In this document: positions 1-64,000 of the stretch, piece after piece | Position numbering within the stretch: the first letter of the stretch is position 1 | How the letters are laid out: each line of letters starts with the position of its first letter | Assembly: GCA_000002445.1 (NCBI GenBank) | Contig: CP000071.1 | Coordinates: 160,001 to 224,000 of the forward strand | Direction of reading: 5' to 3' | DNA: 64,000 nt | From: Trypanosoma brucei | Taxonomy: Eukaryota | Notes under the pieces: model-generated | The model's database searches: none | The model's input: the letters and a program-made list of their open reading frames with translations, nothing else | Told to the model about the DNA's origin: nothing | Position numbers and translations under genes: made by a program

Positions 1-843
1 AGCGTGGTGGGGTTATGCATGCGGAAAAAAAAATTGAGTAGCGCGTCGTACGTTAGTTCATTAGTGTTGTAAGTCACTTGAAGAACTTCTGCATGACCGG
101 TGTCCCCTTTCTTCACCAATTGATAGTTCATCTCAGGAAGCTCTTTTCCTCCCATAAAACCAACCTTGTGGGAAATGAGAGCAGCGCCAAATTGTCGCAC
201 GAAGAAATGTTCGGTTCCCCAAAAGCAACCTGCAGCAAAAGTAGCAACAGCATTTGGGTTCATTTTGTTCGACACAAATAGTGCGTATATGCTGAAAATG
301 AAGAAGTATTCCCTCCCCCACTGCACACGACCGCAAACAGTAACAAGTAAATACAAAATTGATAAATCAACCGCTTACAGTAGCGTGGATAAAGCGTGCA
401 GTTGTAGGAACAGTAGACACTTTGTCGGAGGCTATAAATACTTGAGAGGCAGAAACGATCGGGGTGGGTGAATTATTCGAAAATTTACGAGGACCGTAAG
501 CAATGCCGACTAAAAGGGGTCGAACAAACCGCAACTACCTTCTACGGAAATGACTAGCGGTACCGGAGGGGGGAAAGAGAATCACATAAGTTTGGTGGCC
601 TCGTTACCATTATCTGCTTAAGCGTCTACATGGAAATACAAACTAATACTAGTTGGAGAGGGATGCGAAACGTAAGTAGGATTGGAGAATGGGTAGGGAT
701 ACCCCCTCCACCCTATAGTCACAGTAAAAATAAAGCGGTAAAACAATCCGCACATCGATATGAAGGTTTCCACCGTATTCATTTTCCTTTTTTTCTTCTT
801 CTTCTTCACGACATCGACAACAACATATATTCCTTCTAACACC

Positions 844-2691
844 CTACCGGCCTTTCTTCCGTGAGGTACCCAGGACCTTTCTAATGAGGAAGCGGGTTAT
901 GCCCCCAACAACAAAAGCTGCAAATGACACAATAGCGACTCGCCTCAGTATGCGTATTGTTGTGATGGGTGGACTGGCAACGGCAATCTCCGGCTGTTTG
1001 GCAACAGCATACACATACTCGTTAAGAGTGGCAATCTCTGTTTCCTCAGGGTTTTCCACACTTGTCGCAACCGGTGGCCACAACAATTGGTTTTCACGAC
1101 AAAAGGATTCCATAGCAAGCTGCGCCTCCGCAACGTTTTCCTCAATTTCGTGGGAAACTTCAGCCTTAGTGGCAACAACTATGAAAGGCAAATTGTGGCA
1201 TTTCTGCTGCGAACCAGTGGCTCTCACGTAAGCATCCATGATTGGAGGTGTCGTCTTCGCCACGCGGCTTCCATCATAGCAGAGAAGAACCACGTCCACT
1301 TGTTTTTCCTGCACGACATTTTCTAGTAGCTCACCAGCTGAATCGATAGGAAGAGTAACGTACGCCACTGTTTGAGGCGCTTCTTCCATACCCTTGCGAA
1401 CGAAAAATGTCGTCGTCCGGACATACGTGACCTGCTGTATTGTCTGGTCATCGTAGAGTTCATCATCATTAGCCGTTAAAGTGAAAATAAGACTCCTTCT
1501 ACCGCACCCGGGAGCACCAAGGACCAAGACAGTAATAATATTTGGCACCGTTTCCCCCGGCTCCCGATACGGGCGAGCTCTGCGAAGCTGGAAGAGGATG
1601 CTTGTGTCACCTTTGTAACCCCAGTAAAGAGCATACTGAATAACCACCTCACGCTTCACTAACGCCATGTACTTCCAATATTCGATAAATTTATCCAGTG
1701 GTATCCGAGACTTAATGAAGCCGCTGATGTGCGCCCATGGGCAGCCGGGAGTGACGCTCCACATGTCGTCAATATCGTGGAACCGCTTAAGTTTGTACAA
1801 GTTTCTAAAAAACTGAATGGCATGATGTGATAAATAGGTATTACATTCCTTGCTGACGCGAACAGCGTTTATATCCCGCCAAGAGTATGGCAGCCCGGTG
1901 GGATGTAGACCCGTGATGTGCAGCGTCGCCCATACCTTCCGTGCATCGTTCTTTAACAAATAGGATACTTGGACAGCTTTGAACAAATCGAAATTCATTG
2001 GAATGCTAGCGTTCGGAATTGACACTTCAGCCAGCATATCGGCGATATCACCTTTCGAGAATGAGACTGACGCAGCGGAACGCTGCCATGCCAGAATTTC
2101 TTCCTCATTAAGCACTCCGTCACCATCCTTGTCAAAAAGCCAAAAGGCACGACGTAAGGACAATTCCCCAGTTTCTGTTATGCAGCGGGTACTACTGTTC
2201 CATATGATGTGTAACGGTGAGAGTCCAATGTCAACCACCGCTACCCGTAGATCATTTAAATTATATTGACCATAGTAAAAGTCACAACCCTGTAATAACG
2301 TCAATGCGTCACTCGATGTTCCCGGAATGGAGATGGTGGGTTTATTGTCGTAACTTGCTTTTGAAGAAGGTGTGATGGCACCATGCGTAAGAACAACAAG
2401 ATGACAAGTGGACAAAAGGCGGCTGTCAGCACGCTCGACACCCGAAACAGAGGTACATGTCACTTCATACCGTCGGTTCCAGGCGTGATGTTTATTTTCC
2501 ACCATGCCACCGAGTGCCGCCTCAACTGAACTAAAATCGGTGCCGCACACCAGCACACGAATGGATGCCAGTACCATTGTCGATGTTAAAAGAACACTTA
2601 TTGGTAATAACTTAACAGCAGCTGTTTTTTTTTTAAATGAAAAGGGTCGAAAATTAGAAGGGAAATATACAACGAAATGGTGGTAACGCAC
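844..2691 (-). CDS. Miro-like mitochondrial Rho GTPase (tail-anchored)
   Basis: 615-aa ORF. It has a central EF-hand (LFDKDGDGVLNEEEILAW), a C-terminal GTPase domain with P-loop VLVLGAPGCGRRS, and a C-terminal hydrophobic anchor (VAIVSFAAFVVGGIT) followed by a basic tail. The N-terminal GTPase-like segment (IRVLVCGTDFSS) has a degenerate P-loop. The true start may be the internal Met at about nt 2580. Confidence 0.6.
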   Translation of the reverse strand: MRYHHFVVYFPSNFRPFSFKKKTAAVKLLPISVLLTSTMVLASIRVLVCGTDFSSVEAALGGMVENKHHAWNRRYEVTCTSVSGVERADSRLLSTCHLVVLTHGAITPSSKASYDNKPTISIPGTSSDALTLLQGCDFYYGQYNLNDLRVAVVDIGLSPLHIIWNSSTRCITETGELSLRRAFWLFDKDGDGVLNEEEILAWQRSAASVSFSKGDIADMLAEVSIPNASIPMNFDLFKAVQVSYLLKNDARKVWATLHITGLHPTGLPYSWRDINAVRVSKECNTYLSHHAIQFFRNLYKLKRFHDIDDMWSVTPGCPWAHISGFIKSRIPLDKFIEYWKYMALVKREVVIQYALYWGYKGDTSILFQLRRARPYREPGETVPNIITVLVLGAPGCGRRSLIFTLTANDDELYDDQTIQQVTYVRTTTFFVRKGMEEAPQTVAYVTLPIDSAGELLENVVQEKQVDVVLLCYDGSRVAKTTPPIMDAYVRATGSQQKCHNLPFIVVATKAEVSHEIEENVAEAQLAMESFCRENQLLWPPVATSVENPEETEIATLNEYVYAVAKQPEIAVASPPITTIRILRRVAIVSFAAFVVGGITRFLIRKVLGTSRKKGR

Positions 2692-2699
2692 TCAACAAA

Positions 2700-2860
2700 G
2701 AACAAAAAAAAATCTACCCATCCGAAAGGGTGACGAAGAGGGGAATGAGCGAATACAAACTTGCACATTCGGTAGCCAATAGGGAAAAGGGACAAAGGAG
2801 AAAGAACGCCTATAACCATATGCCTCAGAAAAGAAAAAGGAATTTTAGAAACACTCAACT
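2700..2860 (-). promoter_or_regulatory. polypyrimidine-rich tract on coding strand upstream of Miro-like CDS (candidate SL trans-splice signal region)
   Basis: The plus strand here is A/G-rich (aaagaacaaaaaaaaatc...gggaaaagggacaaaggagaaagaacg), so the minus strand is poly-Y. It sits immediately 5' of the minus-strand CDS. Confidence 0.35.
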
Positions 2861-3208
2861 TCCAATCGGTGGAAGAAAAGGTCGCGCGAGTGGAACACGG
2901 AAAATCATCGGATTCGTGCAGTGCATATCCTGTTGCTAGTTTCCCTCCGCCTGCTTCGTGTCTTTGGTTTTGTCTTCATTCTTCCCTTTCCATCTGTTCG
3001 CCTCGTCTCTTCTGTGGATATGCATCGCAGCAAGGAAGCATGGAGATGAGTTGATCACCTTCACGGACCTTCAAGGATGGGGAAAGCACAGGGTTAAATG
3101 ACAAAACATATTTTTGCTTGGGAGATTAACGTACGTGAAAACACGTCTTTCCTTGCGGCTTTTGGAGGAACATGTGGGCACACCTCTCCTTTTCAACACC
3201 ACACCCCA

Positions 3209-4204
3209 TTAGTCCTCCTTCTCTTCGTTCTGATCGTCGTGCTTACCCTGTAGAGTTTCTTCCTTGCTCTGTCGCTCTAACTCTTTCTCCAACTCATTTG
3301 CAAAAGCCTCGTCATCGGCAGTATTTGTTGCGTTTGACCCCGCCGCAGCCTGTCCTTTATTAGCCTCCTGAAGAGACAAAAGCAACGCCCGACGTAACAT
3401 CTCCTCTTCGGTCATATTTTCCAGGCTTAGTGCCTCCTCATCCATGTTTATATCCGTTCTCTCCACCGTTTCACTTTCAGCAGCATTAGAATTTAAAGCC
3501 GCCGCCGCCGCCTGACGTCGCTCCTCCTCTTCAAGCGACATTTGAATGGCGAGCACCATTTCCGGGTCCATGGTCGGATCCACGGAGAAACCTGCAGAAG
3601 AACCATTGAAGCCTCCTCCACTTACACTGCTGTCCTCCCCCATAAATATGGCGCTCGACATCAAACTGTCAATGAGAGGAACTTTAGCTGGTACGCTTAA
3701 GAACCGTGAATTTCCATTATTACTGAGCCTCTCAACGAATGCAGTCAGGCGCGGAACGTTCGAAGGTACACCTACACTTACAACATCGACTGCTACGCTT
3801 TCTTTACGAAGTTTCTTCGCCAACTTCTCCAACTCACCGTCTGTTTCTCCTAGCGGAGTACCAATAAAGGCGACGATACGTTTTTCTGCACGCGGGTTAG
3901 TTCGGTGGCTTAAGGCAAGGCACGCAATTTGCAGCCCTTTGGAAAAGTGGCATTGTTTTCCACTGATTGAAATCTTCGACATGGTGGACATAACGCGATC
4001 CACATCTGAGGTGAGGGTTTCAAAGACTGTACAGGCATTGCCTCCGAGTGTCAAGAAACCCACAGTGTTCTCAGCGTTGGCTGATGTTTTCGCATTGGCC
4101 AACAAAGTTGCCGCCTCCTGTACAACAAAGAAACGATTGGGATGTTGATCTCCATTTCTCATAAACTCCGAGGAATCTAGACAGAGAAAGCAAGCCTCAG
4201 GCAT
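3209..4204 (-). CDS. RPN10: 26S proteasome regulatory subunit Rpn10 (VWA domain plus two UIMs)
   Basis: N-terminus MPEACFLCLDSSEFMRNGD is typical of the Rpn10/S5a VWA domain. C-terminal ubiquitin-interacting motifs are EMVLAIQMSLEEEE and EEEMLRRALLLSLQEA. Confidence 0.8.
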   Translation of the reverse strand: MPEACFLCLDSSEFMRNGDQHPNRFFVVQEAATLLANAKTSANAENTVGFLTLGGNACTVFETLTSDVDRVMSTMSKISISGKQCHFSKGLQIACLALSHRTNPRAEKRIVAFIGTPLGETDGELEKLAKKLRKESVAVDVVSVGVPSNVPRLTAFVERLSNNGNSRFLSVPAKVPLIDSLMSSAIFMGEDSSVSGGGFNGSSAGFSVDPTMDPEMVLAIQMSLEEEERRQAAAAALNSNAAESETVERTDINMDEEALSLENMTEEEMLRRALLLSLQEANKGQAAAGSNATNTADDEAFANELEKELERQSKEETLQGKHDDQNEEKED

Positions 4205-4336
4205 TGTTAGGACGTACCTCGCGATGCAAATTGAAGTAGATCCGTATACTTCAACAGGTGATTATTACCTCTTTTTACTGCTACTTTTTTACTCCTTTTT
4301 CCCCTTCAACTAATTGGTTTCTTCCTTTTGTTTCTT

Positions 4337-4400
4337 TTTTCTCACCTTTCTGGGGCCAGTAGAGGGAAAGCAAAACGGAAAGAGAGGAAGAAGATAAAAT
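4337..4400 (-). promoter_or_regulatory. polypyrimidine tract (coding strand) upstream of Rpn10 CDS
   Basis: The plus strand reads gggaaagcaaaacggaaagagaggaagaagataaaatgg, so the minus strand is CT-rich about 130 nt 5' of the ATG. Confidence 0.35.
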
Positions 4401-4620
4401 GGCACTGTACATAGAACACTGGAGCGTGCTACCATCAACAGATGCAGCTACTTATTTTTGTGTTGGTATTGTTAAAGCGGATTTCCTTTCCCCCTAAACT
4501 CTCTTCCCTTTCACATAAATAAATACTAATAACCTTGCCCCACCAGCCGCCATCTGGCTTCCCTGCTACCTCACACATACACGACACGCAGGATCTGCTT
4601 CACCCTACATCTTAGCGGTA

Positions 4621-5688
4621 CTATGACGGATGCCTCGTTTTTGTTAACGTTTCGGCCAACAAAAGGTGATAAGAATTTAATGCTTCCTTCGCTTGTTGGC
4701 GTACCAAAAAAATAGCTGCTGCACGCCGCCACAACAAAAGCTGTTCCCGCGCCAAAAGCACCTCAGGATCAGATAAAACAGACATGTTGACGCTTGCGGG
4801 ATTCTTGGCGCTGTCCTGAAAGTGGCGAGAGAGTTCCTCCACGTAGCGCATTGCTCCAACCAAATCATGCATTGTGTGCAGCTGTCGGCGGTCGCGAAGG
4901 AGGTGGTTGCGAAGTGCCTGACGCTCCTCCTTCATAATGATATCGCATCTGCTTAACATATTAGCCTCTAATGCGGTGGTAATCTTCCGCAACACACGGC
5001 AAAACACATTTGGTGGGCTTTCCCCCATGCTAGGTTTCTGCAATTCGATATAACGCGCAGCAGCGGCATCCACTGCACGATCAAGTCCTTCCATACAGAA
5101 GACAAAACTATCACTAGACTCACTAATTGAGGTAGGGCAGCTGAAGTTTGTAGCTTCATCCAACAGACTGTCGCACACGACGCGAACAAGAGGCTCAGCG
5201 ACAAGCAGCTGCCGAATTGTCTCGGACACTCTCTGTATTCCTACCTTCTCACCGTGGTTAAGCAGAAGCGCAAAATTGTGAACCTTACTACAAGCCACAT
5301 CGAAACCAATAAACTTCCGCATTTCCCTAGCCATATATTGGTAGTGATTTGTAACCCCCTTGAGAACTCCCAGAGCTTCTGGTAGGGCTCTCAAGTATGA
5401 ATGTGTTTCTTTATTAGTTTGTTTGTACCGCTCGAACCGATCCTTCCAAATTGAATCCATTGCCTCGTGAAGAAGCACTGATTCCTTCCGCTTCTGTCGC
5501 AGCAGCTCAGCTCCAGCTAAACGGGCTTCATCAAGTGCACTCGTTTCCGCAAGAGAATCGGCGTACTGCCTGTCAAGGTCAGCACGGCGGGAGCGTAATT
5601 TGCCCCACCGCGCCCCCCACACTAACGCTCCAGCGAGCGACACGCCACCCGTCACAACGGCGACGCCAAGAGAAGAGTGTGAACTCAT
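4621..5688 (-). CDS. hypothetical protein with N-terminal transmembrane segment and coiled-coil
   Basis: 355-aa ORF in PTU orientation with a hydrophobic stretch near the N-terminus (LGVAVVTGGVSLAGALVWGA). I recognise no family motif. Confidence 0.45.
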   Translation of the reverse strand: MSSHSSLGVAVVTGGVSLAGALVWGARWGKLRSRRADLDRQYADSLAETSALDEARLAGAELLRQKRKESVLLHEAMDSIWKDRFERYKQTNKETHSYLRALPEALGVLKGVTNHYQYMAREMRKFIGFDVACSKVHNFALLLNHGEKVGIQRVSETIRQLLVAEPLVRVVCDSLLDEATNFSCPTSISESSDSFVFCMEGLDRAVDAAAARYIELQKPSMGESPPNVFCRVLRKITTALEANMLSRCDIIMKEERQALRNHLLRDRRQLHTMHDLVGAMRYVEELSRHFQDSAKNPASVNMSVLSDPEVLLAREQLLLWRRAAAIFLVRQQAKEALNSYHLLLAETLTKTRHPS

Positions 5689-6538
5689 TGCACTTTTTTT
5701 CTCTGCATAAGTGTGACGAAATTTTAAAAAATGGAAAGAAGTATGGGAGCACGAATGTTTGAAGGTTCACAAGCCGAGTGTACGGGCATCAGAAAATGTA
5801 ACTGGTGCGGTTCCCTTTGTTTGGATAGGGAAAGCAGGCTGGTGGCGGCAGCTCTAAACATATATGCAGTGATTGTTAATTTTCAAAATAGCCCCCTCCA
5901 AAACATAAATGAAAACCTTGACACCAATGTTTGCATGCACACAGGCATGTAGACCTCGCAAAGACAGTTACACAAGATTCATGTTCTGTCGAACGGTAGC
6001 GTATGGTGGAGATGTGATTAAAAACCCCCTCGACAGTTAGGTTAATAACGATAGTGCGGTCCCAGCTATGGCGTCTGCAGTCACAAGCATACCAACAAAT
6101 AAACTTCGCCACAATGAATAAAGAAGAAAAAATTCGGCAACCGGTCCCCACAGCACTCATACACAACGTTGCTTCACCGAAAGTAGCCACACATTTCGGT
6201 AGTCCTCAGGGAACTCTCCGTTCTTATCACCGATACCATTCTTCACACTCTTATCGTTGGTTCTGGCGGCGCCGGCAAAGCCAACCGCGCGCACGCAATG
6301 AACCCGCAGCGCCCTGATGATAGTATAACCACGGTAGAGTCGCACCCCACTTTAATCCCGTGAAAAGTAAAAAAAAGCCCACAGTAATGATTAGCCGGCT
6401 CGCGAAGAAAGAGAAAGTTAAACATCTGGGTGCCATGATTTCAGAAACAAGTTGTGAGGTTCGTGACAGCGACAACAGTGACTTCTTCGCCTACTTTGGC
6501 TATCCGCATCTCTACGGCACATCGCCAAGGGAAAGTTC

Positions 6539-8575
6539 CTAAAGCTTCGACTGGAGTGGAAGTGCCGTGCGATCATAGAGGTCTTTCACTGCATCTTCGA
6601 TAGCATTCGCAAATGCAATAGCAACATTTGTTTCCTCGCACGCTTGATCTCCAGCCAGGGGGCGCTTACACTCCGTGAACGCAGAAACAGTAAATGAAAG
6701 TTGTTTCGGAGAGAGTGAGTATCCAATGCCAACACCATCAGGATGAGTGGCTGCGAATGAAAAGGAGAGTATTCCCGGGGCCGACATGTTAGACGTCGAC
6801 AAATAATCGGAACAGAGCTCTCGAAGGGCCTGCGAAGCGAAGAACATTTTCTCCACGTGGGTCACACCTTTGTTAACATCCCAAGGCACATCGGTCGAAG
6901 GGTTGTGGTGAAGCCGTTCTTGTACTTCCTTATGGAAACGAGAAAGCAGGGTTACCGCACGATGAAATCCCTTTCCGCTTCGGCAGAGAATAATGCGCTC
7001 ACGGTGCTCCTCACTAACATTATGAAGGGCCGTTCGTATATTTGGAGAAAAACTCCGTTCTCCTTTCGCGGATTCTACCAATTTAGCAAGGGTCTGCGTG
7101 CTATGTGTAACTGTCCTGAGGGTTTCTGTCCGACCGTGATGATACTTTTTCATCAGAAGAGCGCAATAGGTCGAGCGTTGATCCCCAAAAAGTCGCTTCT
7201 GTGCAATGTGAAACGCTGCATGCATGAAAGCATCGGGACTCGATCCACAACGTTGTTTAATTTCGTTGGTCCCAAAGTCGTTTACCCGTCGCAGGGCCAA
7301 TGTCATTTGTTTTACCCTTAGGTTATGATCCCGGTGAAATTTTTGAATATCTTGGAGTACGTGAGTGCAAATGGCATTTCCCCAATGCACCATATGCATA
7401 TGTGCCTCCATTACCGTGAGGCATGTCTTAGGAGGGTCGATTGCACCGGTAAAACATCTGGAAAACGAAACATTGTAGTAATTGACGAAGGCGCATACGG
7501 CAGCGAGAGTGCTTCCGTCGCCCCACGAGTGCTCCATGTTACAGCTGCTTTCGCCATTTGGGCCGATAGCGTATGTAACGTTCATATCGGGGTAACGATT
7601 CTCCGGACAAGCGCCTCCATGTAAACAGCGTGAAAGATCGGTGTTTTCGTCCAAGGCAATACCAAAACTACAGGACGTAATTTCGTCCAGTGCTTCACGT
7701 GAGGACTGTTCTAACCACAGCTTACCAAACGCTCGTGCCCATTTTTTGCGGCAACCGTTGGCCAGAACCAACGGAGTGCTTCTATTTCGCGGTAACGATA
7801 ACGCCTTGCTCTTTAGAGCTTCTATCAGATGTGCATTGGCAATAATTTCCTCCACGCAAATCCTTTCTAAACTGCCATTTCCGTTTATCCCACCGAAACG
7901 AATCCAATCAACAACGAACGCATTACCTCTGTGGAGCACAAGGACTTTGTTTGTGAGAGACCAACGCAATCCGTCTACACCTTCATGAGGAATACGGACG
8001 GTACGAAACAAGCGGGTAAACTGATCGCCACATAAACTGAGATCCAAACGGCACATCTTGGGCACACGACCCTGAAATTCAGGGGTAAAAAACTTTGGAT
8101 TTCCCAGCAAACTGCGGAAATGTAAAGAAGCCGTGCCAATAATGGAAGCGCGTAGGGCCTGCATTGAAACACCAACACCCTTTGCAAGATTGTCAAGAGG
8201 CGGACTATCCAGCTGAAGAGTGTAATTCCAGCCGAAGGGAAGTGGATCTCTGGTGCTGAGGTACATGGCGTTCCACAGAGGTGTCATGTGTGATGTGTGC
8301 AGAGACTCGTTGCAAAATTGCTTGTAGGCCTTTGCGATGGATTCCAACAAACGGAAATAGGCCACTGCATCTCTCAATTGGTCCGGCGCGCATCCTTTGC
8401 TCGCCTGAAGTGACAGCAAAACGCCTCTGATGAATGATAAACTTTCCTCCTTGTTTTCTACATTACCCAGAGGTTCCAGAAACCTTACGTAGCACTCAAG
8501 TATTTCTCGTAGCGATGGAAGCGGTAGCGGCGACTCTTTCGCCACCCGACGTTTCGACGTGGACACCCGTGTCAT
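6539..8575 (-). CDS. carnitine/choline O-acyltransferase family, C-terminal PTS1 (-SKL), probably glycosomal
   Basis: The catalytic His motif MEHSWGDGS matches the carnitine acyltransferase EHSxxDG signature. The ORF ends in ...LPLQSKL immediately before a TAG stop (tcg aag ctt at 6542-6550 on the minus strand). Confidence 0.75.
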   Translation of the reverse strand: MTRVSTSKRRVAKESPLPLPSLREILECYVRFLEPLGNVENKEESLSFIRGVLLSLQASKGCAPDQLRDAVAYFRLLESIAKAYKQFCNESLHTSHMTPLWNAMYLSTRDPLPFGWNYTLQLDSPPLDNLAKGVGVSMQALRASIIGTASLHFRSLLGNPKFFTPEFQGRVPKMCRLDLSLCGDQFTRLFRTVRIPHEGVDGLRWSLTNKVLVLHRGNAFVVDWIRFGGINGNGSLERICVEEIIANAHLIEALKSKALSLPRNRSTPLVLANGCRKKWARAFGKLWLEQSSREALDEITSCSFGIALDENTDLSRCLHGGACPENRYPDMNVTYAIGPNGESSCNMEHSWGDGSTLAAVCAFVNYYNVSFSRCFTGAIDPPKTCLTVMEAHMHMVHWGNAICTHVLQDIQKFHRDHNLRVKQMTLALRRVNDFGTNEIKQRCGSSPDAFMHAAFHIAQKRLFGDQRSTYCALLMKKYHHGRTETLRTVTHSTQTLAKLVESAKGERSFSPNIRTALHNVSEEHRERIILCRSGKGFHRAVTLLSRFHKEVQERLHHNPSTDVPWDVNKGVTHVEKMFFASQALRELCSDYLSTSNMSAPGILSFSFAATHPDGVGIGYSLSPKQLSFTVSAFTECKRPLAGDQACEETNVAIAFANAIEDAVKDLYDRTALPLQSKL

Positions 8576-9983
8576 TTGCTTAACGCACCTTTATCCCGGA
8601 TCACGATAGAGGATGGAAATACGAGTATATATACACATATCTTCTCATCACTGGAGTTGTTAAGGGCATATGATGGAATAGTGGAAAAATACATAAATAC
8701 GGTTCGGTTTTCAGTGTAAAATCACGGACAAACAAACACGGGTTGTAACAACCGTTTTCCCGTTGTGCTGACAAGAAGGATCAGCAGGGAGTGAGCCAAG
8801 AAAAGCTGATGCAAAGAACACAAACGATCCATGACTTAAACTCTCGCAAGAAACCCAGTTGTTTTCAAACCTTCATTAAAATTTCGTTGTGTTCACTTTG
8901 GGTGTGATATTTTCGTCTCATCGTACACGATTTGCTTAACTAATAATAACAACAAATCATCGACGAAAAAAAGGCGAAGCCGTGACAAATGTTAGGATGC
9001 CACCTGATGGTATGAACATGTGTTTCCGATGTAAACACAAACCTTATGCCAAGAACACGGCGTGCAACAATACATCGGTGCACTTCTCTTTAAACCAATC
9101 CTTGAACAAACAATCCGACATTGTAACATACATATATATGTATTTAGTGCATCCTCGAAAGCTTTCCCCGAACACCACCCACCTGAAAAAAAAAGAGTAT
9201 TAAAAGAATAAGAATGCATTTGTATACGGTAACGAAGTGCAGGAACAGGTACGAACGGTGTCATTGCCGACTGGCAATTAATCCGTGGCAAATATACAGT
9301 GGTAGCATCGTCAAAATTGTAAAAGGGAAAAGTTACGTCAAAAAAAAAAAGAATATTTGGCACCAAGCATACTCTTGCATCCCCTTACAACCACGTCCAC
9401 AGTGGCATTCCCACTGCTCAGTCTTTCCCACCCATTGTTTGACATCAACTTATTGCAAGTGGCCCTCATTTTTACCGCGCCGATGGCTCTACGCCTCTGG
9501 TCCCTTTACCTTAGGTGCCATGGTCACAATCGCATGACTTTGCGCTTTTGACTTTGCACGCAGTTCCATCGCTATGGCCTGGGTGTTTTTCTTATGTGCG
9601 CGCTTTATTTCGATTGATTCCTTGGCTGAAACTGTGTGGTGCTTTGCTCCTTGGGCGCGCATTTTAGCCTCGCGTCGACCCTGGTTGACACGATTCTTGT
9701 CGCCACCTCTAGTAATTTTTGCTGAATGTCCCATCACAGCAATGATACGCCCCTAGGTATGTGCTTACGGGTAGTGGTGAGGTAAACCCTTGGAGACACA
9801 AAATACAGGCGTTTGGTGAGAGAGAAATAGCCCTGGAGTACTGTTATGTTTTGTTCGGAATACACAAGGTTTCGCGCACAAAATGGGAAGTACTGCCCAG
9901 AAAAACGGACAACTTACACGAACTTCCAGGGGAAGATGTGGGAGAGGTGCGTTTACAAATCTTAAGTGATGAACACAAAGCAA

Positions 9984-10895
9984 TTAGTTCATCTCACTTT
10001 CGCCACGGCGAATAGCACGGCTTGCCTTCAGCTCCCTTCGTCGTGCATCCACCTGTAGTTCATGTTGGTATTCAGCCCACTGGGAGCGCTCCAGAAATCT
10101 CTGCTTCTCCAAGTAACTATCGTCCTGGCGCTGTTGCCTGAAGCTCTGGAGGGAAACACCTTCCTCTTGCAACTCCTTCGTAAGGTACCGTTCCCACTGC
10201 GCATGTGACTTTTGGATGAGACCTGAAGAGGTTGACATCGTGCGCACGCCAGAAGAATCTCCCATTGCGGACTTCTTTTCCCCTGCCGCAACCCAGTGAC
10301 CGTGTCGCTCACGCTTACGACGGTGTACCACTATGCCACTGCGGTCGAGTTGTGCACATTCACTATGCACTACAGGTCTGAAGTGTTGCGGTTGCGATGC
10401 TTCGGTCGAGCCTTCACCTAAAGGAGCTTTGAGTTTGCGGAAGAAGATTGGGTTCGCTACAGCCAACACTTCATCGAAGCTCTGCGAACGCGCTAGGGCA
10501 TCTGAACTCGACAGAACTGAGAGAAGCCGCTGGAACAGGAGAGCGTTGGAGAAAGTGGACAGAATTACACCGTCATCCGGGTCCAATGTACCTTTCCGCA
10601 TAGAGAAAGGCTCTGCAATTTTTCCGTCATGCAAAGGCACCGTATTTCCGACCTTGCGCTGTGAAAGTAACCTCCGGAGTCGCTGTTCCCGTTCCAAGCG
10701 TTCCGTTGCTACCGCATCACCACAACCCCCTCCTGTTTCCCTTATGCGGTCAGTGATGGAACAAGTAGAGGAGATGAGGGACACGGAGTCTGAAGAGGAA
10801 CTGCGGTTGGATTGTGTAGAAACCGAATCATCACCATTGTCACTACCGGAACTGTTTGCAACATCGGTTGAAGTTGAAGAAGAGCTGGAACTCAT
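9984..10895 (-). CDS. hypothetical protein, Ser-rich N-terminus
   Basis: 303-aa ORF in PTU orientation with an N-terminal poly-Ser tract and a coiled-coil-like C-terminus. No recognisable domain. Confidence 0.45.
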   Translation of the reverse strand: MSSSSSSTSTDVANSSGSDNGDDSVSTQSNRSSSSDSVSLISSTCSITDRIRETGGGCGDAVATERLEREQRLRRLLSQRKVGNTVPLHDGKIAEPFSMRKGTLDPDDGVILSTFSNALLFQRLLSVLSSSDALARSQSFDEVLAVANPIFFRKLKAPLGEGSTEASQPQHFRPVVHSECAQLDRSGIVVHRRKRERHGHWVAAGEKKSAMGDSSGVRTMSTSSGLIQKSHAQWERYLTKELQEEGVSLQSFRQQRQDDSYLEKQRFLERSQWAEYQHELQVDARRRELKASRAIRRGESEMN

Positions 10896-11213
10896 AATCT
10901 GCTAACAAAGTAATGGGTATTCAATAAGGAGTTGACTAAATTTATTCCCAGATGCAAGTTCTCCCCTGCCTTTTTTTCGCCTCCGCCTCGGCCTTCCTGT
11001 CCACTAAGTTTAATAACAGCTATAGAAGCTTTGCACGGTTCCAGAAGTTGATATTCGGTATTGTTCCTTCCTTGTGAGTGCTACATCAAAAGGGAGCGGA
11101 AGCAAATGTGAATTCAACAAACAGTACAAGGGTGGATGTTTTTTCCCCTTCATTTGTATAAAAAAAGTAACGCTATTACTGCGATTGAAAAGGGACACAG
11201 TGTGTTCGGACAA

Positions 11214-11214
<1 letters not shown>

Positions 11215-11244
<30 letters not shown>

Positions 11245-11245
11245 A
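11215..11245. repeat. (TA)n microsatellite
   Basis: Direct read of tatatatatatatatatatatatata. Confidence 0.95.
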
Positions 11246-12337
11246 CAACGTAACCATCCGCCTGAACGAAAATAAAAGAAACCGGATAACTTGCCGATAC
11301 CCAGTCGCCCAACAGAAGTGTCACATGCAATTCGTATGGGGATGTTTGCCCGTTATTTTCGATTAGTCCATTGAGCATAATGTCCCTCAGCGATTACAAG
11401 GTGAAGAACATCACGAAGACTCTAACAGGTTGCCACAAACTCCAACACAATCATTTCATGTATTTGCCGCATCCTCGTACGTGAAAACTCCCAGCATACG
11501 GCCTTTTTTCTTTTTGCCCACCCGGTTATTGCGAATGAAACCCTCAACAATCGAATTTTTTTACCTCCCAGGCACACCTACCCTTAACTTCAGGGTGCTG
11601 TGAGGTTAGCGACGAATAAAGAAAATGCTTTGAAAGCGTCAGTAACTTGTAATACGTAGTATAACGCACATTACGTTTTCATTTTTCTTTTTAACATTCT
11701 TAGGATATGCTGCAGAAGTAAAGTAATAAAGAAAGGGAAGAGTTCAAATTCTAAACGTGGTTGAACTACCACATGCATGTAGAGGAAAGTCGAAAACCAA
11801 AGGAAATGAAAGTGTCAAAACTATCAATACGTCTATAGCAGAAAGAGAAAAGGGAGTAATTTTAGCACAATGTTTACTTCCTCCTCACCCTACGTTCTCC
11901 ACTCGACGGCTTCACGAATACAAAATCGGTAATATCTGAGGATGGAGTCAGCTCGCTGAAGCTACTTAAATAACCGTTTTCTTTCTTTCGATCGAAGTTC
12001 TGTATGTCTTCCGACTACTTACGTCGAATAATCACTAAAGTAGTGCATCTGTTACTCAGACACGCGCTCATTTTTAGATCAATGTTTTATCCGAACCATC
12101 TCTAACTTGCCAAAAAATGACAAAAAACACGCACATACGGAAAAAAAAACTAAAGTACACAATAAATGTATGCATATGTTTTCATTGCTCTATTATTACT
12201 ATTTGTTTATTAACCCAAACTCCGTGAGTTTCTTCCTTCCACAAATGACCTCTCTATAAGCAATCTCTTCTTTTTTTTTGTATCGCCAGTTAGACCGTTT
12301 TCATAATCTATAAGAATCCCCACGTATGTGAGTGTTC

Positions 12338-14983
12338 TCAAAACTGTGTGCCAACCCCCACACGCTGCTTTTCATTGAGTGTGAGGAACGATGACACAAT
12401 AACTGTTACCACACTATTTAACTCTTCCAAAATACCAACTGCAACGGCGCCCAAACTATTTCCTCTACTGCTCGTACCGCCGCTGGCATTAAAAGAAACC
12501 GGCCTCCCCCCTTGTGTTATGCCATCCCTTGTGTTCTTACTGGCAAGCGCTGTAACTACTTGAAGTCCTTTAGCCACACGTTTTGAAAGGAGTGCCAACT
12601 GTTTAACAAGACTACTTCGTGTTTGTAGAATAAATTCAAACGTATTGCGTACTTGTTTTAGGTAGGCTTCGTCGTTAGCGGAAGGATTCGTTTGCCCAGT
12701 GAGAATGTTTATGTCGCCGAACAGTTGGAGATTCTTGAGCACACCGAAGAGTGGATCCTCAACAGAAGGTTTGTTTTCTGAAGAATTTCTCGTAGTTGCA
12801 TCCACAATGGAACCAACAACGGTGTTAAGGGCATTTCCAGGGGTTTCATCCATTTGCTTCGCTGTAATGGTGCCACTTGGTGTGGGGTGGAAATCACCAG
12901 TCTCAACACCACTGGCGGCATTCATAAAGTTCACAGATGACAGGAGAATAGGCAAGGTTTTCTTCAGGAAGGAGAAATTTTCGGCAGTTTCACCCTCATC
13001 TCGCGCAAGCAGCATAAGTTTGTCATATATAGGATCATTTGTTGATCCTGCCAACGGGTGCTGCAGGTACGCGAGTAACTGCTCATACACATCCGGATCG
13101 CAATCACGCAGGGACTGCAAGTAACGTGAAAGAGGCCCATTGCGCTCAAGAAGTGCAGACTTGGTGCCTTCATCATCGCTAATGTAGAACTTGTCGGGAT
13201 TGTTCAACATTGTCGCGTTTAAAAGGGCAATCAAATGAGGATCAACAACTTTGTCTGCTAGCTTGCGACGGAAGCCATTTAGCAGTACTGCCATATCTCG
13301 TTCTTCCTCTTCTTTGCGTCGAAGTGTGTACTCCATGGAACTCAGTAGTGTCCCTAACAGCTCATTCTTCTTTCGTAGTTCTTCCAGTTCGTTGCTTAAT
13401 GCGACACCACCGTCACGGGACGAACAAAACTTATAAGCGTCCGTGACGCCTTTAGTTTGCAATCCCTGTGCTGTCGCTCTGTGTAAGCGATCATATTCCC
13501 CGCGGACATGCTCTAATTCCAACGATTTGTCCCTCAGTTGCCTCTCCAAGTGCAATTTCTCTGTGTTCCTGGCCGCCAACTGTTGTTCCACATCTGCCTT
13601 CTCTTTAATCTTCTCAGAGACGTCCGCACGCGCTTTTGAGGCTTCCGTTGCCGCGTTGTTCAGGTCATTTCGGGTCATGTTAAACTGTCTTTCAGCGCCA
13701 TCGGCACGGGCGTTCGCGTCGGCCAATTCCTTGTTGAGTCGTTTCACTTCGCTCTCCAGCTCCTTTATGCGAGTGCTTGATGACACGATTTCAACCTCCT
13801 TTTCTTTTTCTAAATCATCTACACTTACTAGCCTTAAACGCAACTCCTGCGCTTCGTTACGCGCGGCTTGAAGCTCTTCTTGTAACTTTGTAACGGTCAC
13901 TCCAGCGGCAGCCACGCGGGTTGCGAGTTTGCTGTTTTCAAAACTCAGTAAACATTTGGCATCCTCCACAATTTTTTCTTGTTCATGCGGACCCATCGCC
14001 GGTGTCGACTGCGATGGCACGTAGTAACCAGCAACATCCCATATGTGAGCCACACTATCATTTCCAATCGTCCATGCGCGGACTGTTTCCGCAACATAAA
14101 CCCGCGCCGCCCCGTAGATAAAGGCGTCGTGGGCGCCATTCACGCGGATTAGCACTTCGTATGTATGAGCATTAACTACGGCAACCACTCTGCAGTGTGT
14201 TGTTACCAGCACTTTCCCAGTGATTGCCTGCAACGACGTGACAGCTTCCTTTCCAATCAATACCCGGCTCTTCAGAGTAAACAATACAGGTTCCAATGAC
14301 CTCCTTTCCTCGGATTCCGCATCCAATGAATACACACTAATGCAACCACTCCTACGTCCCACCCAAAGGGTTGAGGTTGTAGGTTCGACGAGGAGGCGTG
14401 TAACGTCAGAGTTGTCCTTCAAGTGTTCGACCACCATCTCGCCACTATAAGGATCCCACACTCGAAGCGACCCATCGCCATGTCCGCTAATAATCAAACC
14501 AGCAAAAACTGTCACATCTGCAGCAGGGCTTGAGGAGGTGTAAGCCATCATCTGAGCTTTACTACTTGGATTCCATTGGACTATTCTACCTGTTTCAGAG
14601 GCACCGATGACCGAGTGCCCATCAAAGATTAATGCTGTTATGGGCGCTGCAGTGCCTGTACCCATAATTGCAATTTGACGTTTCCACCGTCTCCTGGTGG
14701 CCTCAAATATGTGAACGACACCTTCAGAACTTCCTGCCCACAATTCATGGTTTACCAATACCATACACTTGAAGTGCACGCGATTGTTACCTTCGGCAAC
14801 GGCAATGCGCTCCAACAGTTGGCCGTCTTGTGCATTGTGCACAGCGACACCACCTTTAAGTTCGGCCACCCAAACAACTTTACCGACAACACAACAGCAA
14901 CGAGCATTGCATTCGAACGTCCCTACGGGTGCAAGAGGGAACGTTGCCGTGGAATCACCTCCACCAGCCTTTTTGGGACCCAT
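12338..14983 (-). CDS. WD40 beta-propeller protein with long C-terminal coiled-coil
   Basis: 881-aa ORF. The N-terminal ~380 aa show WD-like repeats (GH/WD dipeptides: HIWDV, RVWDP, VQWNP). The middle region is a heptad-rich E/K/R/L coiled-coil. Confidence 0.6.
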   Translation of the reverse strand: MGPKKAGGGDSTATFPLAPVGTFECNARCCCVVGKVVWVAELKGGVAVHNAQDGQLLERIAVAEGNNRVHFKCMVLVNHELWAGSSEGVVHIFEATRRRWKRQIAIMGTGTAAPITALIFDGHSVIGASETGRIVQWNPSSKAQMMAYTSSSPAADVTVFAGLIISGHGDGSLRVWDPYSGEMVVEHLKDNSDVTRLLVEPTTSTLWVGRRSGCISVYSLDAESEERRSLEPVLFTLKSRVLIGKEAVTSLQAITGKVLVTTHCRVVAVVNAHTYEVLIRVNGAHDAFIYGAARVYVAETVRAWTIGNDSVAHIWDVAGYYVPSQSTPAMGPHEQEKIVEDAKCLLSFENSKLATRVAAAGVTVTKLQEELQAARNEAQELRLRLVSVDDLEKEKEVEIVSSSTRIKELESEVKRLNKELADANARADGAERQFNMTRNDLNNAATEASKARADVSEKIKEKADVEQQLAARNTEKLHLERQLRDKSLELEHVRGEYDRLHRATAQGLQTKGVTDAYKFCSSRDGGVALSNELEELRKKNELLGTLLSSMEYTLRRKEEEERDMAVLLNGFRRKLADKVVDPHLIALLNATMLNNPDKFYISDDEGTKSALLERNGPLSRYLQSLRDCDPDVYEQLLAYLQHPLAGSTNDPIYDKLMLLARDEGETAENFSFLKKTLPILLSSVNFMNAASGVETGDFHPTPSGTITAKQMDETPGNALNTVVGSIVDATTRNSSENKPSVEDPLFGVLKNLQLFGDINILTGQTNPSANDEAYLKQVRNTFEFILQTRSSLVKQLALLSKRVAKGLQVVTALASKNTRDGITQGGRPVSFNASGGTSSRGNSLGAVAVGILEELNSVVTVIVSSFLTLNEKQRVGVGTQF

Positions 14984-15387
14984 CGCTATTTGATTGCACG
15001 CCTTTAGAACCCTCCACCGACCCTCGGTTTAAACAACTTTTTTACCGTCGCCGCAACGCTCTTCCCTTTCTCGCTTGGTCACTTATGAACATACGAAAAT
15101 AAAAAGCGATGTGGTTCAAGGGAGGAGACTAGTACATACGACAGTGTGTTGCAAAGAAACATGATACGACGATGCCCAAGGGCAGAACAACAACAAGAAA
15201 GGCAAATAAACAACAGTGCAGCGTGATGGCGTGTAAGTTCACACTCTTCAAACTGTAGAGTTCTGTCCTCAGTTTTCTGACCCCATTGTTAAGTGACCGG
15301 TTTTGTCAAATCTTTCACAGCCTCCTTTTAGAAGTTAATGGTTCATATAGTGCTTAAGAACTGCAAAGATTAACACCATGTTGCTTC

Positions 15388-16575
<1,188 letters not shown>

Positions 16576-16865
16576 CTAGAAGAATAGAGTTCTTCACCAG
16601 TCGTTTACTATTTTTGTATTCCTTGCCCTACTAATTCTACCAATTGCCTTTTCCCTTCTGTAGCCTTGTAGTTTCAGTTTCCCTCGCACCGCTAAGTTCC
16701 GCACAATAGAAAAAGAGAACTACGGGACATAGATAAGACATCAAGTAAAAAAGTGTGAACGTGAAGTATATCAAACCACAAAGGAAATTTATTATTTTTT
16801 TTTCGCTCTTTCTGCTGGGACAGCAGTTCGACAATCTCCAGGTAACGATAAAATGTAGTAATGAT

Positions 16866-18404
16866 TTAATAACTTATGGGGTAGAAGACGTTTTTACGGC
16901 GCCAGACATCCAACACAGCTTGTAGAAAACGTTGGATGACATCGTGACTGCGTTCTCTTTCTTCCGCCAAAGAGATTACAGAGCCCACAGCCTCACCATT
17001 TCTGGAACCACCAGCAGAAAGCTGGGAAATAATAGCGGGCAAACCACTAATAATTTGTGAGCACTCCAAATCAATTGCCGCCGCCAAAACCGAACATTTC
17101 CCCCCCATATCAGCAAATACGTTATCAACGTACCTGCCCTCAACTAAGTACCGAAGCAGGCAAGAGAACCATGGCTGCTCCGGCGCCGGCTCCCCTTGTT
17201 TTATCCAATAAGCCGTTATGGATGTCACACGGCGATTTTCAATGAGTGTGATAATGTCCACACGTGTGCACGACTGTAATAACCACGCTATTAATGAAGG
17301 GGGAAGAGCTGCATGTTTAGAGAAGGTCTCCTCCGATGCAAGGATGTCCGCTAATGTGATCGCAACGCGCGTTTCAAACTTAGGCATGTTAAAAAGCCAA
17401 CCAAGAGATTGCAGACGCACACATTCCTCGCGCACTGTTTTGGATGCCCCGGCGCAGGGACGTCTGTTTTCACCATCGATCATCACCGTTCCGTCCGCTA
17501 TGGCTTTGGTAGTGTCCAGCGTAAAAACAGCAGCAGTTTCCCTGCATTCGCGAGTTCGCTTTGACTCCACCGTGTCCACGTTATCGCCAAAGTTCAGAGG
17601 GTTAGTCTCCCATGGAGCCTTATGCGCCAAAATATCCCACGAGTGCTCAACAAAGAATCCCGCCATGGATCTTAAGATGAAATTAACGGGGTCTGCGCTT
17701 GCCGAATCGGTCAGAACACCGGCTTCCTTTAGTGTTGTCGTGCGCGAGCAGACAGATCCCACAGCCGCCGTGGTGAAGGATATGTAATCCCCCTCGCGCT
17801 TCAAGTATTTACCCAACCGACTACCTGACGAGGAAACCAATAATGTAAAGTGATGGCAAGCAATATCCCTCTGAACGCGCATTGCTGAACCCGTGATCTT
17901 CATTTCGTCGAGAAATAAATCGTGTCTCTTCGTCGTTGTTATTCGCTCGGGGCCGATCCCGAATTCTCGGCAAAGGTGCCAGCGTAACAGCTGAATAGAT
18001 CGCTTCGGTTCATAAGTGTCACGATGAGTGAACACAGAAAAACTGACATTTCCCAAATCATGGTAAACTGCACCACCACCGGAGTTGCGGCGCGCAATGC
18101 TCACGCCATCGTGATGTGCTGCTCGCAGAGCAACTTCAGAGAATATGTTTTGGTTGCGCCCGACAACCACACAAGGTTTGTTAACGTACATGAGGAGAAG
18201 GGCCTCCTGCCGCCGTAGAACGACACCACGAAGAAGTGCCTCCTCAGTGGCGAGATTGTCATAAATGACATCCGAGTTCGATATGAGTGCCACGCTTCGC
18301 TGTTTGTCCGATAGCAGCCGGTCAGAACGAATTGAAGCGCCGTGGCGGTTCACAAAATCCAATAGAGATATCGTGGGGCGCAGAGACAGTCTGGCAGCGC
18401 GCAT
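16866..18404 (-). CDS. lipoate-protein ligase (LplA family) with C-terminal extension
   Basis: LplA signature VVVGRNQNIFSEV...ARRNSGGGAVYHDLGN, including the RRxxGGGAVYHD motif that binds the lipoyl-AMP lysine. 512 aa. Confidence 0.8.
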   Translation of the reverse strand: MRAARLSLRPTISLLDFVNRHGASIRSDRLLSDKQRSVALISNSDVIYDNLATEEALLRGVVLRRQEALLLMYVNKPCVVVGRNQNIFSEVALRAAHHDGVSIARRNSGGGAVYHDLGNVSFSVFTHRDTYEPKRSIQLLRWHLCREFGIGPERITTTKRHDLFLDEMKITGSAMRVQRDIACHHFTLLVSSSGSRLGKYLKREGDYISFTTAAVGSVCSRTTTLKEAGVLTDSASADPVNFILRSMAGFFVEHSWDILAHKAPWETNPLNFGDNVDTVESKRTRECRETAAVFTLDTTKAIADGTVMIDGENRRPCAGASKTVREECVRLQSLGWLFNMPKFETRVAITLADILASEETFSKHAALPPSLIAWLLQSCTRVDIITLIENRRVTSITAYWIKQGEPAPEQPWFSCLLRYLVEGRYVDNVFADMGGKCSVLAAAIDLECSQIISGLPAIISQLSAGGSRNGEAVGSVISLAEERERSHDVIQRFLQAVLDVWRRKNVFYPISY

Positions 18405-18689
18405 TGCATCTGTATGCGCACCTCACCTCCTTCCTTCTACACACAACAAAAACAATGGGAACGTTAAACACACGAAGACAGACACATAAGCAAGATTGCT
18501 GGTACTCACAACCGATTAAATAATAGTAAGCAACATTTTTACTGTGAGGGGATCAAGTCAAACCGCGCAGCACACCACGTTCAAAAGATGGGCGAGTGTT
18601 TTCCTCATCGCTGGTTCATGCCGACGTGGAACAACAACAACGCATAAGTGGTTTTTTTTTTGCGTCATTGGATTTGACAGATCAAACAA

Positions 18690-18775
18690 GGAAGAGGGAG
18701 AGAGAAAAAACTGTCTGCAGGCAACGAAGAGTACAGGCACATCAATGAAAAAAAAGGAGGGAAGAAAAGTGTAAG
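18690..18775 (-). promoter_or_regulatory. polypyrimidine tract (coding strand) upstream of lipoate-protein ligase CDS
   Basis: Plus strand is A/G-rich (caaggaagagggagagagaaaaaactg...gaaaaaaaaggagggaagaaaagtg), so the minus strand is CT-rich. It lies between the Dpy-30-like stop and the LplA start. Confidence 0.35.
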
Positions 18776-18807
18776 ACTGGGCACAACACAGCAGCCACGG
18801 CAATTTA

Positions 18808-19149
18808 TCACATATCGGATTTCGGTGCCTCCACCGGTGTTACATTTCTAGGATCAACTTCTGTTGCGGTGTTACTCTGAGAGTGACGAAGAAGGAAGAG
18901 TGCCAAGTGATCTATTGGATTAGCGGGCCGAAGGCGGCAGAGATCCTCTAAACCTTCCGTCAATACGGCCATTACATGAGTCTCCAGATACTCCGGTACA
19001 CTGAGTGGTTTTGGTAAATCATCAGAGGGGCCGGAACACATACCTTCCCTGTTTGGTGTGGGACCCCGCGTTTGATTCTGCACGTCCGTAGCGGGTGAGC
19101 CGGGTTCACCAAAAGATGCATGAACAGTGGCTTCACTCTTCCCCTCCAT
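18808..19149 (-). CDS. DPY-30 / RIIa-type dimerisation-docking domain small protein
   Basis: 113 aa. The C-terminal segment VPEYLETHVMAVLTEGLEDLCRLRPANPIDHLALFLLRH resembles the Dpy-30 motif. Confidence 0.5.
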   Translation of the reverse strand: MEGKSEATVHASFGEPGSPATDVQNQTRGPTPNREGMCSGPSDDLPKPLSVPEYLETHVMAVLTEGLEDLCRLRPANPIDHLALFLLRHSQSNTATEVDPRNVTPVEAPKSDM

Positions 19150-19691
19150 GTCTGTGGTACTATTCTCTTTTTAATTCTTCCTTTACCAGCACTACTCCAG
19201 TAGTTCAAATTTTTTTTTTTGTAAAAAAAAAAAAGATGACACAAGGAAAAAAACGGGTAGCTGTTGATTGACACACGGTTGGACTGTTTTAACACAGGTA
19301 CCACATCAAACGTAAAGTAGAGAACGAGAGGGTAGTTAAGGGTTAAGAGAATCAGTTAATCCGTTACACAAACAGCACACGGTTCCACTTTCATCATCGA
19401 TGCGATGTGCGTTAGGACGTCTTTTCTTTCCTTCTTTCCTGTTTTTTTTAATCTCTCATTCAAATAATGCGAATGCCAACACAAATGTGTCAACCATACT
19501 TACTCCTTTGATGTGTATTTCATCATTTGGGCGCGTGGGTACAACACACAAACACACACATGCACACAAACATTGCCAATGCATTCTTCTCTCCCCGCCG
19601 TGTTTGCGATACCCTACGGTACTAGCATCAACCCTGCGTGAGAGTACCTGCCAAACAAATGCCAAGAAAAAATTACCGCACCATAATAACC

Positions 19692-22600
19692 TCAATCATA
19701 CTCCGTCAGAAGTTTCAGACTCAATCCTTCGATAACAAAGCAGCCGAGAGCATCCATCAGAAGGATTTGAAGAAAGCGTTCGCGAAATTCCTTAGAGGGG
19801 AAAGCTACAATCTCGAACGATTGATTTAAGGTAGGATCCATTTCTGAGGCGAAGTAAAAGACAGCAAGAGCCAATACGACCAACGAGTAGAACATTGGTC
19901 TATTCTTTCTGATACTCTGCATGAAAGGCTCGCCCCTGTAATTAACAGCAAATGTGACACCACCAATAAGTGTGGTGAGTAAGAACATTGCCGAATTCAG
20001 TAAAGTTGGCTTGAACTCCCCTTCAGCACCCGCTTGCCTCATCGTTGCCACGCCCTCCGCATCTGCCTCCTCCACCAACCGCACGGTTTCCACCATGCTA
20101 TATAAGTGCAAGCCAAACTGCATAAAAATGGTGCACATCATGTAAGGGTGGAACACCTTCGTGATCGGTCTCTGAGGACAGAGTGTGGGCATTGGTTGAC
20201 TTTTCGACATGCACAGGAAGCAAACTGTGAGAATAATACCTGACAGAATCATTTGACTTTCACCGTGCTTCACACCATCCATTTGCAGCACGGACATCGA
20301 ATACGCAGAAGTGAGACAGTTAAGAGCGAGAATCTTGTACATTTGCAGCGTTGTTACGAGTGTGCTACGACCGAGGCGGACAATATCGCAAACGGATGTC
20401 AGCGCCCTGGAGCGACACGTGAAGGGAGCGGCTATGGAAGCATCACCCAACTTAACTTGCGGTGCTCCACCCATATCCGCATCGTCAGCGTTAAAAATGG
20501 ACTCCATAAGAAAGTCAGAAGCGGGAGCATTCATCTCAGGTTGGGAAGCAACCTTTCCTGCCTCTGCCGTTTTCCTCGACTTTTTGCTCTCCTCCAGTTG
20601 TTTGTTCCAGCGAGCGATCTGAACAATTTCCGCCCTGCGACGGGCTTGGGCCATTTTATGCCTTACCTGCTCCATGAACGGTGCATCAGCCGATGGAGCC
20701 GGAGGAACGACCGTCAACTTAAAACCTGGGGGAATTTTATGATCTTTGGGGACATCAGGTTCATTGTGTGGCTCGTTAGAGTTATGCTCTCCGCTGCCTC
20801 CAACGTTTTGGGACGCGTCCATCGACGTGGCGTTGAGAACGGCTATGCCCGCATGCGCCTGCTTGAGGGCGCCAACATCATTTGTACCATCACCCGCCAT
20901 AAGCACCATGTGTTCCTTTTGCTTAAGATCAGTAACAATATCTTCCTTATGCGTGGGTGCGCAACGGGCCCACACTGCTATGTGTTCGCTGTATTGTGCA
21001 ATGAGGGTAGCCAAAGTCGTAGTCGGTATTGACTCCGCATTTACGCAGAGATCCCACTCATCATCCGAAGGAACTTTGTGCCGCCTTGTTTGTACAAATG
21101 TTTTCGCAAGGATGCTGCGACGATCAAGGTTTACCTCTTTCCCTGTAGCCGCATCGGTCCATACAATACAATCATCGACTTCGTCCTCTCCATTGCCCTT
21201 TTTTTTCATACTGCTGGCAACAAGTTGTTGGCGACACTTTAGTATTGTTACGTCCCGTCCCACCGATATAGCCGTTTGTACGCTGTCGCCCGTAATAATA
21301 ACACAACGGTGACTTCCACTCTGAAGCATTTCAATAGTGTCTTTGGCATCTTTCTTGAGTGGACACTGAAAAACAGCAAGTCCAGCAAATATCAAATTCT
21401 TCTCACAATCCTCTCGGTCCATGTTGTGAATGGCTTCCTTTGACCGCTCTTCCTCCTTAAGGGGACGATACGCAAGTGCGATAACGCGATAGCCCTTAAT
21501 GGCGTGTGCATTAGCTACAGAATGAAAGTCCGGAGGTATACTTTCACACAGTTGAGCAATGGCTTCCGGCGAACCCTTAGCCACAACATACTTTCCGTCC
21601 GGAGCACTTACAATACATGGCATACGCCTCAGGTTAGCCAGGAACGGAAACCTTACAAGTATTTTGTATTGTTTTTCGAAACCGCTGTTATTTTTTCGAT
21701 TTTGGGACTTGCTTGAGCCAGAGGTTTCATTCTTACTACTACCGGTGGTACTTTTCCCTTTGACGTCCTCCTTTTGAGCCGGTGGGTCGTACACCACAGT
21801 GTCATCAATGTTTACCCTGTAGCCAAGGGCTCCGAGGGACGCCTTTTCCATAGCATCACCAGCGACTGTGTCCGTGCCCTCAAGTTGAAGTAGAGAGTGG
21901 CATGTGACTAGTACTAATTCGGCTTTGGGTGGAACTGTTTTGAGTGTATTCAAAAGACCTTTGCCATCTGCCATGTCAACACCACTAAAGAGCATTTCAT
22001 CTGTGGTGAGAGTCCCAGTCTTGTCAAAGCAACATGTGTCCACTTTGCCAGCATATGGAATGCGGAATGGTTCAGTACAGAATACGTTTTGTTTGACAAG
22101 ACCAAGTAGGGCAGTGTTGACAGCCAGTGTAAGTTCCATAGGAAGCTCAGGTGGTACGACAGCGGTGATAATTTGAATGCACGCAAGAAAAAGCTTCCAC
22201 CGATCGCGATTGGGGTCTTCGAGTCCACGCTTGAGGAGGTAGCCAGAAGCCATCAACGCAAAGACAAGAAGCAGTCCGATGAAACCAAAAGCCTCCCCAT
22301 TGTTTTCACTGGCCCGTTCCTGGCTGTGAAGTATGGTGCGCAGAAGCTTTCCCTGTTTAGTTTCGAATCCCGTCTTGAGTACAACAGCCAAAGCTCTTCC
22401 GCGTTCTGTGTCGCTCTGGCCGTGCGGACCGTTACTGAGCAGTAGCTGTGTGCCTGAGTAAAGAAGATGACGCGCATGCTTCTTCATCTCCAGTGGAAGA
22501 TTCGCAGCGTCAATTGCCTCTTTCAACTGCGGTGTCGACTCACCCGTAAGCATTGCCTCATTCACAATGCATGTGCCGCGGACCAAAATAACATCAGCAG

Positions 22601-23477
22601 GACAAGGTGCGTTATTATCAACTACCATCAAATCCATTGGTAGAAGCTCTGTTGTTTTTACACTCACTTCCCTCCCTGCACGCAGTACCGTCACCTGGCG
22701 AACAGGCACTTCGGCCATGCTGCGCAATGTTTTCATATTTCTGATCCGTTGCATGACAATGGTGCATTCCATAGCCACCAGCATCACAGCGGTGAAGAGG
22801 GAATAGTACCAGTACTGATCCAGACACCAAAGAAGAACACAAAACATTTGAAACACAAAAAACGGTGCCAGCGCGTGGTCCACCAAAAGTGTTTGGAAGT
22901 CAGGTATTACCACCTCTGTCTCGTTTCGCCCAAACATGTCAAGTTGCTTACTGCGGTCAGCGGTTGTAGCAAGTCCCTCCCATGCGAAATACATGGAGAG
23001 ATTGTCCTTTGTTGGAAACCGAGGCTTCACAAATTGCTCCGTTACCGCATCCAATTTCCATTTGCGTTGCTGAAACACAAAGCAACACGGGTGATCACTC
23101 GATGCATGAACCAAAGGCACAATCTCTGACTCACCCTTGAATTCCTTTGTACAAACGTAAACATGCGTGGCAGTATCGACCTCCTTTGGGGGTACACAGT
23201 GGAACTGAACAAGTGATCGGAACCGCACAGACCATATCGTAAATAGTGAGAGCAGCCCGTGAAAAAATATTACGATAGGTATACAAACAGCATGAAAGAA
23301 GTTGATGTACGTCCCGTGCACAAGGTATGTCGTACGGTCCCACGCAATCTCCGGGTTGAGATGCAACGTGAATATCACGGCATAGAGAGGTACGAATGGC
23401 CAGATAATTGGCCACGCCGACCAGTGCCGGTGGCGCAACAGCTTGATCTCTTTGATTATGGAATTTTTTGTTATCAT
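19692..23477 (-). CDS. P-type ATPase, P5A subfamily (Spf1/ATP13A1-like)
   Basis: 1261 aa. Phosphorylation motif CFDKTGTLT. M4 motif VVPPELPMELT (PPELP is diagnostic for P5A). Hinge motif GDGTNDVGALKQAHAGIAV. About 10 TM segments. Confidence 0.85.
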   Translation of the reverse strand: MITKNSIIKEIKLLRHRHWSAWPIIWPFVPLYAVIFTLHLNPEIAWDRTTYLVHGTYINFFHAVCIPIVIFFHGLLSLFTIWSVRFRSLVQFHCVPPKEVDTATHVYVCTKEFKGESEIVPLVHASSDHPCCFVFQQRKWKLDAVTEQFVKPRFPTKDNLSMYFAWEGLATTADRSKQLDMFGRNETEVVIPDFQTLLVDHALAPFFVFQMFCVLLWCLDQYWYYSLFTAVMLVAMECTIVMQRIRNMKTLRSMAEVPVRQVTVLRAGREVSVKTTELLPMDLMVVDNNAPCPADVILVRGTCIVNEAMLTGESTPQLKEAIDAANLPLEMKKHARHLLYSGTQLLLSNGPHGQSDTERGRALAVVLKTGFETKQGKLLRTILHSQERASENNGEAFGFIGLLLVFALMASGYLLKRGLEDPNRDRWKLFLACIQIITAVVPPELPMELTLAVNTALLGLVKQNVFCTEPFRIPYAGKVDTCCFDKTGTLTTDEMLFSGVDMADGKGLLNTLKTVPPKAELVLVTCHSLLQLEGTDTVAGDAMEKASLGALGYRVNIDDTVVYDPPAQKEDVKGKSTTGSSKNETSGSSKSQNRKNNSGFEKQYKILVRFPFLANLRRMPCIVSAPDGKYVVAKGSPEAIAQLCESIPPDFHSVANAHAIKGYRVIALAYRPLKEEERSKEAIHNMDREDCEKNLIFAGLAVFQCPLKKDAKDTIEMLQSGSHRCVIITGDSVQTAISVGRDVTILKCRQQLVASSMKKKGNGEDEVDDCIVWTDAATGKEVNLDRRSILAKTFVQTRRHKVPSDDEWDLCVNAESIPTTTLATLIAQYSEHIAVWARCAPTHKEDIVTDLKQKEHMVLMAGDGTNDVGALKQAHAGIAVLNATSMDASQNVGGSGEHNSNEPHNEPDVPKDHKIPPGFKLTVVPPAPSADAPFMEQVRHKMAQARRRAEIVQIARWNKQLEESKKSRKTAEAGKVASQPEMNAPASDFLMESIFNADDADMGGAPQVKLGDASIAAPFTCRSRALTSVCDIVRLGRSTLVTTLQMYKILALNCLTSAYSMSVLQMDGVKHGESQMILSGIILTVCFLCMSKSQPMPTLCPQRPITKVFHPYMMCTIFMQFGLHLYSMVETVRLVEEADAEGVATMRQAGAEGEFKPTLLNSAMFLLTTLIGGVTFAVNYRGEPFMQSIRKNRPMFYSLVVLALAVFYFASEMDPTLNQSFEIVAFPSKEFRERFLQILLMDALGCFVIEGLSLKLLTEYD

Positions 23478-24410
23478 TTCCGCTGATTCACACTCCAGTT
23501 TTCAAATCAAAAGGTTTGGAAACCAGCTTATTTTCCCTCCGTTGTGATGGTATCCAAACAATCCCAAGTCACCCGTTTCAACAAACAGTGAATCAAGGTA
23601 AGAAGTGGGATAACACCTCCTTAGTGGGGTTCGCTTAAAGCAACTCCCTTTCACACCCCTCACTTCTTATTAAAAAATACCGTTAAAACTGTTCGCCCCT
23701 TTTCTGTTTCCTAATGATCTCTTTATTGGATGCGATAAGCTCACGCGACCTAAGAAAGAAATATAGCTCCTTCAGTTTGGAAAAAAAAATGTGTAGAGGC
23801 AGCGGTAAGCATTGCGGGAAAGGGTAGGAAGATAACGGCAGTGCTCAGTCGGGAGTAATAAAAGTTAACGGCACAAGTAGAAGTGTGTATGAGTAGAGCG
23901 GCCTCACCAAAAATTAGGAAGACGAAGAACACAAACACACACGCATATTATATATATATATATTATCTTTGTGATACATCGATAGTGACAAGTCAATCAA
24001 ATTGCACGGTCAGTGTGTCACGTAAGGAGAAAAAGAAAAGGAGAAACTTGCTTAACTTCCTCAAAACTCGTTTGTGATGCAGTTCCAAAGCACTAAACAA
24101 ATACACGAAAACATTCTCATTTTGCGGACAAAGACGAGGTTGTTGGAACTGCTTCCACAACTTTCGGCTTCAGTGCACAAATGCGAACCAAGAAAGGATA
24201 TCATCGTCTTTATCCTGCAAGAAATGACAACCGCTGCACATTAAAACAAAGAAAAACAGAGAGGAAATTGCGTACAGACCTCTTACCTCCGGCTCTTGCG
24301 ACCGGTAATTAGAAAAAGTAAAAGGAAGGTGGGCGAGCGACTGAAAAAAAAAAAAAAGTAATTTCTCTCCTCATCGCCTCAACCGCTAGTGAGCAGCATC
24401 GCAAGTCTCT

Positions 24411-25391
24411 TTACTTACAGCGGAGAAGCCGTGTGGCCTCTTCACTACCCGATGCAGCGGCTGCTTCCAACCATTCACGCGACTTTCCTCGCAGTTCAGC
24501 CACTGTATTATCATCACACACACCCACTGCCCTAGAAGCCGCCGCTTCTGCCGCCCGCCAAAGTAATTTCCCCACGTTCAACTGCGCCATCGTGTGTCCC
24601 AACTCTGCAGCACCACGGTACAACCTCAGTGCTTCACCCCAATCTGATGGTAGACATTTACCACCTATTTCTACACCATCTTCATACATCACCCCGAGTT
24701 CGTACATCGCGGGAGCATAACCCGAATCCGCAGCACGTTCAACCCATGTGAGAGCTGCAGTTAAATCAATTGGGACACCTACACCATCGCGCAGACAGAG
24801 ACCCACTTGTAGCATCGCCCCGGCGTGTCGTGATGCTATGGCGCTGTCAAGAAGTTTCAAAGCATCATCTATGTCCCCGGGGGCGTTCTTCTGTTTCAGA
24901 AGAAACTCTGCCAGTGGCACCGTTACTAAAGAGAGTCCTGAGTCTTTTCCAGTGGGAGTGCAGTTGTTCATACAAAAGGACTTGAGGATTGACGCCGCGG
25001 CGGCTTCAGTGGAGGCTTCACAGGCCTGCACCAGCGCCAACACGTGCGGCCGCGGGGCAGCGGCAGCCGACAACGCCGATGAGGCGCGACTTGGCGGGGC
25101 AGCGGCTTTTCGCATCCGCCGGCGTCGTTGCAGCTCTGCCAGAACTTGTTGCACGTCGTTTTCAATAACAGATCTATCAGTTTGGTCCTTTGCATGCAGT
25201 AAATATCGAAGTTGCTCTTCCAGGCTTCCATGTTGTTGCGTTGGTACCGAAAAAGTTGTGGTGGAACTGTACAAATCTTTTGGTCTGGGCGCTCGAAGGC
25301 CTTCGGTTGGAGGTGAAGGTTTCAACACACGTGTTTGCAGCGTGGAAATGGATCTAATGTCCGTTTGCATTGAGGCACGATGTCCGGACAT
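24411..25391 (-). CDS. Sel1-repeat (TPR-like) protein
   Basis: The C-terminal half carries tandem Sel1-type repeats (AMYELGVMYEDGVEIGGKCLPSDWGEALRLYRGAAELGHTMAQLNVGKLLW; ...ALTWVERAADSGYAPA). Confidence 0.6.
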   Translation of the reverse strand: MSGHRASMQTDIRSISTLQTRVLKPSPPTEGLRAPRPKDLYSSTTTFSVPTQQHGSLEEQLRYLLHAKDQTDRSVIENDVQQVLAELQRRRRMRKAAAPPSRASSALSAAAAPRPHVLALVQACEASTEAAAASILKSFCMNNCTPTGKDSGLSLVTVPLAEFLLKQKNAPGDIDDALKLLDSAIASRHAGAMLQVGLCLRDGVGVPIDLTAALTWVERAADSGYAPAMYELGVMYEDGVEIGGKCLPSDWGEALRLYRGAAELGHTMAQLNVGKLLWRAAEAAASRAVGVCDDNTVAELRGKSREWLEAAAASGSEEATRLLRCK

Positions 25392-25681
25392 CTCTACAAC
25401 TAGCTTTCATACATTGTTTTTTTTAAAAAAAAAGAAATTGAAAGCAGATTCATCTCGAGACTGATTACTTAAACGCACACGCAAGTAACAGTTGCAATAG
25501 ATGATTGTTGAATTGAATAGCACCCTTAATAAATAGTACCCCATCCCAGTAATATGAACAGATGCCATACAAATGCGTTAAGTTGTCCCCCTACTTTTTT
25601 GCGTATTAAAAGTGAAGAATAAATTAAAGAATAAAGCGTGAGGGCAATCGAAAATATTAAATGAAACATAGTGATCAGAGG

Positions 25682-25702
25682 CACACACACACACACACAC
25701 AA
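25682..25702. repeat. (CA)n microsatellite
   Basis: cacacacacacacacacaca. Confidence 0.95.
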
Positions 25703-26976
25703 AAAGGTAGTATATCCCTGCCGAGGTTGCACAAGTGTCTTCATAATATTAGTAATGTAGATGCACAGGACATTTGTGATTATTTACGCCAGATTCACTT
25801 GCCTTTAAGTAGCCACAACCGTTTCAACCTAAGAAGGGTGTTATGGAGAGGGACAATTATACGTACCGACATGTGCTTTACACCATTACAATGCGAAAGC
25901 ACCGCCATACACGCACATTGTTCACTTTTTCCTCTTCAATTTTTCAAAATAATAAAACGCAACAGAATTTTTAAAAAAAAAATCATAACGTCAAAAGAGA
26001 AGGAAGTTTACGACAAGTTCAAGGTGGCAGTTGCGTACTGGTGTCAGCGACAAAATTTCCAGCACCAACACACCGTTACTTTCATATATGAAGTCATGAA
26101 GAATCAATTCTGATTGGAACCACCGCGTCACTGCATTTACCTCGCACTTTCGAGTACTACATAGGGGAGACAACCTCTAACAAAAAAAAAAAAGCAAATG
26201 CTTCCGCGTAAAAATTATAAAAAAACAACATCTCGTCACAACACTCTGCAGAGGAGTGTATCTTCCAGAACACACAACAGCGTCACTGCCATTACGAAAA
26301 GTAGAAAAGTGTCTGTGGTTAATCCTATGCAGTGAAGGTGATTAAAAAAAGAAAAAACATCCTCACACTCAGCAACAGAACGTTTAAAATGTCATCAGTG
26401 AAAGATTCGGTGGAGAGTCCATAAATTTCATTTACTCAAACAACTGTGGATAATAAGAATTTTTATCTTCTGACACAACATATGCCACAAGAAATTGACC
26501 CTCACACTTTACAAGTACCGTTACACACACAAAAGAAAATTATCCCAGAGAGTCACCTCAATCGCAATAGCAACTGCGGTACCAAAAGATAAAACAAACG
26601 GCACACATTTGTTTGGATGCTAGGAAACGTTCACGAATCACTACCATTCAAAATTTAGTGAAAGGGAGTACGGCAAAAAGGATCCTCCGCAAGCTTTACG
26701 GTATTAAGAAAAAAAAAAGTACCGAAGTTTAATTTCAAGCTGCGGTGGAATAAAAGGACGAATGAGCCACATAGAAATTAGGTACCGTCAATTCATCCGG
26801 AAGCAACGATATGCACTACGCATCGTCTTCACTCTCAGTTCTCAGTTGTATTTCGCGCAAATGGAGAGCGGAACCTTGTTGCTGCTACTACATTTTTGTT
26901 TAAATAAAAAAAAACGTGGCACAAAACCAAAATGGACAATGTCGTAGCACCAGATATGTAAAGGAGCTTTACAAAA

Positions 26977-27010
<34 letters not shown>
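26977..27010. repeat. (TA)n microsatellite
   Basis: atatatatatatatatatatatatatatatat. Confidence 0.95.
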
Positions 27011-27012
<2 letters not shown>

Positions 27013-27366
27013 CAAAGCATCTCCCAACAAACGAGGGAAGGAAACACACTATTGCATTTCAAAGCAGGTTAGAAATAATAAAATATGGTGTCACAGGGCG
27101 TTTGAGAAGGTATATGTCCATATTCACCTGTGAGTAAACAACCTGTTAAGCCGTAAGTTAATGCTGGCTATGTCAATAAAAAGGCAAGTCGCAGCGACTA
27201 CCCGACACACCCACCAAGTTGCTACTCCCGTCGCAGCAAATATAAATAAATAACAATAAGGGGTAATAAAGTTACTACAAACGAATGTGAACGACTAAAG
27301 AATTACATGATGTTTCATAACCTCCATAACAACGCACAACTTCGACTAAGTGACGCGAACACTAGC

Positions 27367-28239
27367 TTACGGGGTGGAGAGAGCAGAAGCTTCCTTGATA
27401 ATTTCATTGTTTCCGAAATAGCAAACTACACCGGAGCGTTGTGATAACTCCTGTTTCTTTCCAGCGCAGTGCACAGAAGAGGTGCTTGTCTCCGCCTCAG
27501 TAGCAACCACATCACTGCAATGCAGGAAATCTATTACAATCGCCTTACCGCACGTCTCCACCGGCAATCCTCTAACGAACCATTTCGCAATCTTCTCAAC
27601 TGCTCGTGTTTTCTCCGCCCTGTCTAATAAACCTGGCCGGTAGATGGACAACCGCGATAGTTGAAGTTCCTCTACTGAAGCATCTGCTCGACCTTTCGTT
27701 TGTGGATAAAGAAAGCAAGAGTTCTTGTTAGCCAGTTGTGCGCTCACCTGCGCATAGTTAAGGAGGGTTGAACCACTAAATCTTTTTACTGCCTCTGCAA
27801 AGGCAACAACATAGTCATAATCACAGCGTTTGAATTTGGTGGCACTCCCTGCATCACGGCGAGTGGTCCCAAGGCACATGGCAACGTACGTGTGGCCGCT
27901 GAATATATCGCGGTAACGCACCTCCGCGGAGCTCTGCGTCTTCCTATGAGTTTTGTCAGCATTCTCTCGTTGTTCCTCCCAGAAACGGCAGAAATCCTCC
28001 CAATCGAACGTTACGGTGTGCAGACGGGCTATTTGCTCTCTAGTTAATAATGAAGAAGCTTCCTTTTCAGTCTTGTTACCATTTATGCCCTCCAGCGAAA
28101 AACCGAAAAGTGCCGCAACATCTTCCGATGGGCAACTCCTTGTGAGGGCCGCGACGCGAATAAACTCCTCACGCCGCAGAGCCTCAAACACCACACGGCG
28201 GCCAATCGCACCTGTTGCACCCGCCACTAGTAGAGACAT
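27367..28239 (-). CDS. NAD(P)-binding Rossmann-fold protein, NmrA/HTATIP2-like
   Basis: The N-terminus MSLLVAGATGAIGRRVV is a GxxGxxG dinucleotide-binding motif. 290 aa. Confidence 0.5.
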   Translation of the reverse strand: MSLLVAGATGAIGRRVVFEALRREEFIRVAALTRSCPSEDVAALFGFSLEGINGNKTEKEASSLLTREQIARLHTVTFDWEDFCRFWEEQRENADKTHRKTQSSAEVRYRDIFSGHTYVAMCLGTTRRDAGSATKFKRCDYDYVVAFAEAVKRFSGSTLLNYAQVSAQLANKNSCFLYPQTKGRADASVEELQLSRLSIYRPGLLDRAEKTRAVEKIAKWFVRGLPVETCGKAIVIDFLHCSDVVATEAETSTSSVHCAGKKQELSQRSGVVCYFGNNEIIKEASALSTP

Positions 28240-28553
28240 CCACCAAAAAACGTGCGCTAAAAGTTAATCAAATTTAACAATAAGGAATTCAACACGTGAG
28301 TGGTCGGCAGCAGTTGCCCTCTGTCTGAGATAATGTACCTGTGACCTCCTTTGTCGCTGTGGAACCACCTAACAGTGAATTAAAAAAAAACAAAACGGAA
28401 AGATCGCTGTAAAAATCTGCGAACTAGGCAAACATATAAAACCAACTGACGTCGTCAGATTGCCGTAACGTAGGAATGGCTGCCACAAAGTGGCGAAGTT
28501 AACAATGGCAACAACACGACTAAAAACATTACACGTCTTATGAATTACACCCT

Positions 28554-29114
<561 letters not shown>

Positions 29115-29789
29115 TTAGTGTAATTGACAGAAGAGAGTGATTCATAAAAATAAAAAAAAAGAAATCCAGTGGCCCACAAAAACTAATTATCTACACAGCT
29201 AATGTGGAGCAGGGCAAGTGAGTGCAGTGTGTGGACTAGTGTTCGCATTTTTTTTTCCTCAAAAGGTAGCTCACGCCACGTGTATGACGCTGATACTAGC
29301 AAACAGTAACTGCAAACAAAGAGCCGTTACGCATTTATGTAGACATAACAGTTTTTTCCTTTAGATTCATACACACGCAGTAACCGATGTTTATCTGCAT
29401 CAAAGCTCCGTGATTCGTCGAATCTTCATGATTTAGTTTTCCACACACTCTTTTATTAAAAAAGAGTGTGTGCAAAAACGCACTTGCAATACATCGAACG
29501 CAGCAGTACCCTATTTACCACACACACACAAAAGGAGGAAAAAAAAAGGAAAACAATTTTCACCTTTCCTGCTTCCCCCCCCCTCGTAAAAACCCTCGAA
29601 CGCACGCACTGGCAACAAATTTTCCGAAAAGATTACGGACAAGGATAGTCGCTGCAACCACTACTCTGCACCAAACATCAGATGTTGTTATCACTCACCC
29701 ACTTTTCCTACGCGCCACTTCCATGTGGTGTTGCAGGTGCTATTACACGCGGGTTCATTTCTTCAATAGAACTGATCCTTTAGGGGGGG

Positions 29790-29811
29790 AAATAATAATA
29801 ATAATAATAAT
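29790..29811. repeat. (AAT)n microsatellite
   Basis: aataataataataataataat. A second (AAT)n lies at ~43953-43972. Confidence 0.9.
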
Positions 29812-30378
29812 ACAGGAGGCAGATAAGGGCATGGATGATGATTTAGGAGAGGAAGAAGATATAATGTTAACCAGGCATAGTCGTAACTGGAACCCTGCAA
29901 ACACGCACGCACATTTAGAGTAAGAAACTTACCAAAAAGAAAACCAAAAATCGGGGAAAGGGAACTTCAGCGACATTAACAACAAAGGCCTGACTAACGC
30001 TCCCCTCCATAAAGATACATCCGCACAATAATTAACAATTCAGGAGAATAACGGCAGATAACCACGTCAGCGTGAGGCTAACAGAGAATGCTGTTGATGT
30101 ACCTTTGTGATTACATGTCTGATGGCAGCATCAGTTTGTCTCCTGGCACTTCTTACTTCTTTGTTCCTCTTTTCTGCTACCATACACAAATTGAACTTCA
30201 CCTTCCCTCACTTCTGAACAATATCTTCAACCACCGACATAATCAATCTGCCCCTACACATCCATCTTCCCGACGGTTAGTCTTGTCTATTATCTATCGT
30301 TCAATGATATCATTTCAAGCAAAATAATAAAAAAAAATAAATAAATGTGCACTGGCTATAATTTTAATGGACATCACC

Positions 30379-30726
30379 TCACGCGAGCCTCTTGATAATG
30401 TGCAACCCACTGTCAGTTTGAACAATAGGGCTTATATCGCCAATCTTGAGGGCCCGAACGGCATCTTCAAACGGCTTCATCATCTCCCCACTAGAAAAGA
30501 AACCCAAATCCCCTCCAGAAGCGTAACTTCCACAGTCACTGCGTTGTGAAGCCGCCTCTTCAAAACTCACCTCTCCAGAGGCAATGCGTTGCGACCACTT
30601 CTGCAGTTCCTTGATGGCGTCCTCGTATGTCACATCTGCAGTAGAATCTCCAGTACGACGCGAAACCGGATTGCGGCTGCCACTGAATTTCACCAGCAGG
30701 TGAGCTGCTCTCAGCTTTTCGGACAT
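30379..30726 (-). CDS. PIN1: parvulin-type peptidyl-prolyl cis-trans isomerase, Pin1-type lacking WW domain
   Basis: 115 aa. AHLLVKF...SGSRNP (phospho-Ser/Thr-Pro binding basic loop) and the C-terminal GDLGFFSSGEMMKPFEDAV...DSGLHIIKR PPIase motifs. Confidence 0.8.
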   Translation of the reverse strand: MSEKLRAAHLLVKFSGSRNPVSRRTGDSTADVTYEDAIKELQKWSQRIASGEVSFEEAASQRSDCGSYASGGDLGFFSSGEMMKPFEDAVRALKIGDISPIVQTDSGLHIIKRLA

Positions 30727-31054
30727 GAAGCGCTGATGTCGAAACCCTTAATTATTTGACCTCGGAAACGGCTCTCACGTAATTAAATGTAATGTTAGAA
30801 GAAGATAGAAATTTTTGTAAACGGGGCCACCTTAACCGCATTGCTTCCACATTCTCCTCATGGCACAGATTATTAAATCCAGGGATGCACCACAACCTTT
30901 CACTACCATCAGCGTCATCACAATAAAGAGGTGTGTGAACGCTGGGAAAGGTGTGGGAAAATAATCACTCAACAAATGATTGTTAACCAGAAAATATAAA
31001 ATAGCTGTTAGAGTGTGTACACCAAGAGCATGACGTACCGTAGATGAAGTAATG

Positions 31055-31100
31055 TATATATATATATATATATATATATAGGTAGGTAGGTAGATAGATA
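31055..31100. repeat. (TA)n followed by (GGTA)/(GATA)n microsatellite
   Basis: tatatatatatatatatatatatata ggtaggtaggtagatagata. Confidence 0.95.
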
Positions 31101-31286
31101 ACTCCTCCACGCCACCATTCAAGAAGGAACGGAGGTAATATGCTAACGAAAAAAGTGGAAAAAAAACTTATCATTTGCGTATCAACAACTAGACATGAAT
31201 ACGCACACTGAATATCTATGAACACCTGGTTTCAAAGGACCCGCAAACACACAATAGGTAGTCCCACCTGAGTGCCATGCATAGAG

Positions 31287-34283
31287 TCAGTTCACCCTTC
31301 GGGCGCGATTGCATAAATACGCGATCGAACAGACGCGCAACCCAATGGCTAATGCCCGCGCCGCGAGCTCAACGGTTTCCGTGCAAACGTATACCGCGCC
31401 GTTTCCGCTATACCTGCTTACAAGGAAAGAAGCAAACATTAATGTGGAGTGATGCTGCTCTCGAGAGCGCTCGCCGAATCCGATCACACTCGGAGCATCC
31501 TTTTCACCCGTATCAGGGGACGAGTTTAGCATTAGTAGTGGAGACAGCGACCTCCATTCTTGGATCACCGGCGGAAGCGAATTAGCCTCGCCCTCACGCT
31601 GTTCATCCAAAAGAAAGTCACATTTTGCATTTTCCATAATGCTAAGAGCACAGCTCACTACTTCAACAAAATCATAGCTAAAACCAGTCGAACATGGAGT
31701 GCTAGAGCAAGTGCTGCAGAAACTATGAAGTGTTGGCGTCGTAACGCTGCTCACTTCCTTAACATCCGTCGACGCCAAGAACAGTAGTTCTTCCTTCACC
31801 ACTCGCGGAACTCTCATCATGTTCCCGCGTTCAGTAAATATTGTTTGATACAATGATGTGGGACCCGTCATGTTAGTTAACGCTAGTAGCGACGTCGTGT
31901 CCATTACTAACAACGCACCCTTTACGCGTGCCGCATCTTCCGTGTTGGACAGGACTCGTCGGCGCAGAGTTGAAAACATAATGTATTGCGGCATGTATCT
32001 CTGGCGGAATTGCTCTACCATGCAAGAAATATTTTCAGCGTCATAGGTAAGGTTTTCCACGACCTCTTTCTTGACGGCACCTCCGTTATCATCATCCGAG
32101 GCTTCGAAATCCTCAACATCGTATGGACCCCAAGGATTCATTTTGTTTCCGTTGTCGATAAGTTTTTTTTCTGCCTCCCTATGCTCGGTGCCGACAAACT
32201 CCAGTGCCCTGTAGTATGCTAATGCCTTAATGTTGGGATTCACCCGCTGGGCGTCGAAGTTTTCAATCACCAGGTTCGCCACGTCAGTACACCGTGAAAG
32301 GGCCACATATGCTTGTCCCTCCTCAAAAATACCGGCGAAGTCAACATTCACATGCGAAAGAGACATGCCCTGTGACTTGTGTATAGTAATAGCATACGCC
32401 AACTGAAGAGGAATCTGAATGCTGCAACTAACATCAGAGTCGCCTTGACGCATTGTCCATCGATGTGGTTCAATTACCACCAACCGACCAGCAGCCGCAC
32501 CACCACCATCTCCTGGCCCCTGCTTACCTTTGTGATCGAAGCGAACTACTGGTAGCATCATGTGGTCAGCCAAATGTTGCAGGTCATCCTTCGTCGAAGG
32601 ATTTGCGGTCTGATGTAATTTGCTGCTAACGAAACTTTCGACGGTTCCAATACTACCATTCGCCAGACCGGCACTAAGATCCAGGTTAGCTAGAAGCATC
32701 ACACGGCAACCAGCTCGCACGGATACCGTGGAAGGCAAGTCAGATGGGAAATGACCCTCGCCACGGTGCGCCCCCTTGTAGCTGTAAATCTCTGTGTCGA
32801 GTTCACCAAACTTTTCTGTGTTTATGGCATCAACCTCAGAACGGCGCGCACGCAAGATGGTGAAACCATCCTGACGTTGTCGTCGCGTTCTACCCTTACT
32901 GTCCGTAATAATGTCAACAGCTTCAGCTCCTACCTCCCGTTTCAACTTCAGTTTCTCCTCATCGACAAACGATACAGTGGTAATGACCGATAATGAGCTT
33001 AACAGCCCAAGAGACGGGGCAGTTAGGGCGCCAACACGAACTTCGTTAAGAAGCGAGAAGAATTCCTTATCCTTCTGCCTGAATTGATGAGACAACGTGC
33101 ACACCAGCGGGTTGACGCGGGGCCAAGACTTCGCTTCAAAACACAGGCGAGTTTCTTGTTTAGGGCTGTGCTTATTTACCGGTGGAAGCTGCAGAAAATC
33201 ACCGGATAGCACCAACTGAATACCACCAAAGGGCTTTCGACACCCTCGAATGTGCCGTGCGACGTACTCCAACATGTCAAAGAACCATGCATCCAACATA
33301 GATACCTCATCCACAACGAGCACGCGGCACTTTCTCCAATTAGCCCTAGCTTTCTTTCGTCCAAGAACATTTCTATATACCATTTGATGTGTGCTGGTAT
33401 GTTGGTCAACGAAGCCACATCCTGAAAAACTGTGCAGTGTCGTCCCACCCAAATTAAGTGCCGCTAACCCGGTCGTTGCGGTGACGAAGGTGGTGGAAAG
33501 TGGTAGTGCAGCAATGATTGCACGAAGGAGGTGGGACTTGCCCGTACCTGCACCACCAGTAAGAAATACGGAGCGGCGGTGGTTTACGACAATATCAAAG
33601 ATACGCTCTTGTTCGTGAGACAGCTCCCATTCCGGCACTTGTGTGACAGCTTGTTGGGCCTGTTGTTTTGGGGTGCAATTAGACGAAGACGAGTCAAGTA
33701 AAAGCTTTCCTCTCTGTTTCGACGCTGCAGTGGTGGTGTTGTCGACGTTCTCCGAAGCCCCGCATCCCCCATCATCGTTCTGCTGCGAAATTCCGGCGGA
33801 TTTCGATGCTGGTGGAGAATGCTTATTAACGGTAACGTGGTTCAGGTTCAGTTTACTAGAATCAACTCGCTCTTCCATGTCGCAGGAATGCAACGCCAAA
33901 TCAGATTGTGCTCCGTTGTTTTCTGCGGGCCCTTGAGCATCTTCCGTGCGCAAACGAGACAGAACCTCAGCCTGGCTAGCTTGAGACAAGTCGTCACGTT
34001 GCCGCTTCGTCATAATAACCACATTGTTGTCACTGGCTGCGTTGCTGTCACCGCTCATCTCCAACTGAGAGCTGGTGGCAGGTAACTGTTGCTCTTCGAT
34101 ATAACCAGCAGACGCCTGACCTTGAAGAATTTCAGATGCGGTTTCCCCCTCGGAAGGGGAAGTAGTTGTGGGATGTATGGCAGATTGGGTGAGGGGACAA
34201 CCAGACGAGCGAAGCTTCGCAACTGTACGCAGGTTCTGGCGACTTCGTAGCGGCCCATCCCACATCTGAGAAAAATTCCACAA
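31287..34283 (-). CDS. PIF1-family 5'-3' DNA helicase
   Basis: 998 aa. Walker A VFLTGGAGTGKSHLLRAI, Walker B VLVVDEVSMLD, and PIF1-type motifs (GDFLQLPPV; ITIHKSQGMSL). Gln-rich N-terminal extension. Confidence 0.85.
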   Translation of the reverse strand: MWNFSQMWDGPLRSRQNLRTVAKLRSSGCPLTQSAIHPTTTSPSEGETASEILQGQASAGYIEEQQLPATSSQLEMSGDSNAASDNNVVIMTKRQRDDLSQASQAEVLSRLRTEDAQGPAENNGAQSDLALHSCDMEERVDSSKLNLNHVTVNKHSPPASKSAGISQQNDDGGCGASENVDNTTTAASKQRGKLLLDSSSSNCTPKQQAQQAVTQVPEWELSHEQERIFDIVVNHRRSVFLTGGAGTGKSHLLRAIIAALPLSTTFVTATTGLAALNLGGTTLHSFSGCGFVDQHTSTHQMVYRNVLGRKKARANWRKCRVLVVDEVSMLDAWFFDMLEYVARHIRGCRKPFGGIQLVLSGDFLQLPPVNKHSPKQETRLCFEAKSWPRVNPLVCTLSHQFRQKDKEFFSLLNEVRVGALTAPSLGLLSSLSVITTVSFVDEEKLKLKREVGAEAVDIITDSKGRTRRQRQDGFTILRARRSEVDAINTEKFGELDTEIYSYKGAHRGEGHFPSDLPSTVSVRAGCRVMLLANLDLSAGLANGSIGTVESFVSSKLHQTANPSTKDDLQHLADHMMLPVVRFDHKGKQGPGDGGGAAAGRLVVIEPHRWTMRQGDSDVSCSIQIPLQLAYAITIHKSQGMSLSHVNVDFAGIFEEGQAYVALSRCTDVANLVIENFDAQRVNPNIKALAYYRALEFVGTEHREAEKKLIDNGNKMNPWGPYDVEDFEASDDDNGGAVKKEVVENLTYDAENISCMVEQFRQRYMPQYIMFSTLRRRVLSNTEDAARVKGALLVMDTTSLLALTNMTGPTSLYQTIFTERGNMMRVPRVVKEELLFLASTDVKEVSSVTTPTLHSFCSTCSSTPCSTGFSYDFVEVVSCALSIMENAKCDFLLDEQREGEANSLPPVIQEWRSLSPLLMLNSSPDTGEKDAPSVIGFGERSREQHHSTLMFASFLVSRYSGNGAVYVCTETVELAARALAIGLRVCSIAYLCNRARRVN

Positions 34284-35480
34284 ACCCTAAATTCTATGTC
34301 CGCACGGAGGAATCCTTATGTGAAGATAATATAAAGGTTGGGTAAAGAATGCTCATTCAGGTGGCCATTACTACCCCTTCCACTTACCAAGTAGAAATGT
34401 TCGTGACAGTGCTACCGAATTTTGATAACATAAATAGGGTTTACCTCTCGAAATTGTTCAACCAAATCGTTCTAAAGGATAACTCCTTCTGTTTCTCCTT
34501 TAAGCCATGCATTAAAGTTTACTGCAACCCAATAAAAAGGCGAATCACCAAGCGGTTACAACAAATGAAAAATAAATGTGGGATAAGACCGTCGTACCTG
34601 CACGAAAAATATGATAACTCACAAGCCCGTCAAAACGATGGTTGGCATCTCAACACGTGTCACAAACATCCCTGAGAGAGTGCTTTAAAGGTTTAACCAA
34701 AGAAGAAAACAAACGCAAAAAAAAAAAAGGCGTCCATTACAAAAATAAGATAACAATGGGGTAAAGCGAGTGGTCTTCCCCCAAACTCCTTTAGCATATG
34801 TACGCACTGTAGCATGTCGAAGGAGCAAGACATAAGTTGCATCATTACGAAAAAGTGGCATTAATATAAAAAATTGTGTGTCCCAATTTGTATAAATCTG
34901 CTTGCCCTCATTCTTTCCCCCGCTTGCAAGGAAAAGTTGAGCCTTGTTCTTTTTTTTTAAATTTTTTCAGTTAAACTGTAACCGCGATGCGCATTCGCCA
35001 ATAATCATGTGTAAGGGAGAAAAATGACACACACACTAATGGCATGAGTCAAATAAATGCGGCACACCTCCCAGAAAGACGGCATAATACACTAAAACTA
35101 ATGATAGGAACAAAAAAGGAAGAAAGGAAGAATGTTTTTCCTTAAATGAAAGAATTTAAAAGATTTTGCAATGAAAGTTTGGAGTGTGCCACAACTGACA
35201 AATCGCCAGGGGGACCCAATACCGATTAAAGTTTATTCACCTCATATGGTGACATAAAGGCGACAGAGAAAAAAAAAAAAGTAAAACAGAGTACAAAAAT
35301 TGTGGTTCGTGAGATGTAGAGGAAACGTACAAGGGACGCACAAAACTGATGTGTGTTGATTTTTGAGAAAGCTGTGTGAAAGATTAAAAAAAAACAATCT
35401 CCTCACTGCAACATCAATTCCTTTTCCCTTGACCATTCTTCAAGCATTGGTGGCGGTTTCCCGTTCCACACTCCTCCCCA

Positions 35481-35508
35481 CACAAACACACACACACACA
35501 CACACACA
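35481..35508. repeat. (CA)n microsatellite
   Basis: cacaaacacacacacacacacacacaca. Confidence 0.95.
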
Positions 35509-36483
35509 TGTAGCGACCTTCTTCTCTTTCCACTGCCAATATAAATCAGAGACGTTAAAATGCCTGACGTGGCCACCGGACTTTAGTCTCTTCTACACAA
35601 CAATTAAACAGAAGATAAGAAGCTAGTACATACATATATATGTACACATTACAAGAAAAAAAAATTATGTACGCATCTTATCTCCCGGCGCATCTCTTCC
35701 CCTCCTTCACAACACTTGCTTTCCTTTTCCTGTCTTTTTTTCCGTTTGTTCTTTCCCGCTTCATTGATCATCTCTCTCCTATACTCCACATATTTGCTTC
35801 GTAATAAGAAAGATAAAAGGGAGGGACGAAAATAAAAAAGAAAAAAAAGCGCACACACAAAAAAAAAAACAGGGACAACACCTGTTCACGTAGTCGCTTC
35901 ACCGTGCAGAGTGCTGCTGCATGATTGTAAGTCATGAAGAGGTAAAAAGGGGTGGTGAGAGGTCAAAGGATATATGAATGCGTATATATATATATATATA
36001 TATACGTATGTTTATACAAATGTACATGTGTAAACATGCGTATGTGTGTGTAGGTGTATGAAGAGAGGAGGAAAGAAAGTATGGCTGCAACAAACAACGT
36101 TAACAAAAAAAAAAGGAAAACAAGTAACAAATTTAGGGTGAGTGGTACAGATGCATGCATATACGTACACACATAAATATAGATATGTTGATATATCAAA
36201 CACCCCGTGGACACAGTGCATATGCATCTAAAGGAGAAAACAGAAGAAAAATAAAAATGAAAAATCATAAAAACACAACATGGGTGAGCAACCAAGTAAA
36301 GGAAACAACCCAGCAGAAAAAAAAAAGGAAAACAAAAAATGAGGAAATTATGTGGCTGTATCACACTCTCTATAACTGTGTGCCCCTCCTCCTTTTTGCC
36401 ACCAAAGCATATAAACAATTCGTTGATAGATATTTACACACTTACTTATGGGTTGTGCCGCAATAGTGCGCGTTGCATCCTCC

Positions 36484-39400
36484 TTAACGACCATCGTCCA
36501 TCAACACTTCACCGAAGGCATGACTACCCCAAATCATACTGTAATTGTTCGGTTCCTTTTCGCGAAGGGCGTTTGCGGGGGCCATGCTCTGCTGGGAAAC
36601 ATCTCCAAATACCGCGAACTCACGCACATCGGCCTCCCCTAATTTCCCACACATTTCCTTTACAAATGAATCGAACGAAGTCGTGTGTCTGCTTGCCTCA
36701 TGCGGCATTTCCCTTGACCCCTTTGCATACGTACGGTCTGCTGCCAACTTTACACCTCTGTCCATAATGTCTTCAATAAGCGAGTCATCATCCGAAGCAT
36801 CAGCGTCTTTCGTTTGTTCACCACATGTTCCCACCGGTGGTTGATGTCGCTGCACATCTGTCAAAGGTTTCGTCGTCACACGCATTCGCGCTGCAGGTGT
36901 TAAACCCATGTTGCAAGAGGAACCAAATGCTGAGAATGGGCTTGCATCAATTGCAGAGTCAATAGTTTTCTCCCCATGCTCTATTCCGAAGCGGCAGGGC
37001 TCAGTACACACCACACTTACAGGTGGGAACGAGTACGTCAAAACCGCGTCGAGCGACAACTGATCATGAATGGGGTTTCGGGCCGGGCTTGTGCGAACAT
37101 TCAACAAACTTTGGATGTCTTGCACGGTAAAGTAGCTAGCCTCCGGCATTCCCTTAGGTGTGTCCAGGAGAAAACTGAATGGTTTACTGGTGAAGGTGGC
37201 GTTGCGGAAGTACTCAACAATTGCCTTCGAGCTGCTCGGTTCCGCAAACTCCACGAAACTAAACCACAGCGTTGGGGCGGGGGCACCCAGTTCAGAGCCA
37301 TTCCTTCCCACTCCAGTAATATCCCCCTTTGGTGGAACTTGATTTTCATCACGGCACAATCGAACCTTATTAAGCTCACCAAAGTATGTAAGAAGTCGAC
37401 GAAATTGTGCTCGGCGAAGTGTCGAGGGAAGTTTCGTGATGTATACTGTTCGGTCCATCAATTCGGCCTGTGTGTAAACACTTGGGGCGTAGCCACCTCC
37501 TCGTGGACCTGAAAACGTTTTTGCGGAGTCCAGCCCCGTGGCTGCTTCAGAAAGTTGTGGCCTCACTTGTGACGCACGATGTTGCTGTTGCTGTTGTTGT
37601 TGCAAATGCTGTTGCTGCTGCTGCACCTGTTTTTGGATCAAACTCATTGCCGCGCTGCTTCCACAGTGGCGGAAGAACATTGACGGGGTCGATGCGTCAC
37701 CATGCGGTAACGAAACGGGCGTTGCTGAGTGGGGAGAGGCACATTCCACTGAGACATCGTGGGAGCTGCTGATGTCCATCGGTTCACCACGAGTGGTGAC
37801 TCGGTGAGAAGATGGCGATGTATATGTAAGACCCGGTGAACTATTACTTGTACCGTTAGCATTCACAGGTGTCACTTTCTCTATGACACGCCTTGGGGTT
37901 GGTCGAGCACTGGCACACAATGAAGAATTTCCTCCACCCTGTGCCGAGTCGAGTGGCAGCAGTCCCTCGAGACAATGGTCGTATTCCTTGCGGTACGGAT
38001 CTTTTTTGGCGCGCGACTTATTGTTCTTCCTCCACAAAGACGTGAATTCCTCTAGGCAAGCAAGCAGAATGAGGCACGGTTTGTGAACATCCTCTTCACC
38101 CTTCCCCGCTCCAAACAGGACGGCGGGTTTAGTTGATAGCGGTCGACTTCTTTCAAATTCCTTTGCACTCCTGAGCGCAACCTCGTGCTCCTTGATAATC
38201 TTGACTGCCAATTCATACGGACTTTTCTTCAAGTAACAATACTGGAAGAGATAGGCACTCAACACAGCTGCCACTTTTCGAGACTCATCTGGTTTGTCGT
38301 TGCTGATAAAGAGGTGCACGAGCGACCGTGCGATCTTCGAAATGAAAATTATGTTCCTGCCCATAATCAGGTCGGGGTCTTCACCATTTTCCACTCCCAC
38401 ATTATCCCTACCACCCCTGCGGGGGATCCGCATCTTTTCGTGGAGTGATAACAAGGCATTTACCAGTGGTGTTGAAAGTGCTTGTGCGTGGTGCCCAAAT
38501 GCAATGAGTGTGTCGGTTAACGCTGTGGCAAGTTGCTCCGCCGTCTTTTCTGTTGCCTCTGGGTTAGTAAGCAGCTGCTGCATCTTATCAGTTAACACAT
38601 TGACATCCACGACGTTGGCATGAAGCTCTTCAACCACCTCACGAAGTAGAGCATTATTCCCAACTCTAGCACATAGGTCATTCACGTCACTTGCAACATT
38701 CCTCCGAAATGGTTTTAACATCGTACCGGACTCCACTGCCGCTTCAGAGGCTGCCGTACCACTGACAGGATCTCGGCCGCTTGGTTTAGAAAGGTAGCGC
38801 GCAACCATGGGGAATAACTGCCCTTTAGCGTAGGAACCGTTCAATTTTTCAGCAGCGTCACGTGCAGTGCCCTCCTTATCGAAGAATATCAGCCCACTGC
38901 GCCTTGGGCCACCAGAAAGTTGGACAATATCTGGAAATATTTCTGCACTGAGAGCTCCATAGCGCGAAAAAAGCGCGAAAAGAGATTTTTTGTCCATCGT
39001 TGCTAACAGGTTGTGCACACCAACAAGAAACAGATCACGACCACTGTATGTCCTCTTGAAAAAGTCGTCTATCTCGTCCAACACAGCCATGTTAGATGTG
39101 TCATGCAACGCAGAGTAAGTAGCACTTGTATCATTCCCACCGGCTACGTCAGCAACTGACTGGTTACCAGCAAGCGCCACACCGCCGGGGTGAAAGTCAA
39201 ACAGTTTGTTGAGGTGAACAACATCAATTGGTTGCGCCTGTCCCTCGGGTGGTTTCAACTGAAATAACGACACTGCTTCCATCGCCGTCGCCTCTTCATT
39301 ATAGTATACCAGAGCGCTAACACTGCTGCAGGCCATAGGGGTTGTCGCGAAGCTGCATGATTTAGGGGGCCACATATCGAAGCACTCAGCACCCTTTTGA

Positions 39401-40698
39401 ATAAAGTTCTGACTTAAAACGGAATGAGCCACTTCTGGATCCAAACCGTGTATCGCGACGACGTGCTTCCCGGAGGCTCTATTCATGTGTGAATTGCTCT
39501 GAATAAAGCGGCACATTTCCATGTGTGTTTTGTAGAGTTCAGTACCTGGAGGTAACCGCCATGGCTTCGCTGAGGAGGAGAGACCCCATGTTGGCTGTTG
39601 CTGCGTACGTTGCGTTTGTTGCTGCTTTTGCTTGCCTGACATCGACGTTACACTGCGAGTTGCATCTGGAGACACTGGCAAACTTTGAGCAGGTGGCGCT
39701 TCCGGGTCACAATAGATTACTCGGAGTGGCTGGTGCTGTCCATTAGGCACAAAATCATTAAACTTCTCGACGGCCACAGCAGCAAACGCCTTAGAGGGAA
39801 AGAACACAGCACCTGCGCGTCGATTCGGACGCAGGGAGAAGTGTTGCGGCAAAATTTCTGCTTTCTTTGCATTCATGGGAAAGAATATGTTCAACAGCTC
39901 CTCCTTTGTTGTACGCGACTCGAGGTTGAAAACGGCGACAATATGGTAATTGCTGCACTCAGAAGCGAATGCCAGCATGATTTGGGAGGTGAGTGACTGT
40001 GGTGATTGTGACACAGAATTTTGGGTATTGGCGGCAGTGCTCCCGCTGTTACCACTGGAGCTGTCGTGTGAAGCCATTACGCGTACGCTGGGCGTACTCG
40101 CGGGCCATCGTGCCGCCACGTTCTTCTCTGGAGGTGCAATCATCCCATCATTTGCAATACCACCACGACTCGGAGGCCACGGCATTGCCATTGGCGTCAT
40201 TGGGGCAGGTTGACAATACAAGAGGGGGTTTTGAAGCATTGCGTGCAGATCCACTGGGTTGGGTACAGCAGGGACTGCGAAGCCAACAGCACCCATCGGC
40301 ACATGAAATTCTTTCGCCTCAGGGTTTAATGTCGACTTGGTGGATGCTGCAGCTCCGGCGCCGTCATTCACGAGGGGCCAACAGTGCGCTGCTGTAGTTT
40401 CACTTGATTGAGATGAGGTACCAGTGACCTTCTCCATCTGAATGTCATTTGCAGTGGTTAAAGAAGCGGCCTCCACCGTGAATCCTTTCTGCGTTGGTGG
40501 TTCACTGCTTGCAGGAGAAGTGAGCTGCACCGACGCTATGGATGAACCGGAGTCCCTCTTGGTTGGTTGGGGTTGAGAAACAGTGGAAGTAGTTCCTGCC
40601 GTTTCTGGAGTTATCATTTCCCAACGTAAAACAAAATACACACACGCACACGCAACAACAGAAAGAAGTTTTTTTAAAAAAAAAGCACAAACAAACAA
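36484..40698 (-). CDS. large RNA-binding-type protein with N-terminal PAM2 (PABP-interacting) motif, RRM-like regions and polyQ tract
   Basis: 1404-aa ORF. The probable true start is the internal Met MITPETAG at about nt 40617, because the first 27 codons are low-complexity leader. PAM2 motif STLNPEAKEFHVP at about nt 40297-40332. PolyQ QQQQQHLQQQQQQQ at about nt 37581-37626. Confidence 0.65.
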   Translation of the reverse strand: MFVCAFFLKKLLSVVACACVYFVLRWEMITPETAGTTSTVSQPQPTKRDSGSSIASVQLTSPASSEPPTQKGFTVEAASLTTANDIQMEKVTGTSSQSSETTAAHCWPLVNDGAGAAASTKSTLNPEAKEFHVPMGAVGFAVPAVPNPVDLHAMLQNPLLYCQPAPMTPMAMPWPPSRGGIANDGMIAPPEKNVAARWPASTPSVRVMASHDSSSGNSGSTAANTQNSVSQSPQSLTSQIMLAFASECSNYHIVAVFNLESRTTKEELLNIFFPMNAKKAEILPQHFSLRPNRRAGAVFFPSKAFAAVAVEKFNDFVPNGQHQPLRVIYCDPEAPPAQSLPVSPDATRSVTSMSGKQKQQQTQRTQQQPTWGLSSSAKPWRLPPGTELYKTHMEMCRFIQSNSHMNRASGKHVVAIHGLDPEVAHSVLSQNFIQKGAECFDMWPPKSCSFATTPMACSSVSALVYYNEEATAMEAVSLFQLKPPEGQAQPIDVVHLNKLFDFHPGGVALAGNQSVADVAGGNDTSATYSALHDTSNMAVLDEIDDFFKRTYSGRDLFLVGVHNLLATMDKKSLFALFSRYGALSAEIFPDIVQLSGGPRRSGLIFFDKEGTARDAAEKLNGSYAKGQLFPMVARYLSKPSGRDPVSGTAASEAAVESGTMLKPFRRNVASDVNDLCARVGNNALLREVVEELHANVVDVNVLTDKMQQLLTNPEATEKTAEQLATALTDTLIAFGHHAQALSTPLVNALLSLHEKMRIPRRGGRDNVGVENGEDPDLIMGRNIIFISKIARSLVHLFISNDKPDESRKVAAVLSAYLFQYCYLKKSPYELAVKIIKEHEVALRSAKEFERSRPLSTKPAVLFGAGKGEEDVHKPCLILLACLEEFTSLWRKNNKSRAKKDPYRKEYDHCLEGLLPLDSAQGGGNSSLCASARPTPRRVIEKVTPVNANGTSNSSPGLTYTSPSSHRVTTRGEPMDISSSHDVSVECASPHSATPVSLPHGDASTPSMFFRHCGSSAAMSLIQKQVQQQQQHLQQQQQQQHRASQVRPQLSEAATGLDSAKTFSGPRGGGYAPSVYTQAELMDRTVYITKLPSTLRRAQFRRLLTYFGELNKVRLCRDENQVPPKGDITGVGRNGSELGAPAPTLWFSFVEFAEPSSSKAIVEYFRNATFTSKPFSFLLDTPKGMPEASYFTVQDIQSLLNVRTSPARNPIHDQLSLDAVLTYSFPPVSVVCTEPCRFGIEHGEKTIDSAIDASPFSAFGSSCNMGLTPAARMRVTTKPLTDVQRHQPPVGTCGEQTKDADASDDDSLIEDIMDRGVKLAADRTYAKGSREMPHEASRHTTSFDSFVKEMCGKLGEADVREFAVFGDVSQQSMAPANALREKEPNNYSMIWGSHAFGEVLMDDGR

Positions 40699-43347
40699 AA
40701 TTTAGTGAAGCTTTCACAAAAGCTCAAGTTTCTCGTCCCCACAAAGAAAAATGAAAACAACAACTAACGACACTCTCCTTTTCCGATGCTAAATATTTAT
40801 TTTATTGCAGTAATGCTGTAGAAACGATGTGCCTCTCGTTTTTTATTTATTTACTTTCGTTTCTTCTCTATTTTTGAGGTTGTGCAGCGCCAAATGAAAA
40901 GTTATTCCCTTTCGATCGCGTCTCCAGCAACCAAATACTGTCGAGTTCTTTTTTTTGTTGTAGTTGTTGTTCCTGTGTTATTTTTAATTTTTAATATATC
41001 AACGCTGCTCTTTTTTTCTAAGTAATAAACAAAATGCGTAACACCGCAGCTGTTGACAAAAATGAGGTGTTCGGTGTTGTTGTTTTGATGAGAAATCTCT
41101 GCGCGGTGGTTATGCTCACAAAACACACACGCAAAAACAAAAACGAAAATAAATTCAATAATAAGAATGAAAGGACAAAGCGAGTAATCGAAACAAGGCC
41201 TTCCCAGATACAAAAATATATATGAGTGGCACACGCAACAAATGCTGCGGTTTGTGCCCTGGGGAAGTAAAATTAAGAAGAAGAAAAAAAGGAGGGTAAA
41301 AAAAGGAGGAAACAAAACAAAAAAAAACAACGACAACAAGCGAGAGTTCTGTTTGAATTCACTCGAAACCTTTCCTATTTTCTTTTAATTTTTGATATTT
41401 CTTTTCTTTCGAGGTTTCTCCTTTTCGTCTTTTTCTGACTTTTCTTTTTTTTTTCTTTTTCTGCTACCCCACTTACGCTTACCTGATAAGGGTGTTTTGG
41501 TGTAATGTAATTGCTTCTACTTCAGTTGATTCTAACCCTTTTCCTTACTTTCCTCTGCCTGTGGTTCCCTTCCTTGTGTTTTTTCTTTTATATTTTCTTG
41601 ACTCTGCCCAGGTTATTATTATTTTTTTTTAATTCTTTATTTTTGTTTTATTTATATCGTTTATCTCCTCCTTTCTCGTACTAAATGGAGGGCTTACGAA
41701 TATAATAGAAATATATATATATATATATATATACTTATATATATTTATATGTACTTTGTGCTCGATTGTGTATGTGTGTGTGTTTGTGTTTGTTTCTCTC
41801 TCTGTCTGTGTGTGTGTTTCTTTACCTTTTACTCTTTTCTAAATGTATCGAAATTCTTCTTTTCTTTTCTTCCTTTTGTTTTTTTTTAATATTGAAGAAA
41901 AAGAAAAAAATATTTCTTTTTTATTTGTTGTATAAGTGCCCTCGGTGAAACAACCTTGGTATTTCTCCACACCACAATTTCTGTTTTTGTATGTTTTATT
42001 TTTTTCTTTTTTCTTTTTTTTCTGTTTGTTTGTTTTTTTATCGCTCTCAAACAGCGCAAATTCTATCGGGTTTTCTTTTTTTTTTTCTTCGTTCCTCTTG
42101 ATTTGTTGTTGTTTTTTTTCTTTTAATTTGGAGGGGGGAGTTGATATATAGATTTATTAAATTTTGTTTTTGTTTTGTTTTGTTTTCGAAAATTTCTCAC
42201 GGAGAAGATAAAAAAAAAGAGAAAGTGATAAGTGGCTACAAAAAAAAAAAGAGCTAAGAAAAGTAGTGGGAAGCTGTGAAAATAGATTTCACGTAAAAAA
42301 AAAAAAAGTATGCGTACAAAAAAAAATTCTTCTTTCTTCTGTTCTTCAGCAGCGGCGGCTGATTGTCTTCTTCCGCTTCCTGTTTAGTATCAAACAGAAA
42401 AGACCGGAGGATGACGGAGTGAGACAAAAAAAGGAAAAGAGAAACAAAGAATTTCGGAGTGTAACTTTATATTTTTGCTTTTGTTTGATTGTTTATTTTT
42501 TTCTACTTTTCCCTTTTTTGAAAAAAAATTCTCCTTTTGTTTTGTTTTGTATTCGCAAAAAAAAAAAAACAAAACTAGAGATGTACAGACAATGGCAACA
42601 ACAAAACAAAAATTGGAAACAAAAGGAAAGAAAAGCCTAGCAGGAGCAAAGTTACTGAGTGAAGACGAACTGTTCCTTTTCCTTGTCCTCGTTTCTGCTT
42701 TGTTGTCTATTTTTTTTTCTTTTTTCCTTTTTTTAAAAAAAAAGAAAAAGACTATCCTTCTTACAAGTAAAAGAAAAAACAAACGAGGTTAAAACCTCAG
42801 TGACCCGCTGTAAATAATCGAATAAGCGCGAATTACGTGTGATGTAATGTACGCGTGGCGCGTCAAATCGGGGAGGGGGATCACATCAACAATTGATAAC
42901 GGAAGGAAAGAAAGAGAGAAAATAAAAAGGAAGAAAAAAAAGTTCGTAAAGTGTCAGGAGAAACGCAGCAAAGACAGCAATGCAAAACAGTGGGCACATC
43001 ACACAACTTAAAAGAATTATTATGATCGTAATTATTAAGACAATTATATCTGAGTACAGTAACACTGCATATCCCACACACATTTCCACCACACAACAAC
43101 AATAACAATGGTTATCGACAGCGGTATTGGTGGCATAACCTCAGAAACAACAACATCGTGATAAGAACAAATACATTTGGTTCGCTCACACACCTTTAAG
43201 ACCAAGCGTATACGTCATGGAGAAAGAAAGAGTGAATATCAACAGGTATTTCCCCCCCCCGTTTAACACTCCCTCTTACGTCGTTGTTTTATTTATTTTT
43301 TTTAAAAAAGGGGGGGGCACAAAAAAAAAAAAAGAGGAATTAAACAC
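40699..43347. other. unusually long (~2.65 kb) low-complexity intergenic/UTR region
   Basis: Poly-T/poly-A runs, (TG)n, (TA)n and (TTTG)n. It contains no credible ORF and lies between the CIA2 stop and the start of the 1404-aa gene. Confidence 0.7.
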
Positions 43348-43896
43348 TCATTCAAAGGCATTTACGCATGATTCCACTACATTTAAGAGGTTTGTGTTTT
43401 CTAACGCAGCAGCCACACGTTCCTTGTCGCCAAGTTGTTTGTTTACCTGCTCCTCCTGTTCGTGTGATCCAGGTGTAACGCATATGTCAACTTTCATATT
43501 GCGCGGTAAGCACCTTTTGAGTTTGAGACCAATGCAAAGGCCAATTAGTGTGGTTAAACTGCAATGTGGAACTGTAGGAGTGAATTGGACACGCACCGTT
43601 TGTCTTTCCTCATCCACACTAATCAGTTTTGGGTCAACAACCTGAAGTTCCTCCAATGTATTGGGATGTTCCGGGTCACGAATGGTGCGAATCAGTTCAT
43701 AAATTTCCAACCCGTCGATGGGGTCCCTTACATCTTCGCAGAGTTCCTCCTTTTCCTGTTCAACTGTCCGTTTCCGCTTCCCCAAATTGCCGCGAAAGAC
43801 AGTGGGATTGGGATTGACGAGTTCCTCCATAACGAGACTAATTTCAGCACTCAAAAAAAAAAAATAATTAAAAAAAACAAACGGGCGCCACGACAC
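43348..43896 (-). CDS. MIP18/CIA2 family (DUF59) cytosolic Fe-S assembly factor
   Basis: 182 aa. [16 protein letters not shown]...[24 protein letters not shown] is the conserved DUF59/MIP18 core, including the reactive Cys in the PTVPHCS context. Confidence 0.7.
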
Positions 43897-44634
43897 ACTT
43901 CACTCAACCCCTCCCCTCTTTTCCCTTGCGGCTACAGAAACAGTCCGCTAGAAATAATAATAATAATAATATTAATTGGAGGAAAATAATGGAGTAGTTG
44001 ACGAATGAGAAAACAGCAGACAGGGAAATAAAAGAAATACGTAAAAAGTTAATTAAATGATTTATTAACAACGAAAGTATCACACGCCGTTAGCTGAGCA
44101 AAGAAAGAAAAGAATCTGCCACAGACACGCGCACGCACGTACGACTCAAATAAAACCCAACTAACGGCGATGCAAAGAACAAACTCATTTACCGAAGATT
44201 ACATTCGTAAACTCAGGTTCGTTCTTTTTATTATTCGCGCTTATTTGATCCCTTCTTTATTTATTTCCCGTGACTCATCTCTCCCTATATCTTTTTTTTT
44301 CAAAAAAAAAAAATGAGTTCAGCTTTGCAGATGCCTGGCTGCCAACCACGTGCCGCAACATTATTTCCTCTCACTCCTCCCACATGCTCCGCGGTGGCGC
44401 CTCACGGGTTCCTCCCCACCCGTCAGCATTGCAAATGTATTCGATTCCTTTATTATTATTTTTTTTTCTTGTCCTTTAGTTTTTTGTATGTATGCAAGCA
44501 TGCACAGGCATTTATATTTAATTCGTTCAAAACCGATTTAGTGGGGCACGGAGGATGTTAACAGGAAACACTTTCACAGCCCACAACACCTTAGGGGAAA
44601 GAAAGAAAGGAGCGGAATAAAACTCGTTTTAGAA

Positions 44635-45396
44635 TTAGAACCGCCCCCGCTTCCGATCGTTATTATTTCCGTTAAAGTTTGGTTTCGACTTGTTCCGCGG
44701 GGGTTCCTGGACGCCCCTCTGCTGCTGTTTGCTCTGCTGGGCCACATGCCCTTCGGATTTGCCCACCTTTTGTTTCTTAGCGGGGGGTTCCTCGTCCTCA
44801 TCCTCCTCCTTTTCTTGATCATCATCATCCTCATCTTCATCTTCATCATCTTCATCTTCATCATCTTCGTCATCTTCATCATCTTCCTCATCTTCGTCAT
44901 CGTCATCGTCACTGTCGTCTGTACGATCTACGACCTGTTGGCGCTTCGTTGCTGCGTTACCGTTCTTTTTCCCGTCTGTGAGTGGTACGCCTGCCATGTC
45001 ATCACCATCATCCAATCCCGTGTCTTCCCCTTCTTCTTCCTCCTCCTCCTCCTCAGCGTTGTCGTATTCCCCACTTCCACTCAAAGCAGCGGAAAGCATT
45101 CCTTCCGACTCCTGCTGATACCCACAACAATGAAGAACAGCATTTCCCTTCACACGGAAGACAACTTCTTGTTCATAACCAAAAACGATATCGACGGGAG
45201 TTTGCATCAGTTGCTGAGAAACGTCAAGAGTGAGAAGAGAAAACGATTCACCATCAACTGTCACATACAACGTGCTGCGGCCCTTCACACCGTGCTTTAC
45301 AGAAACAACAGAAAGGTGAAATGAGTGATGCTTTTCCAGCACCAACTTGTGTTCCTTGCCCGGAACGACCTCGAAACCATGAAACATGGGCGCCAT
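44635..45396 (-). CDS. nucleoplasmin-like (HD2/FKBP-N-terminal type) domain protein with acidic tract and basic tail; NOPP44/46 paralog
   Basis: 253 aa. N-terminus MAPMFHGFEVVPGKEHKLVL...GNAVLHCCGYQ has the same pattern as the NOPP-array N-terminal domain and plant HD2 (MEFWGxEVxxG...GSVxxxGY). It is followed by a long D/E tract (nt ~44800-44935, GAT/GAA repeats) and a basic C-terminus (KKQKVGK...RKRGRF). Confidence 0.65.
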   Translation of the reverse strand: MAPMFHGFEVVPGKEHKLVLEKHHSFHLSVVSVKHGVKGRSTLYVTVDGESFSLLTLDVSQQLMQTPVDIVFGYEQEVVFRVKGNAVLHCCGYQQESEGMLSAALSGSGEYDNAEEEEEEEEGEDTGLDDGDDMAGVPLTDGKKNGNAATKRQQVVDRTDDSDDDDDEDEEDDEDDEDDEDEDDEDEDEDDDDQEKEEDEDEEPPAKKQKVGKSEGHVAQQSKQQQRGVQEPPRNKSKPNFNGNNNDRKRGRF

Positions 45397-46139
45397 TGCT
45401 TTCTCACTTTATGCTTTTCGGTAGAGCACAAACTTGAAAAAAATATCGGGTTTCAGTTACGAAAGTAAAAAAAACGAATAATCGGATAGAAGGGGAAAAC
45501 AAAGTAAAGGAGGGATTGAAACCAGCAATAAGAGTATTAAAGAAAAAAATTAGTAGCAGCAGGTCTTGGCAAACTGAACAGTTATCAATCAACCCAATAG
45601 GCCATAGCCACCTGCAAGAAAAAAGAAGGGAGGGTCAATAAACAGAAAACTAATGCGAAGAGAACACACACCACACGTCCAATGATTTAAAAAAAAACAA
45701 AAGAGAATTGCACAGGCACATGACCCCGCACTTCACTCAAACATTAACTACCTGAAGGAAAGAAAAAAACAACATACAACGAATTACGTCACACCCTATA
45801 ACATAACATCATCATCGAAAGTACAAGTTCGCATGCCTTAGTACAACCAAAAATTAAATTTTATATCGTTACAAATGGTCAACCAACCAAAAGACACGAA
45901 AATAGATTATTCAAGATGCAATTTATGAACAGTTTGAAACGCAATCAACAAAAACAGAGAAAGATTCGCAATAAGATTTAACATATCGACTAAAAACGAA
46001 AAAAAAAAGATCAATTAGTTGTGGCCTACAAGCAAACAACAACAAATTTACAAACGATGATAGAGCAAAAGGAACAACAATATTCCAAGAGGATTAATAA
46101 CTGAAGTGAAACAACAGGTCATATTACAAAGAGCGCCAG

Positions 46140-46199
46140 NNNNNNNNNNNNNNNNNNNNNNNNNNNNNNNNNNNNNNNNNNNNNNNNNNNNNNNNNNNN
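46140..46199. other. assembly gap (60 N)
   Basis: Run of n characters that interrupts a NOPP-family copy. Confidence 0.99.
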
Positions 46200-46559
46200 A
46201 GTCAAATGCACTGAGCCAGAACCCGTGGCGGAAAGAGTGGTTCCCTGCTCTGCGGTTAACACGAGGTCGATGCCCATTTGAAATAGGCTCCGCTTGGGGT
46301 CAAGCGTGGCAATGGTAAATTCCTTCCCCTGAAAGGATATCACAAGAGTAATAGCACCACTTGCATTCGCAGGCACAGCAATTTGTGTGAGACGAAGTAC
46401 GTGGTCTTCGGGTATCTTCGGTTTGACCTTCTGCCCGGCACTCACTTCAACACCGTAGAAACCCTTCACAAATGTTAAATGCAATACGCCTTTACTAATG
46501 GAAAATACAAAATGAATCGGAGACAACGGTGAAAGCATAGATAAGGGAAAGCGTAACAC
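46200..46559 (-). pseudogene. NOPP44/46-type array boundary copy (copy A): N-terminal domain only, canonical ATG lost, 3' part missing in assembly gap
   Basis: nt 46200-46470 are identical to the N-terminal-domain coding segment of the intact copy at 49640-49907. Homology ends exactly at the start codon (ATGGAG becomes GTGAAG). The upstream flank is unrelated. The ORF runs into the 60-N gap at 46140-46199. Confidence 0.45.
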
Positions 46560-46869
46560 TGACGTACGCTACCAAACAATAGGCAAACACAGGGAAAAAA
46601 CACAGTCACATTCAATGTGTCGAAACCTCTGTGTTTTTCTGTTACCAAGCCACCTCCATGACAGGCAAATCATGTCACATCACGAACGCTTTCATTTTCG
46701 AACGCTTAATTACCATTATAGAAGCCCAAATAATCATTATTTCTACCCCACCCAATCCCATTTATGTCTCAGTTTCTTCTTCGCTCGTAAAATATCTCTG
46801 CATTTAGATGCGTTACCGATGTTTTCGTTGCTAAAACACATACTAACAAATAACAACAAATATTTACCA

Positions 46870-47158
46870 CAACTGAAGGTAGAGAAATGTGGTCGCTCAA
46901 GCGGTGCATGTCAGTACAAGCACAAACATTAATAACAATATCACAATTTCTCCATGCCTCCACGTGCAACACAACATCCGAACATGAGGGGATATATCGT
47001 CATCACACGTATCAATCATAGAACACGAGTGTAATAAGAGGTTAGCCTCGTAGTCAAATGCATAAACGGGAATAATAATGAGGCATATATCACGTATTCC
47101 ATAAGATTACTCTCTCAGTTACAACAATGCGGCACATCACATGGCACATATATCATTT
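46870..47158 (-). repeat. conserved ~290-bp 3'-flank/3'UTR segment of NOPP-family genes (copy 1 of 3)
   Basis: Near-identical sequence recurs at 48632-48920 and 50294-50582, starting caactgaaggtagagaaatgtggtcgctcaagcggtgcatgtcagtacaagcac. Confidence 0.8.
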
Positions 47159-48259
47159 TTAGTAACGACCCCTCCCAGAGTTCCCGCCGCGGAATCCACC
47201 TCTATTCCAGACCGCATTTGTTCCGCCTCTTCCGCTGTAAGGGGGCAGAGTGCGAGATGCATCGTTTAGGTGGTGATTTGGTGGGAAAGGATAGTTGTTT
47301 CGGCTGGAATAGGGATGAAAACCCCTATTTATTGCAGCAAACCCCCTTCCTAACAAATTGCTTGACATTCCTTGCCACTCACCCCCGCTATACAAGTACC
47401 TTTCTTCATTGGTATATCCCCTTCTCATTTCACCATTTGCTTGCCCTCTATACCCGCCACCCATGTAACCTCTTCCCCTACTTGAATACCCACCTCTCCC
47501 GTACCCTCTGTTCATTCCCAACTGATCCGCTTCATGGATTGGTTCATTATAAATGGCACCGAAACCACCTTGGGAAGAAGTGCTATTTATTCTCTGACGT
47601 CCACGTTGCCTGAAAAAACCCTGATGAACACCGCCGTACCCTCCTTCACCGTTGTAACGAAAGTAACCTCCCCGACGATATCTATGCTCATCCACGTGTT
47701 GTTCGTTGTGAAACTCGACTCCTCCCTCATGCCTAATTTTTGAAGGTCGCTCTTCGCCCTTATCGCCTCTCTTCCCAATTTTTTCCACACCATCATCAAC
47801 GCTCACAATACCTTCAACATCATAGTCACTTTCGCTGGTATTGTTTGAACTTTGCACTGATGTTTTACAAGCGGGCGCTACGCCACGAAAAGGCGGCGGC
47901 GCCATTTTCTCGAATGGGACACCACTGCAAATCTCACCACCGCAACTTGACTCACCATCCGTAACATTCTCAATAGGTTGTATATATCCAGTCACATGCA
48001 CTGAGCCGTTGCCAGTGGCGGAAAGAATAATATTCTGCTCTGCTTTAATCACAAGGTCAATCCCCATTTGCGATACATTCCTCACAGGATCAAGAGAAGC
48101 GATAGTAAATTCTTTACCCTGAAGGGAAACGACAAGAGAGACGGCATCACTTGTATTCGCAGGCACAGCAATTTGTGTGAGACGAAGTACGTTACCCTCC
48201 GGTATCTCTGGAATAACTTTCTCCCCGACGCTCACTTCAACACCGTAGAAACCCTCCAT
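47159..48259 (-). CDS. NOPP44/46-family divergent paralog: nucleoplasmin-like N-terminal domain plus Tyr/Gly/Arg-rich (RGG/YGG) C-terminal region, no long acidic tract
   Basis: 366 aa. N-terminus [58 protein letters not shown]...[11 protein letters not shown]. The C-terminus has RGG/GYG repeats and ends ...[13 protein letters not shown], identical to the array copy. Confidence 0.75.
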   Translation of the reverse strand: [366 protein letters not shown]

Positions 48260-48483
48260 TGCTGCCGATTGGAATGTAATTTATCTATCACCATTGCAAG
48301 TAAAAAATAATATAAACGAAAAAAGAAAACAAAACGGCACATGTTTCACGAAGCAGAAGGAGAATAGTCAAAAAAATTCAAAAAAAAAGATGTTAGGGCA
48401 ACGTAGCGCCATCTGGACAACCAGAAGCCGCAACTTCAGAAACTCCGAACGATCATTCTTACGATAGTAACGCTAGGAAGAAT

Positions 48484-48920
48484 TCACTCTCATCATTATC
48501 CTTTGTTATCATTATTATTCTTATTCACGCTGATTCATCGTTTATATTTTCTCTCCTTATATTACTCAACCATTTCTTTAGTGTCCTCTAACGCTGTCCA
48601 TAATTTCAAGCGCAAGAAAAACGTTGCACTACAACTGAAGGTAGAGAAATGTGGTCGCTCAAGCGGTGCATGTCAGTACAAGCACAAACATTAATAACAA
48701 TATCACAATTTCTCCATGCCTCCACGTGCAACACAACATCCGAACATGAGGGGATATATCGTCATCACACGTATCAATCATAGAACACGAGTGTAATAAG
48801 AGGTTAGCCTCGTAGTCAAATGCATAAACGGGAATAATAATGAGGCATATATCACGTATTCCATAAGATTACCCTCTCAGTTACAACAATGCGGCACATC
48901 ACATGGCACATATATCATTT
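48484..48920 (-). repeat. NOPP array intergenic repeat unit (copy 2)
   Basis: 48484-48920 is near-identical to 50146-50582 (tcactctcatcattatcctttgttatcattattattcttattcacgctg...). Confidence 0.8.
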
Positions 48921-49907
48921 TTAGTAACGACCCCTCCCAGAGTTCCCGCCACGGAAGTTGCCGCGATTCCCGCCACGGAAGTTACCACGGTTTCCTCCAC
49001 GATCCCCGCCACGGAAGTTGCCACGGTTTCCTCCACGATCTCCGCCACGGAAGTTTCCACGGTTTCCTCCGTTACCACTTCGGTCTCCGCCGCGGAAGTT
49101 TCCACGGTTTCCTCCACGGTCTCCGCCACGGAACCCTCCGCGATTACCACCGTTACCGTTTCGGTCCCCACCACGGAACCCCCCGCGATTACCACCACGG
49201 AACCCTTGTTGCTCAGTGCGTTGCACTTTACTGGCTGGCTCATCATCATCATCGTCATCATCATCATCATCATCATCATCGTCATCGTCATCGTCATTAT
49301 CATTATCATTATCATCTTCTTCATCATCGTCATCGTCATCGTCATCGTCACTGTCGTCTTCATCGTAGGCTTCATCATCATCATCATTGTCGTCTTCGTC
49401 ACCCGCGTCAATTCCTTCATTGTCCTTTTCAATACCTTCCTCGTCATCGGATTCGTCGTCTCCATCGACGCCGTCACCATTTGCTTCATCGGAATTCTCT
49501 TCGCTTACAGGAAACTTGGCAGATTTCCCTCCTCTTTTCGGGGGAACTCCGTAGGATTCCATATCTTCAGCATCCACCTCATCGAGATCATCTTCCTCAT
49601 CAAAATCACTTCCATCATCAACAGGTTGAACGTATCCAGTCAAATGCACTGAGCCAGAACCCGTGGCGGAAAGAGTGGTTCCCTGCTCTGCGGTTAACAC
49701 GAGGTCGATGCCCATTTGAAATAGGCTCCGCTTGGGGTCAAGCGTGGCAATGGTAAATTCCTTCCCCTGAAAGGATATCACAAGAGTAATAGCACCACTT
49801 GCATTCGCAGGCACAGCAATTTGTGTGAGACGAAGTACGTGGTCTTCGGGTATCTTCGGTTTGACCTTCTGCCCGGCACTCACTTCAACACCGTAGAAAC
49901 CCTCCAT
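48921..49907 (-). CDS. NOPP44/46: NOPP44/46 nucleolar phosphoprotein (nucleoplasmin-like N-terminal domain, D/E acidic tract, C-terminal RGG box)
   Basis: 328 aa. N-terminus [57 protein letters not shown]...[11 protein letters not shown]. About 60-residue D/E tract encoded by (GAT/GAC)n at nt ~49237-49420. Tandem [14 protein letters not shown] repeats ending GRGRY. Confidence 0.8.
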   Translation of the reverse strand: [328 protein letters not shown]

Positions 49908-50145
49908 TGCTGCCGATTGGAATGTAATTTATCTACCACCATTGCAAGACAAAGTCAGGTATTGCGAGGAAAGAGAGAAAAGGTTACAAACTCCAAGGGG
50001 CAAAGAGTAAAAAATACAAAAAAAAACACCGCCATCGGACAAAACACACAAAATGAAAGTGTTATTACCCAAAAGTAAGTACCAGGAAACAGATTCCATT
50101 ATATGCAAAGCGACCTATCACCTTCTTCCACATCCTCTGTCCCTC

Positions 50146-50582
50146 CCACTCTCATCATTATCCTTTGTTATCATTATTATTCTTATTCACGCTGATTCAT
50201 CGTTTATATTTTCTCTCCTTATATTACTCAACCATTTCTTTAGTGTCCTCTAACGCTGTCCATAATTTCAAGCGCAAGAAAAACGTTGCACTACAACTGA
50301 AGGTAGAGAAATGTGGTCGCTCAAGCGGTGCATGTCAGTACAAGCACAAACATTAATAACAATATCACAATTTCTCCATGCCTCCACGTGCAACACAACA
50401 TCCGAACATGAGGGGATATATCGTCATCACACGTATCAATCATAGAACACGAGTGTAATAAGAGGTTAGCCTCGTAGTCAAATGCATAAACGGGAATAAT
50501 AATGAGGCATATATCACGTATTCCATAAGATTACCCTCTCAGTTACAACAATGCGGCACATCACATGGCACATATATCATTT
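50146..50582 (-). repeat. NOPP array intergenic repeat unit (copy 3)
   Basis: Same sequence as 48484-48920. Confidence 0.8.
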
Positions 50583-50606
50583 TTAGTAACGACACCTCCC
50601 AGAGTT
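50565..50606 (-). other. 3' end (C-terminal ...[8 protein letters not shown]-stop equivalent) of a further NOPP44/46 copy, truncated by assembly gap
   Basis: The sequence atggcacatatatcatttttagtaacgacacctcccagagtt matches the 3' end and downstream flank of the copies at 47140-47180 and 48902-48942, then runs into N's at 50607-50666. Confidence 0.6.
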
Positions 50607-50666
50607 NNNNNNNNNNNNNNNNNNNNNNNNNNNNNNNNNNNNNNNNNNNNNNNNNNNNNNNNNNNN
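50607..50666. other. assembly gap (60 N)
   Basis: Run of n characters. Sequence identity to the array is lost on the far side. Confidence 0.99.
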
Positions 50667-51317
50667 ACCTTCGCACAGCCTCTGTTGGGTGGGCAAACCT
50701 CTGGCAGAAGGGAGTGGATAAGATCTCTTGCGCCACGCACATCGTCCCACGACGTACAGTGAATATTGCCTTTCTCTTCATCCGTACTGTTGGGAAACTA
50801 AGCGCCTGCGATTATATACACCAACTCTGTGACTATTGTTGTCGGCGAAGCATCCCAGAAGGAGGTTCCTCATAAAGTTAACATTCACCTACAAATACGG
50901 CACGCTAAGGTGGGTGGTGAAGAAACGGGAAGGTCCGGTGACAGTAATTTGTCTACTTTTGAGGGAAATCACCAGATGTAACCGAACCACTTTGCATCTT
51001 TGGTGGCGGAGATCCGCATGATTCAGAGAACGCCTTTCATCGGTATTTTCGTCCCCACCTATTCAAACTATGGTTTAGCTTATCATTACTGTGGAAACCT
51101 TCTCCGTCTCGTTTTTCTAGAAACAGCAGTGTACTATGCTGTGCTTTCAGCGGGACAAGAGGTGGAGGGCCAAAGTACGTACCTTTTCAATTTATACACT
51201 ACATTATCTTGCAATGTGGGATGGTCCCACCATAATACAAGTTTTCTATTGTTTTGTTGGTGTTTTCGCGGAGCAATGACGAACCTTCACTTATTTTCGC
51301 GTTTGATCTATGCTCCC

Positions 51318-53252
51318 TCAGGTTTTCCACGTTATTGTGGAAAGCCAATTTTTGTGGTGGGCAACTATTACCTGAAGGAAACCATCCTCGACCAACAACC
51401 AAGAGAGACCAGAGATGATATTCTCTAATGGCTGGTGGGGTCGGTTGCCGTTCTCCAAGTGAACATTAGCGGTGTCGCTCCCCTCCTCTCGCTCCCGGTT
51501 GTTATCTGTGTTTTGGTCCGTCTCTCTTCTTAAATCGTCGGGTGCCTCCTCGTCAAAGTGATCTGATTCGGGGGGCCCCAATGGCACGGTACTGTGTACG
51601 GCATATGATTGTAGGTTACGGTCAAGGAGAACAACCTCATTAAGAGTTGTGCTGTGGCATAGCCAGTGACGCACAAAACTTCGCTGGTATTTCGTGTGCG
51701 AAGTCTTCTGTAGAACCGGTCCTCCCTCACAAATGAATGTTAGCGCCCCACTCGTCATGTTCCGTGCTAGAACGGTGCACACAAAGGCGGGACATGTGGC
51801 ATCGTAGGCCGCCGAGTGCCTGCACCTCCTAAACTCTTTGTAGCTTTTCGAACCACTGCCATCCTCTGTTAGCTCTGTGCTCGCCAAAACGCTCATGACT
51901 TTTCCATCTAATGTGCCAACGACCGTACCTACACTCGAATAAGTGTAGGTGGCGGAGGAAATGCCGCAGAAAAATCGCTTGGGTGGTGCCAACTCATACC
52001 CACAACCACCGTTTGTAGCGGACGCACACTTCACTACGACTGCGCGATCTTCGTACGGGGAAGAGCAAATGATAACCCCGTCAAGGCACTGCGAAAAGAG
52101 ACCTGACTTTAGCCAATAAGCACCAGAAGTTTCACTAATTTCCTCACCTCTGTTACGTCGTGCAGGGAACACCGAAGCAAGACGAGTCACCGGAAAGATA
52201 GATGATACAAGACCCGTTAGTGGAATATGGTGAACTATACCCGTACATATTCCGCAATCTTCCACATGAACGACAAGCACGCCGTGTAGAAGTGTTCCAA
52301 CAACCACAAAAGGCCGGTCAAAGATCTCGTTAACATCCAGTGGTACAACATGACGTGGAAAGGAGAATGAGGAAACGCACGATAGTACATTTGCCAGCAC
52401 TCGCGGAGCAATACTTTTACACTCAACACCAGGCCCCGTATTTATGAATACCAACCTCTCTTCACAGGGGAGGGACACCACAACACAGTTAGGAATCCGG
52501 TACAACCACAGACAACGGCAGGGGATAGAACTGAAGGAGAAAGTTCCTAGGGGGGAATGCAACGTCCCCTCCGATTCCGCTATCGGTTCACCGGTGGTCA
52601 GCGACACGTTATCGTCGTGTTGGCTGCCCGATTCTGCAAAACGGCGTACCATATCATTTACCTCCTCTACGTGTTGCAGCGTGCCGATAACTAATTGGGC
52701 ACGCGGCGATTGCGATAGCTGCACCTCGTACGGCCTCGTAGGTACTTGCCAGTACACACCTGATTCAGGCGAATCATCGTCCTCACGCCTCTCTGGTATC
52801 AACGGTAGTAGAAACCGTCGTCCCTCGGTTATAATCAACGCTATTAAACGATTCCCTCTGCGAAGACGGGGATCCCCCCGAAGCTCAGTTATTGTTGTAG
52901 GACCTATGTCCCACTGGCAGTGGTCAGTCTCAGCATCCCTTTGTGGAACGCTCTCCTCGGAAACTTTGGGCCAGCACCAACTAACGGCAAATAACGGGGT
53001 GAGGGTTGGCTTCATGGTTTGACGTACCATTTTGTCAAAGAGGAAAACCTCCTCCTCCTCATCTGGCGTTTCCACGGTGCCGCCGACACCTTCTCGGAGT
53101 GCATCGGCAACTTCTTGGCGAGGACGTGGGGAAAGTTTACGTCTACTATTCCCCCGTGCTAACTCTACAACACTCTCGCCACCGGTATCCTTAGTCATTT
53201 CAGAAGTGGCATGTGACGTACCCTTCCCCTCATTCATATCGTGTAGGGACAA
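51318..53252 (-). CDS. hypothetical protein (Cys-rich, acidic N-terminus)
   Basis: 644-aa ORF in PTU orientation. I recognise no family motif. Confidence 0.45.
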   Translation of the reverse strand: MSLHDMNEGKGTSHATSEMTKDTGGESVVELARGNSRRKLSPRPRQEVADALREGVGGTVETPDEEEEVFLFDKMVRQTMKPTLTPLFAVSWCWPKVSEESVPQRDAETDHCQWDIGPTTITELRGDPRLRRGNRLIALIITEGRRFLLPLIPERREDDDSPESGVYWQVPTRPYEVQLSQSPRAQLVIGTLQHVEEVNDMVRRFAESGSQHDDNVSLTTGEPIAESEGTLHSPLGTFSFSSIPCRCLWLYRIPNCVVVSLPCEERLVFINTGPGVECKSIAPRVLANVLSCVSSFSFPRHVVPLDVNEIFDRPFVVVGTLLHGVLVVHVEDCGICTGIVHHIPLTGLVSSIFPVTRLASVFPARRNRGEEISETSGAYWLKSGLFSQCLDGVIICSSPYEDRAVVVKCASATNGGCGYELAPPKRFFCGISSATYTYSSVGTVVGTLDGKVMSVLASTELTEDGSGSKSYKEFRRCRHSAAYDATCPAFVCTVLARNMTSGALTFICEGGPVLQKTSHTKYQRSFVRHWLCHSTTLNEVVLLDRNLQSYAVHSTVPLGPPESDHFDEEAPDDLRRETDQNTDNNREREEGSDTANVHLENGNRPHQPLENIISGLSWLLVEDGFLQVIVAHHKNWLSTITWKT

Positions 53253-53735
53253 CTACTCGTGCTCGTTCAGTTTCAGCACGATACAGATATTTTATATTAC
53301 TACTCTATTTTCATGCTACGCCTCACGTGCAGAAAATTTAAAGTATACACGCGTGAAGGTAACTTACTGTCGCCTTCACAGAAAAAGAAAATGGTTTGTT
53401 CGCTCGAAGTGGTATTGTGTAGTTGAGACATTGACACATTTTAGTGAAGATACAAATATATATATATAGGTAGGTAGATATGTTCGTAGGCGTAAGGTAC
53501 ACATTAAACCTCACGCGTCAAGGCGCCTTGAACCGCAGCAGTAAGCAAAATTTATTGAAAATACAGTAAAAGTACAAGGTACAACGGAGGATCAGCAGCA
53601 AAAGACGTTCAGTGTTGGTTCACCGTCTCGCCACTGGGTTGTGCATCATGTTACTCCTCCATTTCCCATTTCCCTGGCGACGAGTGCAACCACAGTGCGC
53701 TTCTGCGGTTTCACTGATAAAACATCGGCTGCAAC

Positions 53736-56700
53736 CTACACAACTGGCGCAACCGCAACCCCAGCGAAATCTGTGTTTACTGGTGGTGCTACATTGCTGT
53801 TGAGCAACGGCGGTACAGGCAATGGCACCGGGGCAGGAACCGCAGCAACCGCGCCACCAACGGCAGAAACGAGCAGGGGGGCCGTTGCAATTTCAGGCGG
53901 CAAAGGAACAGGTGTGGGCAGTTGCTCCAGTCGCAAATTTACGGGATTAGAAGCAACTACGATGTTGTTACCTGTCGATAGCTGCGGTGACACCTGTGGA
54001 GGGAGCGGCAAACGACTCGGTGTAGCCGGCACCACTTGAACCTGTGGGGGAGAAGTTGTCGAATGAGTCGGCAAGCCTCCAACAGATTCCGGATTAAGCT
54101 GCGGTGCCACTGGCACAGGTGACTGCAAGGGCAGAATAGACGGAGCTGAGGAGTTCTCGAGTTCCCTTGTCAAGAGCGTGGGAGCCAGCGGCGTCAGCAG
54201 TGGTGTTTGCTTGTTAGGGGGTGGGTTGACTGCAACTGGTTGAATTGAGAGAGGAGTTGCAAGTGACACACCCGCTGCGGGTTTCACAACATCTAACGTA
54301 TTTTTCGAGACGGTAATTTCTTGCGCTCGCGGTGGGGACAAAGAAGCAAGAATGCGGCTTCTAACGGACATCGGGCTTGTTTGCGGCGCCACTCCAGAAA
54401 TCGACGGGGCTGATGATAGATGAACGATGTTCCCTTCTACCTGCGTACTCTTCATCTGCACCGCTTGTCTCAGAGTTGAAATATCTGAATTTAAGCTCAT
54501 AATTAATGTTTGCTTCTCCATGAGCTCTTTTTCCAATGATTTAGTAGTTGCGCAAGCTTCCAGTAACTGGTGGGTCAGTGACTCTCTCTCTTTAGTTTGG
54601 CGCGCTAGTTCAGTTTTCATCCGGTCAACTTCGCAATCTTTTTCGCGAAGCAATGCCTCCATGCTACTATTACCAACGGACAGGGCAGCAGCTGCTTGAG
54701 CCTGAAGCTGCTCACAGTGTTCCTTCCAGGACCGGGAATTTTTCTTTGCATCGTCAACCTCACCTTGCAACTCCTTCTCTCTGATCGCTGCTTCCTCAAG
54801 AAGACGTTTCAGCCGTCGTTCCTCTTCATCACGCATTCGCTGCGAGTTACTTAACCCCTCGTTTATTCCTGCAGCACGTTGCAGTGCTTCCTCCTGTTCG
54901 TGACGAAGTCTTTGGATATCGCGATCCCTGGACTGTAAGGATGCCTCAAAGTCCTGTCGCTGCTTCTCCAGTTGTTGCCTGAGTCCTAGGTTTTCCGCCG
55001 TAATTTGTGCAGCACCACATTGCTCCCGCCGTAACTCTTCAACAACACCTTGAAGTTCTTTTGCGGTACGGTCCTTCTCCGAAAGGCGCTGACTCCACAT
55101 CCGCTCGCTTTCACGTCTCACTTCCTCAATTTTCTCTCGTTGTTGTGCTAACTCCCGCTTTGTCATCTCCAGTTGTCTCTCAGACTCACGAAGTTGTTTC
55201 ACCACTTGTCCCTTTTCCCCCTCTAAAATCCGGCGAGCCTCTTCGTGGTGTTCATTCATTCGTTTGTAAACCGATTCAAAGTCTCTGGACAGTTCGTGTG
55301 CTGCAGTGCTGTCAGCGTTGTGCATGTCCCCACGCATACGCTGAATCTCACCTTCATGGGCCGCTTTGGCACGTGCAATTTCATCAACTAACTCTTGCTT
55401 CTCCTCACGTAACACACGTAATTCCGCACTCTGCTTAGCCGATAATGACTCGAGCTCACCCTGCAAAGTGTGAAGTGCATTCCGTGCTTCACCAGCTGTC
55501 CGTTCGGAATCCGTAGCACGTCGTTCCAAACGTTGCTGGGACGCCAATGCGTCTTGTAGCTGCTTCCTAACAGTACGCAACTCCTCTCGCAGCCGAGCCT
55601 CCTCTGAAGCAGCCGCTGTTGCTGCCGCTGCCTTCGTCCTCCATTGCTGAATATCCGCTTCAGCCTCTCGCTGCCGTTGCTGTTGTTCTTCCAATGTCCT
55701 TTCGAGCATCCTCAGCTGTGAATTGCACCTCTCTTCGTCCTCAGTTCGCATCCTCTCGTGCGTATTGTTGATGCGCCGCAGTTCCTCTTCAAACCACCGT
55801 TTCATGCTCAGCTTGTCATCCTCAAATGTACGTTGTAGTACTTCCACAGTCTTCCGATGCACGTCTGCAAGGGCCTCCTCTGACGACCGTGATTTTGAAC
55901 AAGATTCCTGTTTTTGTCGCACTTCGTTTAGTTGATTCACTACCTGGGAAAATATTTCCCGTGCTTCTGCAGCTTGCTGTTCACTCCTAGCTATCATTTG
56001 CCGTTTGGATTCTATGTCGTGACGCAGTGCGGCTATTTCGCTCTTGTAGGACTGGTGTAGCTGGTTTGCCTCCGCTCGGTATTCGCGTTCGCGCTCACGC
56101 ATCTCATTACATATTCGCTCCACCATCACATTGGTCGCGCTCTTCACGGTTTGCTCCACAACGTTGTGGCACTCCGATATCTCCTTTTGGCTTTGTATTC
56201 GTACCTCTGACTCCTCACGCAACCGTTGCATTGCCCTTTCATGTTGTCGCTCACGCATTCGCTCTTCCTCTTCAATATGCCGGCGTCGTTCACGCTCTAA
56301 CTCCCTCGCCCGCTCGTGCTTCCATTCTTCCAGTTCCCTTTCCTGTGCAAGGAGACGCTGTCGTTGTTCCTCTTCCCGTTTCGCACGCGACTCCTCCAGT
56401 TGTCTGGCGGTTTCGATTAGCGATTGCTGCTCCTCTTCCCGCTCATATCGCCGAGTGCGCTCTTCTTCCATACGTCGACGAGCCTCCTCTGCACGACAGA
56501 GTTGGTTATACTCATCTCGTATCTGAAACTCACGTTGAAGCAGTAAGGCCTCAGGGGTCCCTACGTTCGAGTAACCGGCACAAGTTCCCGTGCCGAGGGT
56601 AAAGAGAACGCATTTGCTGAACCCCAGCCGGCTACCGGACGCCATACGGTACGGTAGGTTTTCGCCCTGCATTCCAATGGGTGGCATAGGCTTATTCAAA

Positions 56701-56813
56701 ATGGAAGATAAAATGGACGAAGCAGTAACATCACTTTGAAGCATAGGTGGCATAACTGAAGTATACGTCTGCAAAAACCTGCCGGAAGGATGTGAAGCAA
56801 CGCAGTCTCCCAT
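53736..56813 (-). CDS. long coiled-coil protein with Pro-rich C-terminal region; possible N-terminal acylation site (MGDC...)
   Basis: 1025 aa. About 650 aa of E/R/Q/L-rich heptad sequence. C-terminal ~250 aa are rich in P/V/S/T/Q. N-terminus is MGDCVAS. Confidence 0.55.
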   Translation of the reverse strand: MGDCVASHPSGRFLQTYTSVMPPMLQSDVTASSILSSILNKPMPPIGMQGENLPYRMASGSRLGFSKCVLFTLGTGTCAGYSNVGTPEALLLQREFQIRDEYNQLCRAEEARRRMEEERTRRYEREEEQQSLIETARQLEESRAKREEEQRQRLLAQERELEEWKHERARELERERRRHIEEEERMRERQHERAMQRLREESEVRIQSQKEISECHNVVEQTVKSATNVMVERICNEMREREREYRAEANQLHQSYKSEIAALRHDIESKRQMIARSEQQAAEAREIFSQVVNQLNEVRQKQESCSKSRSSEEALADVHRKTVEVLQRTFEDDKLSMKRWFEEELRRINNTHERMRTEDEERCNSQLRMLERTLEEQQQRQREAEADIQQWRTKAAAATAAASEEARLREELRTVRKQLQDALASQQRLERRATDSERTAGEARNALHTLQGELESLSAKQSAELRVLREEKQELVDEIARAKAAHEGEIQRMRGDMHNADSTAAHELSRDFESVYKRMNEHHEEARRILEGEKGQVVKQLRESERQLEMTKRELAQQREKIEEVRRESERMWSQRLSEKDRTAKELQGVVEELRREQCGAAQITAENLGLRQQLEKQRQDFEASLQSRDRDIQRLRHEQEEALQRAAGINEGLSNSQRMRDEEERRLKRLLEEAAIREKELQGEVDDAKKNSRSWKEHCEQLQAQAAAALSVGNSSMEALLREKDCEVDRMKTELARQTKERESLTHQLLEACATTKSLEKELMEKQTLIMSLNSDISTLRQAVQMKSTQVEGNIVHLSSAPSISGVAPQTSPMSVRSRILASLSPPRAQEITVSKNTLDVVKPAAGVSLATPLSIQPVAVNPPPNKQTPLLTPLAPTLLTRELENSSAPSILPLQSPVPVAPQLNPESVGGLPTHSTTSPPQVQVVPATPSRLPLPPQVSPQLSTGNNIVVASNPVNLRLEQLPTPVPLPPEIATAPLLVSAVGGAVAAVPAPVPLPVPPLLNSNVAPPVNTDFAGVAVAPVV

Positions 56814-57609
56814 CTTGTTTCCTCCTCGTCCACCTTCAGCACACCTTCTCCTTTCGGCTGTTCCCCGCCGGCTAGGCCACCCTGCAGAATTTTCGCCTTC
56901 AGAACGTCTTTGTACGCCGCTACCCTTTGACAGAGAATCCTTAGATTAACGGTAAATCCGCATTGGGTTTTTTTGAAAAAAAAAAAAACAGTCGAATGAA
57001 TTTGTCGGAGCGGATAGTGAGGAAGCGACGTGGGGAAAAGGATAGAATATCATCGTCCGCAAGGGGTCACGGGCAAAATCCCCACCACAATACATGTGAG
57101 CACAAATAAGAAAATGGGAGGGTTTCACATTTCATAGTGAATGGTGGTAAGGGGGCGTCATATGCACCACAAGAGCCACTGAGAAAGGATATAACTTCAG
57201 CTTTTGTATGGTTTATTCTTACATAGAGTAAACAGAAACATCATTAATGGGAAGGAAATTATGAAACGGGTCGGCGCGTGCAAGAAAAAAAAAGTACAAC
57301 GAGGAATCGAACATCCGCGTAGAAAGGGAGCTGTCAAAAAGTGAGGATGGGGGTGGAATTGATGGGTTTTTCAGGGGGCACCCATTCAAATATTTATATA
57401 TACATGTGTGCCTGCATAAACGGACAAATAAACAAAGCGACAAAGATAAATAGATTGTGGCATAAATAAAACATATTTGCACGAACTAATAATGCGGTCA
57501 CGCTGCCCTCCTCCTTTCCCCCGCCATGCCATGCGGTACCTGGTGCAATAGTTAGCAGATGTTCTCAAACTCCCACTCCCTTCATTGAGATCCCTCAGGT
57601 AAAGGTGGA

Positions 57610-60600
57610 CTAAACGTATTTTGCGGGATCAGAAAAGCTGGATTCCCTCACCTTGCACGCCTCATCAGACACAAAGACACCCTTCCGCAGCCGCGTAAAA
57701 TCATTCGCTACGGTGACTGCGTTGGTACTCAAGCGCCGCAAGGCTTTAAGGATCCGTGATTCCACGCGGCTTTTCTCTCGGTGTTCAACACGCAGTGCAT
57801 CTTCCAGGTGACGGACTTCTCCCCTTAATTGTGCCCTAAGGCCCTCACAACTTGAGGTAAAGAGGGTGCCTACACTACTTAACAGCGTGGCATGATTCAC
57901 GCCGTCCAGCTGAAACCATGGACGAAAAGTCATGGATGAGAGCGTTTGCTGCCAGACCGCGAGAATGAACCACAACGGATTCAGCGAAGGGTGTGTGCTA
58001 CTCCACCGACAGTCAGATTCAAGTCGATTTTGTTTAGCTGATTCATTGCCAGGGGCATCACAACTACCATCGGAGAACGAAGTTACTTCACTAATTGCCG
58101 TGGAAACGGAAGTTGCTTCGTCATGTGGTACGTTCGTGATATTATCCGTCCAGCAACCCAGCGAGGAGATTAGGTCCTCAGGTTTCGCAGGTGTATATAG
58201 CAGGTCATCATTTTGGAAGTGGGACTGCAGCGGTCGTCCACAAGACAGATTCATAGCTAGCCTTAAGTCCCTTCTCTGAAGAGCACATATCCTATTCTCG
58301 CACTTGCCAAGGTACGATAACGTCCGCCCACCACACTTTACCTCATCTGTGCCAAAGAACCCCTCACCCACCAACATCAGCATAATCTGATCCTCAACAA
58401 CCGACGTGCGTAATCCAGTAACAAACGGTTCCAAACTTCCAAGCGGTTGCATGTTCAAAAGACTGCAGTTGGCTAGCTGTTCCCGCTTCGAGTCAAGTGC
58501 ATTCCAGTTTATTCGATCAGAACATTCATGCATCTTTAGTAGCGCAAACAACTGTACCAACTTCAAATCCATCACATCCCGTTGCGCTCCACAGACCTGG
58601 GCAATATCAGGTATTGCTTCAGATAGTTCTTGCATCAAATAGTTAATTATCTCAGTGTTAAAACGCGACAAACGCAACGTCAACTCCCGCTCCATTATCA
58701 CCTTGAGCTCCCTTGCATTATCCTCGACGTAGGGTATATGATGCCTCATATCTTCTGCGGTGGCAGACACTTTGGTGGCAGCAAACCCCCCTATTGTTTC
58801 CCTTCTTGTTTCCGCCACCAACTCCAAAACTACCGCATCGGCACCCTCCAGCCTCGCGCCAACTGTTTCCTTCGTTTTCGCAGCGGCAACGTTGCGAATA
58901 CGCATCGCCTGCTCCGCAATGATCGCCCTCAGTTGCTGTATCTGCTTTCGATAATCCAAACTAATGAAATGGCGATGAAGATCCCTAAACTCTGTAAGCA
59001 AACGCTTGCGTACAGCAAGCGACACGTCTGAAGGACCTGATGGAAGCGGGCACCTTCTCACGACAGGCCTCCGCTTGGTTAAGTGGTCGTCGTTCATGTC
59101 TTCATATGCCTCATCCAACAAATCTAATACTTTCCCCCAAAACGCAACAGTGACAGACTTGAACTTTCGTTGCACCACTGTTTCAAAATCTCTAACCACA
59201 ACCCGAGGTGCTGGGATCTCTTTGAAACCCCCCAATGCCTCTCTCACAACATTGTCCAGGTTCTGTACCTTTGTCAAGTTCATGCGGATGCTGCGTGAGC
59301 GTCGTGTCGCACTTTTACGTGCCCGCACAAGCACAGTACGCAGTTGGTGACACCATATTACGAGAGAGACGGCAACCCGAGTGAAAACGGAAAGTTCTGT
59401 GTTCTTTTCGAAAACCCGCACAGCGCGCAGCAGTTGCTGGGCACCCGATTTATTCCACATGCTGTTCACAGCATCATATAGCACCAACTGCTCCAGTTGT
59501 TGTGGCGGTAATTGCTCCTTCCGGTTTCCGTAATTTGCGCCGAAGACCACGCGACAGTACGCTTCCACCGCTGTCCTTGCCGATTCTTCCTCACAACTCC
59601 TATCGTTGCTGCGCGAAACACCACCACCACCGACGCCCGCGTCTGACTCCGTCAGTGCCGACGGGGAAAGGGATGGAACGCGTTCTCTGTTCTGTGAGTT
59701 TCTCGCTGGTGTTTCCTGCTTCTCTTCGGCCGCTGCAAGGCTGAGCCGTCGCAGCTTGTCGTTGTATAGGGCGGAAAGCACAGAATGCGTCGCATGACTC
59801 ACGGTACCACTGTACGGTATCACTTGCCAACTTGAGACAGCAACACCAAAAAGTTTCATCATATTCTCTTGAAAAAGTTCAATCAGTTCTGGAATGCTAG
59901 AGGCCATTGGAGGCGGGCGCTGGATAAGCTGCACATCGTTTATAGAAGCACCAGCTTCGCGCATGAGCACTGCATCGGTGAAGGTAATCACAAAAAAGGT
60001 CATATCAGCAATAAGCTGACGAATCTTTTGTGACTCACTTTCTTTGCTGGAACCTTCCATGCTTTGCCATTGGTTCTCACGAGCGGGGTGCGTCTCGTGT
60101 TTGCTAACCGCCCGACTACTGCTGAAACTGCTACTCAACATCTCAGAGGAATTGTCATCATCGATGCGTTGTGTGAAGGGGGAAAACAAGTTGCCAACAG
60201 ACTCCACCATGTGCTGCGTGCCGATCACCTCGCAGGGGACAGTGTACAGAAGACCGTCACCAAGTAACAAATCGGGGAGTTGATACGATGACATGGCCCC
60301 TCTCTCGCTCCAAACGACTTCACTCGCTAACTCTTTCAGCAACCACGGGGAGCTACGGGAAACACCTGATTGGGAAGAGTGGATGGACGAGGCATATAAC
60401 TTTTCGGACGAGCACCATGATTTACTGGGACACATGGGTAGCGTGCAACGGCGCTGCGGGCTAGGCTTGTCTCGAATTAGCGATTTCCTAGGGCTCTTCT
60501 GCAAGGCGCAAATGCGTTCTTGAATAGTCACGTCATATGCACCAGGTCTGATTGTGCTGACTCGTACCGGTGTGGGTGCCTGATAAGTGGATAATGTATC

Positions 60601-61530
60601 ACCTTCACGCTGTCTTCGGCCTCTAGAAGACGACAAATGCGAAAAGTTCACAACGCGGGAAAGTGTTCCGCTTTTAGAATCGTCTTCGGGATACTCAAAT
60701 CTCCGGAGTGCTCGTTCCTGTGTCCACAGCGAAGGAAGGACACTCGGTGTCTGACACTGCGGTGCGCCGATTTCAGGATCTCGCGGAACCACACGGAAAC
60801 TGCTGGCAGCACTAGGAATGGTGCAGCGGCCAGGCGAGTAAAGGATGCGGGGTGATGCCATACAACTCCTCTCTGTTCGGGGATCCATGGAGACACGACA
60901 AGGTTTAGTGGACGCCGCCCTGGCCCTGCTGTTCTGTGCCGCGTTCGCATCACTTATGTTAGTGGTACTACAGGCGCAGCTGCCCTTGCGGAATGAGCAC
61001 TCCTGCAGAGACATCGATGTGTATGGAGAACTAACTGTACCACATGTATTGACAGCGGGGCTATCGTCATTCTTGGTCATGGGAGAATCGTCTGAAAAGG
61101 AACATGTTGCGCAGCGAAGGAGAAAATCAGCCACGGTACTTTTTCCACTTTCCGTTGCACCAGCCACAACCATGCTGGGGAGACACCCGGAAGGGCGCCT
61201 CATCTCCTTCAGCCCCTTCATGCTGGTGTTTAAGATCTCAAGTGTACTGTTCAGTGACCGCCGCAAGCGCAGCAACTTTTCTGATGAGTCTGTGAGGAGC
61301 CCGTTGAACTCGACAGCAATGTCCATCAATCTTTTTACCCCATCCTTCACATTGGGTTGCGCGAAGTAGATGAGAGGTGAACCACCGTCTTCACTATCAG
61401 TTGACGCAGTGTGCCGTGTGGATCCTCCCATTTGCGTGGGAATCTGCGAAATGGTCTCAAAACACGTTAGTGGATGTTGTTCATCGTGGTTTTCGGTTGT
61501 GCCTGTCATTAACTCTCCACACTCTCCCAC
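57610..61530 (-). CDS. large hypothetical protein with dynamin-superfamily-like G1/P-loop motif
   Basis: 1306 aa. Near the N-terminus PSMVVAGATESGKSTVADFLL resembles the dynamin/GBP-type GxxxxGKS(T) G1 motif. The rest is unrecognised. Confidence 0.5.
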   Translation of the reverse strand: MGECGELMTGTTENHDEQHPLTCFETISQIPTQMGGSTRHTASTDSEDGGSPLIYFAQPNVKDGVKRLMDIAVEFNGLLTDSSEKLLRLRRSLNSTLEILNTSMKGLKEMRRPSGCLPSMVVAGATESGKSTVADFLLRCATCSFSDDSPMTKNDDSPAVNTCGTVSSPYTSMSLQECSFRKGSCACSTTNISDANAAQNSRARAASTKPCRVSMDPRTERSCMASPRILYSPGRCTIPSAASSFRVVPRDPEIGAPQCQTPSVLPSLWTQERALRRFEYPEDDSKSGTLSRVVNFSHLSSSRGRRQREGDTLSTYQAPTPVRVSTIRPGAYDVTIQERICALQKSPRKSLIRDKPSPQRRCTLPMCPSKSWCSSEKLYASSIHSSQSGVSRSSPWLLKELASEVVWSERGAMSSYQLPDLLLGDGLLYTVPCEVIGTQHMVESVGNLFSPFTQRIDDDNSSEMLSSSFSSSRAVSKHETHPARENQWQSMEGSSKESESQKIRQLIADMTFFVITFTDAVLMREAGASINDVQLIQRPPPMASSIPELIELFQENMMKLFGVAVSSWQVIPYSGTVSHATHSVLSALYNDKLRRLSLAAAEEKQETPARNSQNRERVPSLSPSALTESDAGVGGGGVSRSNDRSCEEESARTAVEAYCRVVFGANYGNRKEQLPPQQLEQLVLYDAVNSMWNKSGAQQLLRAVRVFEKNTELSVFTRVAVSLVIWCHQLRTVLVRARKSATRRSRSIRMNLTKVQNLDNVVREALGGFKEIPAPRVVVRDFETVVQRKFKSVTVAFWGKVLDLLDEAYEDMNDDHLTKRRPVVRRCPLPSGPSDVSLAVRKRLLTEFRDLHRHFISLDYRKQIQQLRAIIAEQAMRIRNVAAAKTKETVGARLEGADAVVLELVAETRRETIGGFAATKVSATAEDMRHHIPYVEDNARELKVIMERELTLRLSRFNTEIINYLMQELSEAIPDIAQVCGAQRDVMDLKLVQLFALLKMHECSDRINWNALDSKREQLANCSLLNMQPLGSLEPFVTGLRTSVVEDQIMLMLVGEGFFGTDEVKCGGRTLSYLGKCENRICALQRRDLRLAMNLSCGRPLQSHFQNDDLLYTPAKPEDLISSLGCWTDNITNVPHDEATSVSTAISEVTSFSDGSCDAPGNESAKQNRLESDCRWSSTHPSLNPLWFILAVWQQTLSSMTFRPWFQLDGVNHATLLSSVGTLFTSSCEGLRAQLRGEVRHLEDALRVEHREKSRVESRILKALRRLSTNAVTVANDFTRLRKGVFVSDEACKVRESSFSDPAKYV

Positions 61531-63043
61531 TCACTCGCACACTCCGTCTATCTCCTTTTATTCAGCCAAGTTGTTTGTTACTCAACTAAAAGCCCTTCCG
61601 GGCCCACTCAAACAATCGGGGTAAAACGTGGGGTTGCCTCCCCTCCCTTCTCCCCTTTCCCTTCCCTTTCTCCTCACAAGTATTTCTTTTACTATAATAT
61701 TTCTCTTTTTTTTAGGGGGTGGATTGGTCCCGTTTCTTCCGCCTTCACTTCTTTCTTAAATATCTCCCCTCCCACCACTATTGATGATGGCGTGAGGCTA
61801 CTGACCATTACACCACAAGTGATACGAAACAAAAAGAAAGCAAGCGAATAAAAATACGGAAGTGCACCAAAGAAAGAAAGGTCGGCAAGTCATACAGCAG
61901 CTGGTAAGAATGAAAGGGGTAGTGGAATGTAGACATTGATTTTACCGCAACAACAACAAAAAAATGGGGGAAAAGGGATCGGTGATTAAATTAATAAAAG
62001 AAGATCGGGTTCGTAAAAAAGTAAAAAACACACCGGTGAAGTGTGCTGTGCCAAGGCCAGCGAAGACGTGAGGGGTGAAAGCTCAACGCAGTGGGGCGAC
62101 GGCACGCACGCGCTCATGCGATACGGAGCTGAGATGCTCATTTTTTCATTTTTAAGGCCTCTCTAGAAATACATAAAAAAACGTACATATACACGCACAC
62201 ATTTTAACCCAAATAACGCAGTTCCACTTCCGATATAGAGATGTGGTGTGGAGAGAAAAAAACGCAGAAGATTTCTCAAATTGTGAAATTCGTGAGAAAC
62301 GGGGGTTAGTTAGTCACTTTTGCAGTCAGAGCAATACATAGTGGAAAGTAAGGGAAGAAAAAGAAAATACTACCAGCAGCGTGTGGCATTTTTAATGGCA
62401 TTGCTTTCCCACGAACACACTCTTCACAGAGGAATGCATGTTCCATGTATATGAATTGCATCAAAACTCAATTGGTTTGCTTGCTACAGCAAACAAAACG
62501 TGTCGCGTTATGATCCCCCGCCCCCCATTCCCCTTTAATTTTTAATTTACCTCCCTAAATTTCCAAACCTCTCGCACACACCTTAAAAATGGTGTTCCTC
62601 CTACGCGTTAAGAAACGCGAAGTGCACAACGTAACCCGGAATGTCCACGAACAAAGCAGAAAAAAGCGACTGCACTGATCATTTTTGTTTGTTTAAAAAT
62701 GTTAACTTCCCCCCTTGCAGCCTCCAAGTACACGCACACATGGCATGTTGTTTTTTCTGTATGAGACAGTTCGTCCACATGTTTAGAAGTAAACCGAAGT
62801 AGAGGAAGAAGCAAGTAAGAATAAAATAGCAAAAAAAAAATTAAACATTAAAAGCAAACAAGACATCAGAGAAGATGCCAGAAGGCAAAAAAGAAAAAAA
62901 AGATGTGCCTTTACAACAATCACCCGCTCCCTTTCAGCGCCCGCCGGTCGACATCCCCTTTGAAGAGATAAAAAGACAATATGAATTAAATTAAAACATT
63001 ATTAAACCAAATTTGACTATAGCAAAACACTAATCGCGTTGAA

Positions 63044-63999
63044 CTAGACAAGGTACTTTGGCATCTTCATGAGGGGCATAATCAATTCAATCTCCTTTGG
63101 TGTAAAGGATTCACGGTGGTACAACTCCCATCCATTAGCATGAGCCTTCCACCACTGCTCAAATGCTACTTTCACCTCCCGCTGCACCTCAGCCATGGCG
63201 TCGTGCTCTAAAGGAGCTAACTTGCGCATGAGAAACTTTACATGTGGTGTAATGGGGCCAACATCTGAAGAAAGGAATGCACACAGACAGCGTACAAGCG
63301 CTGCACGGCGTCGCTTCCGATTATTTTCCCTTTCTATTACAGCTGGGAGTGGTTCTTCTGCGACACCACCGGTGTCTCGATCTGAAGAAATCGAATATTC
63401 CTGCAATTCTTTGGCACACTGCTGTACGAGCGAATTAATTTGCTCTATAGATGCCACCCTGGAAAGAACTGCCAAAAGAGAACGGGTGTTGGCACGAAGA
63501 TCCCCATCACCGTGTGACATGCACCCCACGCAGGCACTGAACACACTACGCATGGTCTCATACTTTCCAATTCGATGAAGGTTCATAAGCAACATCTGAT
63601 AAAATGCGCGAGTAAGAACAACCTTCGCTCTCCGCGTCTTCCCAAAAGGGTAATTTCCCTCCAGGACATCGCATAAAAACTTGACTACTGACTGGATCAC
63701 ATCCTTCCGCTGCCGTGACAAAGCGAAAGAACTTAGAGTTGACAGTGCTACTGTTTCAAAATCGTCATTATCGAGTGAAGCGCCGTCCAGAGCTGTAGTT
63801 GCAGTTGTTATTGCCTCCATCCACATCACACTAAATAACTCAGGCGGTGGACTGTGCCACATGGAGGTTAATGTCTTTAACCCAGCCTGTTCAGCGGTTG
63901 TTGAAACATCACTGGTGTTGCCGTGGTTTTTGTTGTCAGATGCCACTGGGTGCTTGTTTACCACCAACATATCTTCATTCGCATTGACAGCGGTAATAC
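63044..63999 (-). CDS. hypothetical protein, 5'-truncated by window edge
   Basis: The ORF is open in-frame upstream of the first Met (…CITAVNANED-MLVVNKHP…) right up to the window end, so the real start is probably beyond the window. Alpha-helical and Leu-rich. Confidence 0.45.
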   Translation of the reverse strand, partial: ITAVNANEDMLVVNKHPVASDNKNHGNTSDVSTTAEQAGLKTLTSMWHSPPPELFSVMWMEAITTATTALDGASLDNDDFETVALSTLSSFALSRQRKDVIQSVVKFLCDVLEGNYPFGKTRRAKVVLTRAFYQMLLMNLHRIGKYETMRSVFSACVGCMSHGDGDLRANTRSLLAVLSRVASIEQINSLVQQCAKELQEYSISSDRDTGGVAEEPLPAVIERENNRKRRRAALVRCLCAFLSSDVGPITPHVKFLMRKLAPLEHDAMAEVQREVKVAFEQWWKAHANGWELYHRESFTPKEIELIMPLMKMPKYLV

Positions 64000-64000
64000 A

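What the first reader, a model, noticed from the sequence alone, without database searches (positions are those of the whole stretch)
36484..40698. 1404-aa protein with textbook PAM2 motif (LNPEAKEFHVP) and a polyQ tract: candidate PABP-recruiting mRNA regulator
The PAM2 consensus (xxLNxxAxEFxP) is present near the N-terminus at nt ~40297-40332. The protein also has RRM-like hydrophobic cores and a CAG/CAA-encoded polyQ tract at 37581-37626. It sits behind a 2.6-kb low-complexity 5' region. In trypanosomes, where control is almost entirely post-transcriptional, a giant PAM2 protein is likely an mRNA-fate regulator. It might correspond to a DRBD-type protein, but I cannot confirm the identity from sequence alone.
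Basis: partly seen in the sequence, partly recalled or inferred. Interest (0 to 1): 0.5.

Follow-up and report, generated by a model that had tools for sequence, protein, structure and literature searches.

The report
DRBD17: trypanosome RNA-binding protein with PAM2
This is the already-annotated Trypanosoma brucei RNA-binding protein DRBD17, and its short N-terminal motif is a deeply conserved, slightly non-canonical poly(A)-binding-protein docking site that I did not find reported in the papers I could search; it is a useful lead, not a surprise.

Summary
The ORF is real. It is Tb927.8.710 (DRBD17) of Trypanosoma brucei: published cloning primers match both ends exactly. The true CDS is 36484-40617(-), 1377 aa; the "1404 aa" comes from a bacterial-code TTG start.

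LNPEAKEFHVP lies at 40329-40297. It has every PAM2 contact residue, but the final Pro is one residue later than in LNxxAxEFxP, so Pfam PAM2 scores below its threshold (15.8-18.1 vs 20 bits).

The motif is nonetheless the only conserved island in a ~200-residue predicted-disordered N-terminus. L97, N98, P99, A101 and F104 are invariant across Trypanosoma, Leishmania, Phytomonas and more distant homologues, while the consensus "x" positions vary.

Published data put DRBD17 in the mRNA-bound proteome and in cytoplasmic puncta. Its fragments repress weakly when tethered, and its mRNA peaks in S phase.

PABP binding is inferred, not shown. No searchable paper lists DRBD17 as a PAM2 protein. Verdict: a new member of a known kind, of moderate interest.

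The parts
36484..40617 (-). CDS of Tb927.8.710 / DRBD17 (1377 aa plus stop).
   Evidence: ORF. First ATG at 40617. 100% identity to XP_011775356, with TREU927 XP_846908 in the same cluster at the same length, 1377 aa. Erben 2014 DRBD17 primers match 40604-40621(-) and 36484-36501(+) exactly.
40297..40335 (-). PAM2-like short linear motif STLNPEAKEFHVP (aa 95-107). Core L97 N98 P99 A101 E103 F104. The terminal Pro107 is shifted +1 relative to the canonical P12.
   Evidence: sequence and chance. (Pfam PAM2 15.8-18.1 bits; 8 of 13 orthologues hit). (conservation). (the only stretch with pLDDT >=50 within residues 1-201).
40006..40617 (-). Predicted intrinsically disordered N-terminal region (aa 1-204) that carries the motif.
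   Evidence: AF2 pLDDT <50 for residues 1-95 and 105-201. S/T/P/G/Q/N fraction 0.38-0.62. Majority-residue fraction 0.31-0.32 outside the motif.
39709..40002 (-). RRM1 with a preceding helix (aa 206-303); the best-conserved RRM.
   Evidence: AF2 beta-alpha-beta-beta-alpha-beta fold, pLDDT >90. Pfam RRM_1 18.9 bits on this segment alone. Conservation 0.67.
39214..39546 (-). RRM2 with a preceding helix (aa 358-468); a divergent RRM seen only by fold.
   Evidence: AF2 RRM topology, pLDDT about 80-95. No Pfam hit.
38791..39099 (-). RRM3 with a preceding helix (aa 507-609).
   Evidence: Pfam RRM_1 30.7 bits. PDB sequence hits to HuD, HuC and PABP RRMs, E = 8e-5 to 8e-4. AF2 fold.
37834..37911 (-). 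Second conserved linear box, SARPTPRRV..KV.P (aa 903-928), in a disordered linker; function unknown.
   Evidence: Nearly invariant S903 R905 P906 P908 R910 V911 P928 in alignment A1.
37582..37623 (-). PolyQ tract QQQQQHLQQQQQQQ (aa 999-1012) in a poorly conserved linker.
   Evidence: The linker (aa 931-1050) has conservation 0.34. It is Q-rich in T. congolense and T. grayi but not in T. vivax.
36973..37467 (-). RRM4 (canonical RNP2 VYITKL and RNP1 WFSFVEF) plus its conserved C-terminal extension RTSPARNPIHDQ.PLDAVL (aa 1051-1215).
   Evidence: Pfam RRM_1 25.1 bits. Nearly invariant columns 1057-1191. This is the module shared with the most distant homologues, including Cryptobia.
40618..43347 (-). 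Inter-CDS region (2730 bp) between the MIP18-like gene and DRBD17. A strong polypyrimidine tract at 41312-41274 is followed by an AG at about 41259, giving a predicted 5'UTR of about 640 nt.
   Evidence: Sequence and composition. Simple repeats. No Rfam family. The splice-site assignment is inference only.

Best explanation
The locus encodes DRBD17 (Tb927.8.710), a cytoplasmic multi-RRM mRNA-binding protein of Trypanosoma brucei.

Proposed mechanism:
1. The RRMs hold the protein on target mRNAs. RRM3 and RRM4 are the most canonical; RRM1 is the most conserved.
2. [quoted passage not shown] L97 and F104 would occupy the two hydrophobic pockets, and E103 would pair with a lysine of the KITGM(F/L)LE helix.
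3. The central HEAT-type domain acts as the docking platform for an effector.
4. The net outcome is most likely mild repression or storage of bound mRNAs, possibly linked to S phase.

Shown here or in the literature: gene identity, RNA binding, motif conservation, disorder, domain folds, the weak suppressor score and the cytoplasmic puncta.

Inferred: MLLE binding, which PABP paralogue is bound, the effector, and the direction of regulation in vivo.
For: Identity.

Motif composition: every residue that contributes measurably in the Leishmania eIF4E4 PAM2-PABP1 MLLE complex has a counterpart here. HHMNPNATEFMPGR binds with Kd 33 nM, and E146A and F147A weaken binding 4-5 fold (PMC6379680). The Phe at position 10 is required in PAN3, Tob and NFX1 (PMC2854688).

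The receptor exists in trypanosomes: the MLLE domains of T. cruzi PABP1 and PABP2 bind the PAM2-bearing N-terminal region of eIF4E3 (PMC11754739).

Conservation: LNP.A..F is invariant in 15 of 15 aligned homologues, and E103 is nearly invariant. The best-conserved 13-mer in the first 215 residues is exactly aa 95-107, at 0.74 against flanks of 0.31. Variable columns fall on the consensus 'x' positions. The motif is present in T. congolense, T. vivax, T. grayi, T. cruzi, T. rangeli, T. conorhini, Phytomonas and Leishmania, and in distant homologues that keep the PAM2-RRM1-HEAT-RRM4 skeleton. Eight of 13 orthologues hit Pfam PAM2 independently.

Disorder context.

mRNA binding and regulation: DRBD17 is in the mRNA-bound proteome and in cytoplasmic puncta (PMC6299225). 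On a protein array it bound poly(A)+ RNA on 2 of 3 slides and total RNA on 3 of 3. In the tethering screen it scored PGKB 1.86 and BLA 0.48. Its mRNA is 3-fold regulated and peaks in S phase (PMC3069104).
Against: - There is no direct binding evidence.
- The terminal Pro is shifted by one residue, and Pfam PAM2 stays below its gathering score.
- A published proteome-wide HMMER search for PAM2 in T. cruzi listed G1-IP1, G5-IP, CE1, 4E-IP2 and RBP35 but not this protein. The sub-threshold score would explain that.
- DRBD17 is not mentioned in the main text of the T. brucei PABP1/PABP2 interactome paper. Its supplementary table is truncated in the copy I could read, so that absence is uninformative.
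- The tethering signal is weak and comes from fragments.
Confidence: 0.6

Rival explanations
1. The motif is a functional short linear motif but a PAM2-like variant with a different or narrower reader. It could discriminate PABP1 from PABP2, or bind another MLLE-type or unrelated domain. This would parallel the PAM2-like motifs of Ustilago Upa1, which bind the MLLE domains of Rrm4.
For: The EF-x-[VLI]-P spacing, with Pro shifted +1, is itself conserved across most trypanosomatid orthologues rather than being a one-off. Pfam PAM2 is sub-threshold. Literature on MLLE platforms that read PAM2-like variants exists (PMC9249222, listed; I did not read it in detail).
Against: The core is essentially that of known PAM2 motifs, for example MNPNATEF of Leishmania eIF4E4. 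More distant homologues lose the shifted Pro but keep LNPxAPEF, so the Pro is not the constrained feature. I am not aware of a second MLLE protein in trypanosomes, but I did not search for one.
Confidence: 0.2
2. The motif has no partner-binding role. Its resemblance to PAM2 is coincidental, and it is conserved for another reason, such as a folding or intramolecular contact with RRM1, or a targeting signal.
For: Short motifs are expected by chance a few times per proteome: LN..A.EF about 3 per 4.5 Mres. There is no experimental link to PABP.
Against: The residues that are invariant are exactly the PAM2 consensus positions, and the 'x' positions vary. The motif sits more than 100 disordered residues away from RRM1, and AF2 predicts no contact. 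It is the only PAM2-type match in the window and recurs in homologues at 25-35% identity.
Confidence: 0.1
3. DRBD17 acts as an activator or stabiliser in a Paip1- or LARP4-like way. PAM2 would bind PABP, and a MIF4G-like domain would recruit eIF4A or another DEAD-box helicase to promote translation of its targets. This replaces the repressive outcome of the best explanation.
Against: DRBD17 fragments were depleted under blasticidin selection and enriched in the PGKB suppressor selection. The MIF4G assignment is not supported by Foldseek, Pfam or profile searches.
Confidence: 0.15

Closest known systems
Ataxin-2 / Pbp1-type and trypanosomatid eIF4E3/eIF4E4 PAM2 motifs (Pfam PF07145)
   Same: The core is [ST]-[ST]-L-N-P-x-A-K-E-F in a disordered region. 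It has the same contact residues as the crystallised Leishmania eIF4E4 peptide MNPNATEFMP bound to PABP1 MLLE. From memory, it is also close to human ataxin-2 STLNPNAKEFNP.
   Different: The terminal Pro is one residue later (EF-H-V-P). The Pfam score is below threshold. The host protein is a multi-RRM RNA-binding protein, not an LSm protein or a cap-binding protein. There is a single copy of the motif, whereas eIF4E3/4 have two or three.
Plant CID class D proteins (CID8-13): N-terminal PAM2 plus two RRMs
   Same: An RNA-binding protein that carries its own PABP-docking motif N-terminal to RRMs (PMC4574140).
   Different: CIDs are small (175-416 aa) with two RRMs and no HEAT domain. Homology was not tested, and independent acquisition of the motif is likely.
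Human Paip1 (PAM2 + MIF4G + PAM1)
   Different: No PAM1 was identified. The MIF4G assignment is inconclusive. DRBD17 has four RRMs and scored as a suppressor, not an activator. The Paip1 architecture is cited from my own knowledge.
Trypanosome RBP35 (Tb927.9.12360)
   Same: A trypanosome RNA-binding protein reported to carry a conserved PAM2 and scored as a post-transcriptional repressor.
   Different: It is a different gene. No sequence comparison was made here.

Membership tests
Tb927.8.710 / DRBD17 (gene identity) | Sequence identical to the annotated T. brucei gene | tested here: met
   100% identity over 1377 aa to XP_011775356, with TREU927 XP_846908 in the same cluster at the same length. 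Published DRBD17 primers match both CDS ends exactly. Synteny with the NOPP44/46 genes Tb927.8.730/750/760.
PAM2 motif (Pfam PF07145) | Consensus x-x-L-N-x-x-A-x-E-F-x-P | tested here: inconclusive
   L, N, A, E and F are present at the correct spacing. The Pro is at +3 after Phe instead of +2.
PAM2 motif (Pfam PF07145) | Score at or above the Pfam gathering threshold (20 bits) | tested here: not met
   15.8 bits on the whole protein and 18.1 bits on the N-terminal segment. Eight of 13 orthologues hit at E <= 1, best 4.7e-4.
PAM2 motif (Pfam PF07145) | Located in an intrinsically disordered region | tested here: met
   pLDDT <50 for residues 1-95 and 105-201. Low-complexity composition.
PAM2 motif (Pfam PF07145) | Evolutionary conservation of the contact residues within divergent flanks | tested here: met
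   L97, N98, P99, A101 and F104 are invariant in 15 homologues. Island score 0.74 against flanks of 0.31.
PAM2 motif (Pfam PF07145) | Direct, Phe-dependent binding to a PABP MLLE domain | not testable with these tools
   Needs ITC, pull-down or yeast two-hybrid, or at least a peptide-MLLE co-folding run.
RRM (Pfam PF00076) | Profile match above threshold and the beta-alpha-beta-beta-alpha-beta fold | tested here: met
   RRM_1 57.8 bits, 3 stretches. Per segment: RRM1 18.9, RRM3 30.7, RRM4 25.1 bits, and RRM2 none. AF2 gives three RRM folds for RRM1-3.
MIF4G / MA3 HEAT domains | Sequence-profile match | tested here: not met
   No Pfam hit for aa 640-900. Profile against PDB sequences found nothing relevant. 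The profile homology search returned nothing.
MIF4G / MA3 HEAT domains | Specific structural similarity (about five HEAT repeats superposing on MIF4G) | tested here: inconclusive
Paip1-like (PAM2 + MIF4G + PAM1) | Acidic PAM1 segment that binds PABP RRMs | not tested
   No model for PAM1 was available. An acidic stretch DADASDDDSLIEDIMD exists at aa about 1271-1286 but was not analysed.

The most novel reading that the evidence does not exclude
DRBD17 is the founding member of a kinetoplastid-wide (possibly euglenozoan) scaffold family with the fixed skeleton PAM2 - RRM - MIF4G-like HEAT domain - RRM+extension. It would work as an mRNA-specific Paip1/GW182-type bridge. It binds selected transcripts, clamps onto PABP through the shifted-Pro PAM2, and uses the HEAT domain to bring in a DEAD-box helicase or deadenylase. 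This would give trypanosomes a transcript-selective way to read or remodel the poly(A)-PABP complex, perhaps in S phase.
Probability: 0.2. Interest if true: 0.6.

Novelty: new member of a known kind. Interest (0 to 1): 0.38.

Why it matters
Trypanosomes regulate almost all genes after transcription, and PABP1 and PABP2 partition the transcriptome. However, few RNA-binding proteins are known to touch PABP directly. DRBD17 is a large, conserved, essentially uncharacterised RBP. A conserved PAM2 gives a concrete hypothesis for how it acts, testable with a single-residue mutant (F104A). It also shows that threshold-based PAM2 scans miss real candidates: the published T. cruzi proteome-wide search did not list this protein. 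The gene itself, its RNA binding and its weak regulatory activity are already known, so the increment is a motif-level annotation plus a domain map, not a new system.

Tried and rejected
- I first assumed the neighbouring PIF1-like gene was TbPIF5 (Tb927.8.3560), which would have put this gene near Tb927.8.35xx. I rejected this because TbPIF5 is XP_847187, about 279 accessions from XP_846908, and the NOPP44/46 cluster fixes the position at Tb927.8.7xx.
- I considered RBP35, the PAM2 RBP named in the T. cruzi paper, as the identity. I rejected it because RBP35 is Tb927.9.12360.
- My first regexes with Pro at +2 found nothing, which revealed the shifted Pro.
- phmmer of the 34-aa motif region against PDB chains gave no hits.
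- The search for homologous proteins with the full-length profile A1 returned only the same four proteins. With the central-domain profile A2 it returned nothing at all. Both calls were unproductive.
- Foldseek against PDB for the central domain found nothing significant. The AFDB50 library was unavailable.
- No supplement is held for the T. cruzi PAM2 paper.
- The Zoltner 2018 PABP interactome table is truncated, and known PABP2 partners such as RBP35 and G5-IP are also missing from the stored part. DRBD17's absence there is therefore uninformative.
- The supplement hit in Bezerra 2022 appears to be a list of genes/mRNAs, not proteins, so it is irrelevant to interaction.
- Rfam scan of the flanks found nothing.
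- The antisense ORF 36976-37512(+) lies inside the conserved CDS and is treated as spurious.
Full report
**Observation**

The minus-strand ORF 36484..40698 is present. Its 1404-aa length is an artefact of allowing TTG as a start codon. The first in-frame ATG is at 40617 and gives 1377 aa. LNPEAKEFHVP lies at 40329..40297 (aa 97-107 from the ATG), and QQQQQHLQQQQQQQ lies at 37623..37582. Pfam finds RRM_1 at 9.8e-16 in three stretches, and PAM2 at 15.8 bits against a gathering score of 20.

**Identity**

- The protein is 100% identical to T. b. gambiense XP_011775356. The TREU927 entry XP_846908/Q57YF9, 'RNA-binding protein, putative', is in the same cluster at the same length, 1377 aa.
- Immediately upstream lie a MIP18/FeS-assembly gene and three nucleoplasmin-like genes. 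These are the NOPP44/46 cluster Tb927.8.730/750/760.
- Supplementary tables of Erben et al. 2014 (PMC4055773) list Tb927.8.710 as 'RNA-binding protein, putative (DRBD17)', 4133 nt, minus strand, and give its cloning primers.
- Those primers match the window exactly at 40604-40621(-) and 36484-36501(+).
- The gene is therefore DRBD17, with CDS 36484-40617(-).
- I first suspected a position near TbPIF5 (Tb927.8.3560) because of the adjacent PIF1-like ORF. The accession numbers refuted that.

**Is the motif a PAM2?**

The sequence is not an exact match to xxLNxxAxEFxP. It reads L-N-P-E-A-K-E-F-H-V-P, so the terminal Pro is one residue late. Pfam aligns only KSTLNPEAKEF, at 18.1 bits and E = 0.002 on the N-terminal segment alone.

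By composition, LN..A.EF is expected about 1e-3 times in this protein and about 3 times per proteome. LNP.A.EF is expected about 0.2 times per proteome. The motif is the only such match in all six frames of the window. On sequence alone the case is suggestive but borderline.

Conservation decides it.

- An exhaustive HMMER search found 43 homologues.
- The motif recurs near the N-terminus in these species:

| Species | Motif |
|---|---|
| T. congolense | KSTLNPEAKEFQIP |
| T. vivax | KSTLNPDAKEFHLP |
| T. grayi | RSTLNPEAKEFKLP |
| T. cruzi | KSTLNPDAKEFQLP |
| T. rangeli | GSTLNPDAKEFQLP |
| T. conorhini | SKLNPNAKEFRAP |
| Phytomonas | RTLNPAAKEFELP |
| Leishmania (Mundinia) | MTLNPDAQEFHITP |

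- It also recurs in unnamed, more distant homologues, as LNPVAPEF, LNPSAPEF and LNATAAPF.
- In a 13-sequence alignment, the only columns at 90% or more within the first 215 residues are L97, N98, P99, A101 and F104.
- The best-conserved 13-mer in that region is exactly aa 95-107. Its majority fraction is 0.74 against 0.31-0.32 for the flanks, which is higher than any of the RRMs.
- With 15 sequences, L97, N98, P99, A101 and F104 are invariant and E103 is nearly so.
- The variable columns (100, 102, 105) are the 'x' positions of the consensus.
- Eight of 13 orthologues hit Pfam PAM2 independently. It is the only non-RRM family that recurs.
- An AlphaFold2 model of aa 1-640 gives pLDDT <50 for residues 1-95 and 105-201. 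Only residues 96-104 rise above 50. That fits a binding motif embedded in disorder.

**Is binding plausible?**

- The Leishmania eIF4E4 peptide HHMNPNATEFMPGR binds PABP1 MLLE with Kd 33 nM. E146A and F147A are the most damaging single changes (PMC6379680). DRBD17 has the equivalent L/N/P/A/E/F residues.
- The Phe at position 10 is required in PAN3, Tob and NFX1 (PMC2854688).
- The MLLE domains of T. cruzi PABP1 and PABP2 bind the PAM2-bearing N-terminal region of eIF4E3 (PMC11754739).
- The shifted Pro is conserved as EF-x-[VLI]-P in most trypanosomatid orthologues but is lost in the distant homologues. It is therefore probably not critical, though it could tune specificity.
- No experiment links DRBD17 to PABP. 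The one interactome table I could open is truncated and uninformative.

**Rest of the protein**

- There are three high-confidence RRM folds at aa 225-303, 385-468 and 530-609. Each is preceded by a helix. RRM2 is invisible to Pfam.
- A fourth RRM starts at aa 1051, with canonical RNP motifs. Its strongly conserved extension, RTSPARNPIHDQ.PLDAVL, is shared with the most distant homologues, including Cryptobia.
- The central region, aa about 641-885, folds confidently (pLDDT 83, pTM 0.80) into 12 helices.
- Foldseek, Pfam and profile searches give nothing for this domain. I call it HEAT-type, with the MIF4G-like assignment unproven.
- A second conserved linear box, SARPTPRRV, lies at aa 903-928.
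- The polyQ tract sits in a poorly conserved linker and is not conserved in length or presence.
- Distant homologues keep the skeleton PAM2-RRM1-HEAT-RRM4ext. The motif is therefore part of an old architecture.

**Surroundings**

All substantial ORFs lie on the minus strand, apart from ORFs that overlap them in antisense, which suggests one polycistronic unit.

The '2.6-kb low-complexity 5' region' is the 2730-bp inter-CDS stretch. It is 67% A+T, has simple repeats and contains no Rfam family. The last strong polypyrimidine tract (41312-41274) followed by an AG near 41259 predicts a 5'UTR of about 640 nt. By inference, the rest is the upstream gene's 3'UTR. It is ordinary for a trypanosome.

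**What is known about DRBD17**

- Its mRNA is 3-fold cell-cycle regulated and peaks in S phase (PMC3069104).
- It is in the mRNA-bound proteome, and TrypTag places it at least partly in cytoplasmic puncta (PMC6299225).
- On a protein array it bound poly(A)+ RNA on 2 of 3 slides and total RNA on 3 of 3.
- Its fragments scored as weak suppressors in the tethering screen: 17 locations, PGKB 1.86, BLA 0.48.
- Only six papers in the searchable library mention DRBD17 or Tb927.8.710, and I found none linking it to PAM2.
- The published proteome-wide PAM2 search in T. cruzi lists other proteins only.

**Mechanism and verdict**

The most likely picture (about 0.6) is an RRM-anchored mRNA-binding scaffold. 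Its disordered N-terminal arm docks on the MLLE of PABP1 and/or PABP2 through the PAM2-type motif. The HEAT domain acts as an effector platform. The net effect is mildly repressive or storage-type.

Rivals:
- a PAM2-like variant with a different or paralogue-selective reader (0.2);
- a Paip1-like activator (0.15);
- a coincidental motif (0.1).

This is a known, annotated gene. What is new is the motif-level annotation and the domain map, which makes it a new member of a known kind, of moderate interest.

Noticed in passing
window 37834-37911 (-), aa 903-928: A second conserved linear box, SARPTPRRV..KV.P, sits in the disordered linker after the HEAT domain. S903, R905, P906, P908, R910, V911 and P928 are nearly invariant. 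It could be a basic, Pro-directed phosphosite or an NLS-like element; its function is unknown.
   Followed up: partly
window 37039-37095 (-), aa 1175-1193: The RRM4 C-terminal extension RTSPARNPIHDQ.PLDAVL is almost invariant. The RRM4+extension module is the part shared with the most distant homologues, including Cryptobia borreli. It may be the ancestral core of the family.
   Followed up: partly
window 38791-40002 (-), aa 206-609: Each of RRM1, RRM2 and RRM3 is predicted with its own preceding alpha-helix (206-216, 358-374, 507-524). Leishmania and other homologues' RRMs cross-match both RRM1 and RRM3 in BLAST. This suggests internal duplication of a helix+RRM unit. Distant homologues have fewer RRMs.
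   Followed up: partly
window 40618-40698 (-): One T. brucei-group assembly in the Logan collection (P0008, 1411 aa) has an upstream ATG that extends the ORF through what is 5'UTR here. In this window an in-frame stop lies immediately upstream of the TTG at 40698.
   Followed up: no
window 44635-49907 (-): Three tandem genes with nucleoplasmin-like (NPL) domains, of 253, 366 and 328 aa, form the NOPP44/46 family cluster (Tb927.8.730/750/760).
   Followed up: partly
window 31287-34283 (-): A PIF1-like helicase ORF (998 aa from a TTG; the PIF1 domain is at aa 221-420) has long N- and C-terminal extensions. It is not TbPIF5 (Tb927.8.3560). I did not determine which TbPIF it is.
   Followed up: partly
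window 1-64000: All substantial ORFs are on the minus strand, consistent with a single polycistronic transcription unit. They include VWA, carnitine acyltransferase, BCNT, WD40, C2H2 zinc-finger, lipoate ligase, P-type ATPase, Sel1, PIF1-like, DRBD17, MIP18, NOPP44/46 x3 and PSME4_C. The plus-strand ORFs (20253-21032, 24748-25464, 36976-37512, 48903-49652) all overlap minus-strand genes in antisense and are probably spurious.
   Followed up: partly
window 41700-41750 and 35479-35508: Microsatellites lie in the flanking non-coding DNA: (AT)26 upstream of DRBD17 and (CA)15 downstream. The TRF hit at 37580-37623 (period 6) is the polyQ-coding CAG/CAA repeat.
   Followed up: no
window 36760-36807 (-), aa about 1271-1286: An acidic stretch, DADASDDDSLIEDIMD, lies in the poorly conserved C-terminal tail. 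The alignment consensus keeps a D..DDD pattern there. I did not examine whether it could be a PAM1-like or other acidic interaction segment.
   Followed up: no

What the first reader, a model, noticed from the sequence alone, without database searches (positions are those of the whole stretch)
46119..46559. Array-boundary NOPP copy has lost the canonical ATG exactly where homology ends
Copy A matches the intact copy nucleotide-for-nucleotide through the N-terminal domain. At the start codon ATGGAG is replaced by GTGAAG, and the 5' flank is unrelated. The only in-frame upstream Met would add a 37-aa hydrophobic extension (MLRFPLSMLSPLSPIHFVFSISKGVLHLTFVKG). Either this is a decaying boundary pseudogene, as is typical at the edge of tandem arrays undergoing gene conversion, or it is an N-terminally extended isoform with different targeting. 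Its 3' half lies in the N gap, so completeness is unknown.
Basis: seen in the sequence. Interest (0 to 1): 0.5.

Follow-up and report, generated by a model that had tools for sequence, protein, structure and literature searches.

The report
Known truncated NOPP44/46 boundary gene fragment
This is Tb927.8.740 of Trypanosoma brucei, a fragment of a nucleolar-protein gene already annotated as truncated. It sits at the downstream edge of the NOPP44/46 gene cluster, has no usable start codon, and is cut off after its first domain, so it is an ordinary array-edge relic.

Summary
The window is T. b. brucei TREU927 chromosome 8 (window position + 160,000 = Tb927_08_v4). The flagged ORF is Tb927.8.740, annotated "nucleolar RNA-binding protein, truncated".

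**Confirmed:**
- On the minus strand, CDS nt 2-3 and 5-269 are identical to NOPP44/46-1 (Tb927.8.760).
- ATGGAG is GTGAAG.
- The 397-nt 5' flank is unrelated.

- The "M" of MLRFPL... is a GTG read with the bacterial code. The only in-frame ATG is at 46538 (25 residues in place of Met-Glu).
- Nothing appears to be hidden in the N60 run. Three other Trypanozoon assemblies join the two sides seamlessly, giving ...SVHLT|LALFVI-stop.

**Published data:**
- Kolev 2010 maps the 5'-most spliced-leader site inside the ORF, downstream of that ATG.

**Conclusion:** this is a start-less, 3'-truncated array-edge relic, probably kept near-identical to its neighbour by gene conversion. Its 5' flank carries the poly(A) sites of Tb927.8.750.

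**New here:** T. vivax has a syntenic 89-aa terminal copy broken within about five codons of the same point.

Already known; low interest.

The parts
46200..46469 (-). Copy A' homology block: CDS nt 1-270 equivalent of NOPP44/46-1. It encodes the nucleoplasmin-like (NPL) domain up to ...SGSVHLT (codon 90). It is part of Tb927.8.740.
   Evidence: Identical to 49638-49907 except at nt 1 and nt 4. 77% identical to gene C. Pfam NPL PF17800 E=1e-16, profile positions 1-90 of 94.
46464..46469 (-). GTGAAG in place of the canonical ATGGAG. This is either the unconverted edge of the homology block or the first bases of the unrelated flank.
   Evidence: Alignment of all copies in four assemblies. GTGAAG is present in the window, in DAL972 (L001 11791) and in OVI (L002 432).
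46536..46538 (-). The only in-frame upstream ATG. It is the annotated start of Tb927.8.740 (chr8 206538) and of the DAL972 orthologue (P0001, 119 aa).
   Evidence: Kolev Table S1 and Vasquez suppl. 9 give the CDS as 206538..206119.
46523..46523 (-). Published 5'-most spliced-leader addition site of the Tb927.8.740 transcript, 15 nt downstream of the annotated ATG.
   Evidence: Kolev 2010 Table S1. Caution: in this sequence it is preceded by TG, not AG. The same paper's sites for Tb927.8.770 and Tb927.8.710 are preceded exactly by AG.
46470..46865 (-). Flank U: a unique 396-397-nt spacer between repeat R and copy A'. Its upstream part carries the mapped poly(A) sites of Tb927.8.750. Its downstream part carries polypyrimidine tracts and candidate AG acceptors (exon starts at 46568, 46558, 46494, 46489).
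   Evidence: 100% identical in TREU927, DAL972 and OVI. Absent from the GCA_003543875.1 locus. No other homologue. Tb927.8.750 poly(A) coordinates 206644/206613.
46866..47194 (-). Repeat R after gene C: the last 36 nt of the CDS plus 293 nt of 3' UTR. It is shared at about 99% with the copies after gene B and at the upstream array edge.
   Evidence: Self-comparison.
46140..46199 (.). N60 run. It appears to be a zero-length scaffold join, not missing sequence.
   Evidence: The flanking bases are contiguous in L001 (DAL972), in L004 (GCA_003543875.1) and in OVI contig L005, which starts 21 nt before the junction.
46119..46139 (-). Six unrelated codons (LALFVI) plus a TGA stop. This is the end of the annotated truncated ORF and the start of the unique downstream sequence.
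   Evidence: DAL972 protein P0001 ends ...SVHLTLALFVI.
45397..46118 (-). T-rich unique intergenic sequence and 3' UTR of the Tb927.8.740 transcript, up to the ATG of Tb927.8.730. The 3'-most poly(A) site is at 45536.
   Evidence: Kolev Table S1 gives the 3' end as 205536. No similarity to any array sequence.
48921..49907 (-). Gene B = Tb927.8.760, NOPP44/46-1 (328 aa: NPL domain, acidic region, RGG repeats). It is the likely conversion partner of A'.
47159..48259 (-). Gene C = Tb927.8.750, NOPP44/46-2 (366 aa), a diverged paralogue. Its similarity to B runs from -42 to CDS nt 290, then resumes only in the last 36 nt and in R.
44635..45396 (-). Tb927.8.730, a 253-aa distant NPL-domain paralogue immediately downstream of A'.
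50147..50606 (-). Partial unit R' at the upstream array edge: the last 24 nt of a NOPP CDS, then the 3' UTR repeat and its 143-nt extension.
   Evidence: The junction with upstream unique sequence is seamless in OVI contig L007, in L006 and in L001.
50607..50666 (.). Second N60 run, also zero-length in the other assemblies.

Best explanation
Copy A' is Tb927.8.740, a non-functional relic at the downstream edge of the T. brucei NOPP44/46 cluster on chromosome 8. Only the first 269 nt of a NOPP44/46 coding sequence survive, which is almost exactly the nucleoplasmin-like domain.

**At the 3' side.** The fragment is fused directly to unique intergenic DNA. The N60 run hides nothing, and the frame stops after six foreign codons. 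The acidic and RGG regions that make a NOPP44/46 protein are absent.

**At the 5' side.** Similarity to the intact genes stops within the first four bases of the CDS, so there is no ATG.

**Why the interior is intact (inferred).** It is kept virtually identical to the neighbouring NOPP44/46-1 gene by gene conversion, which can act only inside the shared block. That would explain the sharp limits of the identity, and why the only two differences sit at the very 5' edge of the block.

**Transcription and processing.** The region lies inside the polycistronic unit. The flank U carries the poly(A) sites of the upstream Tb927.8.750 mRNA (shown). A trans-spliced, polyadenylated Tb927.8.740 RNA exists. 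Its mapped 5' end lies downstream of the only in-frame AUG. The first AUG it contains is out of frame (8 codons), and the next in-frame AUG is Met64 (32 codons).

**Shown:** sequence anatomy, junctions in other assemblies, annotation, published SL, poly(A) and ribosome data.
**Inferred:** gene conversion as the homogenising process, and non-functionality.
For: **Identity of the locus.**
- Three window proteins are exact TREU927 entries (AAZ12844.1, AAZ12846.1, AAZ12849.1) on a 2,481,190-nt contig.
- Published v4 coordinates of Tb927.8.730.740.760 and .770 equal window positions + 160,000.

**Annotation.** The gene is called 'nucleolar RNA-binding protein, truncated' in TREU927 and in DAL972 (P0001).

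**Anatomy.**
- Differences from gene B are only at nt 1 and nt 4.
- Both flanks are unrelated to the array.
- Pfam NPL covers profile positions 1-90 of 94; there is no acidic or RGG part.

**Empty gap.**
- DAL972 (L001) and GCA_003543875.1 (L004) read straight through both N60 positions.
- OVI de novo contig L005 begins TCTGGCTCAGTGCATTTGACT|CTGGCGCTC.
- OVI contig L007 crosses the other N60 by about 700 nt.

**The U-A' junction is real.** U plus GTGAAG is identical in three assemblies.

**Exchange between copies.**
- At 49659/46221, TREU927 B carries the A' base (T), whereas B in DAL972 and in L004 carries C.
- The L004 terminal fragment is a C/A/C/A mosaic: 43, 13, 5 and 1 informative sites.
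- Jackson 2007 describes this array (Tb64a) as having mixed dynamics, with one divergent orthologous copy and the remaining copies monophyletic.

**Expression.**
- Kolev 2010 Table S1 gives the 5'-most SAS at 206523, inside the ORF, and poly(A) at 205536.
- Tb927.8.750 poly(A) coordinates 206644/206613 lie inside U.

**AUG scan** of the processed RNA.
Against: - TREU927 itself carries N60 at the junction. I could not inspect TREU927 reads, so hidden extra array sequence in that strain is not formally excluded.
- OVI contig L002 runs from U through GTGAAG into a full-length NOPP44/46 body. This may be a wrong path through the 269-nt repeat.
- The published SAS at 46523 is preceded by TG, not AG, in this sequence. 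Canonical AGs at 46570/46569 and 46560/46559 would include the in-frame AUG.
- Vasquez 2014 report many footprints on the CDS and a ribosome release score of 184. Multimapping to Tb927.8.760 can explain this.
- The identity runs right up to both block edges. Classical two-sided gene conversion does not easily produce that, so a non-homologous junction at nt 4/5 is equally possible.
- The predicted 119-aa product still folds as a nucleoplasmin-like core.
Confidence: 0.85

Rival explanations
1. N-terminally extended isoform. Translation starts at ATG 46538 and yields a 119-aa protein with a 23-residue net hydrophobic extension on a tail-less NPL domain, possibly with different targeting.
For: - The frame is open from 46538 to the TGA at 46119, and both TREU927 and DAL972 annotators chose this ATG.
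- Canonical polypyrimidine-AG acceptors giving exon starts at 46568 and 46558 would keep the ATG as the first AUG.
- The extension is hydrophobic (mean Kyte-Doolittle 1.0).
- The model keeps the NPL fold.
Against: - Kolev 2010 lists the gene as having a misannotated start, with the 5'-most SAS downstream of this ATG.
- Jensen 2014 found no unique footprints, and reads stop before the ORF end.
- An open 30-codon stretch containing one ATG is not unusual by chance (my estimate: roughly 0.1-0.2).
- The extension is modelled as disordered or low-confidence: pLDDT 38 and 61 for the first two 10-residue blocks.
- The whole U element is deleted in GCA_003543875.1.
Confidence: 0.04
2. Collapsed assembly. 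A' is the 5' end of a full-length, ATG-less NOPP44/46 gene whose remainder, and perhaps further units, lies in a real gap at 46140-46199. The true terminal fragment would then be a different copy.
For: - TREU927 carries N60 on both sides of the 4.4-kb array contig.
- OVI contig L002 continues from U-GTGAAG into a complete CDS.
- Copy number varies: there are two B-type genes in L004.
- The DAL972 paper warns that the assembled copy number of arrays can be arbitrary.
Against: - The contig to the right of the gap starts at exactly the first unique base, and the array contig ends at exactly CDS nt 269. Abutting them reproduces the junction read through in DAL972 and L004, and present at the start of OVI contig L005.
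- The 21 nt preceding the junction in L005 are A/B-type.
- L002 can be explained as a wrong path through the 269-nt block that A' and B share.
Confidence: 0.07
3. Assembly chimera. The U-A' junction is an artefact that joins unrelated DNA to a NOPP fragment.
For: It lies in a short contig bounded by two N runs within a repeat array.
Against: The same 397-nt U and the same GTGAAG junction occur, 100% identical, in TREU927, in Sanger-based DAL972 and in the Illumina de novo OVI assembly. Mapped Tb927.8.750 poly(A) sites fall inside U.
Confidence: 0.01
4. A conserved small gene. The array-terminal NPL-only ORF is a functional, tail-less nucleoplasmin-like subunit retained in salivarian trypanosomes.
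For: - T. vivax has an 89-aa NPL-only ORF with a canonical ATG at the same syntenic position, ending at the equivalent of codon 90.
- The L004 terminal fragment has ATGGAG and would encode about 96 aa.
- The model keeps the pentamer-type fold, with LALFVI forming the last strand.
Against: - Gene conversion from intact neighbours keeps such a fragment open without any selection.
- TREU927, DAL972 and OVI lack an ATG.
- There are no unique footprints.
- The conserved T-G-Y motif after the last strand is lost.
- T. cruzi has no such copy.
Confidence: 0.03

Closest known systems
Tb927.8.740 / Tbg972 orthologue CBH13082.1, 'nucleolar RNA-binding protein, truncated' (GeneDB/TriTrypDB annotation)
   Same: It is the same locus. 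The annotated CDS 206538..206119 equals window 46538..46119. The DAL972 product P0001 is 99% identical and ends ...SVHLTLALFVI.
   Different: Nothing differs. The annotation reads through the N60 run and uses the upstream ATG, which Kolev 2010 flagged as misannotated.
NOPP44/46-1 (Tb927.8.760) and NOPP44/46-2 (Tb927.8.750), trypanosome nucleolar phosphoproteins required for 60S subunit biogenesis
   Same: A' shares the N-terminal nucleoplasmin-like domain, identical to NOPP44/46-1 from CDS nt 5 to nt 269 and 77% identical to NOPP44/46-2.
   Different: A' has no ATG, no acidic region, no RGG repeats, a different 5' flank and a different 3' end.
Tandem array Tb64a ('nucleolar RNA-binding protein') of Jackson 2007, and partial or divergent copies at array edges in general
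   Same: The array shows mixed dynamics, with some copies homogenised and one divergent orthologous copy. Gene conversion tracts in T. brucei arrays often span or stop at start and stop codons and UTRs.
   Different: The paper passages I retrieved with a term search (not a full reading) do not describe the truncated terminal copy, its loss of the ATG or its conservation in T. vivax.
Nucleoplasmin-like (NPL, PF17800) oligomerisation cores: plant HDT1-4, FKBP43/53 N-domains, NPM1/NO38
   Same: The model of the 119-aa ORF superposes on these cores (Foldseek E about 5e-7 and weaker; target-normalised TM 0.81-0.87 to HDT2/FKBP43).
   Different: All characterised members carry acidic or other tails. 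This fragment ends at the last strand, and there is no evidence that it is made.

Membership tests
NOPP44/46 nucleolar RNA-binding protein (functional member) | N-terminal nucleoplasmin-like domain | tested here: met
   Pfam PF17800, 61.9 bits against a cut-off of 23.4, profile positions 1-90 of 94. The fold is confirmed on the model.
NOPP44/46 nucleolar RNA-binding protein (functional member) | Central acidic region and C-terminal RGG repeats (the nucleic-acid-binding part) | tested here: not met
   The ORF stops six codons after codon 90. The downstream 740 nt are T-rich non-coding sequence with no similarity to B or C.
NOPP44/46 nucleolar RNA-binding protein (functional member) | Canonical initiation codon (ATG GAG GGT TTC TAC) in the mature mRNA | tested here: not met
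   GTGAAG in three assemblies. The published 5'-most SAS lies downstream of the only in-frame ATG.
NOPP44/46 nucleolar RNA-binding protein (functional member) | Evidence of translation attributable to this copy | tested here: not met
   [quoted passage not shown] This is taken from the literature; I did not recompute it.
Array-edge truncated pseudogene maintained by gene conversion | Position at the end of a tandem array, with a partial unit abutting unique sequence | tested here: met
   The upstream edge also has a partial unit, R'.
Array-edge truncated pseudogene maintained by gene conversion | Within-genome identity to a neighbour higher than expected for an old copy, plus mosaic or shared polymorphisms | tested here: met
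   265/265 identity to B in TREU927. There is a shared T at 46221/49659. The L004 terminal fragment is a mosaic. The T. vivax terminal copy is 99.75% identical to its own neighbours.
Array-edge truncated pseudogene maintained by gene conversion | Direct demonstration of conversion events (tract mapping in a population or pedigree) | not testable with these tools
   This needs multiple long-read haplotypes.
N-terminally extended or alternatively targeted isoform | An in-frame AUG upstream of the domain, present in the trans-spliced mRNA | tested here: inconclusive
   The ATG at 46538 exists, but the published 5'-most SAS (46523) excludes it. That SAS lacks an AG in this sequence, and canonical AGs upstream exist.

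The most novel reading that the evidence does not exclude
The terminal, tail-less NPL-only ORF is not junk. It is a small subunit conserved in salivarian trypanosomes: 89 aa with an ATG in T. vivax, about 96 aa with an ATG in one T. equiperdum-type assembly, and start-less or upstream-AUG in TREU927 and DAL972. It would co-assemble with NOPP44/46 pentamers and tune how many acidic/RGG tails each pentamer carries.
Probability: 0.04. Interest if true: 0.45.

Novelty: already known. Interest (0 to 1): 0.1.

Why it matters
It matters little for biology.

Three practical points follow:
- The two N60 runs in this part of the TREU927 reference appear to be empty joins, so reads and annotations can be carried across them.
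- Reads on Tb927.8.740 are mostly mis-assigned Tb927.8.760 signal. This inflates its apparent expression and ribosome release score.
- The unique flank U is the distal 3' UTR and poly(A) region of NOPP44/46-2, so deleting the 'pseudogene' could affect that gene.

The conserved position and break point of the terminal copy in T. vivax is a small illustration of how array-edge fragments can persist for a long time when neighbours keep overwriting them.

Tried and rejected
- **Exact-protein look-ups.** Gene B (328 aa) and the 251-aa and 253-aa forms of Tb927.8.730 found no contigs. TREU927 DNA itself could not be fetched, although its proteins are in the collection.
- **Homology searches.** Searches with A' and with B returned few trypanosome proteins and no second U-type copy.
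- **Origin of U.** Sensitive blastn against the window, all fetched loci, T. vivax and T. cruzi found nothing above chance. An Rfam scan of 44000-51500 had no hit at E<=0.1.
- **Shared break point.** I tried to show that the T. brucei and T. vivax break points share a downstream flank. The intergenic DNA is unalignable, so common origin rests only on synteny and codon position.
- **Other species.** The only T. congolense contig is 2.5 kb, too short. T. theileri has N gaps exactly where a third copy could sit, so it is inconclusive.
- **Literature.** The Nilsson 2010 supplements do not list the gene. The Jensen 2005 NOPP44/46 paper is not held. Matches to Tb927.8.740 and Tb927.8.760 in Jackson 2007b and in the DAL972 paper were four-digit gene IDs.
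- **Coinciding contig breaks.** I first thought DAL972 shared contig breaks with the window. That was an artefact of BLAST alignments stopping at the window's N runs.

Full report
**What the window is**

- Three proteins encoded in the window are exact matches to T. b. brucei TREU927 entries on a 2,481,190-nt contig. They are the 253-aa AAZ12844.1, the 366-aa AAZ12846.1 and the 1025-aa AAZ12849.1.
- Published Tb927_08_v4 coordinates for Tb927.8.730.740.760 and .770 equal window coordinates plus 160,000.
- All genes in the region lie on the minus strand.
- The flagged ORF is Tb927.8.740. It is annotated 'nucleolar RNA-binding protein, truncated', with CDS 206538..206119, which is window 46538..46119.
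- Its T. b. gambiense DAL972 orthologue (P0001, CBH13082.1, 119 aa) has the same name.
- The neighbours are Tb927.8.760 (NOPP44/46-1; 49907..48921, 'gene B') and Tb927.8.750 (NOPP44/46-2; 48259..47159, 'gene C').

**Anatomy of the cluster**

In the direction of transcription the order is:

1. Unique sequence.
2. N60 (50666-50607).
3. A partial unit R': the last 24 nt of a NOPP CDS plus its 3' UTR.
4. Gene B.
5. Repeat R.
6. Gene C.
7. Repeat R (47194-46866).
8. A unique 397-nt spacer U (46865-46469/70).
9. Copy A' (46469-46200).
10. N60 (46199-46140).
11. Unique T-rich sequence.
12. Tb927.8.730 (45396..44635), a distant NPL-domain paralogue.

**Checking the observation**

The core observation holds.

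- A' differs from B only at CDS nt 1 (G for A) and nt 4 (A for G). That gives GTGAAG for ATGGAG, and nt 5-269 are identical.
- Both differences falling in the first four of 270 positions has P about 1.7e-4 if placement is uniform.
- U shows no similarity to the 5' flanks of B or C. Ungapped identity is 23/60 and 22/60, against 47/60 for B vs C. U matches nothing else in the window.

Two details in the finding are wrong.

- The peptide 'MLRFPLSM...' starts at a GTG (46559). The finding's coordinates are those of an ORF call made with the bacterial table. A TAG lies four codons upstream. The only in-frame ATG is 46538, so the possible extension is MLSPLSPIHFVFSISKGVLHLTFVK, 25 residues in place of Met-Glu.
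- The 3' half is not in the gap, as the next section shows.

**The N60 runs are empty**

- The DAL972 chromosome (L001/L003) and assembly GCA_003543875.1 (L004/L006) read straight through both positions without a single extra base. From memory only, GCA_003543875.1 is T. equiperdum IVM-t1.
- The de novo T. equiperdum OVI contig L007 crosses the upstream N60 position by about 700 nt.
- OVI contig L005 begins 21 nt before the downstream junction: TCTGGCTCAGTGCATTTGACT|CTGGCGCTC.
- In the window, the array contig ends at exactly CDS nt 269. The next contig starts at exactly the first unique base.
- A' is therefore truncated after codon 90. The frame continues LALFVI-TGA, as in the DAL972 protein.
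- An early impression that DAL972 shares 'contig breaks' with the window was only BLAST stopping at the Ns.

**Is the U-A' junction real?**

Yes. U and GTGAAG are 100% identical in TREU927, DAL972 and OVI contig L002.

L002 continues from A' into a full-length NOPP body. In a short-read assembly this can be a wrong path through the 269-nt block that A' shares with B, so I give it little weight.

**Evidence for sequence exchange**

- At the synonymous site 46221/49659, TREU927 B carries the A' base (T). B in DAL972 and both B copies in L004 carry C.
- In DAL972, A' differs from B at three further interior sites.
- In L004 the terminal fragment has the 5' flank and ATGGAG of gene C. It is C-type for nt 1-189 (43 informative sites), A/B-type for nt 198-233 (13 sites), C-type for nt 246-252 (5 sites) and A-type at nt 265. 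It then reaches the same junction, and U is gone. This is what recombination between C and A' would give.
- Jackson 2007 lists this array (Tb64a) among those with one divergent orthologous copy and otherwise monophyletic copies.

**Why the identity stops at the ATG**

- B and C, which are old paralogues, are alignable only from -42 to CDS nt 290, and then again in the last 36 nt plus R. What the family shares is essentially the NPL-coding block. Pfam NPL covers residues 4-93 of B and C, and profile positions 1-90 of 94 in A'.
- A homology-dependent process can homogenise only that block. This explains limits at the start codon and at the end of the domain, and differences confined to the edge.
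- I cannot distinguish this from a non-homologous junction lying between nt 4 and nt 5, with the 'TG' matching by chance (1 in 16).
- Identity running right up to both edges is not what simple two-sided conversion predicts. This step is inferred.

**Expression**

- Kolev 2010 Table S1 lists Tb927.8.740 among ORFs whose start is misannotated because the spliced-leader site maps inside the ORF. The 5'-most site is 206523 (window 46523), 15 nt past the ATG. The 3'-most poly(A) is 205536.
- From such an RNA, the first AUG (46366) is out of frame and opens 8 codons. The next in-frame AUG is Met64, giving 32 codons.
- Vasquez 2014 report many CDS footprints and a release score of 184. Reads shared with Tb927.8.760 would produce this.
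- One caveat remains. The same paper's sites for Tb927.8.770 and .710 are preceded exactly by AG in the window, but 46523 is preceded by TG. Canonical AGs at 46570/69 and 46560/59 would retain the ATG. The isoform reading is therefore improbable rather than impossible.
- Kolev's poly(A) coordinates for Tb927.8.750 (206644/206613) fall inside U. U therefore carries the distal 3' UTR of that gene.
- By the known coupling of polyadenylation to downstream trans-splicing in trypanosomes, U probably also carries the processing signal.

**Other species**

- In T. vivax (L008) the syntenic locus has two full NOPP-like genes. An 89-aa NPL-only ORF with a canonical ATG follows (P0006), and then the orthologues of Tb927.8.730 and Tb927.8.720.
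- That terminal copy is 99.75% identical to its own neighbours from -148 to CDS nt 253. It then diverges (AATHVT-stop against AGAVHLTGY), which is within about five codons of the T. brucei break.
- A gap-free T. cruzi assembly has two full copies and no fragment.
- T. theileri is inconclusive because of gaps.
- A truncated terminal copy is thus likely old within salivarian trypanosomes and co-evolves with its neighbours in each species. Common origin of the break is inferred from position only.

**Could it still be a protein?**

A model of the 119-aa ORF (mean pLDDT 84) keeps the nucleoplasmin-like sandwich. VHLTLALFVI forms the last strand and the extension is poorly ordered. The model matches plant HDT and FKBP43 NPL domains and NPM1 cores.

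A tail-less subunit is therefore not excluded structurally. It lacks an AUG in the mapped mRNA, it lacks unique footprints, and it has lost the conserved T-G-Y motif.

**Verdict**

- The 'boundary pseudogene' reading is right and the 'extended isoform' reading is not supported.
- The locus and its truncated status are already annotated and have been discussed in transcriptome and ribosome-profiling papers.
- Interest is low.

Noticed in passing
window 50147-50666: The upstream edge of the array is also a partial unit. Unique DNA abuts the last 24 nt of a NOPP CDS plus its 3' UTR (R'), and the N60 at 50607-50666 is zero-length in three other assemblies. Kolev 2010 lists a 'new transcript' Tb8.NT.12 with poly(A) at 210091/210067 (window 50091/50067). 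That fits this orphan 3' UTR being processed as an RNA of its own.
   Followed up: partly
L008 8001-8270 (T. vivax SOPI01000326.1): An 89-aa NPL-only terminal copy with a canonical ATG sits at the same syntenic position as Tb927.8.740. It is 99.75% identical to its neighbours up to CDS nt 253 and breaks within about 5 codons of the T. brucei break.
   Followed up: partly
L004 7439-7708 (GCA_003543875.1 CM010679.1): The terminal fragment is a C/A/C/A mosaic with gene C's 5' flank and an intact ATGGAG. U is absent and there are two B-type genes. This is structural polymorphism of the array within Trypanozoon.
   Followed up: partly
window 49659 and 46221: TREU927 NOPP44/46-1 carries T at a synonymous Gly codon, like the truncated copy. 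NOPP44/46-1 in DAL972 and in GCA_003543875.1 carries C. This may be conversion from the fragment into the functional gene.
   Followed up: no
window 46523-46525: The published 5'-most spliced-leader site of Tb927.8.740 is preceded by TG, not AG, in the TREU927 sequence. Other sites from the same paper in this window are preceded exactly by AG. The cause could be a strain polymorphism, a non-canonical acceptor or a mapping artefact.
   Followed up: partly
window 49272-49280 and 49345-49350: The acidic region of NOPP44/46-1 differs from DAL972 by in-frame 9-nt and 6-nt indels (328 vs 323 aa). The exact 328-aa TREU927 product is not in the protein collection although its neighbours are.
   Followed up: no
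L008 4868-5983 (T. vivax): The first T. vivax NOPP-like gene (371 aa) reads out of frame through the RGG region (…VATVAMMATAAAS…), unlike the second copy (352 aa). This is either a frameshift in the assembly or a second damaged copy.
   Followed up: no
window 46613-46644: The mapped poly(A) sites of Tb927.8.750 lie inside the spacer U. Its 3' UTR therefore diverges from that of Tb927.8.760 after the shared 293 nt.
   Followed up: partly
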